Virus record (IMG/VR): IMGVR_UViG_3300028048_003121
Direction: 5' to 3' (one strand)
Length of the DNA stretch: 64,000 nucleotides
Source: an uncultured virus (IMG/VR IMGVR_UViG_3300028048_003121)
Lineage: Duplodnaviria > Heunggongvirae > Uroviricota > Caudoviricetes
Made by a program: the position numbers and the translations under genes
In this document: positions 1-64,000 of the stretch, one piece after another
Layout of the letters: the number at the start of each line of letters is the position of its first letter
Numbering within the stretch: position 1 is the first letter of the stretch
The notes under the pieces: generated by a model
The model's database searches: none
What the model saw: only the letters and a program-made list of their open reading frames with translations
What the model was told of the DNA's origin: nothing

Positions 1-3000
1 AGGCTTCATCATTTCATCGGCACGCTCCGGCGTAGCGGCTGCCAAGGCAGCACGGTATTGAAGGTCGGTGAACGCATCGGCCTTACCAGTAGCAGAAACC
101 TTCTGAATATCCTCAGAAGCAGCTACTTCTTGCTCCTCTCCAGAGTTATAGTTCATCTGGTTCGTCACACGTGCATCTACGACGGCACAAAGGAAGTCGG
201 CATAGATACCCAAACGTACCAATGCCTCCTGACGGTCTTCCTGATTATAGAAACGCTTACCGGCGATACTATCGAGCGCGTTCAGGAAGTCGCGCTCCTC
301 AGCAAGAACCTGCGTCTGATCCATGTCATCAAGGCGGTTAATGGTCGCATTAACCTGCTCACTCAAATCCTCATAAGGCACAGCGGTCCACTTTTCAATC
401 AGATGACTGACGGCATCCAGAGAAAGGTTGGTATGCCAGTCGATACCATAGTCATTCAAAGTCTTACGGGCCTCAGTAGCCTGAGTTTTCTCCTTACTAT
501 AACGGTCGGAATGGTAATCCTCCTTATTAGCAAGAATATAGAGTTGCTGACGGATGCCGTCAGGCAGAGAGGGCGAGTAGACCTCACCATTCATCTCAGC
601 CAAACGCTTACGGGCAGCGAAGATAACCTCGTTGTCCTGATGAATCATATAACCGTCAGTGTTCTCGGCAGCCTTGGCTTCCAGCCATTGCTTATCGTCA
701 ACACGGGACTTCTGCAAGTCCATCATCTCCTTGATCCATTCCTCTGCCTTCTGACGCTGGGAGAAAGTACCCTCTACATCAGCCGCACTGACCAGATGGT
801 TACCACACCAGGTACCACAATGAACGTAAGCACGTTCACGCCAGCTACCGGTATCGGCAGCCTCGCGCATCTCGGAGAGACTGACAAGACCCAATACCTC
901 ACGGTTGAAGGCGACCTTATGGTCACGGCCTTCCTTGTAAATCCTATAGACAGGCTCCTCCTGCTTGGGAAGAGACTTTACAGTCTCATCAAGGCTGGCC
1001 TGTATCTTCTTGTCAAGCTCCTCCATATCATGCTTCAGGGAAGCAAGCTCCTCCTCCTTGGGCCATGCCTTGCCTGCAATACGCTCGTACTCGCTGATAT
1101 CCTCGGAAATCTTCCTGTTACGCTCCTCATACTGAGCGATATAGGAAGGAATCTTGTCTAATGCCTGCACACCGTAGCGCACAGCTCCAAGACGGTTATC
1201 CTTGCTCATGGCAAGGTGACCATTATTGAACTCATACTGATAATGACCCTGAATATAGAAACGGTTGCCTGCAAAGACATCCTTTTTCTGGGTGTTGTCA
1301 TACATATAGATGCTGTCAACAATGAATGGGAAACCATAGACTTCACCAATCTGTCTGTCCTTGTTGCCGACAGTACGACCGGCATCCTGAAGCTTACTGC
1401 CCATACCCTCAATGTTATACTTTCCGTCAGGGGTGAACTCCGGCTCATTCATCATCACAAGACCTGGCAGGGCGATACCGTCCTCACCACGCTTGATGAC
1501 TGACTGGAACTTCTCATAGTCCTCAGTCATATTCTTGATGATGACCGTATTCTTCTGAACCTTCTCACGGGCATTCTCCAAACGCCACTCGGTATCACGA
1601 CGGGCCTGCATATAGCTCTTACGCTCCGACTCCAGACCCATAATCTTCTTTTCCAGCTTCGCCTTCTGCAGCAAGTCATCATTACCGGAAAGAATAGCCA
1701 CCATCTCGGCGAAGTTCATACCGTTCTCTTCATCAAAGGCACCCTCATCGATGACACGGGTACCAAGGGAGTTGGTCTTCAACTGCGTGATGAAGAGCTG
1801 TTTGTTACGAAGCAGGTTGAACTTATAGACATCCAGACTGCGCTCAACGGCATAGATAAGGACATCGACATTGTTACCGCCGAACTCCTTGGCAACCCAG
1901 TTGCCGGTACGACGGGCACGTCCGTTACGCTGCTCCAAGTCAGACGGACGCCAAGGAATGTCGATATGGTGGACGGCAACGGCACGCTTCTGGGCATTGA
2001 CACCCGTACCAAGGGTGGAGGTGCTGCCGAAGAGAACGCGGATCTTACCGTCGTTCATATCCTCAATCATCTGCTTACGCTGCTTCTCATTCTTCGCCTC
2101 CTGGATGAAACGGATCTCTGCAGCAGGAATACCATAGTCATTGACGAGCTTGTCCTTGATCTCCTGGAAAACATTCCACTCGCCAGGCTTATAGGTGGAA
2201 AGGTCGCTGAAGATAAACTGCGTACCTTTCTGCTCGTCATACTTCTTATAATAGTCGGCAACCATGCGGGCGCAATGGCTGGCCTTATTGTCGGGGTCAT
2301 CACTGAAACGCTCCTTGGAAACAAGGCGCATATCCAACGAGGCCTTACGGCTGGCATCGGTGGCAATGAGCATCTTACCCTTTTCCTCACTATCAGAGAG
2401 AGGAGCACGGAAAATAAGCTCACCGTCGCCAGTCTTGGCGAACTCTATCAGACGCTGGTTGAAATCCTGCTGATCCTTGGTGGGCTTGATGCTATGCAGG
2501 ATGACGTTCATATTGGGACGGTCGAGACCGACATCCTCACCAGTGCGGAAGTCGGTGATTTCATTATAGAACGTAGCAAGCTCAGGAACCTTAACGAAAT
2601 AGCGGAAACGCTCCTTAACGGCTACCTGATTGGTGACGTTGAACTCATAATCCGACGTCTTCTTGGCATAGACGGCAGCCCAGGCATCAAAAGAATGGAT
2701 GCCCTGACGAGCCATAGCCTCCGGACGAAGATACTTGAAGAGCAAGTATAGCTCAGTAAGGCTGTTGCTGATGGTCGTACCACTTAGGAACGTCGCGCCA
2801 AGGTCTTTACCCGTGCGGTTCTGGATGGTACGGATGGCATACAGCAAATTCAAAGCCTTCTGACTGCCAGCAGGACTACCCAAACCAGAGACACGCTGAT
2901 GACGCGTGGTGAACATCAAATTCTTGAACTGGTGGCTTTCATCGACAAAAATATGGTCGATGCCCATCGTTCCGAAATCCACCACGTCATCGGTACGCTG

Positions 3001-6000
3001 ACTCATGGTAAGCTGGATATTCTTCAGCTTAACCTCCAGGTTCTCCTTGCGTTTCTCCAGACCGGAGAGCATACGCTTGGAGATGCTATGTCCCTGCTGA
3101 CGCAAGACGTCCAGAGCTTCCTCGACATCACGAAGCTCGTCATCGAGAATCTGTTCCTGAATCTCCAAGGACTGGGGAATCTTACCAAACTGGTCATGCG
3201 ACATAATGACGCAGGCATAGTCGTTATTCTTGATTCTATTGAAGAACTGCACTCTGTTGGCAGGACTGAAATCCTTCTCAGAGGCATATAATATCTTATC
3301 ATCGGGAAAAGCGGCCTGATAGGTGGCTGCAATCTCTGAGACATTGGCCTTCAAAGCAATAATCATCGGTTTATTGGCCATACCCAGACGGTGCATCTCA
3401 TGGGCAGCCATACACATGATAAGGGTCTTACCAGTGCCTACCTCATGGTCGCAGATGCCACCGCCATTCTGTAAGAGCATCCAGACGCAGTCCTTCTGAG
3501 ACTTGTAGATATCCTTGACATTGAACTTGGGAGCGGCCAGAGCCTTCAAGTCAATGCCGGGGAATGTCTGATGGGTTCCGTCATATTGGGCTTTGACGAA
3601 ACAGTTGAACTTCCGGTTATACATAGTCTGAAGCTCGTCACGTTGCTCCTTGGGGAGATTGGTGAGATAATCCGTAAAACCGTCGCGGATTTCCTGAATC
3701 TTGCTGTTGGCAAACTGAATCTTCTCCATGTCAGGGCCTTTGACATCGTTACCGTCATGGTCATAACCGACGCACTTCTGGATGTCAGGTGTAGTGTCAT
3801 GGAAGGCATGCTGGAGCAATGACATACCGTCAAAGTCCTTATATTCACCATGGACGCAGAACTCCTCACGGATCTTGGGATTCCAACGGTTCTCGGCAGA
3901 GACGGAATACTCATCGATATGCTCCGCATAACTGATAGACATCTTGGTGCCGAAAACCTTAGACATGTAAGCCTCGTAATGCTCGGTGGGAATCCAGCGC
4001 TCACCGAACTGCAGACCAATCTCATCAAAGGGAATCTGCTGGGGAACGGCAGCCTCCAAGGCAGCCTTGGTCTCTTTCAGGGCTGCAAGCTCTTCCTGTG
4101 ACCAGTGCTCAGGATCATCCTCCTGGGCATCAATGGAAGCAGAGACAAACTCCAGCTTCTCATAGATATTACCTGAGAGTGCCTTGGCGGCAATCTCATA
4201 CTGGCCGTCAGGCATGAAATAGAGCTGACCCTTCAGGACGGCAAGCAGCTCATCACGGCCTTCACCCGTGATATCCTCCATGAATCCGAGGTCAACACGA
4301 CCATAACGGTTCAGGGACACGAAAAGAGCCTCTTCCGGCGTGTCCACATGCTCGATGTCGTAGGCGACAAACGAGACGGGACGCTCAAAGATGTCGCTCT
4401 TGACGAACTTCCCGTCAACGACATTCTCCACACACAGCATGTCACGCGCCATCGTGTCATAGAGCAAGACACGCTGGTTCCTACGCTCGTTGAGCGCACC
4501 ATACTTCATGAAGAAACCGTCATAGGCCTCGTTGAGCTTCTGACGCAGGTCGGCATGCTCGACCTTTTCCTCAGCCTCTATATTATATAACTCATTATAG
4601 AGATCGCGAACGGCGATATACTGACGCATGAGCGGATAGTCACGCTGAGAAAGCTCACTATCCTTGAAGGGATTGAAGACGGGCGTACCTGACTTGACCT
4701 GGCTCAGAATACCGAGCTGGTCGCCATCGGCAACGACGACACCGTCACGCCAGTGGGCTTTCATCTCACCGGCAAAGGCACGAGGCTCCAGACTCTCTTC
4801 CTGGGCCTGCTCTTCATCCCACTGTGCGAAAAGGTCAAGCTGGATGGGACCTGAGCCGACATGCTGCTGGCTCTTAGGCTGCTGCTTGACAGGATCTATC
4901 TTTGGCTTTGCCTGCTGGACCTTATATATATTCTTATTATATAGGGCGACATCCAGACGCTTGGCGAAATCCATTTCAAGGGTGTCTTGAAGCTCTTTGG
5001 CAAGCTTCTCGACATCACCGTCGAAAGGATATTCATAGGCCGGCTCACCATACATATTCTTACCGACCTTGACATCATCGGAAAGGATGTGACCCAGCTC
5101 ACCATAGTCATGGTAATTCTCCTTATCTGGAGTGAAAGCCCAGTTACAGGTGATACCGTTATCACCTTTCTCAGATTCACGGAACATCCTATCCAGATGA
5201 GAATCCTTTCCAACATACTTGCTGTCGCGCTTCTGGATAATAATCAGGTCAGAACCTGCCTCGGTGCCAGCCTCGCTGCTGAACATTCCGTCAGGCAGAC
5301 GGACGGCACTGATGATGTGACCGACCTTGGAGAGACGGTCACGGACAAAGCCGTTACGAGGACTGTCAAGAACACCCCTGCTGGTAATGAAAGCAACCAG
5401 GCCACCGTCATGAACGGTGTCAAGGGCTTTCAGGAAGAAATAGTTATGCAGGGTGTTGGCAGCCCACTTCTTATACCCATCATTACTGTTGGTATAATCG
5501 GGGTCGAAGACCTTGACATCCCCGAAGGGTATATTACTGGTAGTCAGGTCAAAAGTCCCCAAGACCTCCTGCGGAATGGTCTCGAAGCCATTGACAATAA
5601 CCTGGTCTTCGGGATGCAGTGCCTTCAGGATCTTGCCGGTTAGCAAGTCCTTCTCGAAGGCAGTGACCGCCATACCCGGCTGGTCAACCTTGAAAGCCTC
5701 GACGAATTTTCCGTTGCCGGAAGAGGGATCCAGAAACCTATTAACGGCAATGCCGCTACCAGACAAAGCCTTGCTGATAGCCTGCACAACAGCATCAGGA
5801 GTATAGAAAGCAGTCGTGACACTACGCTTCAGACTGTCAAAATAAGCCTGATACTCCTTATCGTCCTTACTGAACTCCTGCAAGACCTCATGCAGACGGA
5901 TGGTGTCATTGAGGTAAGGACGATCGCTGGCCTTCCAGACGCTGTCATCCTGAAGGCTGACACCATAGACGGGGTTCAGAATGAACTTCAGACCGCCGAA

Positions 6001-6126
6001 GCCACTATACTTGCGAAGGGCTGACAGCTCCTCGGCAGTGGCCTTGCGGTTGTCACGTTCCAACTGGAGAGCGATACGGATCGCCTCGATATTATCACTG
6101 AGCTTTTGATGCTTGTTATATGCCAT
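1..6126 (-). CDS. Large N6-adenine DNA methylase / SNF2-type helicase fusion (DarB-like), >2040 aa, 3' end beyond window
   Basis: Absent from the ORF track because it has no stop in the window. ATG at 6126 gives [17 protein letters not shown]...[13 protein letters not shown]. Motifs read by eye: [10 protein letters not shown] (SAM binding), SNIPFGD (catalytic), DHEVGTGKT (Walker A), [10 protein letters not shown] (DExH). Frame still open at base 1. Confidence 0.9.
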
Positions 6127-6191
6127 AATCAACTGCTATGCGTTTCTTTTCCCGACAAAGGAAATAGAAATATGGCACACCACCTAAAATC

Positions 6192-6256
6192 GGCAAAGTT
6201 TCCTCTTGATTTAACACATTTACGATTTTGAAAGTCTTAAATACCGAAAATCAAGA
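6192..6256 (-). promoter_or_regulatory. Conserved upstream motif, copy 1 (shared with tra operon promoter at 27271-27335)
   Basis: 30-nt identical core TTCCTCTTGATTTAACACATTTACGATTTT at 6200-6229 and 27279-27308; both copies lie ~70-80 nt upstream of a minus-strand operon start. Confidence 0.75.
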
Positions 6257-6329
6257 TTTTCAAGGTCTTAAATCAAGACGATATAAGATTACTGGAGATG
6301 ACCATAAAAATAAAAAATATCGAAAAATA

Positions 6330-6361
6330 TTTGGAGATACCAAAAATTTTTTGTACCTTTG
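6330..6361 (+). promoter_or_regulatory. Bacteroidetes sigma-A type promoter (-33 TTTG / -7 TAnnTTTG)
   Basis: TTTG at 6330-6333, 20-nt spacer, TACCTTTG at 6354-6361. Confidence 0.7.
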
Positions 6362-6505
6362 CAGCATAACAAACGAGTAGACGGGTAAAAAGTCGCAATA
6401 GCGACATAATGGGAGGCTCCTACTCGCTGTTGGTGCTTGGGCATGAGCATGGTAACTGGCTCACCTTTAAGGATAAAGCCCAGCCAACTCCTGAAGAGCA
6501 GGACG

Positions 6506-6546
6506 GAAAGACCACAGAGATCCTTCGGGGTTTCTGTGGTCTTTTT
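6506..6546 (+). terminator. Strong hairpin plus U-tract, just upstream of guide scaffold A
   Basis: AAAGACCACAGAGATCC-TTCG-GGGTTTCTGTGGTCTTTTT. Confidence 0.7.
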
Positions 6547-6552
6547 GCATAC

Positions 6553-6636
6553 GGGCCGGCTGTACGGCCTTAACGTGAGGGCATTGCCCACTCACGAATC
6601 AAGCGTTCATTAACATCGAGGCAAGCTTGATACAGC
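6553..6636 (+). ncRNA. Guide scaffold A (tracr-like RNA fused to a repeat 3' fragment)
   Basis: GGCC-GGCTGTAC-GGCC hairpin; CGTGAG...CTCACG hairpin; anti-repeat ATCAAGCGTTCATT; ends in AAGCTTGATACAGC. Homologous to three other loci in the window. Confidence 0.8.
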
Positions 6637-6830
6637 CGTCCATCATGTCTGAATAGACAGACAACGGGTGTTAGACACCCGAAAATGAAAGCTTGATACA
6701 GCTCAACCGCATGGATGCCGCCATCCTGAACAGGTGTTAGACACCCGAAAATGAAAGCTTGATACAGCTAAAGATGAGGTCTTTGGCACGATATATGGGT
6801 GTTAGACATCCGAAAATGAAAAAAACAGTG
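6623..6830 (+). CRISPR. Mini CRISPR array A: repeat GGTGTTAGACACCCGAAAATGAAAGCTTGATACAGC, 3 spacers
   Basis: Partial repeat 6623-6636; full identical 36-nt repeats 6667-6702 and 6733-6768; degenerate repeat from 6798. Spacers 6637-6666 (30 nt), 6703-6732 (30 nt), 6769-6797 (29 nt). Confidence 0.92.
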
Positions 6831-6921
6831 AAGCGTCGCGGCTCACTAAAATATATAAAGAATAATAATACCATTCTGGTCTACGAGAATCCGCGACATC
6901 TCGCCCAGGGTGGTATTTTAA

Positions 6922-7215
6922 ATGGAAATGATTATGAGAAAGTTATTGATTAGTCTCGTGATGGCGCTGGCAACAATATGTGCACAGGGCCAGGAGAAAA
7001 CAACGGTGACAATAAATGACACCTGTAAAGTTGAAGGTCAGACGTCTTCAAAGACGGTGAAAGTCACCAAGAAACAGAAGATGAAAAAACTGTCAAAGAA
7101 AGAACAGAGACAGCAGCTGATGAAAAGAAACAAGACGGCAAGCTATGTCGAAGCATCAGCAGAAGATAAGCATAAAGACAGCATAGCTGGTGTGACAAAC
7201 CTTAAACTTTATTAG
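6922..7215 (+). CDS. Small secreted basic protein
   Basis: Signal-peptide-like N-terminus MRKLLISLVMALATICAQG; followed by a terminator hairpin. Confidence 0.65.
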   Translation: MEMIMRKLLISLVMALATICAQGQEKTTVTINDTCKVEGQTSSKTVKVTKKQKMKKLSKKEQRQQLMKRNKTASYVEASAEDKHKDSIAGVTNLKLY

Positions 7216-7221
7216 ATAGAC

Positions 7222-7252
7222 AAAAAGAGGATGCCTGCAAGCACCCTCTTTT
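7222..7252. terminator. Bidirectional intrinsic terminator
   Basis: AAAAAGAGGATGC-CTGCAA-GCACCCTCTTTT between convergent genes. Confidence 0.65.
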
Positions 7253-7318
7253 AAAATTTCTGCATTAAAATCTACCACCTGCTATATCGCTTATATGTAG
7301 GTAGCACGGAATCAAACC

Positions 7319-7756
7319 TTACCGCCTCATAAACTCAGCCTCGTCGAAGCTGTCAAAGCGATCGAAACAACCGTCAATACGGAGGTCGTCGGACTTCTTG
7401 ATGATGTCGATACCATACAATTTAGTCTGTTGAGTCAAAGCCTGTCTCATACAGTCATCATCAAGTTCTATCTCCTTATAGATGTTAATATAAGTATTAA
7501 ACAATTGACGCCGAGCACCATTGCGTATAACAGTCTTACCGTTATAGGTGACGCCATTCTCTCCGCGACCATTATTATTATATGTCATGTAGATAGATGC
7601 CACCGTTTCGTAAGTGTTGGTATCATAGATCCAGATCATCGCAGTATTACTAACAGGGTCGTAACGAGCCTCTGACGCGTAATGACACGCCAAAACATTC
7701 AATGGTGTTGCAAACAAGCCGAACATCATCATCATCATAAATACAATCTTCTTCAT
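7319..7756 (-). CDS. Secreted hypothetical protein
   Basis: Signal peptide MKKIVFMMMMMFGLFATPLNVLA; 145 aa. Confidence 0.7.
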   Translation of the reverse strand: MKKIVFMMMMMFGLFATPLNVLACHYASEARYDPVSNTAMIWIYDTNTYETVASIYMTYNNNGRGENGVTYNGKTVIRNGARRQLFNTYINIYKEIELDDDCMRQALTQQTKLYGIDIIKKSDDLRIDGCFDRFDSFDEAEFMRR

Positions 7757-7825
7757 AATACAATCTCTTTAATTAAACCTAACAAAAACTAACACATCCT
7801 ATTTCGCGAAAATAGTTTCATAAAA

Positions 7826-9817
7826 CTACTTGATGCCACGGGAGAGCTGTTGCTGCTCCTGCTGCTCGACACTACGGTCGAAGTTCTGACGAACCTGAGC
7901 CTGCTGTTCATCATACTTCCTCAGAACGGCATTACACAGCACGTTGAGCGGAAGTTTACCCTGATAGTAGGCATCGGCACTCTGCTCATCGATATAGATG
8001 ACACAGGGCTTGTGGTCGATGGTGGCAACGAGGGCATTACCCTTCATAGCAGGCTGCTCGATACGCTCTGACAACAGCTCGTCGGCATGCTGCACATAGC
8101 GCTTAGGTCTCTGCTGGGTACTGACACCGGCATTATCCAGAATCTCATGACCAGCCTTATTCAGGATATTGGCACCGCCAAGACCAATCAACAGCATCTT
8201 CAAGAGCGGATTCTTCACAAACAATCCTGCGAAGATGGCACCGAAAGGCAAGAGATTATCCTTCAGGTGCAGGTTCTTGGACTGACCCGTCAACATGCCA
8301 ATAAGCATGTCGGGAAGCATGGCAAGGACGTAACCGAGGTTCTTTCCGATATCACTCATACCACCCAAGCCGAACTGGTTCATCAGCCCCGTCCAGCCTT
8401 GCATACCTGCCTGCTGATAGACAGGCCCTTGCATCATCTGTGGATTCTGCTGGGACTGGTATTGCTGCTGCTGGACATACTGCTGTTGCAAAGCGGTCTG
8501 CTGCTGATACTGCTCAGAGGACGACTGCTGGGGAACAGAAACCGTCTCAAACTGAGGCGTCTCGACTTTCTTCGCCTGCTGCTTCTGGAGCTTGTCAGCG
8601 GCACGGGCATAGTCGTATGCCCTCTGTACGACCTCGTCAAAGGTGAACTTCTGACCGTTGACGGTCTGCGACTTCATCTTGCTACGCTGCATCGTCAAGG
8701 CGATAGACAGGAAATGACTGCTGAGGTCTATACACTCCTTCTGGCTCTTCTGCAACATCCACCCCGGCACGTCAGAGACGGCAGAGGGCTTCAAACCGTA
8801 GTTCTTAGAGACTGTCAAGACATTCTGCATATGTATGGCAGCATCACCGGCAGCGGACTTGGCAAGCTCATCATAACGGGCCTTCTGCCACGTAGGGCTA
8901 TACAGCGGACGGTACTCAGGGATGGTCATCGGCTTCTTGAGGTAGTCATTGACCGCATGAACGGTTTCTGACTGCGCCACCTTGACCTTCTTACCTTTCG
9001 ACCGCATAGAGGCAAAAGCTTCCTCATCACCATAGAGTTCCTTACCCAGCATCTGATCGAAGGTGGTGTCATTCTCCAAGAGGGAGAGACCACCACGGGC
9101 AAGGACGTCAACGCCAAGCCACTTTCCTAACTTCCCCCAAGAGCCGTAACCACCGGTCACGGCAGTATCAGCGGCAAAGGTAGTGGCAAAGGCGGCAGCC
9201 TTCTCGGCAGCACTGGCATCATACATCTTCTCTGCGAGAGTCCTGATATGACTGTCATGCTGACCCTCCGGAAGAGACAATCCAGAAAGGAAGGCAGGGA
9301 ATGACTCGCCGAAGCCTTTCTTCAGGATATACTCCAAGGAGGACTTGGGAACCTGTGCCTTGGCAAGCTGCTCCAACTCCAACTGCATGAAGCGGTTAGA
9401 GACAAACTCCCTGGCAAGATCCTTGGAAGGACACTTAGCGGACAGCTCAGCATAACGCTGCTCTCCCATCTCCTTGACGGCAGCAAGACGCCAGGCGTCA
9501 ATCATCACGGCGAAGTCATGCTGGACATTTTTGTTCCTACCCAACTTACCGTCAACCATCTTCAGAAGGTCATCGGAGGTCTTGCTGTTCCACTCGCCCA
9601 CAAGATGGGCCTCCTGGGCAACCATGGAGGCATGCGTCATACCGGACATGCCAGGGGCGACAGGACGGTTATCCAGCATACGGACATATTCCTCAGACTG
9701 CTTCTTTCTGAGGAAGTCCATCTGACCCTTGACCACAGGGGCGATATTCTCCCTGTAGTACCTGTCAAAGACGTATTCCAAGTCCTGGAACTGCTGCTTA
9801 TTTGTCGGTTCTGCCAT
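7826..9817 (-). CDS. ICE tra-region hypothetical membrane protein
   Basis: 663 aa; Q-rich linker, hydrophobic segments, C-terminal ..SRGIK tail; last long gene of the tra operon. Confidence 0.8.
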   Translation of the reverse strand: MAEPTNKQQFQDLEYVFDRYYRENIAPVVKGQMDFLRKKQSEEYVRMLDNRPVAPGMSGMTHASMVAQEAHLVGEWNSKTSDDLLKMVDGKLGRNKNVQHDFAVMIDAWRLAAVKEMGEQRYAELSAKCPSKDLAREFVSNRFMQLELEQLAKAQVPKSSLEYILKKGFGESFPAFLSGLSLPEGQHDSHIRTLAEKMYDASAAEKAAAFATTFAADTAVTGGYGSWGKLGKWLGVDVLARGGLSLLENDTTFDQMLGKELYGDEEAFASMRSKGKKVKVAQSETVHAVNDYLKKPMTIPEYRPLYSPTWQKARYDELAKSAAGDAAIHMQNVLTVSKNYGLKPSAVSDVPGWMLQKSQKECIDLSSHFLSIALTMQRSKMKSQTVNGQKFTFDEVVQRAYDYARAADKLQKQQAKKVETPQFETVSVPQQSSSEQYQQQTALQQQYVQQQQYQSQQNPQMMQGPVYQQAGMQGWTGLMNQFGLGGMSDIGKNLGYVLAMLPDMLIGMLTGQSKNLHLKDNLLPFGAIFAGLFVKNPLLKMLLIGLGGANILNKAGHEILDNAGVSTQQRPKRYVQHADELLSERIEQPAMKGNALVATIDHKPCVIYIDEQSADAYYQGKLPLNVLCNAVLRKYDEQQAQVRQNFDRSVEQQEQQQLSRGIK

Positions 9818-9834
9818 AACGGATCATATATTGA

Positions 9835-10119
9835 TTAAATACCTAACAACTGTCTGCGCGTCTGGTCGATTGCATTGTGATAGACACTCATCTGCTTGGG
9901 GAAGAAACGGGTGAGCCAGTCATCCTTGCTAATCTGGTTGTGGATAAAAGAGATAGCCATGCGGCGATTGATCTCGATAGCAGGCTCTCCCTTATCACGG
10001 CCATTGAACCAGGCCTTCGTCCACCAACGCTCTCCGGCATTGTCGGCAAAGACGGAGGCGACACGCTTCAAATCATAGCTCTGCACATCAATCTGCAGGG
10101 TGTCCAGCGGGTCTATCAA
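9835..10119 (-). CDS. Hypothetical protein, possibly a frameshift extension of the M23 peptidase
   Basis: 94 aa, TTG start overlapping the upstream stop; frame is open back to the A9 run. Confidence 0.7.
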   Translation of the reverse strand: MIDPLDTLQIDVQSYDLKRVASVFADNAGERWWTKAWFNGRDKGEPAIEINRRMAISFIHNQISKDDWLTRFFPKQMSVYHNAIDQTRRQLLGI

Positions 10120-10967
10120 CCCGTCTGAAACCGCGCCGAGAGTACTTTTTTTTTATCATCGTCCCATGTTGACACAAAGATGTTGTGCCGGGAGCCGAGG
10201 AAGTTCAGGAAGTCACCAATCAAGAGACTCTGAGCCTTACCGGCCATCAGGGAGCTACGAGCACTCAGACCCAACGGATTGGAGAGTGAAGGGATGCTCT
10301 CGAAGAAATAATTCTTCTCAGCAGCCTGCATGAAGATATTCCTCAGCTGGGCTTCTACAAGGTCGGAAGTGTGATAGCTGCCAGTACGCAGCTCATTCAT
10401 ATACTCTGGGAGCCAGCGGAGCATCAGCTGAAGGATCTCATTCTGGTCGGCATCATAATCGGTCTTGATAGGCACGTTCAAATCAACAAACTGAGCCTCA
10501 TTGTTGATTCCCAGGACAGAGAGCTGCATAATGTTGCTATAGACCATCTTCAAAAAGTCAGTAGGGTCAATGAGGTGACCATCAAACCTGACCTCGAAAT
10601 GCAGAATACCGCCACTCTTGGCAATCTGCTGACCAGCCTTGACATGAGTGCCGTAATTGCAGTACGCCTCACTGACATGGCCGTACTTCACGTCATACTT
10701 GCCATAGCGCGTAATGATGAAATTCTCATGAATGGCATCATTGCCGACACCAACCACAGTACCCGTGGCGATAGCAAAAAGAGGCAGATTACCGGTAGCG
10801 AGGTCAATACCGGTATGATTGAACTTCTCTCGCGTGGAAGGGTGAAGCTGCTCACCGAAACCAAGGAGAATTTCCACATCATGCTCCTCGTCACCAGGAA
10901 ACGGCATGAAGAAACCGCTGGCAGACTCCAGAAGCATGTCTTTCTTGTCAAAAGTCTTATTTTCCAT
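10116..10967 (-). CDS. M23 family peptidase (peptidoglycan hydrolase)
   Basis: HTGIDL (HxxxD), YGHVS and LHFEVR motifs. Confidence 0.85.
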   Translation of the reverse strand: MENKTFDKKDMLLESASGFFMPFPGDEEHDVEILLGFGEQLHPSTREKFNHTGIDLATGNLPLFAIATGTVVGVGNDAIHENFIITRYGKYDVKYGHVSEAYCNYGTHVKAGQQIAKSGGILHFEVRFDGHLIDPTDFLKMVYSNIMQLSVLGINNEAQFVDLNVPIKTDYDADQNEILQLMLRWLPEYMNELRTGSYHTSDLVEAQLRNIFMQAAEKNYFFESIPSLSNPLGLSARSSLMAGKAQSLLIGDFLNFLGSRHNIFVSTWDDDKKKVLSARFQTG

Positions 10968-10969
10968 AA

Positions 10970-11737
10970 TTACATTCGTCTTGATCTGAATACTGCATTA
11001 TCATCATCCTGCTGCTGTGTCGGAGGCATCATAGCAGGCTGGTACTGCTGCTGAGGATAATAGCCCTGCTGGGGGACATAAGCCATCTGCGGCTGCTGAC
11101 GCATGGACTTCAAAGCCATGTTACCGGTCAGCAGAGAGGCTATCTTACCCAACCAGCCGAAAGGCCCCATCATCATATAGGCAGAGGCAATGAGACCGGC
11201 AAGGTTGGTCATCGTGACATTACTGCCCGTCATATTGCCTAACATCTGGGGAATACTGTTGAAGGGAGCGGTAAACTGGGAGATACCGCCGTTCATCATC
11301 GTCTGCTGGGGATAGTAGCCCGTATTGGGGTCTACATACTGCGGCTGCTGGCCGTTGCCCGTCAATCTCTGGACACCGCCCTGCACCATGTCAACACCGG
11401 CACCAAGAGCACCGACAGCGGCATCCTTGACCTGCTTGGCACCATCGACGGCACCCTGGGCAAGCTCTCCGGCCTTCTGGTCAATGACATCGGCAGTACC
11501 CTCACCCAAAGAGGTGTCGGCAAGCTGACGGTAAAGACCCTTGATGGCTCCCTTCTCACGCTCCTCCTTATCCAGGAGGATATTCTTGGCAGCACCAGTA
11601 CCGATGGTAATAAGTCCCTTACCAGTGACAGCCGTCGTAGCATAGGCAGCACCACCCAAGGCCAAGACCTTACCAGTCTTGGAACCCAAAACGTAGGAAA
11701 GACCCTTTCCTGCTAACTTGAAAATACCTGCTCCCAT
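10970..11737 (-). CDS. Hypothetical Gly/Gln-rich membrane protein
   Basis: 255-aa ORF tightly packed in the tra operon. Confidence 0.75.
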   Translation of the reverse strand: MGAGIFKLAGKGLSYVLGSKTGKVLALGGAAYATTAVTGKGLITIGTGAAKNILLDKEEREKGAIKGLYRQLADTSLGEGTADVIDQKAGELAQGAVDGAKQVKDAAVGALGAGVDMVQGGVQRLTGNGQQPQYVDPNTGYYPQQTMMNGGISQFTAPFNSIPQMLGNMTGSNVTMTNLAGLIASAYMMMGPFGWLGKIASLLTGNMALKSMRQQPQMAYVPQQGYYPQQQYQPAMMPPTQQQDDDNAVFRSRRM

Positions 11738-11761
11738 AATCTATTCCTTTCTTTTTATACG

Positions 11762-12496
11762 TTAGTTACTCTTATACGGATTATATACATACACCTTACG
11801 GGCATGATGAACCTTCTCCTTTCCTGTCTCATGGGCTGTACCGCTGTTCAGGGAGAACAGCCAGGCTTGCAAGGCCTGATTGTCCTTGACCTCGGTACTG
11901 GTCCAGTACCAACAGTCATCAGAGGCACGGTCGGTAGACAGTGGCACGGCAGCATAACGCGGATCCTGCTCATTCAACCGCTCAATGATACTGTTGACCG
12001 TACCACGCTGGGCATAGAGCATCTTCATCTCCGCAACGGAAGGAATGAAGTCGCTCATCCCATACTCATGGGCAGAATAGGCGGCATTGGCCAGCGGACT
12101 GCCATGGAAGGTCTTGTTGTCAAAGCTGTTCCACAAGGCAATGGTATTAGTACGGCCATCCAAGGCAGTGATATCACAGCTGGTGCCCTGAACCATCCCC
12201 AACAGGGAGTCGCAGAACTGCAAAGGCGGCAGCTCGTTGAGCATCACCGCCAGGTAATACTCGTTATCTATCATCTCAGAGAAGATGATACCGACGGCAG
12301 TACTGTCACCCCTGTTGAAATACTCATCCTTATTGACGACATTTCCATCCGCAAGAAGGATATGCCCCGGATGAATACCCAGGTCTACAGGCTCATGCTC
12401 GTCACAGGACACCAAGGAGACTGAAAGCAGCAGAGCTGCAACAACCATCACACACATATCGCCGAAAAGGCGCTTGAAATTCTGATAATATCTCAT
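11762..12496 (-). CDS. Lipoprotein, DUF1566/Lcl-like C-terminus
   Basis: Lipobox LVSC; FIPSVAEM...YWTSTE...AWLF motif. Confidence 0.7.
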   Translation of the reverse strand: MRYYQNFKRLFGDMCVMVVAALLLSVSLVSCDEHEPVDLGIHPGHILLADGNVVNKDEYFNRGDSTAVGIIFSEMIDNEYYLAVMLNELPPLQFCDSLLGMVQGTSCDITALDGRTNTIALWNSFDNKTFHGSPLANAAYSAHEYGMSDFIPSVAEMKMLYAQRGTVNSIIERLNEQDPRYAAVPLSTDRASDDCWYWTSTEVKDNQALQAWLFSLNSGTAHETGKEKVHHARKVYVYNPYKSN

Positions 12497-12535
12497 AATA
12501 GACTTCAGTTTTATAAACTTAATGACTTAACTTAT

Positions 12536-12952
12536 TTACATACGGCGGTCATGACCCCAGATAATGCCTCTTCCTCCGTCGGGAAGCTCAATGACATAGG
12601 GGTCACGGACACCTATAATGTCAGTACCGATATGTCGGGGAGAGTCATCATCCGATGACGAACCGCCACCGGAAGACAGCTTGGCAGTAGTGGCATCCAG
12701 ACCAAAGAAACGGGGTAGAGCCGTACTCGCCGTGACAAGGAAGACACACGAGAAAGCAAGACGCATCACCTTCATGCGAACCTCCGGCTCGCCGTCCATC
12801 ATGTCTGAATAGACAGACAACGCGCCGACAATACAGATGACGGCTGCTATCGCATAGCAGACGGCACGGACATAGAAAAGGTAGCTGGCGACGCCTGTAG
12901 CGGCGAGGCCCAGCGGATCAGCGGTTAAAATCAAGTGTGTCATAAGCATCAA
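12536..12952 (-). CDS. DUF4134/TraE-like pilin paralogue (target of spacer A1)
   Basis: CYAIAAVICIVGALSVY...FL..ALPRFFG aligns with the TraE at 25892-26305. Confidence 0.75.
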   Translation of the reverse strand: MMLMTHLILTADPLGLAATGVASYLFYVRAVCYAIAAVICIVGALSVYSDMMDGEPEVRMKVMRLAFSCVFLVTASTALPRFFGLDATTAKLSSGGGSSSDDDSPRHIGTDIIGVRDPYVIELPDGGRGIIWGHDRRM

Positions 12953-12975
12953 GTTTTAGAGTTAATAATAATGAA

Positions 12976-13527
12976 CTATAACGGCATCTTCATTCCAAGG
13001 GCAACGCCCGTGCGGAACAAGTCCTCACCACGGATGATTACATCCGTCCTTACCTGGAAGAAAAACTCCCAGCCGCCACGCAGCGCATAGCTGTGCTCAT
13101 AGCCCACTGTACCGCCACCGATGATATTGGAGGTATTGGAGCCGCAAAGGGCACCGATACGGAAATTGCCGTGACCGTTACGGTGACGGACAATACAGGG
13201 CTTGTAGGCAATACCAAGGAGCCAGGTACGGTAGTTGTTCCAGAAGCTGTCCTTAGTGATATGACCGGCTTCAGGATCCTCGGCATACTTAATGTAGTAA
13301 TTGCCGAAATACTCCCAGGCATTATGGTACTTCGTCTCGTGCTCGTAACCTAACGTGACATCGAAACCACGCTCATAGAGGGCACCGACAGAGAGCTGCA
13401 GGTGATTAACATTGGAACCGGACTGGGCTGACGCGGAAAGAGGACAGCCGCAGACAAACACTGCCAGGAAAAGCAGGCTGATCATAGCGTCGCCGCCCAA
13501 ACGTCGGAAAATAGATAACTGTCTCAT
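12976..13527 (-). CDS. traO: Conjugal transfer protein TraO-like (outer-membrane beta barrel)
   Basis: Signal peptide, alternating beta strands, position directly after traN. Confidence 0.65.
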   Translation of the reverse strand: MRQLSIFRRLGGDAMISLLFLAVFVCGCPLSASAQSGSNVNHLQLSVGALYERGFDVTLGYEHETKYHNAWEYFGNYYIKYAEDPEAGHITKDSFWNNYRTWLLGIAYKPCIVRHRNGHGNFRIGALCGSNTSNIIGGGTVGYEHSYALRGGWEFFFQVRTDVIIRGEDLFRTGVALGMKMPL

Positions 13528-13553
13528 AGCAATACTGATTAAATAATGAAAAA

Positions 13554-14405
13554 CTACTCTTCCTTCAGCAGCAGGGTGCTGAACGAGTCAGCAGCGAGGA
13601 TGTCCTCATAGTCAAGCTGCATATAGATGGTACGGCCACTGATCTGCTTCTCGCTGAGTTCCAAGGTCAACACCTTGTCATTGGGGAATGTCATCTTCTT
13701 CAGGACGATGACATTACGGTAGCCATGCTGGAAATGCTGACTCTTGTCAAGCACCAGCACGGGCTTCAGCTCGATACTCTGCACATTGGTGGCCTTGGAC
13801 TGCTTCTTGTCATCGAGCTTCACCCTCAGCTCGTCAATGTCGAAACGCAGGTTCGTCCTGTTCTCCACGCTGAAATCGATGAAAAAATACTCACCGACGG
13901 TATAGACGTTGTTCAAACGCATGGTCATACGGTGCTTGTTCACCTTTATATTGCGGTACTTGGCAGGAGAGTTCCAGATACGACGGGCAAATCGCACCAT
14001 CTCCTCCGTACTCATACTGACGGCAGGGTTACGGAAGGCATTACGCTCGGCAATGTCAACCTCCTTGTCAGAGACTGCCTCTTCAAGACGGGTCGTATAG
14101 ACCAGGGCATACTGGGAACGGAAACGCTCAGTGACGACAGTGACAATGGCAATGACCTCACCGTCCAGGTGACCGCCCTCCTTGGGCTTCAGACGGATGA
14201 CATTGTCAATAGGCTTGTCACCAGCCACCATATCGGTACTGATATCCACCAAACGAATAGGCTCCGGAGCCGTGATGACAGTGGTGACGTTCTCGTTAAC
14301 CGTCAACTGCTCCATCTCAAAATAGGTCTGCTGGGCGAAAGCGCTTCCAGCTGCCAAGGCGCAAACTACAACAGCGCACAGTCTGTGATAAAATCTGATG
14401 TTCAT
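13554..14405 (-). CDS. traN: Conjugative transposon protein TraN (DUF4138)
   Basis: TTVITAPEPIRLVDIS; KMTFPNDKVLTLELSEKQISGR; synteny. Confidence 0.88.
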   Translation of the reverse strand: MNIRFYHRLCAVVVCALAAGSAFAQQTYFEMEQLTVNENVTTVITAPEPIRLVDISTDMVAGDKPIDNVIRLKPKEGGHLDGEVIAIVTVVTERFRSQYALVYTTRLEEAVSDKEVDIAERNAFRNPAVSMSTEEMVRFARRIWNSPAKYRNIKVNKHRMTMRLNNVYTVGEYFFIDFSVENRTNLRFDIDELRVKLDDKKQSKATNVQSIELKPVLVLDKSQHFQHGYRNVIVLKKMTFPNDKVLTLELSEKQISGRTIYMQLDYEDILAADSFSTLLLKEE

Positions 14406-14460
14406 ATCGTTATATTTTAATGTTTCTTATAATACGTATTACTTTAAATACTTATATCAA

Positions 14461-15882
14461 CTACTGGCCAAGAGCCTGACCGTAGGAGCGAAGCGACGGA
14501 CGGGGCACGGTGCTGCCGCCTGAAGTGCGCATATTACGCAAAGCTGGAGGCGTACCATACTGCATGTTGTTATTGTCAGCACCGGCACGGGACTGTGTGC
14601 TGCCCTTCTGCCTGCCACCGCCCTTCTTCTGAGCGGCATTAACCAAATAGACCTGGGTGCCGTACTTGATCTTGGCCTTGTTCTTACGGATATTCTTGCT
14701 CACGGCATTGGCGACACGCTGGTAGCCGTTCTGCATGGCATTGGAGGCCCATGACACAAAGCTGGTAGAGGTAGACATACCATCCACGACATTCATGTTA
14801 CTCTGCAAAGCCTGGCCTCCCACATCCTTGGCAGCCTCGCGGAAACGGCTCTCAGGAACGTAAAGACCCTCCAGACCGTCAAGGTCATAGACAGACAAAG
14901 AGACCTTCTCCAGATGGTCATCGACCATCACGCTCTCCACCTTACCCTTGACACGCTGGGAGCCGAAGCCGGACATGACACAATAGAGGTACGAACCTTT
15001 CTTCAGGACGACATCGTTGATCTCAATGTCATCCAACAGGCGCAAGCGGACACGGCTGCCATCGACAGCTTTGATGTCCTCATCGACAATAGCCTTGATC
15101 ATGCTGGACTCCTTCTCATTGACACTGAGGGTGTTGAAATAGTTGCTCTCCTCACGGACTTTCTTCACCACAGAGCTGGCTTCCTCGTCCTCGTCAAGAG
15201 CCGTGACAGCAGTCTTCGTCTTGACGGAGAGCTTGGCATTGATACCCTCACGGACATCGTTGAGACTGTCCAAACGGGCAACCTCGCCCTCAGCCTGCTT
15301 CTGGGCATCGGCAACCTTACCGGCAGCATCCTTGCGGATATTGCCAAGAGCCTGCTCGACATCGTCAAGATGATTGTTACGACGCAACTCATCAATCTTG
15401 GCACGCTCATCATCGGAGATGTCCTTGACAAACTCGGCACCGGACTGGTCACGAGCAGTGCCGGCCTGTTCCTGGAGCTTACGGCGCATATCGTTATAAC
15501 GGTCTCGCTCGGCCTGCGAGCTGGCATTCTTGGCAAGCTCCTCCAAGTCCTTCTCAGTATAGTTACTGCTGAAGTCCTCCTTCTTCTTGATACTGTCAAG
15601 GTCATTATCAATATTCTCCATGGCCGACAGGTCACGGATGTTACCGAAGGTCTTCTCGACATTCTCACGCTTGCCACCAAGACCCTCCTTGACATTGGCA
15701 GAGGGCAGCTCGGCATTCAGGTACTCGGTGGTCTGCAACTCGGTGTTGACCTCTTCCGCAATCTCGGTATGGAAGATATCTATAAAGAGATACCCCAAAC
15801 CCAGCAGAGGGAAGTAGAGGATAGCCGGAAGGATGTACTTCGGCTGCTTCAAATTAAGTTTATTCGGCATGTTCATAATCAT
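14461..15882 (-). CDS. traM: Conjugative transposon protein TraM (VirB10-like)
   Basis: N-terminal TM; GSRVRLRLLDD and VYDLDGLEGLYVP motifs. Confidence 0.9.
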   Translation of the reverse strand: MIMNMPNKLNLKQPKYILPAILYFPLLGLGYLFIDIFHTEIAEEVNTELQTTEYLNAELPSANVKEGLGGKRENVEKTFGNIRDLSAMENIDNDLDSIKKKEDFSSNYTEKDLEELAKNASSQAERDRYNDMRRKLQEQAGTARDQSGAEFVKDISDDERAKIDELRRNNHLDDVEQALGNIRKDAAGKVADAQKQAEGEVARLDSLNDVREGINAKLSVKTKTAVTALDEDEEASSVVKKVREESNYFNTLSVNEKESSMIKAIVDEDIKAVDGSRVRLRLLDDIEINDVVLKKGSYLYCVMSGFGSQRVKGKVESVMVDDHLEKVSLSVYDLDGLEGLYVPESRFREAAKDVGGQALQSNMNVVDGMSTSTSFVSWASNAMQNGYQRVANAVSKNIRKNKAKIKYGTQVYLVNAAQKKGGGRQKGSTQSRAGADNNNMQYGTPPALRNMRTSGGSTVPRPSLRSYGQALGQ

Positions 15883-16225
15883 GTGGTTTTAGGGTTTTCA
15901 CTTTCTGACCTTTCTTGTGGATGGCACCATCGACACGCTCCACAGCGACAGCCTTACGGGAAGGGCTGTTGGCAACGCGGACGATACGAACCAGGTTCAA
16001 GATAAACAACAGAATAACAAAGCCAAAGGCAAGACCAAGGAACAGCTTCTTATTGGCCGCTCCCCAAGACTGGAGATGGCCAGCAAGCCACTTGATGCCA
16101 ACGACCTCGGCAAACTTCTCACCGGCGGCGACCTGCTGCTCGTAGGTCTCACGATACTTAGGATCGTTCTTGTCGGGCATCTCAATACGCTTGAATAAAT
16201 TCTTCCAACCCATAACTGATATCAT
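15860..16225 (-). CDS. TraL-like single-TM protein
   Basis: Lies between traK and traM; one TM segment. Confidence 0.6.
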   Translation of the reverse strand: MISVMGWKNLFKRIEMPDKNDPKYRETYEQQVAAGEKFAEVVGIKWLAGHLQSWGAANKKLFLGLAFGFVILLFILNLVRIVRVANSPSRKAVAVERVDGAIHKKGQKVKTLKPHDYEHAE

Positions 16226-16843
16226 TTAAAATTCATTCTTCTTACGCTGTTCCAAATCCTTGTTGAGAAGGGTACGCCAGTTGGTGATCAACAGCCCGTG
16301 AGGATTGTTTTCGGTACGGGGCACACGCTTCAACTGACCGGCAGTGACCAACTGACGCATGAGGATGTTCGTGCGACGCTCGATCCTCTGCCTGCCATAA
16401 TAGGTAAAGGTCATATTCTCCTTATCGAAATTGATGGAGTCACAAAAGATGGAGAAGACGGCACTGGTACCCATGATGTTCTGGTAGAAGCCCTTCTCCT
16501 TCAAAGCATTATACTGGGCCAAGCCGGTCTCATCGACCAGGTACATGGCCTTGTCCATCGTATATTTGATATACTTGTCATCAGGTGCCAACGTGAAGAA
16601 CAGATGATGAAAGGCCTCGACATGGCTCTTGGCCTCGACTTCCAGCGTCTCGTCCATCGTACTGCGCTGCACGAGGACGGGAACGGTACCGTCCAACACA
16701 TACACCTTCTTATGGGCGTCATCAACCATACCCTTGGCCATGACGAAGACACCCAGACAGATAACGACACAACTGCCAATGACTGCCAATGTGACAATCA
16801 TCACCAGCTTGATCTTGTTTTCCAAATTCTTGATAACTGACAT
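16226..16843 (-). CDS. traK: Conjugative transposon protein TraK (VirB8-like)
   Basis: HVEAFHHLFFTLAPD; RTENNPHGLLI. Confidence 0.92.
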   Translation of the reverse strand: MSVIKNLENKIKLVMIVTLAVIGSCVVICLGVFVMAKGMVDDAHKKVYVLDGTVPVLVQRSTMDETLEVEAKSHVEAFHHLFFTLAPDDKYIKYTMDKAMYLVDETGLAQYNALKEKGFYQNIMGTSAVFSIFCDSINFDKENMTFTYYGRQRIERRTNILMRQLVTAGQLKRVPRTENNPHGLLITNWRTLLNKDLEQRKKNEF

Positions 16844-16877
16844 AACGTAAACTGATTTATCGTGAATAATACTGTTA

Positions 16878-18113
16878 TTATCTCATGAGACTGGAAGCAC
16901 CGCCCTTGGCACCCTGGGCAACACCCTCACCGAAGTTACGGGCAGCAAAGGATGTGTCACCTTCGGGAATCATCCATGCGGCAAGGTCAGGAACGAGGTT
17001 CAGACACTTCAGGGCCACGACGGCAGCAACGAGCAGATAACCGGCAGTAAGGAAGATATCCTTGATATAGGCGGTATAGTGCTCGCCATTGTCAGAGACA
17101 ATCTGCGTGACCTGGTCTATCTGGATGCTGATGACAATGTCAAAGAGCAGAAGGACGTAGAAGCCCACGAAATAGAGCATGGCACCGTAGAAATGAACGG
17201 TGAGGTAACGCGTCAGCCACTTCGCCCAGGCTCCCTCCCACTTAGGCAAGAGGGAGAACGCCCACTGGATAGGCCCGAAAATCGTCAGCATACCCAACAT
17301 GATCTGCTGGATGAATATAGTGGCCCACCAGCCGATACGGTAGATGACCAACGACAGGAAGAGGATGATCTTATCCATCAGCACCATCGTACCCGCCAAG
17401 GCAGCCTGCGTAGCGGCTTTCTTAGCGCCCTGCTGACTGGTAGTGGTCTGCTGGGTGTCAGACATCTGCTGACCAGCCTCGGTACCTGCGGCACTGTTGA
17501 TATGCTCGTCACTGGTCTTGAACTGTGCCTCATAGTCTGCCTGGAGAGAGTCGCGCTGAGCAAGCAGCGGCGTCAGCTCCTTGTATTTCTCCTCGACCTG
17601 CAAGGCCTCGATCTCATAGAGGTCATGGGTATAGGAACCGATACAGTTAGGGATATAGGCCAGCATATCCAACACACCACCGTCGAAGACATAGCCGTCA
17701 GAGACCATGCCACGCATACCGGCCATGGGATTGCCATACCAGCACATCATCACGGTGGCGATACCCAATGCCCTGAGAATCTTCAGGACATCGAACGGCT
17801 CACCCTTGACCATCATCTTATAGGCCATACCGGCAGCCATAATCAGGGCGAACAAGGCACCCAGACACATGCAGACCTGCATGATCATCCAGAAAGGACC
17901 GTTGTCACCGATGAAGGTGGCATCGGTCAGGAACTCGTTGGTGGCGAAGATGACATCATCAATCTCCTCCTCAAAAAGCTCTACGCCGACACCCGTAGAA
18001 GACAACTCACCAAGGGCATCCATCATGTCGCTGGCAAAACAGACGACAGATGAGGTGAAGAACACCGCGACGGTGAGCAGGAATCGTTGAAATTTTCTCA
18101 TATCATATCTCAT
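16878..18113 (-). CDS. traJ: TraJ-like (VirB6-like) polytopic membrane protein
   Basis: LTIFGPIQWAFSLLPKWEGAWAKWLTRYL; multiple TMs; directly upstream of traK. Confidence 0.8.
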   Translation of the reverse strand: MRYDMRKFQRFLLTVAVFFTSSVVCFASDMMDALGELSSTGVGVELFEEEIDDVIFATNEFLTDATFIGDNGPFWMIMQVCMCLGALFALIMAAGMAYKMMVKGEPFDVLKILRALGIATVMMCWYGNPMAGMRGMVSDGYVFDGGVLDMLAYIPNCIGSYTHDLYEIEALQVEEKYKELTPLLAQRDSLQADYEAQFKTSDEHINSAAGTEAGQQMSDTQQTTTSQQGAKKAATQAALAGTMVLMDKIILFLSLVIYRIGWWATIFIQQIMLGMLTIFGPIQWAFSLLPKWEGAWAKWLTRYLTVHFYGAMLYFVGFYVLLLFDIVISIQIDQVTQIVSDNGEHYTAYIKDIFLTAGYLLVAAVVALKCLNLVPDLAAWMIPEGDTSFAARNFGEGVAQGAKGGASSLMR

Positions 18114-18125
18114 TTTAATGTTTTC

Positions 18126-18935
18126 CTAATACTTTTGCTCCTTGGCAGTGCCAATTTCAATACTACCGGCATCAATGCCGATACCGCCACTGCCACCGTG
18201 ACCGCCATTGCTTGACTTGCCCGACCAGGCAACCTTCCAGCGACCGTAACAGTCCTTGACCATGGAGCGCGACTTGGAGAAACTAAAGGTCTTGTCCTTA
18301 TGGTCACGGATGAAACGCTCAGACCACCAGATATTCTTCAGCTTGTTAAGCGTTACATTATACTGGCACAAATCCTTATAGAGCAGGACATAGACGGCCT
18401 TACGCTGAGAGTTGGGCATATAGGCGTCATGGGCAGAATCCAAGCTCTCCTGAACCATGTTATAGATCTGCGTCCAGGCAGTCTTATCCTCTGAGGTGCC
18501 TCCGTAGAAGACAATATCCTCGATATTCTTCTTTAAAATGTTCTGCTGACGCTGAATCTTATTCTTCTCTACCAACCACTCGACATCAACCTGACGGTCG
18601 GCGATATTCAGGGCCTCTATCTCTGCACGTTTCTCCAGCGAGTCCTTGATGGTCTCAGCATACTTCTCTTCCTTGGTGACCTCGACATTTGTGAGGGTAC
18701 GGCTTGCAAGCTTGTTGTTGGCCGGATTATTGGCCATGCTACGATAGGAGCTGTGGGTAAGATTATAATACTGGTCGGCAAACCAACCGCCATTACCCAG
18801 CGTACCAGAGCCTATCTCTGCCTTCATGAACTGATTCATGACAACCTCATCATGGTTGTAGGTCATACCCTGTGCAGACACCATCAGCGAAACGGTGAGC
18901 GACAGCAGCATCATATATATTCTCATCATTTTCAT
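18126..18935 (-). CDS. Secreted tra-region protein (DUF5045-like)
   Basis: Signal peptide; YNHD..MNQF..AEIGSGTL motif. Confidence 0.65.
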   Translation of the reverse strand: MKMMRIYMMLLSLTVSLMVSAQGMTYNHDEVVMNQFMKAEIGSGTLGNGGWFADQYYNLTHSSYRSMANNPANNKLASRTLTNVEVTKEEKYAETIKDSLEKRAEIEALNIADRQVDVEWLVEKNKIQRQQNILKKNIEDIVFYGGTSEDKTAWTQIYNMVQESLDSAHDAYMPNSQRKAVYVLLYKDLCQYNVTLNKLKNIWWSERFIRDHKDKTFSFSKSRSMVKDCYGRWKVAWSGKSSNGGHGGSGGIGIDAGSIEIGTAKEQKY

Positions 18936-18937
18936 AA

Positions 18938-19891
18938 CTATTCGCCAATATTATATTTTCTTCCAACAGTACCGTCTGAAAGCTCACCGGCATCCTGCTT
19001 CTCATGAGACGGATCTATCAGATGACCACCACCATGATTTCCATTCAAGCCCATCTTGCCATAGGTGGCGCGACGCCAACGCTGCAAGGCGTTCTGGGCA
19101 TGCTCGTGGACACTCTTGGTCTGACGGGTGATACCCTTCGTCCAATAGCCTGTACGCATATGGATATACCGCCAGAGCAGGAAATGACCGTTGTCAACGG
19201 CTTTCCTCAGCTCGGTGATATGGTCATCGAGAGACTGAATGGTCATCAAAAGACCCTCAGTACTGCAGGCCAGCGCACCGGTGGCGTAGCCCACAAGTGT
19301 AGTCATGCTCAGATAGATATCCTCGCACTTGTCGGCGACCTGCAAGACCATGTCGCGACCGATGGTGAAGATAATCGTGTCCTGAGCATCGATAATGGTT
19401 CCCTGGTCGTAGAGATCCTTGGCATCACGATACCACTCCTTGGCACCGTTGATGGTGTGGATGTCAGTGATACCGGTAAGGATATTGGCAGCTTCCTTGA
19501 TCTGTCCCAGCTGCTTCATGATGATGCAGGCACGGTAACGCTCCAGCAAATCCTTGATGCTGGTAATCTTCTGCTTGACATCCTTATAGGTATTCACAAC
19601 ATTGACAGAGACGCTGAGACCCGTATAAACAATATCCAGGATGTCAAAGCAACGGGTGTAGAGGTCGAGCTTGTCATTGATATTCTTATAGTCCAAGACC
19701 TCCTCACGGTTCTTGTCGTGAAGCTCCTGGTTGACAACCTCGATCTCGGCACGGTACTGGATGGGGCCTCTGATACGCTTGTGGTCACTAATCATGGCTT
19801 CAAGCGTTCCAAAGTCCATACGCTGGGCATGACTGACCATCGGCAGACCAGCCAGCAACAGGAGCAATATGTAGAAGACCTTAGTTCTCAT
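18938..19891 (-). CDS. Secreted tra-region hypothetical protein
   Basis: Signal peptide; 317 aa; operon packing. Confidence 0.75.
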   Translation of the reverse strand: MRTKVFYILLLLLAGLPMVSHAQRMDFGTLEAMISDHKRIRGPIQYRAEIEVVNQELHDKNREEVLDYKNINDKLDLYTRCFDILDIVYTGLSVSVNVVNTYKDVKQKITSIKDLLERYRACIIMKQLGQIKEAANILTGITDIHTINGAKEWYRDAKDLYDQGTIIDAQDTIIFTIGRDMVLQVADKCEDIYLSMTTLVGYATGALACSTEGLLMTIQSLDDHITELRKAVDNGHFLLWRYIHMRTGYWTKGITRQTKSVHEHAQNALQRWRRATYGKMGLNGNHGGGHLIDPSHEKQDAGELSDGTVGRKYNIGE

Positions 19892-22580
19892 GAGGCGTAT
19901 TCATTTCAACAAATTTCGTTTCCTTTGGCGGCAATGCCGCAGAAGACACATCAGCACGACGCACTGGAGCCTGGGAAGGCTTGCGACGCTGATGGATAGA
20001 GTCCAGACGGTCACTATGCAGGGCATCGATGCTGCTCTGACGCCAACGGCGGTAGGACTCGTTGGACATGGCACCACGCATACCCTGACGGTAGGCATCC
20101 AAGAACGGTGTGGCCAGATAGTCGAGGATGCTCTGGCTGTGACGCAGGTAGCGTTCCATCAGCACCAGCTCGGCATGGATGCGCACAAGACGCATATCCA
20201 CCTCACGGGCAATCCTCAGACGGTCGGACATCCACAAGAGGTGATAGGTTCCGTTGTCTTCCTCCGGCACCTCATTATTACTGTACTGGTAGCGTATCTC
20301 AACGGAACAGTCGGGATGCTCCTCCAACAACTCCTGCTGACGCTGATTGGCAATATTGCTACGCTCCTGCTCACTCATATCATTGGAGAAAGCAATGACA
20401 TCCACCTGGTCGGAGGTGGAGTAATTGGAAGACAGCTCCCAGGAGATCTTCAGAATACTACGGTGGATGCGCAAGGTAAACAGCAAGCAGTCAATCCATA
20501 CCTCCGTGCGGACATTGCTGACCGTACCACGGAAGACGACATTAACGCCCATGGAGTTAATCTTGCCGTTACGGACATACGTCAGGCCTTCCCAATGACC
20601 TTCATCCTCCCAATCAACTCCGTAATTGACCTCACAGTCATGCATGATGGCAGGAATGCGATAACAATCATCAGACTCATTGGCATACTCGCCATAGGCA
20701 GCATTATAGGCCTGCTGAGCCTGACTAAGGGCTGACTCCCAAGTGGAACGCTCGGCCTGCTTGTCCTCGATGGCTTTCTTATTCTTCTTATACTCCTCGC
20801 GATATACGTTTGCCTGAAAGTAACTGGAATTACTGATAAGATCCAACAGCTCCTTCTGACGTGCCTGAAGGGCTGCTATCTCAGCGTTTATCTCGGCAAT
20901 CTTCGTATTGCAGTCGTTAATCTTCTGACGACACTCCTGAAGGTCGCTGCCGTCACTGCTGAGAGTGGTAGCCATGGCTTCCTCCTTATAGACATCAGGC
21001 TTGGGGCCTTCATCGTCATAGATATGACGGTTGACCTTCCACTCGGTGGCTCCCTCGGCCAGCTTCGCGCCATTGTCGCAGTTAAGCCAGAACTCAACAG
21101 CGGTACAGCCGCGCATCTTCTGGGCATTGGAAGCACTGTAATAGCGCTTCGAGTCCTTACCGATCTTATAGTCATGCAGCGGCGTGTCAGAATTGTTATC
21201 GGCTTCATCCTGAGCCTTGATCTCCATGAGCTTGGACTGCATATGCTGGGCAAAGGCAGACTCAGACATGGTATAGGAGTCGAACTCCTCCTCATAGACG
21301 GTCTCGCCACCGTTCCAGGTGCGATAGACATGGACGTCATAGGAGAAAGACCATCCCTCGATATTGTCCTTGCTGCCACGATAGATATAGTAACTGTGAA
21401 TACTATATACGATATAGTAATGATACCAGCTCTGCTCGGCATTCATCTGGTCAATCTTGGCCTGACTCCATCCACACTGAGAGGCACAGGCAGCCTTGGT
21501 GGCATTGATGACGCTCTCATCAGGCCAGTAGTTGGGGTCGTTGGTATTGATACGGTACCAGCCGTTGGTGCCGTTGATGATGTACTCATCAACAATCTGG
21601 GGACTCCAGCTATCCAGCAAGTCCCTGCCACTCTCATGCCAGTAGATATACCAACGCTGCTTATAGTAGTCGCCGGTGAGCTGGTGGAGGTAGTTGCTGA
21701 CATACTGGCTGATATTGTACTCATCGAACTTGAACAGCTTCGTGACACCTATAGAGTCCGTAGACTCAATCTGGGCCATCAGGGCATCCTTGACCTTCTC
21801 GACGCTGTTCAGACTCTCAAAGGTGTTGGCATACTCCTCACCAAGCGCCCACAGCTCCTTGGGCTTCATATGGAAGATACCGCCGACCTTGCTACCCTGA
21901 ATCCACAGGGAGTCAAGCATGTCGCCACCGGCATTGGCAATGGCACCGCCGACGGACATCAGGTTAGTGAAATCATCCTCCAGGTCATCAAAGGACAAAT
22001 CACCAAGGTTGGAGATATTGTCCCACATACCCTTCCAGTCGACACCGCCGAAACGGCTCAGGTCGAACAGCTCCTTCAGGTCATCGACGATGACCAGGAA
22101 ATGCAAGTCCTTGAAAGAGAGACGGCCATTGGAGCATACCGTCTGGAATATCATGCACAACTGCTTGACCTCCTCGGTGGTCTTGAAAAGGTATGGCCCC
22201 CAATAAATGGCTTTATCAGGGTGCTTGATCATCATCGAGGCGACATTGAAAATTTTGGGCATGATACGCTGGGCGACCATCTGACGTATATGCTTGTAGT
22301 ACCAGTTCTCTTCGGAACCGAAGGAAAGCTCATCCTTCAGAGAGAGACGATCCAGATACTTGGAGGCGAAAATACCGGCAGCGGCAATCTCGGAAGCACC
22401 GTAATGGTCAAGGATCTTTCCCCAACGCTCACGGGTAAGCTCCTCCTGAGCCAGCTCAATGCCCATGGCAGCATTCATCTGCGCTGTTGTCTCAACGTCA
22501 AAATTGACGCTATAGGACTGAGCACGGGAAACAAAGGTTACCAGTGACAACAGCATCAATATGACAACAGACCGTCTCAT
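19881..22580 (-). CDS. Large secreted tra-region protein with coiled coil
   Basis: 899 aa; signal peptide; heptad-rich segment. Confidence 0.8.
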   Translation of the reverse strand: MRRSVVILMLLSLVTFVSRAQSYSVNFDVETTAQMNAAMGIELAQEELTRERWGKILDHYGASEIAAAGIFASKYLDRLSLKDELSFGSEENWYYKHIRQMVAQRIMPKIFNVASMMIKHPDKAIYWGPYLFKTTEEVKQLCMIFQTVCSNGRLSFKDLHFLVIVDDLKELFDLSRFGGVDWKGMWDNISNLGDLSFDDLEDDFTNLMSVGGAIANAGGDMLDSLWIQGSKVGGIFHMKPKELWALGEEYANTFESLNSVEKVKDALMAQIESTDSIGVTKLFKFDEYNISQYVSNYLHQLTGDYYKQRWYIYWHESGRDLLDSWSPQIVDEYIINGTNGWYRINTNDPNYWPDESVINATKAACASQCGWSQAKIDQMNAEQSWYHYYIVYSIHSYYIYRGSKDNIEGWSFSYDVHVYRTWNGGETVYEEEFDSYTMSESAFAQHMQSKLMEIKAQDEADNNSDTPLHDYKIGKDSKRYYSASNAQKMRGCTAVEFWLNCDNGAKLAEGATEWKVNRHIYDDEGPKPDVYKEEAMATTLSSDGSDLQECRQKINDCNTKIAEINAEIAALQARQKELLDLISNSSYFQANVYREEYKKNKKAIEDKQAERSTWESALSQAQQAYNAAYGEYANESDDCYRIPAIMHDCEVNYGVDWEDEGHWEGLTYVRNGKINSMGVNVVFRGTVSNVRTEVWIDCLLFTLRIHRSILKISWELSSNYSTSDQVDVIAFSNDMSEQERSNIANQRQQELLEEHPDCSVEIRYQYSNNEVPEEDNGTYHLLWMSDRLRIAREVDMRLVRIHAELVLMERYLRHSQSILDYLATPFLDAYRQGMRGAMSNESYRRWRQSSIDALHSDRLDSIHQRRKPSQAPVRRADVSSAALPPKETKFVEMNTPHEN

Positions 22581-22622
22581 GGGTATATTAGTATTTTCGT
22601 ATTACTATATTTCTTTAAATAT

Positions 22623-25562
22623 TTATTTCTTATCAGGAAGGGGTGGCAGGTTCAAGACCCTGCCCTCCTTATTGACCTTCGTGGCGAAGTCAAGGGTCTT
22701 CTTGATGCCACTGCGCTGATAGTCACGGACGAAGGCCTCAATGGCATGCTGATGGTCACACTTCAGCTCACGCTTGTAGAGCTTCAGGGCTTCCTTCTCA
22801 GCCTTCTCCGTCGTATAGCTCATATAACACTCGATAGGTTCCTCGATGCCGTAGACATCGGAAACGGTGTCGTTACCGGCACGCTTGATGAACACCTCCT
22901 TGAAAGGAGAACGACCGTCCTTGTTATCCAGACGGTTGATGGTGAAGATTTTGCGGCACTCGATATCGGTCAGGGCCAGCGTCGCCTTGATATCGTCGAA
23001 CTTCTCCTGGAACTTCGACTGGTCAAGGAGCATGAATACATCGGAGTTATTGATGATGGCCTCCTTGACAATAGGCGACGAGGTGATGTCCTGTATCTCC
23101 TGAGTGACAACACCGACCATAGCCCAATGCTTACGGGCGGTCTTGTAGAGATACTTGATATACTCGGCCATGACAGGCGTGGCGATAGCCTTCCATGCCT
23201 CCTCGATGACCAGACACTTACGGCCTTTCTTGATACGCATCTTCTGAGTGAAGACGTCCATAATGATAAGGACGATAATAGGAAAGAGCACGGGGTCATC
23301 CTTGACCTTATCGATCTCGAAGACGATGAACTGCTCATCGAAGAGGGAGCCGTCCATATCATTATTCAGCGTATATTCCAGCTCACCACCCTTGTAGAAG
23401 GGCGCGAGGATGGCACGATAGTTATCAATCTCAAAATGAATCCTATCCTGCGACATGATCTGGGGAATACGCTGGATAGAATACTCGTAAAACGAGTTGA
23501 AGTTAAGCTCAGTGACCTTCAGGGACTTGCGCTTCTGCTCCATACGCTCAATCTCACGATTGATCTTCTCCAGGAACTTACCCTCGACAACCTCCGGGGT
23601 AAGACGCTGGAGCTGATTGGAAGCGGCAGCCTTCTCACCGTCGGTAGCGGCAGAGTCATCGATGACAGCCTGCAACTTCTCAGAGATTCGCTTATTCTTC
23701 TCGTACTTCTCACGATCGGCATCGGTGACATCATAGGTGCCGGTGCCGTTACGGCTCTGAAGTTCCTCCTCATACTTCTCATACTCGCCATTGGTCTTGG
23801 AATCCAAGATCAGGCGATCGTAAAGTTCCTTGCGCTCATCATCACTATAGCCCTTGAAAGGCGTGAAATACTCGCGGTAATAGTCCACAATGACCTTATT
23901 GATAATCGTGTCCTCAATCTTCGTGGGTTCCTGGGCACCCTTGAAGATCAGGAAGATGAGGGACTTCAGGAAGTTCTTCTTCTCGCCGAAATTCTGAGTG
24001 TACTCAACCTCGGTGACCTTGAACGGGTTCATCGAGATAGGATGCTCCTTGGTATAGCTGATGTACGTACCGCCGAAATAGCCGCAGATACCCTCGTAGG
24101 AGTCACCGGTATCAACGATGACAACGTCAGTGTTCTGCTCGTAGTACTGGCGTACAACGGTATTCATGAAGAAGGACTTACCGCTGCCCGACGGACCCAA
24201 CACGAAGAAATTCGAGTTGTTGGTGTGTTTGACCTTTCCCTCCTTACCGGTGATATCCACGGCAAGGGGAACACCCTGGCGGTCGGTATAGTAACACTTC
24301 AGCGGCGTGTCCTCAGACTTGGACTGGCGCTCCTTATACATCAGACACAAGGCCGCATCACTCAGCGTGAGGAAGCGGTCATAGTCAGGCGAGAGACGGT
24401 AGCAGTTGCCGGGGAAGCAGGCCACGAAAAGTTCCAGCTGGTTATAGGCCCTCTTGGAGATATGGATGCCCTGACGGGCGAAGATGTTCTCCAGATGGTT
24501 CGTGACCTTCTGCATGTCCTTATCGGCATCTATGGTGACGATAAGGTTATAATGCGCATAAACCAGCTGCTTGGACTCCTTGGCAATGACATCCTGCACC
24601 TTCTTGATATCCTCGGCAGCAAGGGTGTTGCTGGGATTGGGCATGGAAGCATGACGGTTACGCTTCTTGTCGAGCATGGCCAGCTCACGCTTCTGGTTGG
24701 GCAGGAACAATACCTGGTTGAAGACAACACAGTCCGCATCGGGAATGCGGTCAATCTCACTCATCAGGTCGACAGGCATCACACTATTGTTGACGGTCAT
24801 GTCAACATAGGGACGCAAGGATCCAGGGAGGCCGATGGAGTCCACATCCAACAGACTGTAGACCTTTGACGTGCGACGGCCCATATGGATCTCCTCACTG
24901 TCAACCTTGAAATCGGTCATGCTGACAATCTTCGACGTGAAATCCTGGGCGAAGAAACGGTCAGCATACTGACGGCAGGCATTGGCATCCAGGAAGGAGG
25001 CAGCGACACCGCCGTCCTTCAACTGGTCATAGACCTTACGGATCTTGACCGTGAAATCGCGCCACTTCGAGGCATCATAGCTCAGAAGGGCACTCTTCTT
25101 ACACTCCTGCGTGATAACAAGATAGGTGCTGCCGTCAGTGTACGGACGTCCGTCCATGAAACGGAAATAGCTGTCCGAAAGGAACAGACGGTTGGTGTCA
25201 GCATTGGGGTCACGACGGGCCGAGACCTTCTTCATATCGAAATGCTTGCGGGCAAAGATGTCCTGCTTATGCAGGGCATAGCCCTCACCAAGCGTCTGGA
25301 GAATACTGGTCATCAGAGCGGTAAACGCATAATAGCTCTCCACGTCGGCAGAGTACTTCTGAACAGGATTCTCCATACGGAGGATGGCTGAGAACTCGCC
25401 GGTCTTGGTATAGACGACACCGATGCCGTCAACATTCTCGATACTGAAATAGATATCCTTAAAGATGTTGGCACGCTTGCCACCAGTACCGAAGGCATAG
25501 ACCGATACGGCCATGCCGATACAGAGGAAGACAAACGACACAATCACGAAAAGTGTAAGCAT
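22623..25562 (-). CDS. traG: TraG family VirB4 conjugation ATPase
   Basis: NFFVLGPSGSGKSF (Walker A); LVIEEAWKAI (Walker B); KTARKH. Confidence 0.95.
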   Translation of the reverse strand: MLTLFVIVSFVFLCIGMAVSVYAFGTGGKRANIFKDIYFSIENVDGIGVVYTKTGEFSAILRMENPVQKYSADVESYYAFTALMTSILQTLGEGYALHKQDIFARKHFDMKKVSARRDPNADTNRLFLSDSYFRFMDGRPYTDGSTYLVITQECKKSALLSYDASKWRDFTVKIRKVYDQLKDGGVAASFLDANACRQYADRFFAQDFTSKIVSMTDFKVDSEEIHMGRRTSKVYSLLDVDSIGLPGSLRPYVDMTVNNSVMPVDLMSEIDRIPDADCVVFNQVLFLPNQKRELAMLDKKRNRHASMPNPSNTLAAEDIKKVQDVIAKESKQLVYAHYNLIVTIDADKDMQKVTNHLENIFARQGIHISKRAYNQLELFVACFPGNCYRLSPDYDRFLTLSDAALCLMYKERQSKSEDTPLKCYYTDRQGVPLAVDITGKEGKVKHTNNSNFFVLGPSGSGKSFFMNTVVRQYYEQNTDVVIVDTGDSYEGICGYFGGTYISYTKEHPISMNPFKVTEVEYTQNFGEKKNFLKSLIFLIFKGAQEPTKIEDTIINKVIVDYYREYFTPFKGYSDDERKELYDRLILDSKTNGEYEKYEEELQSRNGTGTYDVTDADREKYEKNKRISEKLQAVIDDSAATDGEKAAASNQLQRLTPEVVEGKFLEKINREIERMEQKRKSLKVTELNFNSFYEYSIQRIPQIMSQDRIHFEIDNYRAILAPFYKGGELEYTLNNDMDGSLFDEQFIVFEIDKVKDDPVLFPIIVLIIMDVFTQKMRIKKGRKCLVIEEAWKAIATPVMAEYIKYLYKTARKHWAMVGVVTQEIQDITSSPIVKEAIINNSDVFMLLDQSKFQEKFDDIKATLALTDIECRKIFTINRLDNKDGRSPFKEVFIKRAGNDTVSDVYGIEEPIECYMSYTTEKAEKEALKLYKRELKCDHQHAIEAFVRDYQRSGIKKTLDFATKVNKEGRVLNLPPLPDKK

Positions 25563-25573
25563 ACTGATAATAT

Positions 25574-25873
25574 TTATAATATATTGCGCGAATGCGCAAA
25601 GATAAAGATTCCTTTGTCAACGGCCTTGCTATGCAGGCCCTTGCGCTGCTTGACGAAAATCATGACACCGCCGACACCAAGGGCAGCGGTGAGAATACCA
25701 AGACCGACCAGGAAACCAGCAACAAGGTAACCGATGATGAAACCGCAGACAGCACCGCCAGCGGTAGCTGCAGCCCAGTAGATATACCTGCCCTGCAAGC
25801 CCATCATCTCCAAAGGTCTCTGAAGACCCTTGAAGACGGGGAAATCCTGATAGTCGGTCTTGGCATCCATCAA
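25574..25873 (-). CDS. traF: TraF / DUF4133 (VirB3-like)
   Basis: VFKGLQRPLEMMGLQGRYI motif; two TMs. Confidence 0.85.
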   Translation of the reverse strand: MMDAKTDYQDFPVFKGLQRPLEMMGLQGRYIYWAAATAGGAVCGFIIGYLVAGFLVGLGILTAALGVGGVMIFVKQRKGLHSKAVDKGIFIFAHSRNIL

Positions 25874-25891
25874 ACACGAACGACTAAGAGA

Positions 25892-26305
25892 TTACTCACC
25901 ACCGACGCCGAAGAACAGAGGCAGAGCCTGGGCTGCGGCGATCAGGAAGATACAGGCACCGACGAGCATCATGATGCTCTTCTTAACATCCTGCTCCTCG
26001 TTGTTCATCTTGATGTACACGCTGATAGCGCCCACAACGGCCACGACGCCGGCAATGGCATAGCACAGCTTGACGGCAACAGGCACGTACTTGGCAATCT
26101 CGGTGGTCACCGTGCCAAGGGCGGTAGTTCCTGCGGAGTAGTCACCGGCACTGTTCTGGGCCATGACAACACCGACACACATCAGCAGCATGAGGCAACT
26201 CGCGAAACGAGGCGACATAACAGCTTTCTCACAAGTCGAGACGATGGCACTACCAACGCTCGAAGCTCCCTTCTTCAGGGACTGGAAGAAATTCTTCATA
26301 ATCAT
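25892..26305 (-). CDS. traE: TraE / DUF4134 (VirB2-like pilin)
   Basis: KLCYAIAGVVAVVGAISVYIKMNNEEQDVKKSIM. Confidence 0.88.
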   Translation of the reverse strand: MIMKNFFQSLKKGASSVGSAIVSTCEKAVMSPRFASCLMLLMCVGVVMAQNSAGDYSAGTTALGTVTTEIAKYVPVAVKLCYAIAGVVAVVGAISVYIKMNNEEQDVKKSIMMLVGACIFLIAAAQALPLFFGVGGE

Positions 26306-26403
26306 TTAACTAAAAGAAAAAATAAGAAAAAACTATATTTGTAAAAACATTCAATCTTCGAGAGAACTCCACACCGTAGGGTGGGAGTAAAACATCAGCC
26401 CTA

Positions 26404-26751
26404 TCAGCCCCATTGGACATCAAAGAGGGCAGGCATCACGATAGTAGCACCTATCAGAAACAGGATGGCGCCGAGCAGCACCATGAGGGACTTCACGAAG
26501 CCCTCCTCACCGGTGTTGAGCTTGATATAGATGCTGGTGGCAGAATAGAGAGCAGTGAGGGAAGCGACGGCATAAAGGATGCCGACGGTATATTCCATCA
26601 CCACCAGCACGAAGACGGAGGCCTCATGCAGGGCATCGGCACCCCAGTCATAGCGCGTCTCGCCACAACGGGCAGAGACAGCCTGGACGGTAGCTGCCAG
26701 CAGAGCTGCCAGCAACACGCGACGGTCAATATGTATGTTTCCTATCCTCAT
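26404..26751 (-). CDS. DUF4134 paralogue
   Basis: LYAVAS...SIYIKLNTGEEGFVKS...FLIGA. Confidence 0.78.
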   Translation of the reverse strand: MRIGNIHIDRRVLLAALLAATVQAVSARCGETRYDWGADALHEASVFVLVVMEYTVGILYAVASLTALYSATSIYIKLNTGEEGFVKSLMVLLGAILFLIGATIVMPALFDVQWG

Positions 26752-26764
26752 AGCTTGCTATTCG

Positions 26765-27202
26765 TTAATAAAGCTGGGTACGCTTGATCCTCGACTTCTT
26801 GTTCATCGGCTGGTTCATCATCAGCAACATGGTCTGAGAGTCCAACGTCTGCTGATAAGAAGGATTCACCGGCTCACCGCCGGACTGCAAAGTCTCCTCG
26901 ATACGGTCTTTCATCTCACGGAACTGCTCCTGTTGCTGCTGCTCAGGAGTCAAAGGAACCTGGGGGGATTCCTCCTCCTGCTGGGGGACAGGGGCTTCTT
27001 CCTCTTCCATGACAACGGTGGTGGGTGTCTCTTCCTCCTCGTCAGCCATGACGGGGGCTTCGTCACCTGCACCGGTGTCGAATACTTCAACGCCATCTTT
27101 CTTCTGACCTTTCTTGCCAAACAGGTCAAGGAAGATCACGACAGGATAGTAGATAAGGTAGATACCTGTCAGGATGATGGCCCAAATACCAAATGCACTC
27201 AT
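26765..27202 (-). CDS. First gene of tra operon; N-terminal TM, acidic
   Basis: 145 aa; YLIYYPVVIFLDLF TM segment. Confidence 0.75.
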   Translation of the reverse strand: MSAFGIWAIILTGIYLIYYPVVIFLDLFGKKGQKKDGVEVFDTGAGDEAPVMADEEEETPTTVVMEEEEAPVPQQEEESPQVPLTPEQQQQEQFREMKDRIEETLQSGGEPVNPSYQQTLDSQTMLLMMNQPMNKKSRIKRTQLY

Positions 27203-27270
27203 AATTTTCTTGCGTTATTTTGAAATTTCTGACGCAAAGAAAACACCTATTTAATGAAAGGGAAAATATT

Positions 27271-27335
27271 GGCAAAACTTCCTCTTGATTTAACACATTT
27301 ACGATTTTTAAAATCTTAAATGCCCGTAATCAAGA
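27271..27335 (-). promoter_or_regulatory. Conserved upstream motif, copy 2 (tra operon)
   Basis: Shares a 30-nt identical core with 6200-6229. Confidence 0.75.
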
Positions 27336-27679
27336 CAAAACAGGTGTTTTCAGGCGATTTTTCAGTGCCTCAGAAAAGGAAGAAAATAATGAGCAAAAAG
27401 AGGGTATCAACGATACCGAAAAAACGATAAAGTTTCCACACCCCAGCAGCAAGGATATGGACTGGAGGTGTGAGCCAGCGAACACTCCAGGATCACGCTT
27501 CGCCACTTGACATTCCAGAAAGGAACATCAACGGCAATATAAATATTATTATAATATATGTACGCATACGCGCGTACAGAACCTGACGGTAGGACAGGCA
27601 TCACTATCAGAAAGTGATAGCCAACTTCTCACCCCTTCCTGTGATTGTGTCGGACATCTGAAGAGTCACAGCATGAACC

Positions 27680-27868
27680 ACCTTTTTTGCTTTGCAAAGT
27701 TATGCTGCACCGGAGCCACGTCAAGTACCGTACCTATTCCTTCTGAAATTGCCTGGCAGCCTTCCGCAGATTACTGCATAATCTGGGTATTCCATGAAAT
27801 TTCCTCGGAATTACTTGCCTAACACCTCCTAAGAGGGTGCCGCATGGTCACAAGCAAACAAAAAAGGC
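27680..27868 (+). promoter_or_regulatory. Large imperfect hairpin, candidate ssDNA (Frpo-like) promoter for the dnaN operon
   Basis: 96-nt core 27722-27817 is 94/96 identical to 58467-58562; nested inverted repeats; CTTG-19 nt-TAACTTTG on the minus strand of the left arm. Confidence 0.6.
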
Positions 27869-28114
27869 TATACTGCGATCTTTATACCGATGTAACAAAA
27901 TCAAACCACAACGGGGTGGAAGAAGAGCATACTCACAACGAAAGTGAGTAAAATCCATTACATCTTTTTTAAGAGTGTATAAGGAAAAACAAAAGGCTAC
28001 CTGCTCCCATTACCCGATATAATAAGAAAACAGCGACGGCGTACAAAAGCGCACGAGCACATAACAAACAACAAAAAACAATTAAAACCCAAGTCCCGGA
28101 AGGGCAACAACGCA

Positions 28115-29257
28115 ATGAATTTTACAACAACAGCCAAGCAACTGAGTGAGCAACTGGTTAACATGAACCGTGTCATCAACTCCAAGAACGCTCTGCCTAT
28201 CCTTGCAGACATCGTATTCACCGTCAAGGGCAACATCCTGTCACTGAAGGCATCGGACAGCGAGGTAACACTCATGGCAGACATCGAACTGACAGAGAGC
28301 GAGGGTGAGGGATGCTTCGCCATCAACGGCAAGGACATCATGGAAGCCGTCAAGGGCTTACCAGAAAACCCACTGACATTCTCTATGGACAGCGACACGG
28401 ACACCATCGTCAAGATCGACTACTTCTCCGGCATGTTCACACTACCCGTCAACAACGCCATGGAGTTCCCGACACTCCCTGCAATGGACAACGCCAGTCT
28501 GGTGACATTCAACATTACGGAAGGACTGCTCCAGGAGAATATCGCACGTACCGTATTCGCATCGGCAGACGACGAGCTGCGCCCCGTCATGAACGGCATC
28601 TTCTTCGACCTCACGGCAGAACATCTGGCAGTGGTGGCATCAGACGGTCATACGCTGGTACGTAACAAGGTGCTCTCAGTCAAGGCCACCGATGAAACCA
28701 AGACAGGCAGCTTCATCCTCCCGAAGAAACCGGCACACATCCTGAAGAACATCCTCAGCCGCACGGCAGAGACGGAAGTGACCATGACAGCGGACGGCAG
28801 ACAACTGCAGATTGTGGCAGCAGGCTTCACCATGCAATGCAGACTGATTGAGGGACGCTACCCCAACTACAACAGCGTCATCCCCAAAAACAACCCGAAC
28901 ATCGTACTGGTTGACCGTAACACATTGGTAAACGCACTGCGCCGCGTATCGCCCTTCTCGAACAACAGCAGCAACCTGGTACGCATCCACGTGGAGAATA
29001 ACCAGATCCAACTCGACACCGAGGACTACGACTTCTCAAAGACGGCTACAGAGCGTATGGCATGCGAGTACAACGGCGAGGCTATGAGCATCGGCATGAA
29101 GGGTGCCAAGACCATCGAGATCTTAGGCAACATGAGCGCACAGGAGATTGAAATGCAACTGGCAGACCCCTCACGGGCAGCACTGATACTGCCATCGGAA
29201 CAGCCGACGGACATGGAGATACTGATGCTTCAGATGCCCATGCTTCTGAATGACTAA
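28115..29257 (+). CDS. dnaN: DNA polymerase III beta sliding clamp
   Basis: KNALPILAD; DDELRPVMNGI; VASDGHTL; RLIEGRYPNYNSVIP; QMPM C-terminus. Confidence 0.95.
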   Translation: MNFTTTAKQLSEQLVNMNRVINSKNALPILADIVFTVKGNILSLKASDSEVTLMADIELTESEGEGCFAINGKDIMEAVKGLPENPLTFSMDSDTDTIVKIDYFSGMFTLPVNNAMEFPTLPAMDNASLVTFNITEGLLQENIARTVFASADDELRPVMNGIFFDLTAEHLAVVASDGHTLVRNKVLSVKATDETKTGSFILPKKPAHILKNILSRTAETEVTMTADGRQLQIVAAGFTMQCRLIEGRYPNYNSVIPKNNPNIVLVDRNTLVNALRRVSPFSNNSSNLVRIHVENNQIQLDTEDYDFSKTATERMACEYNGEAMSIGMKGAKTIEILGNMSAQEIEMQLADPSRAALILPSEQPTDMEILMLQMPMLLND

Positions 29258-29265
29258 ACAAAACA

Positions 29266-29303
29266 GGATGGGAGTCCTGCTCCAATAGGCAGGGCTTCCA
29301 CCT
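29266..29303 (+). terminator. Hairpin after dnaN
   Basis: GGGAGTCCTGC...GCAGGGCTTCC inverted repeat. Confidence 0.5.
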
Positions 29304-29496
29304 CATTACATATAGTAACTATATATAAGGTTTTAATATTTCTGATTTATGGTACAGAGAGTCAATACACTGGATTTCGTACTGATAACACTGTGGTGCA
29401 TCTCCATGATCTTCGCACTGGGCGTGATGTTCTATCTGGAGAGTTTCATCAAATGAGATAATGTTGTAATACGTATTACTAATAATATTTATTTTT

Positions 29497-29808
29497 ATGA
29501 AGACAATAACATGTAAATTCAAATCCAACGGCGAGGACGTCAAGGTGACAGCCGTCATCAATGACAACCTCACGGAACTTTCCAAGTCAAAGAAAAACGA
29601 GGCGACGGACATCATCGATGACTTCATCATGGAGGATAGCGTCTGGTGCCTGTTCTTTGAAAAAAGCGAAAAGCTGGGCTATGAGCTGCAGTTCAAGGTC
29701 ATCGAGAACAGCAAGACCCTCAAACCGGTGAAGGCCATTACATGGGAAGGCGGTGACGATGCCGTCATCACGGACGTACAACGCTTTACAGTGAAAATCA
29801 AATGCTAA
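29497..29808 (+). CDS. Hypothetical protein
   Basis: 103 aa; AT-rich leader; codon use like neighbours. Confidence 0.65.
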   Translation: MKTITCKFKSNGEDVKVTAVINDNLTELSKSKKNEATDIIDDFIMEDSVWCLFFEKSEKLGYELQFKVIENSKTLKPVKAITWEGGDDAVITDVQRFTVKIKC

Positions 29809-29828
29809 CCATATAACAGTATGACAAG

Positions 29829-30107
29829 ATGAATAAAATAGGTACAAAAAATGAGCAGAACCAGACGGTTAATGAGGACACCACCTGTTATGTCTATGCA
29901 AAAATGAAATGGATGCGAACCTTCAAGGCCTTCGACCTGGAGGGCTTCTTTCCGGGAAAGCTAATCTTCGCCTCACTGCTGCTGAACAGCGAAGAAAACA
30001 GACGAAAGCTGCAACAGCTGGCAGAGAAGAACAGCTACGCACAATGGCAGTTCCAGCTTCGCAACCCTGCCACCAACAAGGTACTATTTGAGACAGTAAG
30101 GGCATAG
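29829..30107 (+). CDS. Hypothetical protein
   Basis: 92-aa ORF in operon. Confidence 0.6.
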   Translation: MNKIGTKNEQNQTVNEDTTCYVYAKMKWMRTFKAFDLEGFFPGKLIFASLLLNSEENRRKLQQLAEKNSYAQWQFQLRNPATNKVLFETVRA

Positions 30108-30173
30108 CCTCCGGAAGAAAAAAAACAAGAGAACAAAAAATATCATTGTTGAACCCTTTAGAAAATAGAAACT

Positions 30174-30992
30174 ATGAGTAATATCGACAGCATCACCAAG
30201 GGAATGGAAAGCGTGTCAACAGAGGGCATCATACCACAAGGGTGCCTGCTCTGTGAGTTCTGCGACCTGTATCAGGCAGACAAGAAGATATGCGCGATAC
30301 ACAAGACAGTGGATAGCTGCCCGGCAGGGAAGAACAGCATCCTCGTGAAGGCTACCGTCCTGGGAACAAAGACGGACTTCCACTATGCGTACTGCAAGGC
30401 ACTAAACACCTCCGTACTGCTGAGCATCTGGAACTATACCTCAGACCTGGTGACGACACAAGAAGGATCGGTCAAGTTCATGACAGACCTGATGAACGCC
30501 AAAGAGAAGAAACCGATGGAACATACCCCGACACCGGACATGCTGAACCTTGGCATCGGCTTTGCCGACGAGGTACAGCGGACTTGGAAAATGATGATGG
30601 CCTACCAACTCCAGAAAAGGGCCGTCAAGAAAGACTGGTGGACAATCGTCAACAAAGGACATATCCACTATCTGGAGAACCCCTACGGCAACAACGTCCC
30701 CAAAGTGGTCAAAGACCATGCCAGACCACAGGACGCGCTTCCCTACGAGGTGAGGATGAAGTACATCATCAAGGAATTTATCGCCTTGAAGGAGAAATAT
30801 TCCATACTGCATGAGGCAACAGACCGGGTAAGGGCAGAAAATAAGACGCTGAAGGGCTACAGGGTGGAGAACACCAACCTGAAAGCATCCAACGAGAAGC
30901 TGAAGAAAGAGAACAGCCGACTGCGCGACGAGATGGCCAACATCAAAAAGGCATTGAAGCAGCTCTCCAAGATGGGGATGCTTCCAGACTGA
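30174..30992 (+). CDS. Hypothetical protein with Cys cluster and C-terminal coiled coil
   Basis: CLLCEFC..C..C; heptad repeats. Confidence 0.7.
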   Translation: MSNIDSITKGMESVSTEGIIPQGCLLCEFCDLYQADKKICAIHKTVDSCPAGKNSILVKATVLGTKTDFHYAYCKALNTSVLLSIWNYTSDLVTTQEGSVKFMTDLMNAKEKKPMEHTPTPDMLNLGIGFADEVQRTWKMMMAYQLQKRAVKKDWWTIVNKGHIHYLENPYGNNVPKVVKDHARPQDALPYEVRMKYIIKEFIALKEKYSILHEATDRVRAENKTLKGYRVENTNLKASNEKLKKENSRLRDEMANIKKALKQLSKMGMLPD

Positions 30993-31015
30993 ACAACCCA
31001 AAAGAAAGAGAGATA

Positions 31016-31312
31016 ATGAACACAAAGCATATCATCGTCCTGATCCACGACGAACAGGCAAAGCCATTCATCCTGCACAGCGACAAACGCTTTCATGAGA
31101 ATATCATCGAACGGCACGGCTGCCATGTCACGGAATACCTGTCTGAGGCAGCAGCCAAGAAGAAAGCGGCACAGTGCTGCAAGCAGTACACCTACGGCAA
31201 GAGCCACGCCATGACATACGGCGACCTGGAGAGACTGGAGGCAAGGCTCCAGGGGTGCTACGCCCACGGGCTACGCACCAGAATGATAGAAGAATTTCTG
31301 GAAGAGCTATAG
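31016..31312 (+). CDS. Hypothetical protein
   Basis: 98 aa; followed by hairpin AATCCCCAAAGGTA...TACCCTTGGGGATT. Confidence 0.65.
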   Translation: MNTKHIIVLIHDEQAKPFILHSDKRFHENIIERHGCHVTEYLSEAAAKKKAAQCCKQYTYGKSHAMTYGDLERLEARLQGCYAHGLRTRMIEEFLEEL

Positions 31313-31503
31313 GATAAATCCCCAAAGGTACGATAAATTACGTTACCCTTGGGGATTTTCCGTGGAAAACCTACTATTTTCCATTGATAACGGAAAAATT
31401 TCCTCAGAACGCACTAAAATAGTGCAAAAACGAAGGGAAATTTCCATTTAGTGGCAGAAAATTTCCGTTTTAACGATTTTCTTGCAAAAAACGACGGAAA
31501 AAT

Positions 31504-31534
31504 TTTGTTATTACAAAGAAAAATCGTAACTTTG
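31504..31534 (+). promoter_or_regulatory. Bacteroidetes sigma-A promoter for guide locus C
   Basis: TTTG at 31504-31507, 19 nt, TAACTTTG at 31527-31534; scaffold starts ~15 nt downstream. Confidence 0.78.
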
Positions 31535-31549
31535 CAGGGTGTCATTATC

Positions 31550-31633
31550 GGGGCAGCTGTTTGCCCTTAACATGAGGGATAAATCCACTCATGAATCATG
31601 CGGTCATTCTCATAATGATAAGCTGAATATAGC
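31550..31633 (+). ncRNA. Guide scaffold C (tracr-like RNA fused to a repeat fragment)
   Basis: GGGCA-GCTGT-TTGCCC; CATGAG...CTCATG; ends AAGCTGAATATAGC. Confidence 0.8.
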
Positions 31634-31750
31634 ATTAGACGCTCCAGCCTTGTACTCCTTGAAGGTGTTAGACACCTGGGAATGAAAGCTGAATACAGCT
31701 TGGGTGATAAATCGTAACTATAGTTTCCTGGTGTTAGACACCTCTAATAA
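31620..31750 (+). CRISPR. Mini CRISPR array C: repeat GGTGTTAGACACCTGGGAATGAAAGCTGAATACAGC, 2 spacers
   Basis: Partial repeat ending 31633; spacer 31634-31663; full repeat 31664-31699; spacer 31700-31729; truncated repeat from 31730. Repeat is closely related to array A. Confidence 0.85.
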
Positions 31751-31773
31751 AACAAGGTAAGATGACTCCTACC

Positions 31774-32094
31774 TTATTTTATTTGTCTATTTTTCTTATC
31801 CTCCCGTCTGGCTTCACGAATCAATCTACGCCATGCAAAGCGACTAAAATGATTATGCCTACGCTTCAACCTCCGTCGAGTAGATGGCTTGTTAAGAATA
31901 CCGTCCCATAACTTGTAATAAGTCAGATGACGGTAACGCCACCCTTTGCCAAACAGGGCAAAGGAGATATTCTCAATGGATGGCGAAATCTCCCTGCACC
32001 AGAGCTGGACGATAGCGGAGAAAATAACAGTCAGTAGTATGGATGCTATAAACACCCATACTACAATGCCGGTCCAGTAGAACATCCTATCCAT
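31774..32094 (-). CDS. Small membrane protein
   Basis: N-terminal TM, basic tail. Confidence 0.6.
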   Translation of the reverse strand: MDRMFYWTGIVVWVFIASILLTVIFSAIVQLWCREISPSIENISFALFGKGWRYRHLTYYKLWDGILNKPSTRRRLKRRHNHFSRFAWRRLIREARREDKKNRQIK

Positions 32095-32101
32095 CGTTCC
32101 G

Positions 32102-32992
32102 TTACTTTTGAGTAAACAGGCTCCAGTCCTTATCTACCGAGAAGGCCTTGTTGCCAAAAACGTGCTCGATATTGAACTCTCCGTCAGCAAACTTCCGGAT
32201 GCTCTCCTTCCAATAGACCTTCATGCCTTTATCAATGGCCAGCAGAGCCGTCTTATGAAGGAAGGCATCACAGGCCTGGCCGTCGTAAGGCTCAAAACCG
32301 TTGGCTTTACGGTTCGACATCAGACCTATCAGATGCTGGTCGGTAAAACCGGCAGTGGCCTCAATCATACGCATGCTGCTGTCAAAGTCCACAATAGGCT
32401 CGATGCTCACAAAGGTCTTCAATCCCCACTGGTGCAACAGCTTCAGGGTCTCGATACGCTCAGCATTGCTGGGAGCATGCGGCTCTACATCATCCCTGCC
32501 AGTGAGGGTGAAGCCAATGGCAAGGTGACTGTTAAAGGAGTTATTCAGAAACGGACGGAAGATGGCGGAGGTGGCTCCGGCATTCTTCGTCAGGATCTTC
32601 ACGTTGATACCCTTGGAGGCAGCATAGAAAGCAGCCTTGATGGTCAACGCGGAAGTCTGGGAAGAAAGAGGATCGGTAGAGAACGAAAAGAAGATACCAT
32701 ACTTCATGAGGTGGTCAAACCACTTATCCACCTCACGCTTGAAAATAGTCAATGCAAAATCGATGGACTCCATATCGCGGTATTTCTTGGAACGGTTGGA
32801 GAGCTTCGTAAAGGAATCCTCCAACTTGGCAAAAGGCAGGCCGTTGACCTTGGCGGTCAAACCCTTGCGGTTATAACAGTAGTTGCACTGGAAAGGACAA
32901 CCACGATAGAAATTGCAGCCGACGGCAGCATACTCACGTGCCGCACCACCTGGGGTGTAAAGGCACTTTCCATTTAAAATCAATTCTTCCAT
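32102..32992 (-). CDS. Radical SAM protein (SPL-like)
   Basis: GCPFQCNYCY (CxxxCxxC); FSTDP; ILTK; SIEPI. Confidence 0.85.
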   Translation of the reverse strand: MEELILNGKCLYTPGGAAREYAAVGCNFYRGCPFQCNYCYNRKGLTAKVNGLPFAKLEDSFTKLSNRSKKYRDMESIDFALTIFKREVDKWFDHLMKYGIFFSFSTDPLSSQTSALTIKAAFYAASKGINVKILTKNAGATSAIFRPFLNNSFNSHLAIGFTLTGRDDVEPHAPSNAERIETLKLLHQWGLKTFVSIEPIVDFDSSMRMIEATAGFTDQHLIGLMSNRKANGFEPYDGQACDAFLHKTALLAIDKGMKVYWKESIRKFADGEFNIEHVFGNKAFSVDKDWSLFTQK

Positions 32993-32996
32993 AAGC

Positions 32997-33305
32997 TTAA
33001 CTATATTGAATTTTATCCTTGTCTATACGCTGTCCACTCCTGTCACGAAGGTGATCCTGAACAGCATCAATCACATTGTCGATGACACGGTCAATGAAAT
33101 GCTGGGGAGCTTTCTCGCCTTCAAGGGCGGCAGAGAAAAGCATGTCTGCAGGAACCTGGATGCCATGGTCGGCATGAATACCGACAATGCCCTCTACAGC
33201 CTGATTCTCCTGATGGTTGGCAATGACGAGGACATAATCCAGGTTCTCGTCTTCCAACTGCTGACGGATGCCGTCAACCAATTCTTGAAATTTCTGATTA
33301 TCCAT
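32997..33305 (-). CDS. Hypothetical protein
   Basis: 102 aa; operon packing. Confidence 0.65.
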   Translation of the reverse strand: MDNQKFQELVDGIRQQLEDENLDYVLVIANHQENQAVEGIVGIHADHGIQVPADMLFSAALEGEKAPQHFIDRVIDNVIDAVQDHLRDRSGQRIDKDKIQYS

Positions 33306-33319
33306 ATAACCGGTGCTTC

Positions 33320-34075
33320 TTAGTTGAACTTGTGAGGAGTGAAGGCAGGAGGATTGGAAATCAAAGGCGAGAACAGCCAGGGCTTATCATCATACTCCTG
33401 CTGCTGACGGTCAATGATGGCATAGACCTTACTTAACTCCTCCTCAGAATAGGCAGAGATATCGGCAGTAGGCTGATAGGTCATGAAATAGGAAATCTGC
33501 TCATCCTGAGTCTCAAAACCGAAGAAAGCACCTTCCCTGGTGACCTCAGAGAGACGATAAACCTTCTCATCGGCAATCGTAAAGTCCTTGACAGGCTCAC
33601 TGAACTCGCCGGTACCCATCTTGGCATGGCCACGACTACCCCAATAGGTTTCCTTGATAAGACGCTTGATGAGCTTATCAAGGTCCATTTCATCCGGCTG
33701 ACAGCCAAAATGATGCTGGCAGAACTGCTCCAAACAAACCCAACTATAGACAAAGAGGTAGCATCGGCCATAGTCATCACCTTCAAAATGAAGGATGTTG
33801 AAGGTCTTTCCGGACGGATCGAGATTGTTCTTCTCAACCAGAACGGCACTCATCCCGAAAATACCGAGACTCATACGTTTCTTGCTCTCGCCGACAACAC
33901 TGACCTTAAAACGTCCCAAGTCGCCAAAGGTTCGCTCGACCAACAGCACACAAGGGAAGCTGGTGGCCTTGGCAAAGAAACGATGGTTCTGCTCGATAAC
34001 ACGCAAGCCATAGTCTGACAGATAGTGACGGACAGACTTGGCAATAGTTCTGAAATTACATTGGATATTGATCAT
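33320..34075 (-). CDS. Hypothetical protein
   Basis: 251 aa; operon packing. Confidence 0.7.
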   Translation of the reverse strand: MINIQCNFRTIAKSVRHYLSDYGLRVIEQNHRFFAKATSFPCVLLVERTFGDLGRFKVSVVGESKKRMSLGIFGMSAVLVEKNNLDPSGKTFNILHFEGDDYGRCYLFVYSWVCLEQFCQHHFGCQPDEMDLDKLIKRLIKETYWGSRGHAKMGTGEFSEPVKDFTIADEKVYRLSEVTREGAFFGFETQDEQISYFMTYQPTADISAYSEEELSKVYAIIDRQQQEYDDKPWLFSPLISNPPAFTPHKFN

Positions 34076-34093
34076 AGTCTATAAAATTTGATG

Positions 34094-34321
34094 TTACTTC
34101 TTTTGAGGTTTCAAATCATCGGCATAGGCCCACTGGACAGCCTCGATGATAATACAAGTTAAACGCCAACGCTCTTCATCAGGAGCGTAATACGGCGCAA
34201 AAAGATGACCTTTCTTGTCTAAAAAGACAAGCTCACGACCCCTGTCAGGGATATTGTTGACGTCACGCCAGACAGCCTGAGACTGATCGGCGTTACAGTT
34301 CTTATTCATTGTTTCTTCCAT
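34094..34321 (-). CDS. Small phage-like hypothetical protein (likely start MEETMNK)
   Basis: VWRDVNNIPD...QWAYADDL motif. Confidence 0.55.
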   Translation of the reverse strand: MEETMNKNCNADQSQAVWRDVNNIPDRGRELVFLDKKGHLFAPYYAPDEERWRLTCIIIEAVQWAYADDLKPQKK

Positions 34322-34778
34322 CACAATTCTCTTTATAGTCAAATTCCAACTCGCCGCCGGTGAGGAACCGCATAATCGTCTGAAGCTCATGGACACAATA
34401 GCAGCTGATACGGGTATAGGTCTTCGTAAAGTCCGACATGAAACGGAACGAGGCTCTATTCTGGGCCTTGTTATGACGGTACAGCAGCTTCATATCACCA
34501 AAGTAATACATCAGTTGCCAGCCGGTCTTGTCAGCCGGCACGAAGTCCATGCGACTCAGACTGAACGAGTCAATGGCAATCCCCTCAATACGCGAATGCT
34601 TGAAATGATGCAGTTTCCCGATGGTAAACCTCCTGAGACTGGCAGAAACAAGGGTCTTCTCGATAATGAACACCCCCATCTGTCGGCGACCGATCTCACC
34701 GACCATGCCAGTCAGAAGTCCATACCTGCCAAGGTTGACCCTGACGAAACTACCGACGGATAACTCACGGATATTCAT
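34302..34778 (-). CDS. Hypothetical phage-like protein
   Basis: MNIRELSVGSFV...VHELQ motif. Confidence 0.65.
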   Translation of the reverse strand: MNIRELSVGSFVRVNLGRYGLLTGMVGEIGRRQMGVFIIEKTLVSASLRRFTIGKLHHFKHSRIEGIAIDSFSLSRMDFVPADKTGWQLMYYFGDMKLLYRHNKAQNRASFRFMSDFTKTYTRISCYCVHELQTIMRFLTGGELEFDYKENCDGRNNE

Positions 34779-35101
34779 CTGCGGAACGCTTTAGGGGTTT
34801 CCTCTTGCTGCTTGTCATGCGGCACATTCCTGTCCTTCACATCGTAGGCTGACAAGTCAACCTTCAGATTAGTGAAGACCTTACCGAACAGGGCCAACAT
34901 ACGCTGACCATAAGCACCGCCTTTCTCGATGGACTGGCTGATGAGCTTGGCAGCAGCATCGACATCATTCATATTGATGCTGGCACTGCCCAGGACAGCT
35001 TCATCATCCTTAGCCATCACGGACAGGAAGTATTCACATCCTGCCTCATTGAGCTGATTGGTAACATCGACCATCAGATCGTTTAACTCTTCTGTCTTCA
35101 T
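34775..35101 (-). CDS. Hypothetical protein
   Basis: 108 aa; overlapping stop/start with next gene. Confidence 0.65.
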   Translation of the reverse strand: MKTEELNDLMVDVTNQLNEAGCEYFLSVMAKDDEAVLGSASINMNDVDAAAKLISQSIEKGGAYGQRMLALFGKVFTNLKVDLSAYDVKDRNVPHDKQQEETPKAFRR

Positions 35102-35119
35102 AGCCGTAGCAATTAAATT

Positions 35120-35689
35120 TCATTCAGAGACAACAGTCTCACTACTATCACGAACAGGCTGATCGTAAATCAGCCCGACTTCCTTCAGGGCATCATCAAC
35201 CATACAGCAGACGGGATAGGCCTTCATGGTAACAGTACCCTGACGGCGCACCCAGCGAAGGAAGGACTTCTTATTGAAAGAAAATCCGTCATAGCTGCTG
35301 TAGGTTCCGGCAATACCAGCGTCATCATCTTCATCTGCATTCTCACGGAAGGCATCCTTGATGATATCCATCGGCTTCTTAATGCCAAAAAGCTGGGCTA
35401 TGCCAATAGCCTGATCCATCGATAATACCTTGGCATACTTCAAGCCGATGACAAGATCCTTGGCGTACTTGGAAGAAATGGACGGATAACAGCTATAGTC
35501 ATCCTTACCTTCCTGAATTTTGTCAACAAGGAACTGGTCGGAAAGGGCAATAGGGTTCAGGGAACAGAGATCGGTAACGGTGTTCCCAACAAGCACCCAG
35601 TCAAGCCATTCCTGAGCATCGGCTTTCTTGATACGTGCTGAGATAGCTGCCTTGGCTATCTCCAGACGGACTTGAACATTCTCATTCAT
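35120..35689 (-). CDS. Hypothetical protein
   Basis: 189-aa ORF. Confidence 0.7.
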   Translation of the reverse strand: MNENVQVRLEIAKAAISARIKKADAQEWLDWVLVGNTVTDLCSLNPIALSDQFLVDKIQEGKDDYSCYPSISSKYAKDLVIGLKYAKVLSMDQAIGIAQLFGIKKPMDIIKDAFRENADEDDDAGIAGTYSSYDGFSFNKKSFLRWVRRQGTVTMKAYPVCCMVDDALKEVGLIYDQPVRDSSETVVSE

Positions 35690-35701
35690 ATTTTCACGCT
35701 T

Positions 35702-36409
35702 TTAATTGTTAGTAAAATCAGCTGGAGCAGCAGCTTCCATGATATTTCTCATGTTGCTGGAAAAACAGTCAGTCTGCATCTGGAAGACCTGCATCTTCAG
35801 GGCTGTAAAGACATCAGCCACTGGCACAACGGCCTGCTGGCTGTTGAAGGTTCCAGCGGCAGCACTCTTGCTGAGAATGAACTCAGCGGCACTGCCAGGA
35901 ATGTTGTCAAGAGAGCTGGGAAGAGGGTTCAGACGGACATACTTACCTTCAATGCGGCAGTCACGCAGACGCTGGTCTGCCAGTCTGCCAAAGGCAACCA
36001 GACAATGTCCCGTCGGGGGATTGCTGGTACGTCCGTCAGGATGCAGGAACTTAACCCTGTGACGCAAAAAGAGCATAGAAGTGGCCTTGGGGAAGATAAC
36101 CTCCTGAAAAAGTAGGTTATCCTGACGGTTGATAAGCAAGGCTATGCCATTATTATGCTGGGCAAGCTTCTCGACAAACTGACGGAGTAGCTGACGGCTA
36201 TAGGGTGGGTTAAGCCATACAAAACTCTTACCCCACGGCATCAACAACCCGTCCTGCTCCTTCGTCCAATGGACGGTAGCAGTATCAAAAGGTCTATCCT
36301 TCGGACTGCATGGATCCAGGTCGAAAGGCCCAAGGGCATCAATCATCCACTTCGGTGTGTACCACTCGTCGGATGAAACGGTCTTATTCTTCTGTTGTCT
36401 CGTGTCCAT
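35702..36409 (-). CDS. Phage-type DNA N6-adenine methyltransferase (Dam-like)
   Basis: DEWYTP; FDLDPC; DGL..PW; VWLNPPYS. Confidence 0.9.
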   Translation of the reverse strand: MDTRQQKNKTVSSDEWYTPKWMIDALGPFDLDPCSPKDRPFDTATVHWTKEQDGLLMPWGKSFVWLNPPYSRQLLRQFVEKLAQHNNGIALLINRQDNLLFQEVIFPKATSMLFLRHRVKFLHPDGRTSNPPTGHCLVAFGRLADQRLRDCRIEGKYVRLNPLPSSLDNIPGSAAEFILSKSAAAGTFNSQQAVVPVADVFTALKMQVFQMQTDCFSSNMRNIMEAAAPADFTNN

Positions 36410-36415
36410 AATAAG

Positions 36416-38617
36416 TTATGCTATTTGTTGTAATCTCTGTTTCAGATAGGTTTGCCGCTCGACGAATAAACGACGGTTCTTGACATAGAGGTTGGTGACG
36501 GCAGCATAAATAGCCTGACGATCACCAATAAGAATGCAACGCTCCTTGGCACGGGTGATGGCCGTGTAGATTAGGTTGCGCTGAAGCATTATATAGGCAG
36601 AATTGAGGATGGGAATAATGACCGTGTTATACTCGGAACCCTGCGATTTATGAATGGTGGTGGCATAAGCCAAGTCCAACTCATCCAAATCGTTTTCCTC
36701 GTATCTGACATCAGAGACATGGTCAGGGAAACTGACAATCATATATCCCATATCCTCATTCACAAACAGAATAGTACCTATATCACCATTGAAAACACCC
36801 TTATCATAGTTGTTCTTCATTTGCATGACGCTATCACCAACACGGAAGAAAGTACTGCTATACTGTAAGGCTTCGCCCTTGGGGTTCAGACGCTCCTGCA
36901 ACATCTTGTTCAATACATAACAAGCCGTAGTTCCACGGGAACGCTGAGGACAGAGAACCTGGACATCCTTGGGCTTAATATGATAAGCCATTGGAAGGCG
37001 CTCGGCAACTAACGTCAAAATCTCTTCGGCAACCTGCTGCTCGTCGGTGTTGGAAATAAAGAAAAAATCCTTGCTACCTTTATTTGATAAGTCCGGCATC
37101 CTGCCATACTTGATAGCCTGAGCCGCATAGGGAATACGGCTGGAAGCCTGCTGGCGGAAGATTTTTTCAAGACGAACAACAGGAATGACATGACTGTCGA
37201 TAAGGTCTTTCAGAACGTTACCGGCTCCGACACTCGGAAGCTGGTCAACATCACCGACGAGAATCAGACGCTTATAGGGAGACATGGCCTTCAAGAGACT
37301 CTGGAAGAGAAGAATGTCAACCATGGAGAACTCATCAACAACAACAACATCCTCAGACAGATGGTTGTCCTCGTTATACTTAAAACCATTGACTTCCCAG
37401 CTGAAGCACAAAAGACGATGAATGGTGGAAGCATCATAGCCTGTACTCTCCTTGGCACGCTTGGCAGCGCGACCGGTAGGAGCACACACGGCAATGCTGT
37501 AGTTTTTCAATCTAAGGGCACAAAGGATTCCTTTGAGAACGGTGGTCTTTCCAGTACCAGGACCACCGGTGAGAATCATCACCGAGTGCTGAAGGGACTG
37601 GTGAATAGCCTGCTGCTGGACAGGATCAAACGTCATACCTTCCATAGACTGGATATGACGGATAGCATGGTTGGCAAGGATTTTATCTTCATCAGAAGAG
37701 AAATCCCTAAAATAGGACTGAGCTGACAACATAGAAAGAAGCCGATTGGCACAATAGTACTCGGCATTGTAATACTCAGAAAGGTAAACCTTGCCGATAT
37801 CATCCACAAGAGTACCGGCATTGATGTTAGAACGGACGGCATGCTCTATCAGGTTCTTATCTGCTTGAAGAATTTCATGAGCTGAATCCAGGAGTTGCTC
37901 ATGCCTGATATAACAGTCGCCTTGTTTTATCAACTGGGACATCACGAAAATAACGCCATAATGAAGACGGCGAGGATCATCATCCTTATAACCCATCTCC
38001 TTAGCAATCTTGTCGGCAATAATAAAACTGATACCGTCAATCTTCTCGATGAGACAGTAAGGATTTTCGCGGACAGCCTGAACGGCAGTACCACCGAAAA
38101 CCTTGATGATTTTCTTAACATAGGCAAGGCTGATACCATAACTGGCAAGAAAAACCATCACATCACGCTCCAGACTCTGCTGCTTGATGAAAGAAGAAGC
38201 ACGGTAAGCTCTCTCCTTACCAAGACGGGGAATTTCAATAAGTTTTTCAGGGAAATTCTCGATGATATTAAAGGTCTGGTCACCGAAGGCTTCCACGATA
38301 GAATGGGCAAACTTCTTACCAATGCCTTTGATCTTGCCACTGGCAAGGTACTTCTCTATACCTGTCAGAGACTCCGGACGAACCTCCATCCAGGAGATTG
38401 CTTCAAACTGACGGCCATATTTCTCATGCTGCACCCAGTTTCCCTGAACTTCCAGAAGAATACCTTCGATGACATCAAAGGAATAGCCCGTCACTACAAC
38501 GTCTGCACCGCTATCTTCAATAGTAGCGGCAAAGACACTGTAGTTATCCTTGCGCTCGTAAAAAATTTTGTTCTTTACGACGCAACGAAGACGGGTATAT
38601 TTTACTTCATCGTTCAT
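36416..38617 (-). CDS. recD2: RecD2-like ATP-dependent helicase
   Basis: HEKYGRQF; LTGGPGTGKTT; VVDEFSM; GDVDQLPSVGAG; YATTIHKSQGSE; YTAITRAK. Confidence 0.93.
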   Translation of the reverse strand: MNDEVKYTRLRCVVKNKIFYERKDNYSVFAATIEDSGADVVVTGYSFDVIEGILLEVQGNWVQHEKYGRQFEAISWMEVRPESLTGIEKYLASGKIKGIGKKFAHSIVEAFGDQTFNIIENFPEKLIEIPRLGKERAYRASSFIKQQSLERDVMVFLASYGISLAYVKKIIKVFGGTAVQAVRENPYCLIEKIDGISFIIADKIAKEMGYKDDDPRRLHYGVIFVMSQLIKQGDCYIRHEQLLDSAHEILQADKNLIEHAVRSNINAGTLVDDIGKVYLSEYYNAEYYCANRLLSMLSAQSYFRDFSSDEDKILANHAIRHIQSMEGMTFDPVQQQAIHQSLQHSVMILTGGPGTGKTTVLKGILCALRLKNYSIAVCAPTGRAAKRAKESTGYDASTIHRLLCFSWEVNGFKYNEDNHLSEDVVVVDEFSMVDILLFQSLLKAMSPYKRLILVGDVDQLPSVGAGNVLKDLIDSHVIPVVRLEKIFRQQASSRIPYAAQAIKYGRMPDLSNKGSKDFFFISNTDEQQVAEEILTLVAERLPMAYHIKPKDVQVLCPQRSRGTTACYVLNKMLQERLNPKGEALQYSSTFFRVGDSVMQMKNNYDKGVFNGDIGTILFVNEDMGYMIVSFPDHVSDVRYEENDLDELDLAYATTIHKSQGSEYNTVIIPILNSAYIMLQRNLIYTAITRAKERCILIGDRQAIYAAVTNLYVKNRRLFVERQTYLKQRLQQIA

Positions 38618-39084
38618 AACTGTTCTTTTTCGGACTTTGCAGTATTTAAGATGGAAACCGGCTCGGCAGGCTTTAAGGAATCCTTATAAGCCTTTAGCTT
38701 CTTACAGCTGGAACCGATACATCTGGAACAAGCCAGCAAGCTTTTAGCATGATTATACCGCCAACAACGGTCAAAGCTCTTCGACATCTTACAGACTACG
38801 GAAGAGGTGTCTGCAGGGAAGAAAGTGACTATCATAGCCATAGGCTCATCATCCCAACAATGGTTGCGAAGATAATGGGGAAGATTGCTGTTATTGATTG
38901 GGAGAATAAAAGCACAGTCAGGAACATCCCAAGCATCATACAACTCATGGGTGTCCTCATTCTCTATCTTAACACGATGGGGAGTGTCCACAGACAGACA
39001 AGCCATGATATAATGGTTTCCATCGGGCAGGGATACAAGCCACAGGGAAATCTTATCTTCGTTAAACATCAAATCCATAGTCAA
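38614..39084 (-). CDS. Hypothetical protein
   Basis: 156-aa ORF. Confidence 0.6.
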   Translation of the reverse strand: MTMDLMFNEDKISLWLVSLPDGNHYIMACLSVDTPHRVKIENEDTHELYDAWDVPDCAFILPINNSNLPHYLRNHCWDDEPMAMIVTFFPADTSSVVCKMSKSFDRCWRYNHAKSLLACSRCIGSSCKKLKAYKDSLKPAEPVSILNTAKSEKEQL

Positions 39085-39101
39085 AAGGGTTAAATTAAAC
39101 G

Positions 39102-40118
39102 TTACTTATCGTTATTCTTATGCTTGGAGAGGAAATCTTCTGGGAAGCATCCATAACGCTTACGGAAAGCGTCGCGGAGGAGGACAAGCCCACTCTTATC
39201 GAGCTTGTAGGTATTGTCAATGACGGCACGGGCAGAGGAAATGGCTATTTTCTCCTCGTTAGCCGTCAACAGGGTCTTCTTGGAATTTTCCGACTGAAGT
39301 AGCTCAGCAGGAGAAAGAACTTTCCTTAGACGATACTGGATGGTAATGTCAGGGAAATATTTCTTGAAGACCAGGAAATAAGGATTGCTGTAAATTCCTT
39401 CCAGCAGGTCATACTGGTCTTTGGTTACAGAGAGCAAGATACACTTGTCGGCAAAATAGATCTTTTCGATGTAGATATCATCCAAGACCTTCTTGTCAAC
39501 CTCTACAATATGCTCCTTGAACTCGTTCGAGAACTCGTACCACTTGCGATAGACATCCTGACGGAAGTCATCCTCTTCCTTCTTCCTGGCTTCGTACTCC
39601 TCATTGAGGTATTCCTGCCGCTTCTGCTCACACTCAATAGCGAAATCCTTCAAGGCACAGGTGATAACCATCGGGTCAACCTTGCCGTAGAACTTACCAA
39701 AGTGTCCGCACTTAAAACGGTAGAAAAAGAGCTGCATGACGGAATACTTCATTTCCTTGTATTCCTGGGCTATCAGAGTGGCCAGCTTCTTAGTCTGGTC
39801 ATCATTCATGTTCTTACTGCCAGTGAAGGTGTTCAAGTTGGCAATAGCAGGTACAAGCCAGGAGGAAGCTGCCCCGGAACCATAAGCCTTATCAAGCAAT
39901 GCAAGGGTAGAGTAATCATTCATAATACTACCTCGCTCGTCAGCGGCACAGTCTACCTGAGTATCAGGATTTATAGCTATAGCAAAATCCTCAAACGACG
40001 GGTAGTTTTCTCTTAGGAGCTGCACCTTCAGCTCGTAGCTCTTGCATAATCCTTGCTGCTCCTGCATAGATGTCTTCGCTTGAGCGATAGCCGTTGTTAT
40101 TGTCTGTTCCATGTTCAT
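39102..40118 (-). CDS. Replication-associated protein following the initiator (DUF6633-like)
   Basis: LFFYRFKCGHFGKFYGKVDPMVI motif; follows DUF4373 gene. Confidence 0.6.
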   Translation of the reverse strand: MNMEQTITTAIAQAKTSMQEQQGLCKSYELKVQLLRENYPSFEDFAIAINPDTQVDCAADERGSIMNDYSTLALLDKAYGSGAASSWLVPAIANLNTFTGSKNMNDDQTKKLATLIAQEYKEMKYSVMQLFFYRFKCGHFGKFYGKVDPMVITCALKDFAIECEQKRQEYLNEEYEARKKEEDDFRQDVYRKWYEFSNEFKEHIVEVDKKVLDDIYIEKIYFADKCILLSVTKDQYDLLEGIYSNPYFLVFKKYFPDITIQYRLRKVLSPAELLQSENSKKTLLTANEEKIAISSARAVIDNTYKLDKSGLVLLRDAFRKRYGCFPEDFLSKHKNNDK

Positions 40119-40959
40119 GCTGTTGTTTGTTAAACTTATCTTCCTGGATAATCATCCAACTCACGAAATGATGCTTAGCATCTCCAAGGTTCTGGTGCAG
40201 CTTGCCGGAGGCCTTGACTTCCTGACTCCAGCGGTCAAGATAGTCATCAAGCATCTGAACGTTGACGTTCAAAAACTTGAACCGCATGAAAATCTGCTCC
40301 TTCCAGATAGGACTCTGACGAAGCTCTGCAACCTCAGCATCCACACCATCACACACCACCGTGTCATCACACTCCACCAACGCAAGCTCACCTTCGCGTG
40401 CGCGGATATCCGCACTCGAAGAGTGCTTTACTTTACTTTCCTTTACTTTACTTTGTGTACTTATTCCGGAGTTTATCGGAGTTTCTTCCGTATTATCATC
40501 AGTTATTTCGGAAATAACTTGGTTTTTTTCGGGAATAATCTCACTTTCTTCGGAAATAACTGATATTTCCTTATCATCGAGCATCCTGTAAGGCAGATAG
40601 GCTGGAAGACGACGCTTGGCGACGGCACAGAAGTCGAAGAAACGTTTCTGAATACCACGGGATGTTAGGACGTTATTCTGCTCGTAGAGTGCCTTATCGA
40701 ACAATCCTATATTAAAGCAATAATCTATAACCTCCTGCACGTAAACTTCCTCTAAATGCGCTATTTCAGAGACGGTAAAGGGGATATCCTCATCCCAAAG
40801 CAGATAGTAGCCGGAGGCATAAATCTGACAAAGGAGAATGTGATAGACAGATACAGCCTGGACACCCTTATAGCGTATCAGCTTACGGATCTTGATATCT
40901 TGGTAGAAATTCACATCAATGGTGAAATATTCCATACCTTGCTTCTTTGGACGGGACAT
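39991..40959 (-). CDS. DUF4373 (Lin1244-like) replication initiator
   Basis: MSRPKKQGMEYF..D..FYQDIKIRKL; VLTSRGIQKRF; internal 21-bp repeats. Confidence 0.8.
   Translation of the reverse strand: MSRPKKQGMEYFTIDVNFYQDIKIRKLIRYKGVQAVSVYHILLCQIYASGYYLLWDEDIPFTVSEIAHLEEVYVQEVIDYCFNIGLFDKALYEQNNVLTSRGIQKRFFDFCAVAKRRLPAYLPYRMLDDKEISVISEESEIIPEKNQVISEITDDNTEETPINSGISTQSKVKESKVKHSSSADIRAREGELALVECDDTVVCDGVDAEVAELRQSPIWKEQIFMRFKFLNVNVQMLDDYLDRWSQEVKASGKLHQNLGDAKHHFVSWMIIQEDKFNKQQHEHGTDNNNGYRSSEDIYAGAARIMQELRAEGAAPKRKLPVV
40506..40570. repeat. 21-bp-period iteron-like repeats, set 1
   Basis: TTTCGGAAATAAC / TTTCGGGAATAAT / CTTCGGAAATAAC at 21-nt spacing. Confidence 0.7.
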
Positions 40960-40965
40960 AATACA

Positions 40966-41442
40966 CTATATTTGAGGGTTTTTACCGGAATAATTCTTAT
41001 CGACGGGAGTTTTTTCGGAAATAACTTGGGTTATTTCGGGAATAACTACAGTTTCTTCCGAATAAACAAGTCTTAACTGAGTATTAACGAAGAAATAAGG
41101 CAGGTCAGAGCCTATATTCTTCTCATCTCCGAGGATATTCCCTGCAGGAATAGCCAGCACATGACGGTCGGCATACTTAGCCTGGTCCAGAAAACCGTTC
41201 TTGACCATACGATGCACGACCATATCTACAAGACGCTCTGAAACGTTGTTACGTCCAGCGACCTTATCCCTGAACTCCTTGCAATAAGGAGTCTCAAAAC
41301 CAGTCTCAGTAGTCTCGATCAGAATGTCGAGAACCAACTTAGACCCCTTGAAGCCAAACTCTTTCTCGATGGCTCTCACAAACGGATGTTTGAAAAAACC
41401 CCTGGAAAGGTGGATTGCTTCGGCTGTTAAAGATTCAATCAT
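40966..41442 (-). CDS. Degenerate DUF4373-like paralogue
   Basis: FFKHPFVRAIEKEFGFKG; GFLDQAKY..HVL; same internal repeats as the neighbour. Confidence 0.6.
   Translation of the reverse strand: MIESLTAEAIHLSRGFFKHPFVRAIEKEFGFKGSKLVLDILIETTETGFETPYCKEFRDKVAGRNNVSERLVDMVVHRMVKNGFLDQAKYADRHVLAIPAGNILGDEKNIGSDLPYFFVNTQLRLVYSEETVVIPEITQVISEKTPVDKNYSGKNPQI
41013..41067. repeat. 21-bp-period iteron-like repeats, set 2
   Basis: TTTCGGAAATAAC / TTTCGGGAATAAC / CTTCCGAATAAAC at 21-nt spacing. Confidence 0.7.
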
Positions 41443-41472
41443 AATAATATATTTATAAGTTAATAACTCGGC

Positions 41473-41700
41473 TTACGCCAGATCAAGACCATCCAGGAGT
41501 ACCTTCATGGCTAACTCCTGAGCAGAAATAACACTGACACCGGCCCTACGCTGGTTCTCGAACTCCTCAGAAGCTTTCTCGGCACGCTCGTTAATAAACT
41601 GCTGGTCAAACAGCTTCTCGTTACGCTGCTGGCGTAAAACTCCCCTCAGATAGCTGCTGTAGTAGTTGGGAGTGTTCTGTTGAAATTCTTGCTTATCCAT
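41473..41700 (-). CDS. DUF1896-like protein
   Basis: YY..YL...FINERAEKASEEFE..RRAG....AQELAMKVLLDGL. Confidence 0.7.
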   Translation of the reverse strand: MDKQEFQQNTPNYYSSYLRGVLRQQRNEKLFDQQFINERAEKASEEFENQRRAGVSVISAQELAMKVLLDGLDLA

Positions 41701-41739
41701 AGCTGTATTTCATTAAATAAATATTTAAGTATTTTCGTG

Positions 41740-42099
41740 TTACTTTTTATATTGATATTCATATATATAAATATGACCATTTGAGCCAACCTCGTAAACC
41801 CAGTCACAGACGGGTGAAGGAAGCTCAGTAGAGGTTTTTTCCTGGTCTTGCATAACTTCATTATAGCGCGACTCAAAAAAACTGAAAAGAACGAATAACA
41901 AGATGACGGCAATGACACCTAATATGGATTTCAGATTTCTATGCTCAATCTTACGATATTCAATACAGAGCGTTATAAGCACCGTCCATAACAACACAGT
42001 AACTAAAACGGCGCCACTGAAAGCCATACCCAGGATCCACCACCTTGCAGGATGGTCAAGGATGCCGGAACCTAATATAAAAATCAAAAAGTTCATCAT
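41740..42099 (-). CDS. Membrane protein
   Basis: 2-3 TM segments; AT-rich. Confidence 0.55.
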   Translation of the reverse strand: MMNFLIFILGSGILDHPARWWILGMAFSGAVLVTVLLWTVLITLCIEYRKIEHRNLKSILGVIAVILLFVLFSFFESRYNEVMQDQEKTSTELPSPVCDWVYEVGSNGHIYIYEYQYKK

Positions 42100-42126
42100 A
42101 TCGTATATTCTTTATCGGTGATTCAT

Positions 42127-42612
42127 TCAATAACGTAGATCCGTGAAATGGAGAATGACTCCATTCATAACTTTTTTCTTCCTGGTCTTCATAAACCAGT
42201 CAACAAAATCATCTGCAGAAAGACCGTCATTCTGGGCGACATCAAGAAAAGTGGGATAATGGAAATCACCACTGGCCTGACGAACACCGATAAACTTGTC
42301 CCAAGGAGCACGGAAATCCAAGGTGACACGCTGGGTACCTAATTTGGTGTGACGGGCAATCTCTATCTGATGACTGCCTGGCTCGTAGGGCTTACCGCTC
42401 CACTGCCTGACAGAGAGAACAGCCCTGCCAGCGTTAATCTCTTCCGCTCTGTGTTCCCACAACTCTGCATTTCCACGGATGGTGTGTTTCTTGACACCTT
42501 CCTCTTTCTTGGTCTTGAAACCGGTAGGCTCACCGGCTCTGGGGTGAGTCTTTGGGAACTCACGCGAGAGCATCAGAACGTATGTCTTCATCTTCTTTGC
42601 CATCTTCATCAC
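42127..42612 (-). CDS. ASCH/PUA-like phage protein
   Basis: KKHTIR; LSVRQWSGKPY; AQNDGLS..DF.DWF. Confidence 0.65.
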   Translation of the reverse strand: MMKMAKKMKTYVLMLSREFPKTHPRAGEPTGFKTKKEEGVKKHTIRGNAELWEHRAEEINAGRAVLSVRQWSGKPYEPGSHQIEIARHTKLGTQRVTLDFRAPWDKFIGVRQASGDFHYPTFLDVAQNDGLSADDFVDWFMKTRKKKVMNGVILHFTDLRY

Positions 42613-43343
42613 TATTTAAGTTGACCGGCAGCTCTACCAGAGGTGTTGAGCTGCTTACTAAGATTAACATTTCTTCCATCGTCAAAGCCAGCATTAAAGC
42701 CGTCAGGACGTACCTTGGTAGCAGAACTACGACGAGCCTTACCGATGGACTTAGAAGCCAGATAGTCTTTGATAAGTTCCTTATGGCAGACCATCAGACC
42801 CGTTTCCTGAGAGGTGGGCTGCTGGGCCTCGTAGTTTTCCTGCAGACCTCGGCTGACACCCTCCAGGTAGGAACGGAGGAAGTCTTTCTTCTTTGGCTCA
42901 GTCATAAAACGACCTGTGCCAAGATACTCGTTCTGGGCCTCGTTCAAACGCTCCATGGAGAGGCGACGGAAAACCTGTAAAAGGTATTCGTAGAACTCTT
43001 TTACGATGATGACATTGGCATCTAAGCCGACAATGTTCATCTGCTTGGTACGAGGACATACAATCACAGAACAGAGATTGTAACGGCAGATAATCATCAA
43101 CAGGTTCTGCTTCCAGCTGACACCGTACTGGTCGGCATAACTCAACGGATCTGACTCGACAATACGTGACTGCTCCTGCTGGTCGACAGCATGGATATCA
43201 CTCATGGAGAGATTATACTCCAGCAAAAGCTTACGAACCATCTTAGCAGCCTGAAAAGCCTCGCCGCTATTACCAATCTTCTCAGCACCATACTGGAGCT
43301 TCAGAAGCTTGCGAATTTTCTGAATGACAGTCTCTTTCTCCAT
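42612..43343 (-). CDS. DUF2786 domain protein
   Basis: IQKIRKLLKL...GEAFQAAKMVRKLLLEYNL; SYLEG; GFNAGFDDG. Confidence 0.8.
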   Translation of the reverse strand: MEKETVIQKIRKLLKLQYGAEKIGNSGEAFQAAKMVRKLLLEYNLSMSDIHAVDQQEQSRIVESDPLSYADQYGVSWKQNLLMIICRYNLCSVIVCPRTKQMNIVGLDANVIIVKEFYEYLLQVFRRLSMERLNEAQNEYLGTGRFMTEPKKKDFLRSYLEGVSRGLQENYEAQQPTSQETGLMVCHKELIKDYLASKSIGKARRSSATKVRPDGFNAGFDDGRNVNLSKQLNTSGRAAGQLK

Positions 43344-43351
43344 AGCAGAAC

Positions 43352-44017
43352 TTATTTAAAGGCCTTGGAATGGTCATTGATACAATGCTCTGTCTCAGGA
43401 TCATCCTTGATGGAAGGAAATACCTTTTTGCCATCAACCAGAGTCTCAGCACAATGGCTGCAAATAGTGTGGCTGCTGTCATCCCACCAACAGTTACCAT
43501 GATCGGGATGATAGCAGGGATTCTCCATGGTGCAGCCGCAGACGCGGCAAACACCCGGAATGGGCTTGTCAACAGCCTTATACAGCTCCTCAAAATCTGA
43601 GAAATAGTCATCCAGGGCAAGATACATCAGCTCAGGAGTAACCTCCTTGCTGGTGTCCATCACGAAGACACGCTTACCCATGCCGTTCATGTGACCGGCC
43701 TCGATATGCGAGGAACGTCCTGCAGGAAGCAACAAGATACAAGTATCTGCATCCTGCATGGCAGAGAAATGTTCATTGAAACGCTCAACGCTCAGACGAT
43801 CCAACAGCATACGCTTAAAATCCTTGCCATTCAGACATTTCTCCTTATAAGCACTACGTAGGTTCTGTGTGATAGAGACAGACTCCCAGACGGGAGCATC
43901 GTTACGTCCGTAGGGGTGTCTGAAGTCATAGACCTTATGACCCCGCTTGCGTAACTCCTGGACTAACTGCTGCTGGAAACCGTTTCTCCAGCTGCTGGCG
44001 ATATAGATTCTTGACAT
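43352..44017 (-). CDS. Nucleoside 2-deoxyribosyltransferase-like protein with C-terminal Zn finger
   Basis: RIYIASSWRN; LLLPAGRSSHIEAG; CRVCGCT..NPC...ICSHC. Confidence 0.7.
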   Translation of the reverse strand: MSRIYIASSWRNGFQQQLVQELRKRGHKVYDFRHPYGRNDAPVWESVSITQNLRSAYKEKCLNGKDFKRMLLDRLSVERFNEHFSAMQDADTCILLLPAGRSSHIEAGHMNGMGKRVFVMDTSKEVTPELMYLALDDYFSDFEELYKAVDKPIPGVCRVCGCTMENPCYHPDHGNCWWDDSSHTICSHCAETLVDGKKVFPSIKDDPETEHCINDHSKAFK

Positions 44018-44023
44018 AATCAG

Positions 44024-44728
44024 TTATTTAGATGGTGAATATTCCTTGTTCAGATAGGCACAGATTTCAAGAACCTGCTCAACTTTATCCAAATCAAACC
44101 AGTCCTCAGTACGGACACGGGTTTCCATATCAATCCAGAACTTATCATCAGTGGGATGCTCCAACAAGGTACGGAGCTTTCCTTCTACATTATCCGGGCC
44201 GATGCCACCGGCATAGCCGATATGAACGCCTGGAGAGGTGACAATCTCAATAGGGGTGTCGATACCGGCACCACAAGAGGCATCTAACAAGTAAGATGCA
44301 AAACGGGGACGCTGACCAGCCAAGAACTGCTTGCACAACTCAGGGGTGTGCATCTGGATAATCACCTCATCGATGAAGGGAATGGGTGCCAGACGGCGCA
44401 GCTCTGAGAAAAGACCGGCTGCTTTAAGGTTTAACTGACAACGCTTGAAGATTCTCGCATTGTTACCCAGCAACTTCTCTATCTTGAACTTCTTACCGGC
44501 GGCGACATCCAAAGCTGCCTGACCGCAGAAATGGGCAGAAAGACTCAGCTCCCTGTCTCTCAGAACAGAGATAATTAACGGATCCACAAATCTGTTACCG
44601 TTAAACTGCCAGTCATAAGACAACAGCACACCGAACTCCACAAAGGGAAATCTCTTCTGGAGCTGCACCAGACGCTTCACGTCTGTACGCTCATCAACAC
44701 CTGTAAATGTTACTTTCGTTAATTTCAT
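44024..44728 (-). CDS. PRAI-like TIM-barrel protein of phage type
   Basis: VTFTGVDE; LLDASCGAGI; GYAGGIGPDNV; WIDMET.VR. Confidence 0.7.
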   Translation of the reverse strand: MKLTKVTFTGVDERTDVKRLVQLQKRFPFVEFGVLLSYDWQFNGNRFVDPLIISVLRDRELSLSAHFCGQAALDVAAGKKFKIEKLLGNNARIFKRCQLNLKAAGLFSELRRLAPIPFIDEVIIQMHTPELCKQFLAGQRPRFASYLLDASCGAGIDTPIEIVTSPGVHIGYAGGIGPDNVEGKLRTLLEHPTDDKFWIDMETRVRTEDWFDLDKVEQVLEICAYLNKEYSPSK

Positions 44729-44850
44729 ATCTTCTTATCTTATAAATTTTGATAAACTCGACACAAAGCGCGTGATGCGCAGTACTCTTCGCAGAACCCT
44801 CAGAAGGTTCATGAAGCGCGAATGACGGTTATTGACTGGGTTACGCTTGC

Positions 44851-45036
44851 TCATGACTTAGTGACTTGGGCAACTGGAATGTATGCTTCGCGAGACTCGT
44901 CATGACAACATGGAATCCATGAGTAACCCTCAGCATGGCGATCCACATTTTCGCCATAGACGAAACGGGAACAACGGCAACGGAGCACGCAGCCCACGCC
45001 TTCACACAATAAATAGGGACTGTCTGGCATAATCAT
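44851..45036 (-). CDS. Small Cys-rich protein
   Basis: CEGVGCVLRCRCSRF. Confidence 0.5.
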   Translation of the reverse strand: MIMPDSPYLLCEGVGCVLRCRCSRFVYGENVDRHAEGYSWIPCCHDESREAYIPVAQVTKS

Positions 45037-45449
45037 TCTGATTTAATGTTCTTGTTGGAAGATGCGCTCTGAGGAACGCAGAACTTGTGCTCGGCATGAA
45101 GGCGCTTGCGGAACTTGAAAATGCTACGCTTGCGCTTCTGCTGCTCAGGGGTCAGATAATGACGAGGGGACTTGTCACGACGATAGGTACACTTCTGCTC
45201 GATGGTATTGTTCACCTTCTCGATAACGAACTGAGCGGTATCAAGATCACGGATGATGACAGGGTGGACAAACCGACGAAGCTTGTGATACCAGATGTCA
45301 TCGTCGCCAATACGGACGGCAATACGCTGCTTAGGGAGAAACAGCGGAATGACAACGCCGCTGTCACCTACGGTGACATTCTCCCAATACTCAGTATTGG
45401 TCTGCTTCAGGACGGCCTTCAAGGCCTCTAATTTCTCTTGGTTAGTCAT
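45033..45449 (-). CDS. Hypothetical protein
   Basis: 138-aa ORF. Confidence 0.65.
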   Translation of the reverse strand: MTNQEKLEALKAVLKQTNTEYWENVTVGDSGVVIPLFLPKQRIAVRIGDDDIWYHKLRRFVHPVIIRDLDTAQFVIEKVNNTIEQKCTYRRDKSPRHYLTPEQQKRKRSIFKFRKRLHAEHKFCVPQSASSNKNIKSE

Positions 45450-45460
45450 AGCGGATAATA

Positions 45461-46588
45461 TTAAATTCTAAACTCTTCATACTTGATGACACGAACTGGC
45501 TTCTGGAGCTTCCAGCCCAGCTTGGTCAAGGTTGTTGCCATGACCTTTTCTCCATTGGTCATATCGCCAGTAGAATGGTCATAGTTTTCAATGAGATAAT
45601 CACACAAAAGGGACATCATATCAAACTTACCCTCTGGTATGATGTTATTAGGATCACTTATACATGAATTAAGATAGTCAATTTTCTCGTTAGAGGTCAT
45701 GTCGTTCCATTTCTTCCCTGGGTCATCAACAACATGGGTAGCATCAACAGGGGCTTCTTCCTTTTTCTGAACCATCGGATGCTCTTCCTTACGGATGAAA
45801 CGGATGCTCTTATAATCTTCTGGAGAATATACCTTCAACACCTCGATGGTGATGACATAATCTTTCTTTGAGGTATTCTTGGAGAGGTGCAGATAGAAAG
45901 CATCCTCAACAGTCTTCCTGAAGAAACGGGTCAGAGACTTTGAAATCTCTATATCCGAGACGGAATAGGCATCAGCATATTTGTAGTATTTGAGGTTCTT
46001 GGACTTTCCGGACTTCGAGAAAACCAGGAAGATGTGACCTTTACGTGACATGACCTTGCAGGACTTCAAATCCTTATCCTTGATAAGGGTGGAGAGATCC
46101 TTGCTCAGAAAAACCCTGTTCTGACTATAGACTCCTTCATGAAGGGTCAAGACCTTGACAGGCGCATGATTGTCAGTAGAACTGTTACAATCCTTGCAGT
46201 AAGGGCTATAACCGTCAATACGAGACTTCTCATTATTGAACTGATGAAGTGGCTTTAGCTGATAGCAGCGCGTACAGAACTTGTAACCGCTGAGCGTGGA
46301 GGTGTAAGCAAGCTGCTTATCGTCCATCTCTTCAGCAGGAACATTATCATTCTTACCCTTGGCAAACTCAATGTTCCAAAGCTCCTTGACAGTCTGCCAT
46401 TCCTCATTGTTGACATAAGGACTGGCATCAAAGATGGCAGAAGGTTCCACTGTGGCCAGGAAATCGTCAATGGTAAGAACCTCACCATTATAGGCCCCTT
46501 GACAATTCTGGTGGTCGCTCATAAACTGCTCCCACATGCCAAGGTCTGTCATAAATTCTTTGAATTTTGATATGTGATTAGTAGTCAT
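45461..46588 (-). CDS. Hypothetical protein with Zn-finger
   Basis: KFCTRCYQLKPLHQF...YCKDC. Confidence 0.75.
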   Translation of the reverse strand: MTTNHISKFKEFMTDLGMWEQFMSDHQNCQGAYNGEVLTIDDFLATVEPSAIFDASPYVNNEEWQTVKELWNIEFAKGKNDNVPAEEMDDKQLAYTSTLSGYKFCTRCYQLKPLHQFNNEKSRIDGYSPYCKDCNSSTDNHAPVKVLTLHEGVYSQNRVFLSKDLSTLIKDKDLKSCKVMSRKGHIFLVFSKSGKSKNLKYYKYADAYSVSDIEISKSLTRFFRKTVEDAFYLHLSKNTSKKDYVITIEVLKVYSPEDYKSIRFIRKEEHPMVQKKEEAPVDATHVVDDPGKKWNDMTSNEKIDYLNSCISDPNNIIPEGKFDMMSLLCDYLIENYDHSTGDMTNGEKVMATTLTKLGWKLQKPVRVIKYEEFRI

Positions 46589-46795
46589 AACTGATAATAA
46601 TATAAGTTATTTTCTGACATATAGTAATTATTTGTTATCTGTACCTGGCAGAAAGTCGGGCTTGAAAGAGAAGCAATGGAGTGTGCCGCCTGCCTTACGC
46701 CAAGCAAAACCACCATCCCAAAGATGAACGACTTCTGCATCGTCTGGAATCCGGTTAACAAACTCCTTGAACTTCTTACCATCCATAAAACTTAC

Positions 46796-47188
46796 TTATT
46801 CGGCTTCGCTAACTGTCATAAAATTCTGAGAGGCACGGAGAATGGCTAATACCTGTTTGTCCTGCTTGGGGAACAAACCTACCATGGTCTTACCAATCAC
46901 ACGCTGGATCTTGTTAGCCTTACGGGAGAGCTGGTCGGCAATACTGAACTTGGTATTCATCTCGTCAAGATAGAGGCGACGCTCCTCCATCATAAGGCGA
47001 TGTTCCTCAATCTGGAGTTTCTTAAAATCCAGTTTGCAACGCTCCAAATTGACAATAGCATTGATCTGCTTGACTTGAAGCTCACCACGACGGATGTCTA
47101 TGTCCGTCTCAGCCTTCTCGTTCATTCGCTGACTGAACTCTTCTTCAAGAGCGCAGAGGTCGAAAATTTTTTCTTGACTGTCCTTCAT
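46796..47188 (-). CDS. Coiled-coil hypothetical protein
   Basis: 130-aa ORF. Confidence 0.6.
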   Translation of the reverse strand: MKDSQEKIFDLCALEEEFSQRMNEKAETDIDIRRGELQVKQINAIVNLERCKLDFKKLQIEEHRLMMEERRLYLDEMNTKFSIADQLSRKANKIQRVIGKTMVGLFPKQDKQVLAILRASQNFMTVSEAE

Positions 47189-47220
47189 AACTTTATAATT
47201 TATTTATTACTAAAATTTCC

Positions 47221-47327
47221 TTTTATACCCAGATTGGCGCTATCAATAGGGATTTCCCGTTGTATGTAGCTATATGAGCACTTCATGAGTGAATAAATTC
47301 CTCACGATAGGGGTGTACAACCGCCCC
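47221..47327 (-). ncRNA. Guide locus D: minimal scaffold plus 29-nt spacer immediately downstream of dCas12f
   Basis: Minus strand: GGGG-CGGTTGTACA-CCCC; CGTGAG...CTCATG; ...CATACAAC; spacer GGGAAATCCCTATTGATAGCGCCAATCTG (47258-47230); degenerate repeat start GGTATAAAA. Confidence 0.75.
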
Positions 47328-47337
47328 GAAAATATAG

Positions 47338-48624
47338 TTATTTTGTTTTATCTTTTATTTCTGACTCTTTAAGTTCCTTAACCTCAATACCCACAGCATC
47401 AGCCTTATACTTGATTTTCGTCTTTAAGCCGAAATAACTCCAGTTTCTCAGAACCAGACCATCACCCTTCTCATGGTCTTCCTTGGCCTGGTCTTCACGC
47501 TCTTTCTGGTTTACCAGAACAATCTTTCCACACTTGTGTTTGATAGCTAAGTTGATAAGCTCACGGGAATAGGTGTGAAGCTTGGTGTCAACATAGTTAT
47601 TTTCCTTATCATGCCAACGCTCAATTGCCTGACACTTGCGCTTACGTCCATGACCGCCCTTGGCATATTTATTATTAGCCTGACAACGTTGTACCGCAGC
47701 CTGGATCTGAGTACGGCGATAAAGAAACTCTTCCTTCGTACCTATATGGAAGAATTTAACACCGCTGTCATAAACATTCTTGGCTACGACATTCACACAA
47801 AAAACAATCGGGTGGTTGATACCCAGATAAGCGTAAAGCACCTTATTAGAATTAAGAGCCACTTTCTGGACGGGAATATCTACACAGAGGAATAGAAAAA
47901 GCTTCTGCTTCTTTTTTTCAGACTTTTTATCAAATTTCTTCTCAAAGGCAATAGATGAAGAACATACCTTTAATTCACCATCGATACAACGCTGAAGAAT
48001 AGACTCATTATTAGATCTGTCCTGCCCCAGATGACAGCAGAAAGGAATACCGAAAAGATTGAAATAATAACGGTTCACCTTCTTTACCTCGCCAGTATTG
48101 GTGTCGGTATATTCTTCCTCGGCCTTATGAAGATTTGACAAGGCACGAGCAGAGAACGGAATGGGAATATTGTTTTTATAACTCCGTAATGAACTCTCAC
48201 CAACAGCAATATTGCCGGCAGTTTCCTTGTAGGAACTGGCAACAAGCTGATTAAGACAAGTATATATGTCTGAATTAACTTTATTCTTTAAAAAAGAAGA
48301 AATCAGACGATAAGTGACATTCTGTTCACTCAGTCCTTTTTCGTCTTTAAGGATGTCTTTAGAGTCCTTGTAAGCAAGCTTGAAACCATCAGTCTTCTTG
48401 TCCTTATAGACAAAAGGCTTATTATTAATATCAAGACGCTCCAAGACATCATCCTGCAAATACATAAACTCACGGACGTTCTGTTGAACAAAACGGTGAG
48501 ATACAATCAGATTTGCAGCTCTACGAACAGCATCACGCCAGTCATATAATGTCTGCATGTACTGTTTCTTCTGTTCGGTGTCCTGTTCGTGAACACGGAT
48601 TTCTATTTTACGAGTTATAATCAT
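47338..48624 (-). CDS. Cas12f/TnpB-family RNA-guided protein with inactivated RuvC (dCas12f-like)
   Basis: ITRKIEI N-terminus; GGHGRKRK; LHTYSRELINLA; LRNWSYFGLKTKIKYKA..GIEV. RuvC-I reads YAYLGI instead of xDLGI; RuvC-II reads IVLVNQ instead of IxxEDL; no Zn finger or RuvC-III. Flanked by guide loci. Confidence 0.85.
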   Translation of the reverse strand: MIITRKIEIRVHEQDTEQKKQYMQTLYDWRDAVRRAANLIVSHRFVQQNVREFMYLQDDVLERLDINNKPFVYKDKKTDGFKLAYKDSKDILKDEKGLSEQNVTYRLISSFLKNKVNSDIYTCLNQLVASSYKETAGNIAVGESSLRSYKNNIPIPFSARALSNLHKAEEEYTDTNTGEVKKVNRYYFNLFGIPFCCHLGQDRSNNESILQRCIDGELKVCSSSIAFEKKFDKKSEKKKQKLFLFLCVDIPVQKVALNSNKVLYAYLGINHPIVFCVNVVAKNVYDSGVKFFHIGTKEEFLYRRTQIQAAVQRCQANNKYAKGGHGRKRKCQAIERWHDKENNYVDTKLHTYSRELINLAIKHKCGKIVLVNQKEREDQAKEDHEKGDGLVLRNWSYFGLKTKIKYKADAVGIEVKELKESEIKDKTK

Positions 48625-48640
48625 AATACTAAAATTTTTA

Positions 48641-48792
48641 ATTCATTCGGTGTGTTACACCACCTTGTTCAAGTTATGTCAAGTATCATTCGCTGTGTGT
48701 CACCTCATTTCTTCGGTGTTTTACACCGGGTCGATAGTGTCCACGAAAATCTTTATGCTGTGTATCACCTCATTTCTTCGGTGTTTTACACC
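48641..48792 (-). CRISPR. Mini CRISPR array B: repeat GGTGTAAAACACCGAAGAAATGAGGTGAYACACAGC, 2 spacers
   Basis: Full repeats 48757-48792 and 48692-48727 (1 mismatch); truncated repeat 48641-48661; spacers 48728-48756 (29 nt) and 48662-48691 (30 nt). Confidence 0.9.
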
Positions 48793-48814
48793 TGACTTCA
48801 CGAAAGTCCTTGAC

Positions 48815-48880
48815 TTTTAAAAATTGAGAGCGACTTCGTGAGTGGAAATTCCCTCACGTTAAGGGCATCACAGCTGCCCC
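48815..48880 (-). ncRNA. Scaffold B (tracr-like, not fused to a repeat)
   Basis: GGGCA-GCTGTGA-TGCCC; CGTGAG...CTCACG; anti-repeat GTCGCTCTCAATTT is imperfectly complementary to AAATGAGGTGAC of repeat B. Confidence 0.78.
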
Positions 48881-48940
48881 ATTTGATATAATTATTCTAT
48901 CATATTCATAATCATATTATTTAATTGATACATGTATTTA

Positions 48941-49510
48941 TTATCGTGCTGATGTCTCACAGACATCCTCGACGTATTCAGTCATCTGACGCAGGAGCCG
49001 GAAGGTCTTCTTTGTTAGCTTCTTATGCTTTAACTCTTCCAGAAGCTCCTGGTAGATGCTGTTATTCTCCTTATATTCTCGCGTGAGGAAATAACGCAGC
49101 CATTTGGAGTTGAGCTTCTGAGGAAACGGCAAACGGAGCTTACGGACTATCATGGCACTCATAGCCATTTGGTAGGACTCGTACAAGTAGAAACACTGCT
49201 TGGCCTTATAGTCGTACCAGTCGAAGAGCATGTGGGCAACATTCTTTTGGCGGTTGATGCTGATCTGAAAGCACTCAATCACACACTCTTCCTTGATGCT
49301 ACGTGCAAGACTCTTCAGCTCGTCTAAAGTCGTAGACTTCTTGATCTCGAAGATAACCTCACGGATAAACTTCATGTTGGCATGCGGAACTGAACCATTG
49401 GCAGCAATGATCTTTTCCTGCCTGACATCATAGGTGTCACTGACCCAAAACTCCTTGGTAGGGTGGAGGTCACGCTGACGGGGCTTTATTTCAAATACTT
49501 GCTGGATCAT
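48941..49510 (-). CDS. Degenerate Mob_Pre/MobV-like protein
   Basis: IREVIFEIKKSTTLDELKSL...QISINR...AHMLFDW resembles the Mob_Pre core but lacks an intact His motif. Confidence 0.45.
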   Translation of the reverse strand: MIQQVFEIKPRQRDLHPTKEFWVSDTYDVRQEKIIAANGSVPHANMKFIREVIFEIKKSTTLDELKSLARSIKEECVIECFQISINRQKNVAHMLFDWYDYKAKQCFYLYESYQMAMSAMIVRKLRLPFPQKLNSKWLRYFLTREYKENNSIYQELLEELKHKKLTKKTFRLLRQMTEYVEDVCETSAR

Positions 49511-49892
49511 AACACTATTTCTTTTCTTTATTTGAAGAGCATACTATCCAAAAAGCGACGGCAATGAAAGCCCATACTATCAGGGCAAGGCCTGAAAGGA
49601 ACAGTGTAAGCATCACTTCCTGTAAGTATGATAAAATTTCCATGAAACTCATAATCTATCGGATGTCTGTAGGTGAATGAAAAATTTCGTAGAGTACAGC
49701 GGCCAGAAGGCCTAACAGTACAAAACAGATAGAGAAGATAACCCAGGAACTCATAGTCACTATGTTTGAGAATGATGATCCACACCCTCACAAGGTGGCT
49801 TGTCCTCATGACCATATAGAATCTCCATTTCGAGATAACCACAGTAGGTGCCAGTACGGGCGGCACAATGCTTGCATTTTTCGTTCATAATA

Positions 49893-50678
49893 TCATTGTT
49901 TTTGTTTTGTCATATACTCATGAAGATCAAGATAACCGCTATACACCTTGGAGGTGTCAGAACAGCGGCCTTTGTTACGGTCGCGGATCGTCAGGGTCAT
50001 CATCTTACCTACGTCGGTGGTAGGAAACAGACAATAGATGTGCTTGTAGTCCTCACAGTCCAAAAGGGCATTGGGAAAGTTGCTGACATTGTTCACGACA
50101 ATACAGTCACACATGGACGGCAAGTCTGTTTCGACATTCTCCTTTAAGAGGGTGAGGTAAGACATATAATCCAAGAAGCTGGAGAATACACAGCAGTTGG
50201 CTGACTTCTGGCCCTTACGGAAAGGATAGAAGGAAATGCCAGGTGACTTGAAGGTGATAGTCTGGGGAACAATAGCCTCAGTATCATCCGTAACGGTGTC
50301 CATCCCGGAAGAGCCTTTGCCTTCCTTCAAGGCTTGCTTGGCCAGCTTGCGCTTGGAGCGGCGCATCACCTTCAAAGAGCGGATAAACTCCTGTTGCTCC
50401 TTTAGGGCACTGTTAATACGATGGGAGTTATTCATATTGCACAGGTCGTTGATGAGCTGGCTGCAATAGAACTCCAGACCGCCATTCTGGTTCTGCAACC
50501 CGACACCGGTATAGACCTTGTTAAGGATTAGCAGCTGAATGGACTTGGTATCATGAGGTACGACGGCATAATTGATACCGATGTCGGCAAGCTGGTTCCT
50601 GCCTGCAGCATCAAGAGGCGAAATGCTCTTGATGTTCGTACCTTGATTGGAACAGGGGATAATCAATGAGGTTGTCAT
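49893..50678 (-). CDS. Primase C-terminal/Toprim-like protein (degenerate)
   Basis: VGLQNQNGGLE; CCVFSSFLDYMSY; YSGYLDLHEY. Confidence 0.6.
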   Translation of the reverse strand: MTTSLIIPCSNQGTNIKSISPLDAAGRNQLADIGINYAVVPHDTKSIQLLILNKVYTGVGLQNQNGGLEFYCSQLINDLCNMNNSHRINSALKEQQEFIRSLKVMRRSKRKLAKQALKEGKGSSGMDTVTDDTEAIVPQTITFKSPGISFYPFRKGQKSANCCVFSSFLDYMSYLTLLKENVETDLPSMCDCIVVNNVSNFPNALLDCEDYKHIYCLFPTTDVGKMMTLTIRDRNKGRCSDTSKVYSGYLDLHEYMTKQKQ

Positions 50679-50681
50679 ACG

Positions 50682-51707
50682 TTATTTGTTTAAATTAGTC
50701 AATGATTTCTCGATCAGTAGCATTAAGTCGACTGGGGTGTGACCCATCTTAAAGTAGTCGCTGATGTCTTTCTCGCGCTTAGTACCGCTGAGAGGAAGAA
50801 CAAGCTGAGAGACGTTGAAACGTCCTGAGAACTCTGCCATACGGGCAGCGCTCTCGCGCTTGCCGGTTGTATCGCAGTCAAACATGAAGACAATATGATG
50901 AAAGCGCTCGGCCAAAGCAGTCATCTGACTGTCAGTAATCTTGGCTGACTCGCTATTGAAGGCAAGGGCAGTGAAACCGTGAGCGGCAAGGGTCATCACA
51001 TCTTTCTCCCCACCGGTGATAATAACGGTATCTCCATCGTCAGGAAGCTGGTTCCATCCGAACACATAAGGCTTGGGGAGGTTACCACCATAAAGGAATC
51101 GGGTTTTAGAGAAAGGTCGATAGACCTTGATACCGGTACAATCGTTGAAAGTGTAGCCGTACATCGGCTCCATAAAAGAGCCTGTATAACAGTAGGACTC
51201 TTTATTCTTGGGGAAGAAACGGCAGCTACGCACACTCTTCACCTCGTACTTCTTAAGGATGTCCTGAGTGATACCGTAACGCTGCCAATAGGCTAACTCA
51301 CGGGGCTTGAAAATCTGATAGGTGGCCTTGAAGGATATCGGACCTTCCTCATCTGGCTTGGGCGCAACCTTCTTAACCGGATGATAGTCAGCAGGGGCTT
51401 CTTCCATCACAAAAAGATCCAAATCCTTATCGATGGTGCGCAGCAGCTCACGGAAGTCAGTCATGGGATTGATGTTCATGCTCTTGGCGACGACGCTGAA
51501 GCAGTCACCAGACCATTCGCTGGCTCCGTAGTCCTTCATGATCCAGATGCCACCATTCCTTTTATTATAGTACAAACGGCACGATGGAGACTTGTCACCA
51601 CGGAAAGGATTGGCGAACAACTTACGCTGTACGTCCTTTCCGAGATAGTGGGTAAAGATGTCATACCCCCTATTGGTCTTGTCAAGTATCTTCTCTTTCT
51701 CCATCAT
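50682..51707 (-). CDS. Toprim DNA primase
   Basis: NPFRGDKSPS; IITGGEKDVM; FDCDTTG; KDISDYF. Confidence 0.88.
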   Translation of the reverse strand: MMEKEKILDKTNRGYDIFTHYLGKDVQRKLFANPFRGDKSPSCRLYYNKRNGGIWIMKDYGASEWSGDCFSVVAKSMNINPMTDFRELLRTIDKDLDLFVMEEAPADYHPVKKVAPKPDEEGPISFKATYQIFKPRELAYWQRYGITQDILKKYEVKSVRSCRFFPKNKESYCYTGSFMEPMYGYTFNDCTGIKVYRPFSKTRFLYGGNLPKPYVFGWNQLPDDGDTVIITGGEKDVMTLAAHGFTALAFNSESAKITDSQMTALAERFHHIVFMFDCDTTGKRESAARMAEFSGRFNVSQLVLPLSGTKREKDISDYFKMGHTPVDLMLLIEKSLTNLNK

Positions 51708-51717
51708 GGGTTTTTAA

Positions 51718-51996
51718 TTACTTTGTCTTTTCTATGTTAAAGGACAGGTAGGGCCTGCCGAAATTATTCTTGATAACGAGCTTGTCAGAACTGCTCTCTA
51801 ACTGTAAACGGCCTTTCTGCTTGATGATACGGCTCTTGTAAATCATCATCCTGATATAGCGGAGAATCACCTTGGCCTTATGTTCAGTGGGGAGATTGCC
51901 GTAAAGCTTGGGCTGTAGCCGTAGCAGGAGGGTAATCATCCAGGCAGGCCGTCGCTCTAGGAACTCTCTTTTCGATACCTTATACATCATGGGCAC
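51718..51996 (-). CDS. Hypothetical basic protein
   Basis: 92 aa; operon packing. Confidence 0.55.
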   Translation of the reverse strand: MPMMYKVSKREFLERRPAWMITLLLRLQPKLYGNLPTEHKAKVILRYIRMMIYKSRIIKQKGRLQLESSSDKLVIKNNFGRPYLSFNIEKTK

Positions 51997-52345
51997 CTCC
52001 TTCCTCTATGAACTCTTCCTGATGAAGCGAGGTTCCATCCTTTGAAACATGGATGTGACCCTGCAAACGGAAATAGTGCAGGCGGATAAAATCACCATTA
52101 TCGGCATCGGCACGTCGGATACAAAGTGTACCGGCTTCCTCATAACGGGTATGGAAGACGGAAATCTTCATGCTCTTACCTGGCACTTCCTTCTGAAGGT
52201 TCTGCTGGACGGTATCGAAAAACCGTTCCATCTCCTCCTTTTCTACAAAAGCATGGTGGATGGACTTGCGAATCTCAACGGCAAGCGGTTCAAGGCGCTT
52301 GGGGCAGGAAGAGGCGACATATATGTTATCAACAACGAAAATCAT
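51980..52345 (-). CDS. Hypothetical protein
   Basis: 121-aa ORF. Confidence 0.6.
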   Translation of the reverse strand: MIFVVDNIYVASSCPKRLEPLAVEIRKSIHHAFVEKEEMERFFDTVQQNLQKEVPGKSMKISVFHTRYEEAGTLCIRRADADNGDFIRLHYFRLQGHIHVSKDGTSLHQEEFIEEGGAHDV

Positions 52346-52378
52346 AAGAGTAGCAGTTATATATTTATTAATTGTTTC

Positions 52379-52648
52379 TTAGAGGTAGTCCTGCATGATG
52401 CCCTGGCAGCAGCGGAGATCGGAAATGCGGTATTCTACCTTTCCCGGACGCTTGGCGACGGGCACCAGCTTACCGTTCTTGACCCAACGCATGACATTGG
52501 CCTGACCGAACATCTTATAAGCCTTGTTCTGGGATATCACCTCGCTGGGATCGGACATGGCCTGCTTGAGCATGGGAGCCAGCTCAAGGGCAAGGTCATG
52601 AAGAAAGACCTTGTAAGGTACCATCTTATCAGCGAACTGCAACATCAT
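52379..52648 (-). CDS. Excisionase-like winged HTH protein
   Basis: ISQNKAYKMFGQANVMRWVKNGKLVP..RPGKVEYR. Confidence 0.7.
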   Translation of the reverse strand: MMLQFADKMVPYKVFLHDLALELAPMLKQAMSDPSEVISQNKAYKMFGQANVMRWVKNGKLVPVAKRPGKVEYRISDLRCCQGIMQDYL

Positions 52649-52651
52649 AGG

Positions 52652-52873
52652 CTATAAGTTGAAATTGTTCACAATGCGGTTAGTAGCCTGACGCCATGCC
52701 AACGGAGACTTGAAGTTTGATAGGACATCGGCATACTTGTACTTAGGTCCGGCCATGGCCAGATAGGCGGTGGCCTGCTGCTGGGCAGCTTCGACATTGG
52801 TACAGTTAGCCTCCCACATCATAAGCTTCTCATTCGCGTCCTCCGGGGTTAGCAGTATCATAAACTTTTCCAT
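52652..52873 (-). CDS. Hypothetical protein
   Basis: 73-aa ORF. Confidence 0.55.
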   Translation of the reverse strand: MEKFMILLTPEDANEKLMMWEANCTNVEAAQQQATAYLAMAGPKYKYADVLSNFKSPLAWRQATNRIVNNFNL

Positions 52874-52884
52874 AGACCTGAACT

Positions 52885-54063
52885 TTAGAGGGTTTCATTG
52901 ATAGTAGTAGTGACGTCGATACTCACAGTACCGTGCCAGTTGGCACGACTGCGGATCTCTTCAAGAAGGATTTCATCGGAAATCTGAGACAGGAACTCTC
53001 TCTGCTTCTCAGGGAGAGCTGACGACGGGACGGAAGCATCGATACACTTCTTGATGACTCTGGTCTTTTTCTGAGCCGTTGCCTTATGAGCATTGATGAC
53101 TGTCTGGGGAACGACACGGCGATAGCCTCTTTCCCTCTTGACGGGATGCCAGCCCTCGTTGAACTCGTCGGCAAATGCCCAATGGAATCCACCAGAGATA
53201 CCGCAACGGTCAATAGCACGAAGAACATTCTTAATGCCAAGGGCTTTCTCGGCAGCCTTGGCGGTGTCGAAACGGGCGACCTCCTTCAGGGTGGTCGTGT
53301 CGATCTGAACAACAGGACGTCGAAGGTACTGTCCATCAGTGACCGTCTTCTTTTCTCTCTTAACAACCTTGGCTTTTGGATTTGGCTTGAATGTCTCGGC
53401 ATTCTCTGGAGAACACCAGAAGAAACCGGCAGCGAGACGGGCATTCTTGACGGCACGGTCAAGATTGCAGGCACCAGTCTCTCTCTCTGCCTCACTGCGC
53501 GACGTCCAAATCTTAATAACCGCAAGGGTCTTCGGGTCAAGCTGGGCAACAGAAATAGGTGCCTTTCCTGGCTTCTTGACAGTAGTATTGTTTTCTTGCA
53601 TAACGGATATATGATTTAGATTTTCTTTTTCATCAGAAAAGTCAATACCTTGCAGGGGATCTTCTGTGTCATCCTGTGCAGGGGCTTGGGATTTTGATTC
53701 AGAAACTTCCACCTTGGGCTTTTCAACGGACTTTGCTTTAGGTTTAGCAACCTTTGCGGGCTGTTCTGTAGGCTTGGTGGAAGCTATATTATAGTCGAAA
53801 TCGGGAGCAGGGTAGGTTTTCGGGTCATTGCCATGAAGCCATGTCAAGACATGACAGAGAACGGAACAAGCGTTAACCTGGGCACGATGGTCGGCCTTAC
53901 AGTCCTTCAGGACAATGTCCATGAAGTGGCGGTCGATGAGCGTCACATCCATAGATCCATGCTTCTCCAGCAGAACCTTCTGCATGTTCGTGCGGTTCTT
54001 GGCAGCCAGAACTTTGTTGTCTGGAATTGCGGCCCATTGGGTAAATGCTTGCTTTAACGTCAT
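52885..54063 (-). CDS. Protein with two NUMOD1-like DNA-binding repeats
   Basis: VAQLDPKTL..IKIWTSRSEAER...AAGFFW and VVQIDTTTL.EVARFDTAKAAEK...SGGFHW. Confidence 0.7.
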   Translation of the reverse strand: MTLKQAFTQWAAIPDNKVLAAKNRTNMQKVLLEKHGSMDVTLIDRHFMDIVLKDCKADHRAQVNACSVLCHVLTWLHGNDPKTYPAPDFDYNIASTKPTEQPAKVAKPKAKSVEKPKVEVSESKSQAPAQDDTEDPLQGIDFSDEKENLNHISVMQENNTTVKKPGKAPISVAQLDPKTLAVIKIWTSRSEAERETGACNLDRAVKNARLAAGFFWCSPENAETFKPNPKAKVVKREKKTVTDGQYLRRPVVQIDTTTLKEVARFDTAKAAEKALGIKNVLRAIDRCGISGGFHWAFADEFNEGWHPVKRERGYRRVVPQTVINAHKATAQKKTRVIKKCIDASVPSSALPEKQREFLSQISDEILLEEIRSRANWHGTVSIDVTTTINETL

Positions 54064-54079
54064 ATACCTTATTATTATA

Positions 54080-54382
54080 TTATAGTTTCACTTCAGGTTT
54101 AACAGTACCGGCTACAAACGGAATGGTAGCCTGACGGGCAGTAGTCTTCTTGATAAACACTGGTTGGTCGGCACTCTTATAGATGCCGCGACGTTTTAGG
54201 ATAGTCTTGATGCCTTCACCAGACATACTGAAACGGTCTGCAAGATACTTGATGATACGGTTGGGAGAAACCTTCTTTGCAAGGATCTCCGTAGCGTAAT
54301 TCAAATACTCACGCTCGACATTTTCAGCCCTCTCGCGCAGGAAACGCTCATAATCTGTTTCGAAAGCGTTAATTTTTGTCAT
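54080..54382 (-). CDS. Cro-like HTH protein, first gene of the long leftward operon
   Basis: SPNRIIKYLADRFSMSGEGIKTILKRRGIY; divergent from the repressor. Confidence 0.6.
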   Translation of the reverse strand: MTKINAFETDYERFLRERAENVEREYLNYATEILAKKVSPNRIIKYLADRFSMSGEGIKTILKRRGIYKSADQPVFIKKTTARQATIPFVAGTVKPEVKL

Positions 54383-54385
54383 ATT

Positions 54386-54501
54386 CTTGGATGTTTACAT
54401 TGTTTTTAGTACCTTTGCACTCGAATTTGTACGTCCGTTTGTATCTATAGTTGCATCGGATTTTGTGCAAAGATAGGGATAAAAATTGATATTTCGTCAA
54501 G
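54386..54501. promoter_or_regulatory. Face-to-face Bacteroidetes promoters (genetic switch)
   Basis: TACCTTTG on + at 54410-54417; TATCTTTG on - at 54475-54468; each has CTTG ~20 nt upstream. Confidence 0.55.
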
Positions 54502-54595
54502 TTTTGGAGAAAAATACTTGATATTTAAGATTTTTTAATCCTTTTTGTTGATTTTACATCAATTTGACATCAACCATTAATGTGAAAAAGTATAT

Positions 54596-55078
54596 ATGGA
54601 TAAAGAACAAAGATTGAGATATAAAAGGTTCAAAGAGGCCTTCGATTATTTGAAAAGTATAGGAAGGATAGACAACCAAAAAGATTTGGCTGATATTCTA
54701 CACAAGACACCAGAAACAATCAGTAGGGTTATGGCAGGAAGCGGCAATAACCCAACCGAAAAATTCATGTTCTTTTTTGCTAAGGCATTTGCTCATGATC
54801 TCAACGAGGAATACCTTGTTAAGGGAACTGGTGAGCTTATCAGGGTAATACCTGAAAACGAACAATATAAACTTGGTGACCAGCGTTATATTGAACAACT
54901 TGAAGACAGACTTAAAAAGGCTGAATCGGAAATCCTCTTTTATAAACAGCAAATCGAAATAAAGGATGAACAATACCGAAATGTTCAAAAACAAGTTGAT
55001 GAGATGCGCGTAACTTTGAGAGATTATCAACGTTTCCTTCATCAAGAAAATAAAAAAGACCTGGCAGGTGTAGGATAA
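54596..55078 (+). CDS. XRE-family HTH repressor with coiled coil
   Basis: NQKDLADILHKTPETISRVM; LNEEYLVKGTGE. Confidence 0.8.
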   Translation: MDKEQRLRYKRFKEAFDYLKSIGRIDNQKDLADILHKTPETISRVMAGSGNNPTEKFMFFFAKAFAHDLNEEYLVKGTGELIRVIPENEQYKLGDQRYIEQLEDRLKKAESEILFYKQQIEIKDEQYRNVQKQVDEMRVTLRDYQRFLHQENKKDLAGVG

Positions 55079-55104
55079 TCAAGTTTGACTTCAGAAAATT
55101 TATT

Positions 55105-55299
55105 ATGGAAAGCTCAGGGAAAGTACTTCTGACAAAGCAAATGATAGAGGAAGGCCTTTCTTCTAAAGGAGGCTATAACAAAAAACAGCTGGAAATCCTT
55201 GGAGTTGAATGGCCACCTCAAAAGGGCTGGAAAAGTGCCTTGATTGGCACAATGATATCCCAGAAACAATATCAGAACTTCTTAAACGCGAAGAAATAA
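55105..55299 (+). CDS. Small conserved hypothetical protein
   Basis: GGYNKKQLEILGVEWPPQKGWK. Confidence 0.65.
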   Translation: MESSGKVLLTKQMIEEGLSSKGGYNKKQLEILGVEWPPQKGWKSALIGTMISQKQYQNFLNAKK

Positions 55300-55853
55300 T
55301 GAAACTGGCAACGGTAGGTTACCCATTTACGCCACTTATCAAATATATACCTCTCAGATACGATAATCTGGAACACTGGCAGAGGGCAGAACAAAGGTCT
55401 GTCCTTCAGTTCTCGAAAGGTATCATCAACCATGAGAACCTGGAGAAGCTGACAAATATCATTCTGGAAATTGTCAAAGACAATCCAAAGAAATGGATAG
55501 TCTGCTTCATGCCTGCAGCATCCAAGGAGAGAACTGAGGCCAGGTACGGGAGATTATCGGCATATCTGGCCCAGGTGTTGCCGTGTCCGGTTACCTTGAA
55601 GGCTATATTTAATAGTGTAGACGCCGAGCCTTCACATCTGACAGACAATATAACTCACTACAGGAGCTTTGTCTATATGGTCAACGACATTTATAAAAGA
55701 AACGTCGTTGTCATCGACGATGTGATATGCTCTGGCACAACATTCCATCACGTAGGCGACAAGCTGATGGAGTGCGGTGCCCTCTCAGTACATGGCGTTA
55801 TGTTCGCCATATCAATACATCCAAGATTACCAGTCAAGCAAAAGAAAAGGTAA
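55299..55853 (+). CDS. Phosphoribosyltransferase (ComF-like)
   Basis: VVVIDDVICSGTT PRPP-binding motif; ATG overlaps the upstream TAA. Confidence 0.8.
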   Translation: MKLATVGYPFTPLIKYIPLRYDNLEHWQRAEQRSVLQFSKGIINHENLEKLTNIILEIVKDNPKKWIVCFMPAASKERTEARYGRLSAYLAQVLPCPVTLKAIFNSVDAEPSHLTDNITHYRSFVYMVNDIYKRNVVVIDDVICSGTTFHHVGDKLMECGALSVHGVMFAISIHPRLPVKQKKR

Positions 55854-55874
55854 TGAAAATCATTGAAAATAAGT

Positions 55875-56135
55875 ACATTTTGTTGCGAATTTGTTGTTGT
55901 TAATCGCTCGAAGCGCCCATTTACAAAGAAAACATTGCTGCCGCGCAGGCTGCTGTAGAAGAAAATTAGTAAGTTACTGATAATGAATAAATTGGGTGTA
56001 ACATGCTGATAAATAGGTGGTTGCACCCAATTTTATTTAATAACGTTCTAAACGATTTTTTCTTAGTATTAGTAGGGATGTTGAGAAATAGTTGGTGACT
56101 TTAAAAGTGGGCTGTTGAGAGCATGTTGAGAAAAA
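55875..56135. mobile_element. attP-like region upstream of integrase
   Basis: TGTTGAGA at 56079, 56113 and 56124, TGTTGCGA at 55881; AT-rich centre. Confidence 0.45.
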
Positions 56136-56138
56136 ATT

Positions 56139-57617
56139 ATGGCTACATTCAGAATTAAAGTCCAAAAGCAAAGATCTGATGGATATTGGCCCGTTTACAT
56201 CAGGGTTATCCATCAAAGAGAGAGTTTCTTTATCAAAACCGACAAGGTTGTTGATAACAGTGGTATTGTCAAGAGTACAAAAGAGGTGAAAGACCCCTTT
56301 GTGTGTAAGTTCTGTAACATAAAGATTACAGAATATGTGGAAATGCTCAACAAAGTGGATATATCCACATGGAACGTCAAGGATGTCGTGACCTTCCTAA
56401 AGAAAGGAACTGAGGATATCTGTTTTTCGGACTATGCCCGAAAATACCACGATGAGCTATACAATACCGGCCATGAAAGAAATGCCCGGACGTATGAACT
56501 TGCACAGCAGAATATGGAACTCTATGCCGGCACAAATAAAATCATGTTCTCTCACCTGACATCGACATTCCTTAACGGATGGATAAAATCCCTTTCAAAC
56601 ACCTCCAGGGCAAAGGAACAATACCCTGTCTGCATGAGACAGGTGTTCAAACAAGCCCTGTTGGAATTTAACGACTATGATACAGGACTCATCCGTATCG
56701 CGACCAATCCTTGGCTGAAGGTCAAGATTCCCAAGGCTGATACGCCAGAAAAGAGAGCCATCACCATGCAGGAATGCAGGGCTTTCTTCTCAGCGCCTCT
56801 TCCGGAAAGCGACAGAAAATATCCACTTGCCGAACTTGGCCAGGATGTGGCAATGCTATCATTATGTCTGGCAGGCATAAATACGGTGGATATTTACTTC
56901 CTGAAGAAGAAAGACTATCATGACGGACTTATCTGTTACGAGAGAAAGAAAACCCGTGCTGCACGAGCCGATCATGCGTATTTTGAAATACGTGTTCCGT
57001 CAATCATACAGCCGATTATCGATAAATATCTCGATAAAACGGATTCTGAATACCTTTTTGTGTTCCAAAAGAGACTGTCAAGCTATGACAGCTTCAATGC
57101 CAATGTAAACATCGGCATACGACAGATCTGCAAAGATGTTCTCAATATACCGCGAGAATCGGCATATAGTATATATACCTTCCGGCATACATGGGCAACA
57201 GTGGCTCAGAATAACTGTGGTGCTACTCTTGCAGAGGTGGACTTCGGACTGAACCACGCCCATAAGACCAAGCTTGCCCGAACTTACGTGAAGATTGACT
57301 TTACGCCAGCATGGGAGCTGAACGAAAAAGTTATAGAGAAGATCTTCTTTACAGAAGAACAAACCAAAGAGCACGAGGTGAAGGTGGATCCACACTTTGG
57401 AAGATTCTCTTTCAAGCAGCTTATCAAGGGAACGCTGTATTATAGGGGAAAGGTCATGGTGACCATAGAGGATGTCGGCTTCAATAATGTCGAACAGGTC
57501 ATTATTGAACTGATGAAACAGCTTCCAAAGACGGTTCCTTCGCGCTCCATGGTACAGATACGTATTGAGAACAAGGATAAACAACAGACCCAGGATTACA
57601 CCAGAATGGTGAGATAA
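56139..57617 (+). CDS. int: Tyrosine recombinase/integrase
   Basis: Arm-binding N-terminus; SAM-like domain; AGINTVDI; YTFRHTWAT; LNHA; catalytic Y in RTYVK. Confidence 0.9.
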   Translation: MATFRIKVQKQRSDGYWPVYIRVIHQRESFFIKTDKVVDNSGIVKSTKEVKDPFVCKFCNIKITEYVEMLNKVDISTWNVKDVVTFLKKGTEDICFSDYARKYHDELYNTGHERNARTYELAQQNMELYAGTNKIMFSHLTSTFLNGWIKSLSNTSRAKEQYPVCMRQVFKQALLEFNDYDTGLIRIATNPWLKVKIPKADTPEKRAITMQECRAFFSAPLPESDRKYPLAELGQDVAMLSLCLAGINTVDIYFLKKKDYHDGLICYERKKTRAARADHAYFEIRVPSIIQPIIDKYLDKTDSEYLFVFQKRLSSYDSFNANVNIGIRQICKDVLNIPRESAYSIYTFRHTWATVAQNNCGATLAEVDFGLNHAHKTKLARTYVKIDFTPAWELNEKVIEKIFFTEEQTKEHEVKVDPHFGRFSFKQLIKGTLYYRGKVMVTIEDVGFNNVEQVIIELMKQLPKTVPSRSMVQIRIENKDKQQTQDYTRMVR

Positions 57618-57622
57618 GAAGA

Positions 57623-57689
57623 ATAGCGGAGCCTTACTCAGGTTCCGCTATCTCCTGCCTGAGATTGTCGCGCATTTTGCGCGACAATT
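57623..57689. terminator. Two hairpins between convergent genes
   Basis: ATAGCGGAGCCT...AGGTTCCGCTAT and ATTGTCGCGCA-TTT-TGCGCGACAAT. Confidence 0.6.
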
Positions 57690-57696
57690 AATGCTG

Positions 57697-58128
57697 TTAT
57701 TTCTTGTTCAACTTCCAGAGGCGGTCAAACTCCTCTACCCCGTTGCGCTCATCTTCCCTGCCCTGACGGTAGAACATCTGAGCCATGTCAACGACTTGCT
57801 TGCTACTGAAGATGTCACGCTTCTCAAAAACGTGATACTTGCACTCGTTGCCATGCTTCATGTTCCAGTCGGTGATGGCTTCAAGCCATCCGCACCACAA
57901 CATCATCCTTTTGGTGTGTTCCTCGATTGAAACTCCCCAGGTCTTCTTAAATTCTTCGTCGGTGACGGAATTAGCCTGCATTTCATACAGTTTATCACGT
58001 ACATTCTCAAACTGTTCACGACTTGGCTTCAATGTTCCATAGACAGCCATCATCAAGTTCTGTTCTGGCGACAGACTCTTCTTCAATTTCTTCATAATAG
58101 AATCCTCCATAAAAATAAAGTGAAACAA
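57697..58128 (-). CDS. Hypothetical protein
   Basis: ORF of up to 143 aa; start uncertain. Confidence 0.6.
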   Translation of the reverse strand: MFHFIFMEDSIMKKLKKSLSPEQNLMMAVYGTLKPSREQFENVRDKLYEMQANSVTDEEFKKTWGVSIEEHTKRMMLWCGWLEAITDWNMKHGNECKYHVFEKRDIFSSKQVVDMAQMFYRQGREDERNGVEEFDRLWKLNKK

Positions 58129-58419
58129 TAATATAAAAAATATTGCTGCACTGATGATGCAACAATATCGTTTTCTGAACCTAATACAAACGGTGTATAA
58201 ACTTTATACCCCCTTCTATTAGTATTATATCCTGCTTTTTGCCAATTTTAGGCATAGAGGATGGTATTTAACTTTATTTTAACACTATTCGTGCTAAAAT
58301 ATAGGTAATCTGTTCCAAAATGGGCAAAATCCGTTCCAATCAGCGTTGGTGACGCTGAAAACTCTCTGCCACTATTTCTTACGCGTCGCCTGTTGTTCAT
58401 CTTGTGTTTATCCTTGGTT

Positions 58420-58612
58420 TTTTGACGACATTTCCCTTTGCAAAGTTAGGCAGACGGATGGGTCGCCAAGTACCGTACCTATTCTTTCTGAAATTGCCTG
58501 GAAGCCTTCCGCAGATTACTGCATAATCTGGGTATTCCATGAAATTTCCTCGGAATTACTTGTCTAATACTCATCCTATATACTGCCTTTTTTAAGGCAA
58601 AGGAAAAGTCTA
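58420..58612 (+). promoter_or_regulatory. Large imperfect hairpin, copy 2 (candidate ssDNA promoter)
   Basis: Core 58467-58562 is 94/96 identical to 27722-27817; basal stem TTTCCCTTTGC / GCAAAGGAAA. Confidence 0.6.
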
Positions 58613-58776
58613 AAACCCGAAAGGATATGCCGATGTTAAAAAAAAGCTCCGCTACAGGAGCCAGAGAAGAAAAAGGAAGTCTTTCCCTCAGTTCAATCCG
58701 ATATATCACATATACGCAACAACAAATAACCCCAACAAACACCGAAGCCGACGGAATATAAACAGGCACCGAGAAT

Positions 58777-59172
58777 ATGAAACAACTTAATCAAGGTTTT
58801 AAAAACGCAATGACCTACGCAGCAGGGATGGAAAATTGGGTAAACAATTCTCTTCCTGGTGGTAAGCTGGAATACACCTTTGTCAGTGACTTCGCCAGAA
58901 TAGACTGGCTGATGGGTAAGCAGGGTGTATTAGACACCTATAAGCTTATCAAGAAAAGCTGGCTCGATAACTATAAGGCATGGACGGAGGTAGTAATAGC
59001 CGTCAATATGCTGGCTTGGGCGCATGATAATCTCAGAAAACAGGGCTATGCCGGACGTGAGCCTTTTATCGAACTCTACTCAGATCTCTATTATGAAGCT
59101 AAAGATGCTTTCTATGAGAAATATACGGGTGATGAAGAAAAATGCTACTACTTCTTCCAGATGACTGACTAA
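58777..59172 (+). CDS. Hypothetical protein
   Basis: 131 aa; followed by hairpin GGGAGG...CCTCCC. Confidence 0.7.
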   Translation: MKQLNQGFKNAMTYAAGMENWVNNSLPGGKLEYTFVSDFARIDWLMGKQGVLDTYKLIKKSWLDNYKAWTEVVIAVNMLAWAHDNLRKQGYAGREPFIELYSDLYYEAKDAFYEKYTGDEEKCYYFFQMTD

Positions 59173-59217
59173 AAGGAAACGGGAGGTCTAACCAGCCTCC
59201 CACTATATAATATAGGT

Positions 59218-59748
59218 ATGAATACAAAAGATATCTTTAAAGGCAAGAGGATTAACACCCCTTACGGTATCGGTATAATCGAGGTTATGCCGATGAACAG
59301 CGAGAGCGACACTCTGATGGTTGAACTGGATCGTCCGACGTTTGAATACTTCGGCCAGAAAGCTCATAAATTCGTGGTGGTGTCGTTCAAACAACTTAGC
59401 GAGGTTAAATACGCACCAGTTCCTGAGCGTTTGAAAGACAATCCATCTTTCAAGTACCAGGCTTATCACTTCATTCCTGCAGGACTGTTTTCTGACTTTG
59501 GTATCGAGGATGATTTCTTTGCTATCTCGAAATGTATCACCCGTGATAATATCCTCGCTATCTGGAATAAACATCAAGGGCCTGATGCTCGTTTTGACTG
59601 GGATGTCAACGACTTCTTTGCACAGGCAGGCGAACGAACCAATGACGTATTCTACTGTGTTGAAACTGCATGCTTCTATGTACCAGGCGAAAATGAGCTG
59701 TTTATGCTAAAGAATGAATGTACTAAAGACTGGAAAAACAATGAATAG
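59218..59748 (+). CDS. Hypothetical protein
   Basis: 176-aa ORF. Confidence 0.65.
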   Translation: MNTKDIFKGKRINTPYGIGIIEVMPMNSESDTLMVELDRPTFEYFGQKAHKFVVVSFKQLSEVKYAPVPERLKDNPSFKYQAYHFIPAGLFSDFGIEDDFFAISKCITRDNILAIWNKHQGPDARFDWDVNDFFAQAGERTNDVFYCVETACFYVPGENELFMLKNECTKDWKNNE

Positions 59749-60040
59749 GACAGTTATACAGACGGAAATGTTCCCGGAAACGAAAATCTATGGCAAATAT
59801 CACCTCGTTACCTACTGTGAGGATAATGGTGAGGATGATAAGGACTATGTCAATGACATGATAACTGCCTGTGCCAAAGCCAGGCAATATCTGAATGGTG
59901 ACTGCCTGACGGAACCTTACGAAAAGGTTTATCTCTTCAATGAAATAGAAAACACATTGATTAAGGTGTTCGATAAGGATCATAAAAACGGTAGACCACC
60001 CTATCAGTTTGAAATTGCAAATTTTAATGTTAAATCATAA
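59741..60040 (+). CDS. Hypothetical protein (likely start MNRTVIQ)
   Basis: Overlaps the upstream stop. Confidence 0.55.
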   Translation: MNRTVIQTEMFPETKIYGKYHLVTYCEDNGEDDKDYVNDMITACAKARQYLNGDCLTEPYEKVYLFNEIENTLIKVFDKDHKNGRPPYQFEIANFNVKS

Positions 60041-60041
60041 T

Positions 60042-60368
60042 ATGATGACGGTAAAAGTTACAAAGGAACAGTTAGCACACTGCCGCGAAGTGGCGGCAGC
60101 GGCTATCCGTTCTATAGCCGGAAAAGACGGTAAGGGTATGTTAAAGAAGTGGAATTGCTCCACTACATCCTATACCTTATATAATAATATGCCTACACTC
60201 ATGCTGAAGGTCAACGGTAAACAACACCAGGGATGGGTTTTTGTTTCTCTGGAAGAAGGCAAAAATGGCTATGTCGTTTCTCTACTGAATGAAGATCATA
60301 CTCTGAAACGGGCTGTTGTGGACGTTGAAAAAAAGGCTGTCAGACAAGTTCTGATGGATAACATATAG
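60042..60368 (+). CDS. Hypothetical protein
   Basis: LMLKVNGKQHQGWVFVSL motif. Confidence 0.6.
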   Translation: MMTVKVTKEQLAHCREVAAAAIRSIAGKDGKGMLKKWNCSTTSYTLYNNMPTLMLKVNGKQHQGWVFVSLEEGKNGYVVSLLNEDHTLKRAVVDVEKKAVRQVLMDNI

Positions 60369-60481
60369 CGTAAAACAGCCTATTTTGAAATTATTTTTGA
60401 AATAAATATTAAAATATTTGCGTATTTCAAGAAATATTTATAACTTTGCATACGAAAATACTAAAATAAGATATTTTACAC

Positions 60482-60823
60482 ATGGAGAATGTTATCACAT
60501 ATAAGAAGGTTGAACCCAATAAATCCTACGAGGTTTGGGTATCTAAACTCTTTGGTAATACTGGAGAATACCGCGTGAATGTGATTGAAGAGTGCGACTC
60601 TCATATTTCACAGACGGTCGATGTAAATCTCCGTTGGTACCGTGACAGACGATGGCTTGAAAATTATATCAAAAGCCTAAAAGAAAGGACACATATTAAA
60701 ATGATGGTCTTTGGAAATGGCGGTTGTATGAACGATGTTCATTATCCTCTGGAAAAATACAAGGAACTCTTCGGACAATGGAAGGGTATGGATTTTCTCA
60801 ACGACTTAAATATTGCAGCGTGA
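60482..60823 (+). CDS. Hypothetical protein
   Basis: 113 aa; preceded by a TTTG...TAACTTTG promoter (~60417-60448). Confidence 0.65.
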   Translation: MENVITYKKVEPNKSYEVWVSKLFGNTGEYRVNVIEECDSHISQTVDVNLRWYRDRRWLENYIKSLKERTHIKMMVFGNGGCMNDVHYPLEKYKELFGQWKGMDFLNDLNIAA

Positions 60824-61803
60824 TGGCAGACTTCGATCTCTATAATTACGATAAATATATCGTCAGCTTCTCAGGCGGTAAGGACAGTACGGCTTGTCTG
60901 CTGTTCCTCCTGGAGAATGGTGTTCCTAAAGAGAAGATAGAACTCTGGCACCAGGAGATAGACGGACGAGGCCGTAGCCTCTTTGATTGGGAAGTGACAC
61001 CAGACTACTGCCGTAAACTGGGAACTGCTTTTGGCATCCCTGTCTATTTCCAGTGGAAGGTGGGAGGCTTTGAGCGTGAAATGACACGCACAGAAAGCCT
61101 GACAGCGCCCGTCTGCTTTGAACTTCCTGACGGTTCAGTCCGACAAACAGGGGGTGATAAAGGCAAACCTTCCACAAGAAACAAATTCCCACAGCCGTCG
61201 CCGGATCTGCGAGTGCGCTGGTGTAGCGCCTACCTGAAAGTGGATGTATGTGCCACAGCTCTTCGACATCAAGAGAGATTTCAAAATATCCGCACACTGG
61301 TGTTGTCTGGAGAACGTGGCGAGGAAAGTAAACAACGTGCCGGTTATGCTATTATAGAGCCTGACAGGGCAGACTTACGTAATGGTCGAACGCCCAGACA
61401 TATTGACCGCTTCCGTCCTATCCGTGACTGGAAAGAACAGCAGATATGGGACTTGTTGGAGAAATACCGCGTTCGCCCTCATCCCTGCTACTTCATGGGT
61501 TTTGGACGCTGCTCGTGTAAATTCTGTGTATTCGGTAACTGCCATCAGTTTGCGTCAGCAGCTTGCTGCAGTCGTCGTCAGGCAGAGGATCTGATAAGCT
61601 TTGAGAAGAATTTCGGGTACACTATGAAACGTGATACCGACCTGGCATCATTGATCCGTAAGGGTGTTCCTTATGACACCATCACGGAGGAACTTCGTAG
61701 CCTCGCTACCTCTTATGAATACAGAATGCCAATTCTAATTGGCAAAAATGAAACATGGCAGCTTCCGGCAGGGGCGTTCCGTAAATGCGGTGGCCCGTCA
61801 TAA
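60823..61803 (+). CDS. PAPS-reductase family protein (phage/ICE type)
   Basis: VSFSGGKDS PP-loop; RWCSAYLK; GERGEESKQRA; HPCYFMGFGRCSCKFC; ATG overlaps the upstream TGA. Confidence 0.85.
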   Translation: MADFDLYNYDKYIVSFSGGKDSTACLLFLLENGVPKEKIELWHQEIDGRGRSLFDWEVTPDYCRKLGTAFGIPVYFQWKVGGFEREMTRTESLTAPVCFELPDGSVRQTGGDKGKPSTRNKFPQPSPDLRVRWCSAYLKVDVCATALRHQERFQNIRTLVLSGERGEESKQRAGYAIIEPDRADLRNGRTPRHIDRFRPIRDWKEQQIWDLLEKYRVRPHPCYFMGFGRCSCKFCVFGNCHQFASAACCSRRQAEDLISFEKNFGYTMKRDTDLASLIRKGVPYDTITEELRSLATSYEYRMPILIGKNETWQLPAGAFRKCGGPS

Positions 61804-61839
61804 TATATAATAAGGTACAAACATATAAAGTCACTGATT

Positions 61840-62580
61840 ATGAATAATAAGGTTGTCAAAACCAAGGCACAATGCCCAAAGACCTTTAATCGGGCTTTTG
61901 GTGTTCGCGAAATAGCACAGAAGATATGGGGTGAACTGAAAGTGTCAGACTCCTTTTCGTATCTCTATCGACGCTTTGGTGTTCCCTGTCTCGATACCAA
62001 TAGCGAATACAAAATATCATATGAATACACTTTCTGGTATAAAGGGCTTTATTTCATCCTCTGCGGTACAACTCCAGATTTTGTATATCTGGACTGCTAT
62101 TATCCGAAAAAATACTTCTGTCTACAACGTAACAGATACCGTAAGGATGTGCGAAACGTCTTTGAAAAGTCTTTGAAAGAGAATGTTCTGTGTTGGCCTT
62201 GGGCTTGTGGATTCTCACAGATATCTGATTCTTTGACGAAGAAACAGTTAAAATCCTATAACACTAAGTTTGATGAAGAGGCACGGGTATTCTTTAGTAA
62301 AGAAGATTATAACTGGCTCGATTCCAGACAACATGTTAAACTCGAAGGAGCAGAAGCTGAAAAGTGTATGAATCTGATGGACGGTTTTTATAAATACTTA
62401 CAGAATAAATTCAAGAAATGGGCTGGAAGCGATAAGGTCATCAAAACTTTGTTCTGGTCTGATTACAATTTGAGATACCTTCCGGAAGTGGAGAAAATCG
62501 TTAAGGCTTTCTGTAAGGAAATGCTTAAAACGGAAAATATTCGGGATTGTTCTATTAATATTCAGGGATGGCAGGAATGA
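61840..62580 (+). CDS. Hypothetical protein
   Basis: 246-aa AT-rich ORF. Confidence 0.65.
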   Translation: MNNKVVKTKAQCPKTFNRAFGVREIAQKIWGELKVSDSFSYLYRRFGVPCLDTNSEYKISYEYTFWYKGLYFILCGTTPDFVYLDCYYPKKYFCLQRNRYRKDVRNVFEKSLKENVLCWPWACGFSQISDSLTKKQLKSYNTKFDEEARVFFSKEDYNWLDSRQHVKLEGAEAEKCMNLMDGFYKYLQNKFKKWAGSDKVIKTLFWSDYNLRYLPEVEKIVKAFCKEMLKTENIRDCSINIQGWQE

Positions 62581-62632
62581 ATTTCTACACATCCGTGGGG
62601 AAAATTATAGTGATAACCAAAATATAAAAATT

Positions 62633-64000
62633 ATGAATAAAATTAAGCTGTTATACATCGACCTTTTCTGTGGTGCCGGTGGCACGTCAACAGGTGTTGA
62701 ACACGCCAAACTTTTCAATAAAAAATGTGCAAAGGTGGTGGCGTGTGTGAATCACGACGCTAACGCTATTGCGTCCCATCAGGCGAACCATCCCGACACG
62801 TTACATTTCACCGAGGACATCAGAACATTGGAACTTAGTCCGCTGGTGGCCCATCTTAAGAAGGTACGGAAGAAATACCCGGATGCTTACGTGGTATTGT
62901 GGGCCAGTCTGGAATGTACGAATTTCTCTAAAGCAAAGGGCGGTCAGCCGCGGGACGCGGATAGCCGTACCCTGGCTGAACACCTCTTCCGATATATCGA
63001 GGCTTTGCAGGTCGATTATATCCAGATTGAGAACGTCGAGGAGTTTATGAGTTGGGGGGATATGGATGAACACGGCCACCCAATCAGCAAAGACAAGGGC
63101 CGATGCTACCTGAAGTGGGTCAAGACCGTACAGCAATACGGCTATGACTACGACTACCGCATTCTCAATGCAGCAGATTTCGGAGCATACACCTCCCGTA
63201 AACGTTTCTTCGGGCAGTTTGCCAAATGTGGACTGCCTATCGTGTTCCCCGTTCAGAGCTATGCCAAGAACGGCGACGAAGGCGGCATGTTCCATCAGTA
63301 TAAGAAATGGAAACCTGTCCGTGAGGTGCTGGACTTGCAGGATGAAGGCAGCAGTATCTTCATGAAGAAAAAACCTCTCTGCGAAAAGACGCTGGAGCGT
63401 ATCTTTGCCGGCTTGGTTAAATTCGTTGCTGGTGGCAAGAAAAAGTATGAGGACTTTATCTTGAAATATAACAGCATGAACAAGAGCGGACACTATCGTC
63501 CTGTTCCTACTGACGAACCGTGTCCTGTGGTAGCCACACAAAACCGACTGGGCTATGTCAAGCTGAATTTCCTCAGCAAGCAGTTCAGTGGCGACCCTGC
63601 CAGCAAGAACCAGTCCGTTGACAAACCGGCAGGCACCATTACCTGTGTCGATCACCATGCCTTCGTCACGGCATACTTCGGTAATGGCTTTAACAGCTCT
63701 ATTGAAAGTCCGAGTCCTACTGTTACCACCAAGGAACGACATGCACTTGTAAGCGTTGACCTGAACGAGCCGATGCCGGATGTTCCCTTGGATAAGGTAA
63801 CCATTCAAACTAACCAGTTTCTCGCCAACGAATATAGCGGTGGCGGCCAGGTGGGGTCAATAGAAACGGTCAATCCTGCCGTTCTATGCAACCCGAAACA
63901 AAAACTGGTGTCGGCTGACCAGTACCTGATGAATCCTTATTCTTTCAAGAGTGACGGCGGTAGTATAGAGAATCCCTGCTTTACGCTGATAGCTCGCATG
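62633..64000 (+). CDS. dcm: DNA cytosine-5 methyltransferase, runs off the window
   Basis: Not in the ORF track. MNKIKLLYIDLFCGAGG; WASLECTNFSKAKG; IENVEEF; YTSRKRFF. Confidence 0.9.
   Translation, partial: MNKIKLLYIDLFCGAGGTSTGVEHAKLFNKKCAKVVACVNHDANAIASHQANHPDTLHFTEDIRTLELSPLVAHLKKVRKKYPDAYVVLWASLECTNFSKAKGGQPRDADSRTLAEHLFRYIEALQVDYIQIENVEEFMSWGDMDEHGHPISKDKGRCYLKWVKTVQQYGYDYDYRILNAADFGAYTSRKRFFGQFAKCGLPIVFPVQSYAKNGDEGGMFHQYKKWKPVREVLDLQDEGSSIFMKKKPLCEKTLERIFAGLVKFVAGGKKKYEDFILKYNSMNKSGHYRPVPTDEPCPVVATQNRLGYVKLNFLSKQFSGDPASKNQSVDKPAGTITCVDHHAFVTAYFGNGFNSSIESPSPTVTTKERHALVSVDLNEPMPDVPLDKVTIQTNQFLANEYSGGGQVGSIETVNPAVLCNPKQKLVSADQYLMNPYSFKSDGGSIENPCFTLIARM

What the first reader, a model, noticed from the sequence alone, without database searches (positions are those of the whole stretch)
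6553..6636. Conserved tracr-like scaffold in four copies with compensatory base changes and a pseudoknot
Seen in sequence at 6553(+), 31550(+), 48880(-) and 47327(-). (1) Hairpin 1 has a loop complementary to the repeat 3' end: GCTGTA/TACAGC in A, GCTGTG/CACAGC in B, GCTGT/ACAGC in C, GTTGTA/TACAAC in D. (2) Hairpin 2 is CRTGAG-inner stem-A-CTCAYG. (3) An anti-repeat tracks each locus's own repeat: ATCAAGCGTTCATT versus AATGAAAGCTTGAT in A; GTCGCTCTCAATTT versus AAATGAGGTGAC in B. The covariation indicates selection on RNA structure and ties the remote arrays to the same effector.
Basis: seen in the sequence. Interest (0 to 1): 0.85.

Follow-up and report, generated by a model that had tools for sequence, protein, structure and literature searches.

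The report
Guide-RNA scaffolds of a plasmid dead-Cas12f
The four repeated RNA elements are real, structurally conserved guide-RNA scaffolds for a cutting-deficient miniature Cas12f carried on a rumen Prevotella-type conjugative plasmid, a recently described kind of RNA-guided DNA binder, and one guide matches the plasmid's own conjugation gene.

Summary
Observation confirmed. All four copies lie at the stated coordinates. A covariance model built only from 50 non-window relatives finds exactly these four in the window (55.6-64.9 bits; next best hit 8.9 bits).

Covariation supports all four parts of the structure:
- both hairpins;
- the 5-6 bp pseudoknot between the hairpin-1 loop and the repeat 3' end;
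- the anti-repeat:repeat duplex.

The effector is ORF 47338-48624(-), a nuclease-dead Cas12f. Its best solved relative is 9n9c, 'Nuclease-deactivated Cas12f' (E 1.4e-62). RuvC-I is Tyr, RuvC-II is Val, and the Zn-ribbon/RuvC-III tail is missing.

The same RNA model hits the guide RNAs beside sigma-factor-linked dCas12f genes close to the published Flagellimonas protein. The scaffold therefore belongs to the dCas12f/Cas12f guide-RNA kind (Hoffmann et al. 2026, PMC13472631).

This clade has no sigma factor upstream (0 of 32 loci). It sits on plasmids and phages and keeps mini-arrays.

Guide A1 matches the element's own DUF4134 conjugation gene 30/30. Guide B2 matches a rival element's replication gene 27/30.

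The likely function is nuclease-free, RNA-guided DNA binding that interferes with transcription; this step is inferred. Verdict: new member of a known kind. An earlier scan note (e1-5348588) described a related phage dCas12f on other DNA.

The parts
6553..6636 (+). Scaffold A. Hairpin 1 is 6553-6570, with loop GCTGTA at 6559-6564. Hairpin 2 is 6574-6596. The anti-repeat at 6598-6604 pairs with 6625-6631. The pseudoknot 3' strand TACAGC is 6631-6636. The scaffold is fused to a truncated repeat.
6637..6821 (+). Mini-array A. Guides are A1 6637-6666, A2 6703-6732 and A3 6769-6797. The 36-nt repeats are 6667-6702 and 6733-6768, and a degenerate terminal repeat starts at 6798.
12793..12822 (+). Protospacer identical (30/30) to guide A1. 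It lies inside the DUF4134 conjugation gene 12536-12952(-). Its 5' flank is GCTCGC.
31550..31633 (+). Scaffold C, fused to a truncated repeat. A Bacteroidetes-type -7 box, TAACTTTG (motif recalled), lies at 31528-31535.
   Evidence: a contig from an RNA run starts at 31556
31634..31790 (+). Mini-array C. Guides are C1 31634-31663 and C2 31700-31729, the repeat is 31664-31699, a partial repeat follows, and a terminator-like hairpin with a T-run ends the unit.
48757..48880 (-). Scaffold B (48880-48834), then the anti-repeat, a 28-nt linker (48820-48793) and the first full repeat (48792-48757).
   Evidence: adapter-flanked insert about 48873-48742 in RNA runs
48640..48756 (-). Mini-array B. Guides are B1 48756-48728 and B2 48691-48662, the repeat is 48727-48692, and a degenerate repeat starts at 48661. 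It lies directly upstream of dcas12f.
47338..48624 (-). dcas12f, 428 aa, nuclease-dead. Y266 stands at the RuvC-I Asp, V371 at the RuvC-II Glu, and there is no Zn-ribbon/RuvC-III tail.
47259..47327 (-). Scaffold D, a minimal fused single guide that starts 11 nt after the dcas12f stop. The loop is GTTGTA and the 3' strand is TACAAC.
47229..47258 (-). Guide D1. Its length is assumed; no target was found.
46796..47188 (-). 130-aa ORF of unknown function. It belongs to the 2.1-kb cassette (46798-48936) that the sister plasmid G001:C5 lacks. It is conserved next to dcas12f in 7 loci.

Best explanation
Each copy is the scaffold part of a guide RNA for the nuclease-dead Cas12f encoded at 47338-48624(-).

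The RNA has four paired elements:
- hairpin 1, whose loop forms a 5-6 bp pseudoknot with the last bases of the CRISPR repeat, immediately 5' of the guide;
- hairpin 2;
- an anti-repeat that pairs with the repeat body.

The scaffold is transcribed in cis with the first repeat and guide, as a natural single guide. In modules A, B and C it heads a 2-3 spacer mini-array whose later repeat-spacer units can pair with a scaffold in trans.

The dCas12f-RNA complex binds matching DNA without cutting it. It most likely interferes with transcription or replication of its targets, which include the plasmid's own DUF4134 type IV secretion gene (guide A1) and genes of rival mobile elements (guide B2).

Shown: the sequence, the structure covariation, the linkage to dCas12f, the loss of catalytic residues, and the A1 and B2 matches. 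Inferred: binding, RNA processing, and repression as the outcome.
For: Effector. PDB 9n9c 'Nuclease-deactivated Cas12f' matches at E 1.4e-62. Catalytic Asp and Glu are replaced and the C-terminus is truncated.

Linkage. R1 gives 216 hits in 99 sources, on the effector's strand in 209 of the 212 hits outside the window. R2, built without the window, recovers exactly the four copies.

Structure. Covariation supports the hairpins, the pseudoknot and the anti-repeat. MFE folds leave the hairpin-1 loop and the 3' tail free, with z from -2.7 to -3.8.

Known architecture. Cas12f1 guide RNAs have a long repeat:anti-repeat stem plus a 5-7 bp pseudoknot stem (PMC11246509, passage).

Homology to published guide RNAs. 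R1 hits 5 copies downstream of L056 dCas12f. That protein matches 9n9c at E 1.9e-131, and its upstream ORF has Sigma70 r2/r4 domains.

Targets. A1 matches 12793-12822 at 30/30, and the site is kept in sister plasmid G001:C5. B2 matches the 3' end of a Lin1244_N/DnaD-like gene in L009 at 27/30.

No adaptive or cutting machinery. No Cas1/2/4 and no sigma factor were found among the window ORFs scanned.

Expression hint. In metatranscriptome contigs, word depth is 60-85 over module C and 16-30 over module B, against about 0-8 elsewhere. One adapter-flanked insert spans about 48873-48742, ending 15 nt into guide B1. This fits the 14-16 nt guides reported for dCas12f (PMC13472631, section read).
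Against: - Only 1 of 9 window guides has a perfect target, and 1 has an imperfect one. A2, A3, C1, C2, B1 and D1 found nothing in the window, in the 167-kb sister plasmid, or in the collections tried. Those were D1 against 251 family genomes, and A2, A3, C1 and C2 against IMG/VR by exact 20-mer.
- No consistent TAM emerges from the 5' flanks of the 4 guide-target matches tabulated; position -1 is C, G, G, A.
- The B2 match has a mismatch at guide position 5.
- The A1 site is intragenic. RNA polymerase on the tra operon would meet its TAM-distal end first; by analogy with dCas12a (recalled, not tested) this is the weaker roadblock orientation.
- Self-locus targeting is not general: 1 hit among 281 guides, against 2 for reversed-guide controls.
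- The RNA evidence comes from assembled contigs. It gives no strand, and DNA carry-over is not excluded.
- Binding, processing and the regulatory outcome are untested.
Confidence: 0.75

Rival explanations
1. RNA-guided transcription activation, as in the published dCas12f-sigmaE systems. The complex would recruit a sigma factor and RNA polymerase and start transcription about 46 bp downstream of the TAM. At the A1 site this would give an RNA antisense to the upstream tra genes.
For: The closest solved relative is the sigmaE-partnered dCas12f. The scaffold is homologous to the guide RNAs of sigma-linked loci. The published mechanism and its geometry were read in PMC13472631 section 9.
Against: - No Sigma70-domain ORF was found among the scanned window ORFs.
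- The nearest upstream same-strand ORF has Sigma70 domains in 0 of 32 loci with at least 42% identity to P0001. It does in 6 of 6 tested loci of the 35-38% identity group, plus L056. Nine near-duplicate loci were dropped before that scan, and a sigma factor elsewhere on the plasmid is not excluded.
- The A1 target is inside a gene and oriented antisense to it, unlike the published targets upstream of genes.
Confidence: 0.12
2. A canonical type V-F immune system. The scaffold would be a trans-acting tracrRNA for a DNA-cutting Cas12f that destroys invaders.
For: There are CRISPR-like arrays with variable spacers. Near-identical loci L094, L103, L104 and L107 differ in their first spacer. Loose ends at 48755 and 48792 carry other spacer-like sequence in RNA runs. 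The RNA architecture is the Cas12f1 type.
Against: - The RuvC-I Asp aligns to Tyr, the RuvC-II Glu to Val, and the Zn-ribbon/RuvC-III part is absent.
- No cas1, cas2 or cas4 was found among the scanned ORFs.
- A perfect self-target on the same replicon would be lethal to the plasmid if the enzyme cut.
Confidence: 0.03
3. Relics of TnpB/omegaRNA transposons. The copies would mark the ends of IS200/IS605-like elements, and the guides would be leftover flanking DNA.
For: Copy D sits right after the gene's stop, as an omegaRNA does. The protein hits TnpB models weakly. The dcas12f cassette 46798-48936 and module A (6304-7819) are clean indels relative to sister plasmid G001:C5.
Against: - Repeat-spacer arrays follow three of the four copies.
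- No TnpA was found among the scanned ORFs.
- No terminal repeats or target duplications are visible at the indel junctions.
- Guide A1 is an exact copy of a distant gene segment, not flanking DNA.
Confidence: 0.05

Closest known systems
Guide RNAs of nuclease-dead Cas12f (dCas12f-sigmaE RNA-guided transcription; Hoffmann et al., Nature 2026, PMC13472631; structure preprint 10.1101/2025.06.10.658880)
   Same: - The protein is homologous (9n9c, E 1.4e-62).
- The scaffold model built here also hits the guide RNAs next to Fta-like, sigma-linked dCas12f genes.
- There are four base-paired regions plus a 3' guide. P1-P4 are described in the preprint passage.
- Natural single-guide forms exist (module D).
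- The paper itself notes loci that mix single guides and CRISPR arrays, and a separate cluster of dCas12f near arrays with putative guide RNAs upstream of them.
   Different: - No sigma factor lies beside the gene here or in 32 related loci.
- The scaffolds head true mini-arrays.
- Four modules are spread over 42 kb of a conjugative plasmid, two of them on the strand opposite to the gene.
- One target is intragenic in the plasmid's own tra gene rather than upstream of susCD-type operons.
- I did not see the paper's figures or supplements. Identity with its 'CRISPR-associated dCas12f cluster' is therefore not established.
Cas12f1 (type V-F) crRNA:tracrRNA / sgRNA
   Same: [quoted passage not shown] The protein family is the same.
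   Different: The scaffold is about 50-85 nt and encoded in cis directly upstream of the array, not as a separate tracrRNA gene. The effector is catalytically dead, and no adaptation genes were found.
Phage 'dCas14' with a host-targeting spacer (Al-Shayeb et al., Nature 2020, PMC7162821)
   Same: A Cas12f/Cas14 carried on a mobile element lacks a catalytic residue, and its spacer was read as a repressor guide (passage read).
   Different: That case is a huge phage targeting a host glycyl-tRNA synthetase gene. Here a conjugative plasmid has a self-target in a tra gene, and the RNA scaffold is resolved.
TldR (TnpB-like nuclease-dead repressors)
   Same: These are truncated, nuclease-dead TnpB-lineage proteins that use a scaffold-plus-guide RNA to repress genes. 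They are mentioned in PMC13472631 and in the search listing for PMC13622181.
   Different: TldRs derive directly from TnpB with omegaRNA-type guides and no arrays. This protein groups with Cas12f/dCas12f.

Membership tests
Cas12f-type guide RNA (tracr/sgRNA architecture) | Encoded next to a Cas12f-family effector | tested here: met
   R1 gives 216 hits in 99 sources that flank dcas12f homologs, and 209 of the 212 hits outside the window are on the gene's strand. B and D abut the gene in the window.
Cas12f-type guide RNA (tracr/sgRNA architecture) | Long repeat:anti-repeat duplex | tested here: met
   Cognate duplexes average -9.3 kcal/mol against -5.6 for non-cognate pairs, and are better in 91% of 86 copies. 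MFE folds show the stem.
Cas12f-type guide RNA (tracr/sgRNA architecture) | Short (5-7 bp) repeat:anti-repeat stem forming a pseudoknot next to the guide (definition from PMC11246509) | tested here: met
   The loop and the repeat 3' end covary, with C:G 74, T:A 23 and 2 mismatches at loop position 2.
Cas12f-type guide RNA (tracr/sgRNA architecture) | Guide lies 3' of the repeat, and target matches start at the first base after the repeat | tested here: met
   The A1 match of 30/30 starts exactly after TACAGC. The B2 match starts at guide position 1.
Cas12f-type guide RNA (tracr/sgRNA architecture) | Physical binding to the effector | not testable with these tools
   Needs RIP-seq or reconstitution.
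Published dCas12f gRNA scaffold family (Hoffmann et al.) | Matches the published scaffold covariance model | tested here: inconclusive
   The published model was not available. As a proxy, R1 hits 5 copies downstream of L056 dCas12f, which matches 9n9c at E 1.9e-131.
Nuclease-dead Cas12f (dCas12f) | Cas12f fold and homology with RuvC inactivated by substitution and C-terminal truncation | tested here: met
   Y266 and V371 stand at the catalytic positions, and the alignment ends about 70-90 residues before the ends of the active Cas12f chains.
dCas12f-sigmaE RNA-guided transcription system | rpoE (sigmaE with C-terminal extension) in an operon with dcas12f | tested here: not met
   No Sigma70 domain in the window ORFs scanned. 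It is present in 0 of 32 related loci, against 6 of 6 plus L056 in the Fta-like group.
dCas12f-sigmaE RNA-guided transcription system | Targets lie in intergenic DNA upstream of, and in sense with, the regulated gene | tested here: not met
   The A1 target is inside gene 12536-12952(-) and on the opposite strand sense.
Canonical type V-F CRISPR-Cas immunity | Active RuvC and adaptation genes cas1/cas2/cas4 | tested here: not met
   RuvC; no Cas1/2/4 among the scanned ORFs.
TnpB/omegaRNA transposon | TnpA or IS ends; omegaRNA overlapping the gene's 3' end | tested here: inconclusive
   No TnpA was found among the scanned ORFs. D starts 11 nt after the stop. No terminal repeats appear at the cassette junctions.
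Rfam families | Reaches the gathering score of any Rfam 15 model | tested here: not met
   0 hits in the window at gathering threshold, and 0 hits at E<=1 in 6250-6900.

The most novel reading that the evidence does not exclude
The plasmid uses dCas12f as a programmable, nuclease-free regulator with a dispersed set of guide modules. Guide A1 would throttle the plasmid's own type IV secretion (DUF4134) gene, which is RNA-guided fertility control. Other guides would silence replication or recombination genes of rival plasmids and phages. Sister plasmids that lack the effector but keep an orphan guide module (G001:C5 keeps module C) could borrow dCas12f supplied in trans. The window also holds three stages of guide-RNA fusion for a single effector: scaffold + linker + full repeat, scaffold + truncated repeat, and a minimal single guide.
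Probability: 0.25. Interest if true: 0.75.

Novelty: new member of a known kind. Interest (0 to 1): 0.45.

Why it matters
- It gives a clean natural example of how Cas12f guide RNAs move between the dual form (tracr plus crRNA) and the single-guide form. Three fusion states serve one effector on one replicon.
- It extends the newly described dCas12f systems to a sigma-less clade of plasmids and phages that is widespread in rumen and gut metagenomes. The family has 930 proteins at E<=1e-10, and the cassette is held in runs from 12 studies.
- The perfect self-match to a conjugation gene makes one question directly testable: do mobile elements use nuclease-dead CRISPR effectors to regulate their own transfer and to silence competitors?
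- The compact scaffold (about 70-85 nt) and its covariation map could also guide engineering of small dCas12f tools.

Tried and rejected
I used the nearest genome, G001, instead.
- Targets for the other guides:
  - none in the window at up to 4 mismatches in the first 18 nt;
  - none on G001:C5 at up to 2 mismatches in 16 nt, apart from A1 and the array copy of C1;
  - D1 23-mer with up to 3 mismatches: 0 of 251 family genomes;
  - A2, A3, C1 and C2 exact 20-mers: 0 in IMG/VR;
  - B1, B2 and D1 were not scanned in IMG/VR.
- Self-locus targeting across 281 guides: 1 hit (the window's A1) against 2 for reversed-guide controls, so it is not a general feature within ±10 kb.
- TAM: not derivable from the 5' flanks of 4 guide-target matches.
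- Neighbour proteins up189 (P0122) and down130 (P0123): no Pfam, PHROG, NCBIfam or PDB sequence match. The ESM Atlas gave only scores below 0.9 for P0123. up189 belongs to the plasmid backbone, because homology to G001:C5 resumes at 48937. I ran no fold or complex prediction, since I make no binding claim.
- INPHARED phages and PLSDB plasmids hold no close dCas12f homolog. The best matches are 24-30% identity TnpB-like hits. Megablast of 40000-52000 against phages gave only a 37-nt spurious match.
- The leader upstream of module A has no relatives in the fetched loci and no Rfam match.
- Parts of the laid stretch without contig cover are not read as silence.

Full report
**1. What is in the sequence**

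Each has the same parts:
- a G+C-rich hairpin with loop G(C/T)TGT(A/G/T);
- the linker TTAAC or TATC;
- a second hairpin, C(G/A)TGAG, an inner stem, an A bulge, then CTCA(C/T)G;
- GAA and a variable anti-repeat.

What follows the scaffold differs between the copies.
- In A and C, the scaffold runs straight into the last 13-15 nt of a 36-nt repeat ending in ACAGC. Spacer-repeat units follow: three guides in A, two in C.
- In B, a 28-nt linker and a full repeat follow, then two more guides. This module lies directly upstream of ORF 47338-48624(-).
- In D, the scaffold starts 11 nt after that ORF's stop and carries a minimal stem plus one guide.

Nothing else in the observation needs correction.

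**2. Is it more than chance?**

Model R2 was built from 50 homologous sequences taken from other loci, none from the window. Run with filters off, it scores the four copies at 55.6-64.9 bits (E 2e-13 to 3e-11). The next best hit in the 64 kb scores 8.9 bits.

MFE folds of the four modules give the two hairpins and the anti-repeat:repeat stem. They leave the hairpin-1 loop and the 3' tail unpaired, with z-scores from -2.7 to -3.8.

**3. The effector**

ORF 47338-48624(-) encodes P0001 (428 aa). Its best solved relative is 9n9c, 'Nuclease-deactivated Cas12f' (E 1.4e-62), followed by active Cas12f chains.

In the printed alignments, the RuvC-I Asp of the active enzymes (GvDLG) aligns to Y266. The RuvC-II Glu aligns to V371. 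The protein ends about 10 residues after the last aligned block, where active Cas12f chains continue for 70-90 residues through the Zn ribbon and RuvC-III.

The catalytic residue numbers D228, E327 and D434 for SpCas12f1 come from PMC12255294 (passage). That chain 8hr5_A is that protein is my inference from its length of 497 aa.

No cas1, cas2, cas4, tnpA or sigma-factor domain was found among the window ORFs scanned with Pfam, PHROGs and NCBIfam.

**4. Context**

The window is part of a Bacteroidales conjugative element. It carries TraG/VirB4-like, TraM, TraN (DUF4138), TraK and TraJ-like genes and two DUF4134 genes. It also has a primase, a RecD-like helicase, DnaN, an integrase and methylases.

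The window is collinear, at 90-97% identity, with contig C5 of the nearest held genome, G001. C5 is 166,918 bases. The match wraps around the contig's ends, so C5 is probably a circular megaplasmid.

That sister plasmid differs from the window in three ways that matter here.
- It lacks window 6304-7819, which holds module A, its leader and a 145-aa ORF.
- It lacks window 46798-48936, which holds array B, dcas12f, guide D and a 130-aa ORF.
- It keeps module C and the A1 protospacer.

No dCas12f homolog was found anywhere in G001, which is 93% complete, with either the protein or the family profile.

The cassette is held in 20 of the 24 listed sequencing runs, from 12 studies, mostly bovine gut or rumen metagenomes.

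**5. Relatives and linkage**

P0001 has 930 relatives at E<=1e-10 in the large protein collection. I fetched 111 loci.

Model R1, built from the four window copies, gives 216 hits at E<=0.01 in the 99 sources searched. Of the 212 hits outside the window, 209 are on the strand of the dcas12f homolog. Typically several lie in each locus, on both sides of the gene. In the window, B and D share the gene's strand and A and C do not.

**6. Covariation**

Hairpins. On the structure-independent MAFFT alignment of 50 relatives, 97.2% of cells form standard pairs, against 33-49% when partners are slid. 12 of 15 pairs have changes on both sides, and no shuffle out of 500 reaches the observed covariation score. 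The model-fitted alignment of 150 hits agrees: 96.0% paired and 13 of 15 pairs.

Pseudoknot. Among 129 non-redundant copies, the exact complement of the copy's own loop 5-mer is found within 130 nt downstream in:
- 76/87 copies with GCTGT;
- 25/27 with GTTGT;
- 5/6 with GCTGC;
- 3/5 with GTTGC.

Non-cognate complements are rare. When the 3' strand is chosen by position alone, 102 of the 129 copies are usable. Loop position 2 then pairs C:G 74, T:A 23, T:G 3 and C:A 2. Loop position 5 pairs T:A 85, C:G 8, T:G 8 and C:A 1. The sixth pair is A:T in 93 copies and G:C in 5.

The copies are related, so the Fisher p values overstate significance. However, 13 loci hold two or more loop types. Copies without an exact complement mostly carry ACAGT-type (G:U-compatible) ends, as seen.

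Anti-repeat. The duplex energy with the copy's own repeat averages -9.3 kcal/mol, against -5.6 with other copies' repeats. The cognate duplex is better in 91% of 86 distinct copies.

**7. Architecture classes**

The distance from the scaffold to the pseudoknot strand peaks at three values:
- about 70 nt: scaffold + linker + full repeat, as in B;
- about 35 nt: scaffold abutting a full repeat;
- 12-17 nt: a minimal fused stem, as in D.

The window holds the first and third classes and an intermediate (A and C), all for one effector.

**8. Relation to what is known**

[quoted passage not shown] That is exactly the layout found here.

Hoffmann et al. (PMC13472631; abstract, sections 5, 9, 25 and 28 and passages read) report the following:
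- dCas12f homologs in Bacteroidetes work with sigmaE and chimeric single guide RNAs with 14-16 nt guides;
- some loci mix single guides and CRISPR arrays;
- a separate cluster of dCas12f lies near CRISPR arrays, with putative guide RNAs found by covariance upstream of the arrays, and is predicted to repress.

The companion preprint describes P1-P4 plus a 3' guide (passage).

My model R1 hits five tandem guide RNAs downstream of the dCas12f in L056. That protein is 365 aa and matches 9n9c at E 1.9e-131, and its upstream ORF carries Sigma70 r2/r4 domains. The window's scaffold is therefore homologous to the guide RNAs of sigma-linked dCas12f.

By contrast, the nearest upstream same-strand ORF carries Sigma70 domains in 0 of 32 loci whose dCas12f is at least 42% identical to P0001. 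It does so in 6 of 6 tested loci of the 35-38% identity group. For that scan, 43 of 52 candidate ORFs were sent and nine near-duplicate loci were dropped. The neighbours in the P0001 clade are mobile-element genes: primase, antirepressor, resolvase, topoisomerase and ParA.

Al-Shayeb et al. 2020 already proposed a phage 'dCas14' acting as a repressor (PMC7162821, passage). I found that paper through an earlier scan note.

Searches for 'dCas12f' with 'conjugative', and for 'nuclease-dead Cas12f', 'Cas12f', 'Prevotella' and 'mobile genetic', found no paper on plasmid-borne dCas12f modules of this kind. I did not see figures or supplements. The published cluster may therefore already include this clade.

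**9. Targets and likely function**

Guide A1 (6637-6666) is identical over 30/30 nt to 12793-12822(+). That site lies inside the DUF4134 gene 12536-12952(-), about 130 nt from its start. The site is conserved on the sister plasmid.

Guide B2 matches, at 27/30, the 3' end of a Lin1244_N/DnaD-like gene on a related element, L009.

Two further cross-element matches were seen. An L068 guide matches an exonuclease-like gene in L084 at 24/25. An L079 guide matches a small ORF in L066 at 22/24. The gene labels for these two are my reading of the translations; no family scan was run on them.

The other window guides found nothing in the searches run.

Near-identical loci differ in their first spacer. 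RNA-run contigs also carry alternative spacer-like sequence at the B repeat borders. The arrays therefore turn over.

Taken together, the most likely function is nuclease-free DNA binding that interferes with expression or replication of targets. The supporting points are a dead nuclease, no sigma partner, a tolerated perfect self-target, and targets in the core genes of other mobile elements. The targets include the plasmid's own transfer apparatus and competing elements. This step is inferred.

The points against are listed in the Against line. In particular, the A1 site faces the tra operon's polymerase with its TAM-distal end, and no TAM could be derived.

**10. Expression hint**

In metatranscriptome runs X15 and X16 (one sample), summed contig depth is 84.8 and 60.3 in the bin 31604-32207. 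It is 16.5 and 29.8 in the bin 48516-49100, and about 0-8 in most other bins of 31000-49100.

One contig starts at 31556, 6 nt inside scaffold C. Contig ends carrying sequencing-adapter sequence bracket about 48873-48742. That is scaffold B minus 7 nt, through the first repeat, ending 15 nt into guide B1.

These are assembled contigs. They give no strand, and DNA carry-over is not excluded. The high-depth contig over C also covers two genes on the other strand. I treat this as a weak hint that the modules are transcribed, and that the mature guide may be short, as published for dCas12f.

**11. Verdict**

The element is a guide-RNA scaffold of the Cas12f/dCas12f kind, so the RNA itself is a new member of a known family rather than a new class.

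The system-level features are the interesting part and are experimentally testable:
- a sigma-less dCas12f on a conjugative megaplasmid;
- four dispersed modules in three fusion states;
- a perfect self-target in a tra gene;
- an orphan module on an effector-less sister plasmid.

Noticed in passing
window 6366-6552 (+): A 187-nt leader lies between a Bacteroidetes-type -7 box (TACCTTTG at 6353-6360, motif recalled) and scaffold A. It folds very stably (-77.6 kcal/mol, z -6.2) and ends in a 20-bp terminator-like hairpin plus a T-run. It has no Rfam match and no relative in the fetched loci. It could be an independent small RNA or an attenuator gating module A.
   Followed up: partly
window 6304-7819 and 46798-48936, compared with G001:C5: Both the module-A region and the dcas12f cassette are clean indels relative to a 95-97% identical, apparently circular 167-kb sister plasmid. 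No terminal repeats or target duplications are visible at the junctions. How these cassettes move is unexplained.
   Followed up: partly
L121:3104-3153(-) = G001:C5 about 23104-23153: The sister plasmid keeps module C, with an identical first guide, although no dCas12f homolog was found in that 93%-complete genome. It is an orphan guide module.
   Followed up: partly
window 40459-40560 and 41008-41088: Tandem 21-nt repeats lie inside or next to the two Lin1244_N (DnaD-like) replication-type genes. They may be iterons.
   Followed up: no
window 6186-6256 and 27265-27335; 27719-27825 and 58464-58570: There are two pairs of intergenic direct repeats, at 86% and 95% identity. Further copies of the first lie on G001:C5. 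Their function is unknown.
   Followed up: no
window 1-6132 (-): A very large ORF (more than 2044 aa, open at the window edge) carries SNF2/ResIII helicase domains, typical of the anti-restriction proteins of large conjugative elements.
   Followed up: no
L056:11143-12388: Five tandem guide-RNA copies lie downstream of a sigma-linked dCas12f. Their pseudoknot pair is TTGTA/TACAA, a further compensated variant of the same structure.
   Followed up: partly

Follow-up and report, generated by a model that had tools for sequence, protein, structure and literature searches.

A spacer that matches its own conjugative element, which carries a putatively nuclease-dead Cas12f

The window, the whole stretch of 64,000 nt analysed here, comes from a large conjugative, plasmid-like element of a rumen bacterium; the two ends of a 166,918-bp relative contig lie adjacent in it. 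The window holds a row of tra genes (Table 1), with a -7-type box at 25597-25604 (-) directly ahead of the first of them, and three promoter-scaffold-array units (A, B and C) that have a common scaffold with covarying pairs. Units A and B are orphan guide units, and unit C belongs to a 2.1-kb cassette (46790-48936) made up of scaffold C, array C, dCas12f and ORF130. A sibling element (G001:C5) has neither array A nor the cassette.

Each unit runs from a promoter through a conserved two-hairpin scaffold, fused to the first spacer, into 36-nt repeats and 29-30-nt spacers. The motif TAnnTTTG, which we take to be a Bacteroidetes-type -7 box, lies ahead of unit A and also ahead of unit B (31527-31534); it is weak evidence, because the window holds no excess of the motif (29 found, 33.6 expected), and a motif scan of the window found none near the A1 target. 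Compensatory changes affect 6/14 predicted scaffold pairs (12-sequence alignment), scaffold A has a single-sequence fold z of -3.73, and the loop of hairpin 1 and the end of the repeat change together (GCTGT with ACAGC; in the loci L022 and L027, GTTGT with ACAAC). Rfam families were absent from the window at the gathering threshold and from 6250-6900 at E<=1. Unit B ends in a partial repeat followed by a terminator-like hairpin.

Spacer turnover is evident from different spacers behind identical scaffolds. The 3 B arrays seen have the same B1 and each a different B2, a sibling element (L024) carries scaffold A with 2 other spacers, a contig from DNA run X3 departs from the window directly after scaffold A (after 6636), and the arrays of phage relatives show polarised spacer gain. 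Among the 69 window ORFs there is no Pfam match to Cas1, Cas2 or Cas4. The full-length Cas12f loci of the genus have a similar array format, and no adaptation donor was found there, since the 17 ORFs scanned at these loci include neither cas1 nor cas2.

The effector (P0001) is, judging from its sequence, a nuclease-dead Cas12f, as first annotated. Its best solved match is 9n9c, ‘Nuclease-deactivated Cas12f’ (E 1.4e-62, residues 4-415), and it also aligns to Cas12f 9nzo/9nzr (E 4e-45). Alignment to 9nzo shows that the RuvC-I and RuvC-II acidic residues are missing (D of vDLGIN replaced by Y, E of iqmE by V), and the protein ends ~85 residues early, near position 417 of a 506-aa relative; the active RuvC nuclease of type V-F thus appears to be absent. 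No Pfam TNB or OrfB match was found in P0001, whereas full-length homologs of the genus have both. The family consensus likewise lacks the acidic residues and retains YAYLG and LVNQ. Relatives of this dCas12f lie in prophage and viral contexts, on at least 30 phage contigs. ORF130 has a 53% homolog 3' of the arrays in L027 and no match in PDB or Atlas. Sigma70 domains were found neither in the 69 window ORFs nor in 38 ORFs around the close homologs in G147 and G428. The ORF upstream of dCas12f (P0002) has no sigma similarity and no informative match, and it is kept in a relative without the cassette. With no sigma factor linked, the window system is not the published sigmaE activation system.

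Table 1. Window coordinates of the guide units, the effector cassette, the tra genes and the A1 protospacer
Feature	Position	Strand	Details or evidence
TACCTTTG, Bacteroidetes-type -7 box (presumed) ahead of unit A	6354..6361	+	motif match
Terminator-like GC-rich hairpin then T run, in the ~190-nt leader between box and scaffold A	6508..6546	+	read directly
Scaffold A: hairpin 1, hairpin 2, third stem ending in half repeat AAGCTTGATACAGC	6553..6636	+	
Spacer A1, self-matching guide	6637..6666	+	exact self-match; RNA-library contigs
Rest of array A	6667..6833	+	repeat 6667-6702, A2 6703-6732, repeat 6733-6768, A3 6769-6797
Array A, degenerate last repeat	6798..6833	+	
tra gene row: TraG P-loop, DUF5045, TraM, DUF4138, DUF4134, M23 peptidase, others	7826..25562	-	Pfam
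DUF4134 (TraE-like) T4SS gene, protospacer at ~codons 44-54	12536..12952	-	Pfam E 3.1e-20
A1 protospacer (12793-12822) plus GC also matching the repeat end	12791..12822	+	sequence match
A1 protospacer ends	probable TAM side 12792; distal end 12822	+	
Unit B	31550..31753	+	scaffold B 31550-31633, B1 31634-31663, repeat 31664-31699, B2 31700-31729
ORF130 (P0124), second gene of the 2.1-kb cassette	46796..47188	-	
dCas12f, 428 aa (P0001)	47338..48624	-	best solved relative 9n9c
Unit C	48634..48880	-	scaffold C 48880-48793, repeats 48792-48757 and 48727-48692
Unit C spacers	C1 48756-48728, C2 48691-48662	-	followed by partial last repeat

The window contains two exact copies of the A1 30-mer (0 mismatches), one at 6637-6666 (+) and one at 12793-12822 (+), and two matches to it were seen in 0/100 dinucleotide-preserving shuffles (mean 0.00). 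The initial annotation had reported this 30/30 self-match, which is borne out and reaches 32/32 with the last GC of the repeat (6635-6636 GC = 12791-12792 GC). It had also quoted the protospacer flanks correctly (5' ...GGCTCGC, 3' CGCCG...) and placed the target within a DUF4134/TraE-like gene, with which Pfam agrees; ‘pilin paralogue’ is unsupported, because this gene is the sole DUF4134 match among the 69 window ORFs (Pfam scan). A1 lies directly 3' of scaffold A, after the half repeat AAGCTTGATACAGC, and its guide, antisense to the tra mRNA, would base-pair with the coding strand; the position behind scaffold A and the pairing are both as originally described. The match is not an assembly artefact, because contigs of RNA run X2 (from another study) bridge scaffold-A1 (6568-6666) and A1-repeat (6637-6696) with no differences and the target is present in two further elements. 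In these (G001:C5:41883-41912 and L024:3908-3937) the target and its 5' flank are identical, so that the site is invariant in 3/3 elements including the window, which fits the earlier idea of inhibiting related ICEs. Co-variation of spacer and target, proposed as a check, was not found: the target stays the same in L024, with its other array A spacers, and in G001:C5, which has neither array A nor the effector.

In the X2 library, whose contigs carry no strand information, the contigs over 6568-6666 and 6637-6696 have depths of 494 and 782, and the scaffold-A1 and array contigs as a group lie at 452-950; scaffold A with A1 is covered ~13-25x more deeply than the adjoining 5-kb contig (depth 38). 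One contig begins at 6568 directly behind adapter letters; this end may mark the real 5' end of the RNA or a place within hairpin 1 where reverse transcription stopped. The stretch 6568-6666 measures 99 nt. Contig ends at 6637, 6666 and 12793 are not RNA ends, since the shared 32-mer breaks the k=31 graph. The contig over 6740-11819 has a depth of 38 and those over 11834-13600 have depths of 6.6-11, the reverse of a drop behind the A1 site; as X2 depth is a single figure per contig and contig 19 takes in array-adjacent sequence, we draw no inference on tra expression from these values. Uncovered bins (X2 6100-6350; X17 over the array) were left out of the argument.

In other elements, guides of the window system and of its phage-borne relatives hit MobV relaxase genes, a DUF6291 gene that resembles a replication organiser, and one site close to a promoter. 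B1 has a 30/30 match in a Mob_Pre gene of G001:C76, and the first spacer of L024 matches a Mob_Pre gene at 24/29. A spacer of the G428 prophage matches the start of a DUF6291 gene in another integrated element (29/30), and a spacer of L100 finds a 29/29 site in another phage that lies 12 nt ahead of an ATG and follows a TACATTTG box. The targets of A1, B1 and the first L024 spacer lie inside genes and are antisense (3/3 transfer/mobilisation-gene targets); 5/8 of the targets collected are in sense orientation. Spacer 1 of the phage L099 matches its own contig at 30/30, again with the GC common to the repeat end, and this site is also present in two siblings without that spacer. GC-flanked self-matches are thereby seen in two unrelated elements, this conjugative element and phage L099.

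For 4/7 window spacers no match was found anywhere searched. A3, B2, C1 and C2 have no target in the window, G001:C5, the relative loci or G001 at the BLAST thresholds used; A3 has none in 401 genus genomes or PLSDB plasmids (one chance PLSDB match), and C1 and C2 have none in the 401 genomes or in phages. A2 finds its best match (28/30) in another genome, where it lies at the 3' end of an mscS-like gene on the chromosome; weaker A2 matches (23-25/30), seen in 9 genomes, are no more than chance would give across 401 genomes and were rejected. The viral-locus arrays gave only matches at E about 0.08 against phages. An exact lookup of three phage spacers in viral contigs returned 8 stretches, 7 of them on contigs known to carry arrays (judged by contig name), and one true protospacer (L114).

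The flanks differ among targets. The 5' flank of the A1 target ends in ...TCGC, and its final two bases are those that close the repeat. T-rich flanks (...GTTG and ...ATTA) accompany the clade's two perfect non-self targets, a reading that rests on n=2 targets whose effectors share only ~42% identity. At the imperfect targets the flanks are TTGA, TTCA and CCCT, and no motif is common to all 8 target flanks. A 5'-G as in Fta fits 1/8 flanks at -1 in register (B1); the L087 flank has its G two bases upstream of the protospacer. Dead repressors that derive from TnpB and use a 5' TAM are reported to block elongation only when the TAM-proximal end faces the polymerase, according to the passages available to us. 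The tra polymerase would reach the A1 site at its probable TAM-distal end, the weak orientation.

We favour, at about even confidence, the reading that A1 is a real and expressed guide, gained recently from the element itself or a sibling and tolerated within a dCas12f system that silences rivals, with no evolved autoregulatory circuit. The dCas12f-guide complex would bind double-stranded DNA by base pairing, without cutting, and would silence when it occupies a promoter or the start of a gene and its TAM side faces the polymerase, a mode of work likened to that of plasmid type IV and V-M systems and of TldR repressors. The selected role would be conflict with other mobile elements, and A1 would be a lineage-specific, probably recent gain from a T4SS gene common to the element family. 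A1 could persist because a dead effector causes no autoimmunity; the initial suggestion that a perfect self-match is tolerable with such an effector holds. A1 would slow the element's own transfer weakly at best, because the TAM-distal end faces the tra polymerase and the flank is repeat-like and not T-rich. DNA binding, the TAM and a weak or absent effect at the A1 site are what we infer. Several observations speak against a passenger spacer in a rival-silencing system: A1 occupies the scaffold-fused, very deeply covered position, which is odd for a useless spacer; the antisense orientation of 3/3 transfer/mobilisation targets may reflect a rule of another kind; the A2 match to a chromosomal mscS-like gene does not fit the silencing of rivals; and 4/7 window spacers match nothing in the searches made.

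The annotation had proposed that dCas12f and A1 form a CRISPRi-like roadblock that tunes the element's own transfer. Bound at 12793-12822, the complex would lower expression of DUF4134 and the distal tra genes, throttling transfer of the element and its siblings, a possibility that we regard as real but doubtful. A dead yet conserved effector and an antisense guide in the scaffold-fused, deeply covered position argue for it, as do a perfect 30-nt match within the sole DUF4134 gene and an identical site in two siblings. Phage L099 likewise keeps a perfect self-match with a GC flank, which may indicate a true GC-type motif, and the portion seen of a type IV-A3 preprint (10.1101/2023.06.23.546257) discusses repression of the pilus as possibly beneficial to the plasmid. 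The proposal is nevertheless weakened by orientation, flank and absent co-variation: A1 stands in the orientation that is weak for 5'-TAM dead effectors, as far as the source passages go; its flank is the same as the repeat end, a sequence that the effector has to disregard within its own array; and A1 is missing from L024 despite the same scaffold. A weapon that strikes self and sibling alike also brings no clear advantage.

A broader version, which we think unlikely, makes the self-match functional: sigma-free dCas12f elements would load guides from GC-flanked sites in their own DNA as re-programmable, heritable brakes on their own genes, here the T4SS gene row, and through them on the transfer of the element and its siblings. 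The two independent GC-flanked self-matches (A1 and L099) could mean that GC is an acquisition or targeting motif, in which case both self-sites would be true targets.

It is very unlikely that A1 acts as a protein-independent antisense RNA, with the A1-bearing RNA pairing with the tra mRNA over 30 nt and causing cleavage or a block of translation. The A1 guide is antisense to the mRNA and deeply covered in the RNA library, 3/3 transfer/mobilisation targets are antisense, and the huge-phage paper, in the part available, suggests an RNA-interference-like role for phage spacer-repeat RNAs. But 5/8 collected targets are sense, scaffold and effector are conserved together, and Cas12f relatives are DNA binders. 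Transcription of the dCas12f-sigmaE kind we consider highly improbable. The complex would recruit RNA polymerase, and RNA would start ~46 bp past the TAM, near 12838 (+), antisense to the upstream tra genes and interfering with them; such starts would run against the target genes because 3/3 transfer/mobilisation targets are antisense. A sigmaE-dependent dCas12f is the nearest solved relative, and the sigmaE system, by the published excerpts, starts RNA in the absence of promoter motifs and 45-48 bp beyond the TAM. The same excerpts, though, link the activity to a sigmaE that carries a special domain at its C terminus, no sigma domain occurs in the window or near the homologs, and at the phage targets 46 bp past the TAM falls inside or beyond the gene start. 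A chance match or assembly artefact has a negligible probability and is excluded by the shuffles, the bridging RNA-run contigs and the target in two other assemblies.

What has so far been shown for dCas12f is gene activation together with a sigma factor, and a sigma-free array-linked cluster is briefly mentioned in the sections seen of PMC13472631. Our search of one paper library returned nothing on dCas12f on conjugative elements or on self-targeting by dCas12f. The window places a sigma-free, array-linked dCas12f on a conjugative element, and its relatives on phages, with fast spacer turnover and scattered mini-arrays. RNA-guided warfare among mobile elements without cutting would then have a third protein solution, independent of type IV and Cas12m. 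Perfect self-matches offer a natural test of whether self and rival are told apart by flank, by orientation or not at all. Were the functional reading of the self-match true, conjugation would be under the control of a CRISPRi circuit that occurs naturally and is programmed by the element itself, and a Cas12f relative would for the first time show signs of a rule, linked to GC, for acquisition or targeting.

Among known systems, limited in each case to the portions of the sources available, the dCas12f-sigmaE system (Hoffmann et al., PMC13472631; 10.1101/2025.06.10.658880) shares the protein family, a truncated RuvC, a Bacteroidetes host and a single guide RNA of scaffold plus 3' guide, the 99 nt here falling within the reported 85-105 nt. 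It differs in having, within its operon, an rpoE with a C-terminal extension, none being linked here; in fixed guides of 14-16 nt, where the window has arrays with 36-nt repeats and 30-nt spacers; and in targets upstream of susCD operons, as opposed to sites inside or at the start of mobile-element genes. The window system is also carried on mobile elements, unlike dCas12f-sigmaE. The phage ‘dCas14’ (PMC7162821) is likewise a Cas14/Cas12f of a mobile element that lacks a catalytic residue and is taken as a repressor; its spacer matches the host glycyl-tRNA synthetase gene, and the passages seen describe no self-match or conjugation-gene targets. TldR proteins (10.1101/2023.11.30.569447) resemble the window system in their dead RuvC, 5' TAM and RNA-guided repression, and some are prophage-encoded, but the excerpts describe one fixed guide, no arrays with turnover, and an origin from TnpB, not CRISPR-Cas12f. 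In the prophage's own fliC copy, changes in TAM and seed are reported there to preclude self-targeting, which is a precedent for flank-based sorting of self and non-self.

A further known system is the rpoE-free, array-linked dCas12f cluster described in part of PMC13472631, in which a dead Cas12f likewise lies by arrays and a covarying scaffold upstream of the array, and for which those authors propose repression. The example given there is aimed at the promoter region of an RND efflux cassette on the chromosome, which is not the case here; the window system differs in its conjugative element (phages in relatives), its three dispersed units, its relaxase, T4SS and replication-gene targets and its perfect self-matches. 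As far as the accessible sections show, type IV-A3 and V-M (Cas12m) systems (PMC7038947, 10.1101/2023.06.23.546257, PMC11656645) are alike in conjugative carriage, in having no nuclease or adaptation module, in spacers against other plasmids, often their conjugation genes, and in silencing by binding, which is presumed for the window. Their effectors are different, a Csf complex with DinG, through which type IV-A3 blocks both strands, and Cas12m, whereas that of the window is a miniature relative of the dimeric-type Cas12f with a natural single-guide head. The window system is a putative functional analogue of the type IV and V-M systems and not a member of them.

The 30-mer of A1, the first spacer of array A (6637-6666), has one further copy in the window, on the same strand (12793-12822) and with 0 mismatches; two copies were reached in 0 of 100 dinucleotide-preserving shuffles. 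The identity extends two bases 5', where the GC at 6635-6636 (the final repeat bases) matches GC at 12791-12792. This second copy lies inside an ORF (12536-12952, -) encoding a DUF4134 protein (E 3.1e-20), with no second DUF4134 match among the 69 window ORFs of ≥80 aa scanned, and the guide strand is antisense to the gene. The initial annotation had reported the 30/30 self-match, the target flanks, the gene and the antisense orientation, all of which are confirmed. Among 401 genomes of the genus, G001 provides the sole match to A1.

Besides its Bacteroidetes-type tra genes, the window carries methylases and replication-type genes (DnaN, a RecD2-like helicase, Toprim and Lin1244_N proteins), and the runs containing the stretch are gut and rumen-type metagenomes of bovine or sheep origin. 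Contig C5 of G001 (166,918 bp) shares 95-97% identity with most of the window. Its two ends map next to each other in the window (55944 and 55946), which suggests a circular relative, probably a replicon of ~167 kb. The window element is classed here as conjugative and plasmid-like. A 71-nt intergenic element (6186-6256 and 27265-27335, 86% between these copies) has at least five more copies on C5 and might represent a regulatory or promoter module used in common across the element. Five copies of an iteron-like repeat with 21-nt periodicity (family D1, 40459-41088) form two clusters between and inside both Lin1244_N genes, and a 107-nt direct repeat (D3, 27719-27825 and 58464-58570) is 95% identical between copies 30.7 kb apart. 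An open-ended ORF of >2,044 aa (1-6132, -), with helicase C, ResIII and SNF2-related matches, ends just upstream of unit A.

The effector, P0001, is a 428-aa ORF directly behind unit C. A Pfam scan found no domain in it, and its best match among solved structures is 9n9c, ‘Nuclease-deactivated Cas12f’ (E 1.4e-62), followed by the Cas12f entries 9nzo/9nzr (4e-45) and then TnpB/Cas12f entries. In the alignment to 9nzo, Y (aYLGINHP) is opposite the D of vDLGIN and V is opposite the E of iqmE, and P0001 ends ~85 residues short of the 506-aa 9nzo C-terminus. It is without both the Cas12f1-like TNB and OrfB domains of full-length same-genus homologs. The P0001 family comprises 930 proteins at E<=1e-10, the best 120 of which are all 365-461 aa, and a 25-member alignment retains YAYLG and LVNQ with a mean column identity of 60%; these alignments indicate that the family is a stable dead lineage under constraint. 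The dCas12f cassette also encodes ORF130 (46796-47188), a coiled-coil-like 130-aa protein with no match in PDB or Atlas. An ORF130 homolog (53%, L027:1-306) lies directly behind both arrays of L027, a retrieved locus that also encodes a 61% dCas12f.

In units A and B, the terminal half repeat of the scaffold is fused straight to the first spacer, forming a natural single-guide head, while unit C has a full repeat after the scaffold. Twelve aligned scaffolds (from the window, metagenome contigs and two genomes) share two hairpins, with compensatory changes in 6 of 14 pairs. The loop of hairpin 1 (GCTGT) is able to pair with the guide-adjacent repeat end (ACAGC), and in three L022/L027 loci, representing one lineage, loop and repeat end co-change to GTTGT and ACAAC. 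Such a long-range pair would allow any repeat-spacer unit to dock on a scaffold. Units A and B are preceded by TAnnTTTG, which we take to be a promoter-type box, although the window shows no enrichment of the motif, and unit B terminates in a terminator-like hairpin. Between the unit-A box and scaffold A are ~190 nt (6366-6552) ending in a strong hairpin and T run (6508-6546); this leader, with no Rfam match, could be an attenuator gating array A. Unit B has no leader of this type.

Features of the guide system, RNA contigs over unit A and guide targets
Feature	Position	Strand or orientation	Description
tra gene row	7826-25562	-	Bacteroidetes-type: TraG P-loop, DUF5045, TraM, DUF4138, DUF4134, M23 peptidase
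Unit A	6354-6833	+	scaffold, 36-nt repeats, 29-30-nt spacers; 3 spacers
Unit B	about 31527-31790	+	scaffold, 36-nt repeats, 29-30-nt spacers; 2 spacers
Unit C	48880-48634	-	scaffold, 36-nt repeats, 29-30-nt spacers; 2 spacers
X2 contig	6568-6666		depth 494
X2 contig	6637-6696		depth 782
X2 contig	6674-6762		depth 452
X2 contig	6733-6769		depth 950
B1 target	G001:C76	antisense	30/30; inside 753-aa Mob_Pre gene; flank ...GTTG
L024 spacer 1 target	C5:106481-106509	antisense	24/29; inside 503-aa Mob_Pre/relaxase gene
A2 target	G205	sense	28/30; 3' end of chromosomal mscS-like gene
G428 prophage spacer (single parsed) target	other contig	sense	29/30; site begins 34 nt into DUF6291 gene
L099 spacer 1 target	own contig, 16874-16903	sense	30/30; 5.3 kb away; flank ...CTGC
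L087 spacer target	L086		24 of 25 aligned bases
L100 spacer 1 target	phage L114	sense	29/29; behind TACATTTG box, 12 nt before ATG; flank ...ATTA

Unit A is represented in X2, a metatranscriptome from a study separate from the window's likely source; an adjoining 5,080-nt contig has a depth of 38, these values coming from contigs that give neither strand nor local level. The contig beginning at 6568 starts with 11 adapter letters, and many fragments therefore end at this position. The span from here through A1 measures 99 nt, within the 85-105 nt of dCas12f guides in the available text of PMC13472631; alternatively, reverse transcription may have stopped within hairpin 1, giving the end at 6568. 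Scaffold-A1-repeat is present as such in the RNA library, with coverage far above neighbouring unique sequence: the guide system is real and expressed.

C5 lacks the 1.5-kb unit-A segment (a short spacer with a hairpin replaces window 6290-7820) and the 2.1-kb dCas12f cassette (46790-48936) and retains unit B; no P0001 homolog was found in G001 (93% complete). L024, a 143,967-bp metagenome contig, has an unchanged scaffold A with two other spacers, and a contig from the DNA run X3 tracks the window up to 6636 and continues with 316 nt unlike it. The window, C5 and L024 carry the same A1 target with the same 5' flank. With the target constant in three elements and the spacer variable, the spacer-target co-variation that the initial annotation proposed to look for fails to appear; the target is a constant part of this element family, and the A1 spacer appears particular to the window's lineage. 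Phage arrays differing by one scaffold-proximal spacer (L103/L106 vs L100; L097 vs L098) look like polarised acquisition. No cas1/cas2 was seen in the window ORFs or full-length Cas12f loci scanned; spacer acquisition in trans is described for type IV-A3 in the accessible part of 10.1101/2023.06.23.546257.

The six other window spacers have no second match in the window (best 18-21 of 29-30). B1 is the same in all three B arrays seen (window, L001 and L026), where the L001 spacers equal those of C5 and L001 is possibly the same DNA. The contig with the B1 target, C76 (L037, 4,261 bp), holds the Mob_Pre gene and one 345-aa ORF without family. It may be a mobilisable plasmid of small size and accompanies the large element in G001, where no dCas12f was found. 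The DUF6291 gene matched by the G428 spacer sits in a small integrated element with integrase and HTH_17 neighbours. Seventy viral-locus spacers (61 unique) were cross-matched to the collected DNA, which gave the L099 and L087 targets. L099 spacer 1 also matches the sibling phages L096 and L098, both without the spacer, and, as at A1, 32 nt are common to target and repeat + spacer. Overall, three of eight targets are antisense and five sense; six are in mobile-element DNA, and two are perfect self-matches.

Cas12f and TnpB relatives use a TAM 5' of the protospacer, read on the non-target strand (equivalent to the spacer sequence). For A1, where this is the + strand, the TAM side lies at 12792 and the distal end lies at 12822. 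Transcription of the tra genes runs towards lower coordinates, and polymerase therefore meets the distal end first. TldR is described as blocking elongation efficiently only with the TAM-proximal end towards polymerase (10.1101/2023.11.30.569447, available text); by analogy, A1 would have a weak orientation for an elongation block. The A1 target flank is ...TCGC, its last two bases being the repeat end, a context that the effector would have to ignore at its own array. Flanks of the two perfect non-self targets are T-rich and NTTR-like (GTTG, ATTA), those of both perfect self-matches are ...GC, and imperfect targets have TTGA, TTCA, CCCT, and TTTG two bases upstream. This apparent self vs non-self difference is a lead, not a result, because the sites are very few, the effectors are only ~42% identical and other flanks occur at imperfect targets.

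Given the orientation and flank evidence together with the non-conservation of A1, the self-matching spacer was most likely acquired recently from DNA of the element itself or of a sibling and has been tolerated. A nuclease-dead system would not punish a self-acquired spacer, and little or no effect on tra is expected. Alternatively, the GC shared by both self-matches may be a true acquisition or targeting motif, and both may be working brakes. The initial annotation had read A1 as a CRISPRi-like roadblock tuning the element's own transfer; the underlying match stands and such tuning is possible, but the weak orientation, the ...TCGC flank and the lack of A1 conservation leave tolerated acquisition better supported.

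Published dCas12f works together with a linked sigmaE, the truncated RuvC being completed by the C-terminal domain of that sigma factor (PMC13472631; 10.1101/2025.06.10.658880), and transcription starts 45-48 bp downstream of a 5'-G TAM (PMC13472631), according to the available text of these papers. No sigma domain was found in the window ORFs scanned; the ORF upstream of unit C has no sigma similarity and is kept at 99% identity in the cassette-less C5. Close P0001 homologs in G147 and G428 are in a prophage setting (neighbours ERF, RusA, DnaB, S24-repressor, integrase and YopX), with no sigma factor among 38 ORFs scanned, and at least 30 viral contigs carry clade members, with arrays parsed beside most. 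The phage dCas12f of G147 has, 0.8 kb upstream, a gene for a 320-aa protein (L064:12038-13000) that combines HTH_17 with an RNA polymerase alpha C-terminal domain, a curious neighbour given the relationship to an RNA polymerase-recruiting system. In G428 (L065:11040-11075), the last array repeat directly abuts the ribosome-binding region and start codon of the G428 dCas12f gene, so the ‘last guide’ would be that gene's 5' end.

A literature search returned no description of dCas12f on conjugative elements, of relaxase/T4SS targets or of self-matches, although the supplements and figures of the dCas12f paper may show related loci. One sentence and one legend in PMC13472631 mention dead Cas12f that is unlinked to rpoE and neighbours CRISPR arrays preceded by a covarying guide scaffold, with repression as the proposed role, and a 2020 paper noted a phage ‘dCas14’ directed at a host gene (PMC7162821, in the part available). 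By sequence features, the window system fits this rpoE-free, array-linked cluster by family, rather than the sigmaE system. By function it is closest to plasmid type IV and V-M systems, described in the accessible text as silencing rival plasmids without cutting, with many spacers to conjugation genes (PMC7038947; 10.1101/2023.06.23.546257; PMC11656645). It also resembles the prophage TldRs, from which the prophage's own gene copies are described as escaping through TAM and seed changes (10.1101/2023.11.30.569447).

Follow-up and report, generated by a model that had tools for sequence, protein, structure and literature searches.

To judge from its sequence, the window (the whole stretch of DNA that was analysed, 64,000 nucleotides) is a Bacteroidales conjugative element of the Prevotella type, and it carries at positions 31504-31785 a small guide RNA locus, hereafter named locus C. 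We consider it probable, at roughly 0.6, that locus C is a detached guide gene of the nuclease-dead Cas12f (dCas12f) encoded by the same element, and that it silences the relaxases of rival or hitch-hiking elements. The locus has the anatomy of a guide gene, its RNA has a fold linked to the dCas12f protein family, the active site of the protein is dead, spacers have turned over between relatives and perfect targets exist. Conservation of a spacer that matches the relaxase gene of another element suggests RNA-guided rivalry between mobile elements. The genes of the window include TraG, TraM, DUF4138, three DUF4134 proteins, a tyrosine recombinase, DnaN, RecD2 and methylases.

All features of locus C are on the plus strand. 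It opens with a Bacteroidetes-type promoter motif (31504-31534), in which a -33 TTTG (31504-31507) is separated by a 19-nt spacer from the -7 box TAACTTTG (31527-31534); we take the pattern used here to be the Bacteroidetes promoter consensus. TTTG-N17-23-TAnnTTTG matched five times in the 64-kb window for 1.1 matches expected, and none of 100 shuffled sequences reached five. On the 5' side of the promoter, an AT-rich stretch holds three RAAAATTTCC motifs (31393-31466), 42 and 21 nt apart, which account for three of the six matches with at most one mismatch in the entire window, where 1.55 were expected; speculatively, they may be operator sites. The promoter is followed by an 84-nt structured guide scaffold (31550-31633, annotated as a feature from 31548), joined directly to the 30-nt spacer 1 (C1, 31634-31663). 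Then come a single full repeat of 36 nt (31664-31699), the 30-nt spacer 2 (C2, 31700-31729) and a partial terminal repeat of 13 nt (31730-31742). The full repeat begins with the hairpin GGTGT-TAG-ACACC and ends in a 3' handle resembling the scaffold 3' end; the partial copy comprises the 5' hairpin only. The 13-mer GGTGTTAGACACC of the repeat occurred 12 times in the window with at most two mismatches, against 0.97 expected. Repeats of the same 36-nt type are found in a second guide locus of the window (locus A), and altered forms in a third (locus B) and in arrays of viral contigs. A hairpin of seven pairs with one mismatch (31755-31774), followed by TATTTTATTT (the two together spanning 31755-31785), is likely an intrinsic terminator common to locus C and the convergent gene; it was called by eye, and a stricter terminator scan gave no call there.

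Most of this layout had been proposed in the initial annotation, which described an orphan guide locus with a promoter directly 5' of scaffold C and of two 30-nt spacers. Each of these elements was recovered in place, and the locus is a true guide locus with its own promoter motif, set apart from the effector gene (47338-48624) by 15.6 kb, in line with the 16 kb given earlier. Its position between convergent operons also held: the upstream gene (31016-31312, plus strand), which ends in its own hairpin, faces the downstream gene (31774-32094, minus strand), whose stop codon lies directly after the locus-C hairpin. Likewise, there is one full repeat only. Where a canonical array has two or more full repeats and adaptation genes, locus C has one 36-nt repeat, a 13-nt partial copy and a handle fused into the scaffold; no Cas1, Cas2, Cas4 or Sigma70 domain was detected in the window ORFs scanned, and the effector neighbours, P0002 and P0273 among them, have no Sigma70 domain. 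An 11-mer common to spacer 2 and the promoter region of locus C itself was considered and dropped, as about 0.6 such matches are expected by chance according to our estimate.

Fourteen RNA sequencing runs from bovine or sheep gut contain part of locus C, many of them only a small share of it. Four of these runs (X1 to X4), all bovine and from three studies, were mapped to the window. Their contigs start at 31543 (X1), 31554 (X3), 31556 (X2) and 31585 (X4) and together cover 31543-31771; such contigs show neither strand, nor ends, nor level of a transcript. In X1, the contig covering 31543-31718 had a word depth of 241, compared with 3.1 for the upstream gene and 32.7 downstream. Positions 31232-31542 were without cover in this run, which we do not take as silence, and none of the mapped contigs bridges promoter and scaffold. 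One contig from X4 carries, between two repeats, the spacer 2 found at the homologous locus of a metagenome contig (L039). The initial annotation had named the lack of a transcript from this promoter as a finding that would speak against the locus, and the contigs do cover locus C from just 3' of it. Their positions fit a start just after the -7 box and are a hint of one, given that RNA libraries can hold DNA.

The scaffold belongs to a structured RNA family. Scaffold C consists of two covarying hairpins (31550-31595) and an anti-repeat/handle hairpin with GCTGAATATAGC at its end. A covariance model of the family (R1) matched scaffold C at 31548-31600 (62.1 bits, E 7.5e-14) and identified exactly four copies in the window, scoring 56.6-66.4 bits, of which two flank the effector gene. 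The 17 scaffolds used to assess covariation came from the window, from one related genome, from a Prevotella MAG and from contigs of metagenomes. Ten of 16 pairs were altered on both sides with the two hairpins maintained. Pairing was found in 91.2% of cells, as against 40-60% when the partner column was slid, and none of 500 shuffles reached the score, in a test that favours the structure since it was partly derived from the same 17 sequences. Searching Rfam returned nothing for the window at gathering thresholds and nothing for 6300-6900, around locus A, at E<=1. When R1 was applied to 29 viral contigs encoding relatives of the effector, it detected 47 scaffolds in 28 of them, mostly preceding arrays in which repeats of this type, 36-37 nt long, alternate with spacers of 28-31 nt. 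Every one of the 47 lies on the strand of the adjacent effector gene, which bears out the type V-like orientation proposed earlier, with the scaffold or handle 5' and the spacer 3'. Locus C therefore displays what characterizes this guide RNA family, namely a scaffold homologous to effector-adjacent RNAs, a covarying fold and a variable guide at the 3' end.

The three other scaffold copies differ in their association with spacers. At locus A (6551-6810, plus strand), the scaffold is fused to a spacer (A1) and followed by two repeat-spacer units, giving three spacers in total. Locus B (48649-48882, minus strand) lies immediately upstream of the effector gene and comprises a scaffold (48830-48882) and an array of two spacers. 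Scaffold D (47277-47329, minus strand) is found directly downstream of the effector gene, with no clear repeat-spacer unit. A hairpin also forms in the third part of scaffold C, and by eye the 3' half of this part looks like that of the repeat. Loci A and C thus begin with a natural single guide made of an anti-repeat, a short loop and a handle, and their repeat-spacer units would presumably need a scaffold provided in trans.

The effector gene (47338-48624, minus strand) is intact and encodes a 428-aa protein (P0001), a nuclease-dead and C-terminally truncated Cas12f. Its best solved relative is a "nuclease-deactivated Cas12f" (9n9c), to which it aligned over its whole length with an E value of 1.4e-62. 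Alignments to active Cas12f nucleases, 9nzo among them, also spanned the whole protein and reached E values of about 4e-45, and matches to TnpB families in Pfam and NCBIfam were weak. The RuvC-I aspartate is replaced by tyrosine and the RuvC-II glutamate by asparagine, the latter also in 9n9c. Because P0001 stops where 9n9c stops, it is without the zinc finger and RuvC-III. With the effector nuclease-dead and truncated, binding rather than cutting of DNA is the likely outcome. The protein family is large, with 831 representative clusters at E<=0.001 and 138 at E<=1e-30. The 29 viral contigs mentioned above come from IMG/VR, were found with a profile of 12 closer homologues, and encode relatives with 40-48% identity to P0001 over the best-matching segment. 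Genes beside eight of these relatives are typical of temperate phages (portal, terminase, RecT, integrases and S24 repressors). The 130-aa protein encoded in the effector cassette of the window (P0273) had no relative in the other loci compared.

A dead Cas12f of this shape could also act in RNA-guided transcription. It would then recruit RNA polymerase through a sigma factor or another partner encoded elsewhere, so that antisense transcripts over the start and promoter of the relaxase gene silence it by interference, or something downstream is switched on. P0001 has the same truncation and the same RuvC-II asparagine as the solved sigmaE-dependent dCas12f. According to the accessible text on that system, the C-terminal domain of sigmaE fills the truncated RuvC (PMC13472631; bioRxiv 10.1101/2025.06.10.658880). 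Against this, the window ORFs scanned lack a Sigma70 domain, as noted above, and none was found among 52 ORFs scanned around the eight viral-contig relatives. The target sites, described below, bear on this explanation from both sides.

Comparison with relatives of the element showed how locus C is maintained. The nearest genome found (G001, 93% complete) carries an element about 96% identical to that of the window. It is without two blocks: 6289-7819, which holds locus A, and 46798-48936, which holds the 130-aa ORF, scaffold D, the effector gene and locus B. Both are cleanly absent, and no target-site duplication was seen at the block junctions. Locus C is kept in G001, alongside the MobV relaxase gene matched by spacer 1. 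The cognate effector present in the window has no counterpart detected in G001, either with P0001 or with a 36-sequence profile, and R1 found no further scaffold there. Since this genome keeps locus C with no effector detected, the guide appears able to persist without the protein.

Three relatives of locus C were found, in the window, in G001 and on a metagenome contig (L039). They are near-identical from the promoter motif through the scaffold, spacer 1 and the repeat, and again at the terminator; the exceptions are a few substitutions and a single insertion of 11 nt downstream of the promoter. None of the three differs in spacer 1, and each has its own 30-mer as spacer 2. At a relative of locus A (L037), both spacers, including the one fused to the scaffold, are unlike the three of the window. 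The differences between relatives indicate exchangeable guide slots rather than a fixed sequence. The initial annotation had named spacers that are invariant and untargeted as the finding that would speak against a guide locus; neither description applies, as spacer 2 differs in three of three relatives and spacer 1 has perfect targets. The 74 family genomes that "matched" locus C did so mostly through the AT-rich promoter stretch alone and were not counted as relatives. Apart from G001, which matched through its own locus C and its MobV site, two other genomes (G223 and G238) showed 24-nt matches at 96% over the 3' part of spacer 1 and the start of the repeat, and these were not counted either.

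Survival of the locus in G001, whose element is without the effector cassette (46798-48936) and locus A, could be read as a sign of disuse. Locus C would then be the remnant of a larger array or, alternatively, a decoy whose RNA soaks up the dCas12f of a rival element, like RNA anti-CRISPRs. The presence of one full repeat only and the lack of adaptation genes found in the window agree with such a history. We nevertheless regard it as highly improbable. Decay is not what the three relatives display: the promoter motif, scaffold, spacer 1 and repeat are near-unchanged while spacer 2 has been swapped cleanly, which argues for use. The spacers have perfect targets with a common flank, and the locus is present in RNA-library contigs. 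RNA anti-CRISPRs and solitary repeat units are further defined by having no functional targeting spacer; here the scaffold is complete and the perfect matches share a flank.

The targets point to relaxases. Spacer 1 had a 31/31 match in six of 401 genus genomes, on contig C76 of G001 and in five more. The site is always in the same gene (97-100% amino acid identity), at coding nucleotides 243-273, with the guide antisense to the mRNA. This gene encodes a MobV relaxase (NF041497, 122.9 bits for a cut-off of 100). In one genome (G723) the element carrying this gene adjoins tRNA-Pro, next to chromosomal genes, indicating that the MobV element is an integrated mobilizable element. Spacer 2 of L039 had a 33/33 match in one genome (G416) out of 301, at nucleotides 326-355 of a gene for a 492-aa relaxase of the MobA/VirD2 type (PF03432, 28.3 bits for a cut-off of 24.6), also in antisense. 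A 5'-TTG precedes both relaxase sites. A target is known for two of the four distinct locus-C spacers. The initial annotation reported no full match of either spacer within the window, and we obtained the same result, the best matches being 18/30 and 19/30. Spacer 2 of the window, whose best match there is the one of 19/30, had no match in 401 family and 401 genus genomes, nor in PLSDB plasmids, INPHARED phages or IMG/VR (exact 24-mer). The spacer-2 variant of G001 had none in 301 genus genomes. Host genes, other integrative and conjugative elements or phages had been suggested as targets; other mobile elements are indeed matched, through the relaxase genes of mobilizable elements, and the targets identified are neither phages nor housekeeping genes of the host.

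Spacers of the other loci gave a more mixed picture. Spacer A1 had a 30/30 match at 12793-12822 (plus strand) in a DUF4134 gene of the element itself (12536-12952, minus strand). This site, about 120-160 nt into the gene, is again in antisense orientation. The best match of spacer A2, 28/30, is to a chromosomal gene for an MscS channel (G601), at its 3' end. Both fit a guide function less well: the A1 site is flanked by TCGC and has no TTG, and the A2 match is in the sense orientation without a preceding G or TTG. The array of locus B had no match in 281 genus genomes, and G001 gave a 16-nt match only. For the spacers of L033, a locus in a Prevotella MAG, the genome that carries them (G794) offered no target. 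When 107 array spacers from the collected loci were compared with all DNA collected, they matched other arrays only. No scaffold was found in the seven other target-bearing genomes.

The three perfect targets (those of spacer 1, L039 spacer 2 and A1) are all inside coding regions, antisense and within the first 360 nt. This arrangement includes a point against silencing by dCas12f acting as a roadblock, since at all three sites an RNA polymerase transcribing the gene would run into the R-loop from its far end. For dCas12a, roadblocks are weak in this direction. What leaves the mechanism most uncertain is how the sites are oriented.

Antisense sites within the first 360 coding nucleotides suit antisense initiation better than a roadblock. 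In the sigmaE-dependent system, as far as the available text describes it, the transcript has the sense of the guide and begins 46 bp downstream of the target-adjacent motif (PMC13472631; 10.1101/2025.06.10.658880). Guided antisense transcription is a live rival for this reason, as the perfect sites are oriented in the direction in which sigmaE-type systems would start. The spacers are 30 nt long, whereas guides of 14-16 nt are reported for that system, and its reported native targets lie upstream of genes while those found here lie within them. Together with the Sigma70 searches described above, we judge guided transcription to be unlikely.

That all three perfect matches are complementary to mRNA, and that G001 keeps locus and target with no detectable effector, would also be expected if locus C encoded a protein-free, trans-acting antisense RNA. 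Its spacers would pair with the relaxase mRNA (for A1, the DUF4134 mRNA) and block translation or trigger decay, and the scaffold would be a stabilising structure only. In 28 of 29 viral contigs, however, the scaffold fold accompanies a dCas12f gene. RNA-RNA pairing does not need the 5'-TTG seen at both relaxase sites, the best match of A2 is sense, and three antisense sites in three have a probability of one in eight by chance. An antisense RNA acting alone therefore appears very unlikely, though it too is a live rival.

Under the favoured reading, in which locus C guides dCas12f, transcription would begin a few bases past the -7 box and end at the hairpin. The transcript would comprise a natural single guide (scaffold and spacer 1), followed by a crRNA-type unit (handle and spacer 2). 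We infer that these guides are loaded by dCas12f, which is probably dimeric, as its solved relatives are, and which would then open R-loops beside 5'-TTG wherever the DNA matches and leave the DNA uncut. The 5'-G motif reported for the solved system, the dimer and the order of scaffold 5' and guide 3' were taken from PMC13472631 and bioRxiv 10.1101/2025.06.10.658880, as given in their accessible parts. The site reached through spacer 1 would be in the 5' part of the MobV relaxase gene, which is carried by an integrated mobilizable element that is widespread. Spacer 2 turns over from one relative to the next, and in L039 its slot likewise holds a spacer against a relaxase. Most likely, transcription of the relaxase would be silenced and the use of the element's conjugation machinery by rivals would be limited, which would presumably benefit the element. 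Locus A would contribute a further guide, or more than one, against the transfer region of the element itself.

A broader model can be offered only tentatively, and we doubt that it holds in full. Conjugative elements of rumen and gut Bacteroidales, together with related temperate phages, would carry a non-cutting anti-hitch-hiker system built on a programmable dCas12f with several detached guide genes. Spacers would be renewed with no adaptation genes found in the element, and locus C would be specialised against the relaxases of mobilizable elements that exploit the mating channel. Silencing might proceed by guided antisense transcription. Guides and effector might be exchanged, or used in common in trans, by elements residing in one cell, as the guide cassette survives in effector-less sister elements.

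Several known systems resemble the one described here. The closest is dCas12f-sigmaE, which, from the accessible text of Hoffmann et al. (Nature 2026, PMC13472631), is a chromosomal system of Bacteroidetes that activates genes for nutrient uptake and has a sigma factor of its own. P0001 shares with its effector (PMC13472631; 9n9c) a truncated, RuvC-inactive Cas12f with the same RuvC-II asparagine and the same end point. As described there, that system also combines the scaffold (5') and the guide (3') in one chimeric RNA, with several such genes at each locus and, in its category IV, guides encoded away from the effector (PMC13472631). The G at position -1 of both relaxase sites agrees with the 5'-G target-adjacent motif that this source reports for dCas12f (PMC13472631). 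The differences are as marked. In that system rpoE, the gene of an ECF sigma factor with a C-terminal extension, forms an operon with dcas12f; no rpoE or HTH gene is found beside the effector here, and the carrier is a conjugative element, with relatives on temperate-phage-like contigs. Spacers here are 30 nt long and lie in repeat-spacer units, where the accessible text describes fixed guides of 14-16 nt (PMC13472631). They are directed in antisense to the inside of relaxase coding regions, in place of the sense-oriented sites upstream of susCD and two-component operons described in that text (PMC13472631).

The same paper describes, in its accessible part, a "distinct cluster" of array-associated dCas12f without rpoE, with a dead Cas12f, nearby arrays, a structured putative guide upstream and a proposed role as repressor (PMC13472631), all of which is similar to the system of the window; P0001 was compared with this cluster by description only. 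In the example given there, an RND efflux operon of a Chitinophagaceae genome is targeted at its promoter (PMC13472631), which differs from the targets found here. No mention of carriage by mobile elements, detached guides or relaxase targets was found for the cluster in the accessible part of that source.

In the way it works, the system also resembles plasmid-borne type IV-A3. The available part of bioRxiv 10.1101/2023.06.23.546257 presents it as non-cutting, carried by mobile elements, without adaptation genes of its own and with spacers against conjugative and mobilizable elements, as is the case here. Type IV-A3 is described there as acting in inter-plasmid conflict by silencing, with spacers acquired in trans (10.1101/2023.06.23.546257). 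Its effector is unrelated, being a multi-subunit class 1 complex with DinG (10.1101/2023.06.23.546257), where the window encodes a single miniature type V protein, and locus C is not a member. TldR proteins are also small, RuvC-dead, RNA-guided DNA binders used for repression, and some are phage-borne, in the accessible account of bioRxiv 10.1101/2023.11.30.569447. They derive from TnpB, have a single omega-RNA-type guide and act on host promoters (10.1101/2023.11.30.569447). By contrast, the best relatives of P0001 are Cas12f proteins, and the guides lie in repeat-spacer units with changing spacers.

The element described here also brings its own dead effector and a complete scaffold, which sets it apart from virus-borne mini-CRISPR arrays and solitary repeat units. 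These have one or two spacers, are detached from cas genes and are aimed at rival elements; they depend on active Cas proteins of the host or serve as decoys. A phage-encoded dead Cas14 aimed at a host gene has reportedly been seen as well. In the literature searched, which covered subscription journals thinly and left out the supplements of PMC13472631, no paper was found on the carriage of dCas12f by conjugative elements, on guide genes detached from or surviving without an effector, on a hybrid of single guide and crRNA unit, or on spacers directed against relaxases.

The effector class and the chimeric guide are thus already known from 2026, as the accessible text of PMC13472631 makes clear. 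Here, close relatives of this effector are found on a conjugative element and on phage-like contigs, and no sigma factor turned up in their vicinity. Their spacers are renewable, and two of these, independent of each other, are directed at relaxase genes in other mobile elements. If our reading is true, dCas12f would have a new role in conflicts between mobile elements over conjugation machinery, and it would employ a natural hybrid of single guide and crRNA from guide genes that are apart from, and even without, the protein. The policing of mobilizable parasites by integrative elements in gut and rumen Bacteroidales would become testable. Beside the known chromosomal activator, the element would then offer a compact natural silencing module with a minimal requirement for 5'-TTG or 5'-G.

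Compared with the approximately 96% identical element of G001, the nearest related genome, two blocks of the window are clean insertions or deletions. The first, at 46798-48936, is the effector cassette and comprises the P0273 open reading frame, scaffold D, the dCas12f gene and guide locus B. P0273 encodes a 130-aa coiled-coil-like product, to which no family could be assigned and for which no relative was found among the other related loci compared. The second block, at 6289-7819, carries guide locus A. No target-site duplication was seen for either block when the window was compared with G001. Locus A is also adjoined by a very large open frame on the minus strand (1-6132, more than 2,044 aa), which contains SNF2/helicase domains and extends past the window edge. 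Large SNF2/helicase genes are usual cargo of Bacteroidales conjugative elements.

A second example of the Bacteroidetes-type promoter motif was found ahead of locus A, at positions 6330-6361. Within the region 6330-6552, this motif drives an RNA of about 187 nt with a very stable predicted fold (MFE -77.6 kcal/mol, z -6.2), for which Rfam returned zero matches. Its 3' end consists of a 20-bp hairpin followed by a U-run and abuts scaffold A; the 3' portion, hairpin included, is kept in a metagenome locus with a related scaffold (L037). This RNA could be a leader or attenuator controlling read-through to locus A, or an independent small RNA. At the stand-alone guide locus C, three of the six RAAAATTTCC matches in the window lie immediately before the promoter (31393-31466, spaced by 42 and 21 nt). 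These three motifs may be regulator-binding sites for guide expression.

Spacer A1 of locus A perfectly matches its own element at 12793-12822, within a DUF4134 gene located at the transfer operon's end. Because the 5' flank of this site is TCGC and not the TTG of the relaxase sites, binding there is uncertain. Spacer A2 (6703-6732) agrees at 28 of 30 positions, in sense orientation, with a chromosomal site in a different species of the same genus (L105, 754-786); this site falls on the final codons of an MscS-type mechanosensitive channel gene.

The MobV element matched by spacer 1 of locus C was located in G001 (L046, contig C76) and in the congeneric genome G723 (L106, C2 153000-167956). 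Its DNA is 96-99% identical among six species-level genomes. In G723, it directly adjoins tRNA-Pro(GGG), with aroA alongside, and no integrase was identified within the 9 kb examined.

A relative of the effector, sharing 47% identity over the best-matching segment, is present in a Prevotella MAG (L033, 3359-5670) and in rumen metagenome contigs (L036). Loci of this type carry four scaffolds each, and their spacers are uneven in length and separated by very short repeats of about 13 nt. Their neighbours, encoding an ERF recombinase, a PAPS-reductase-like protein and a DUF6633 protein, resemble those of the window.
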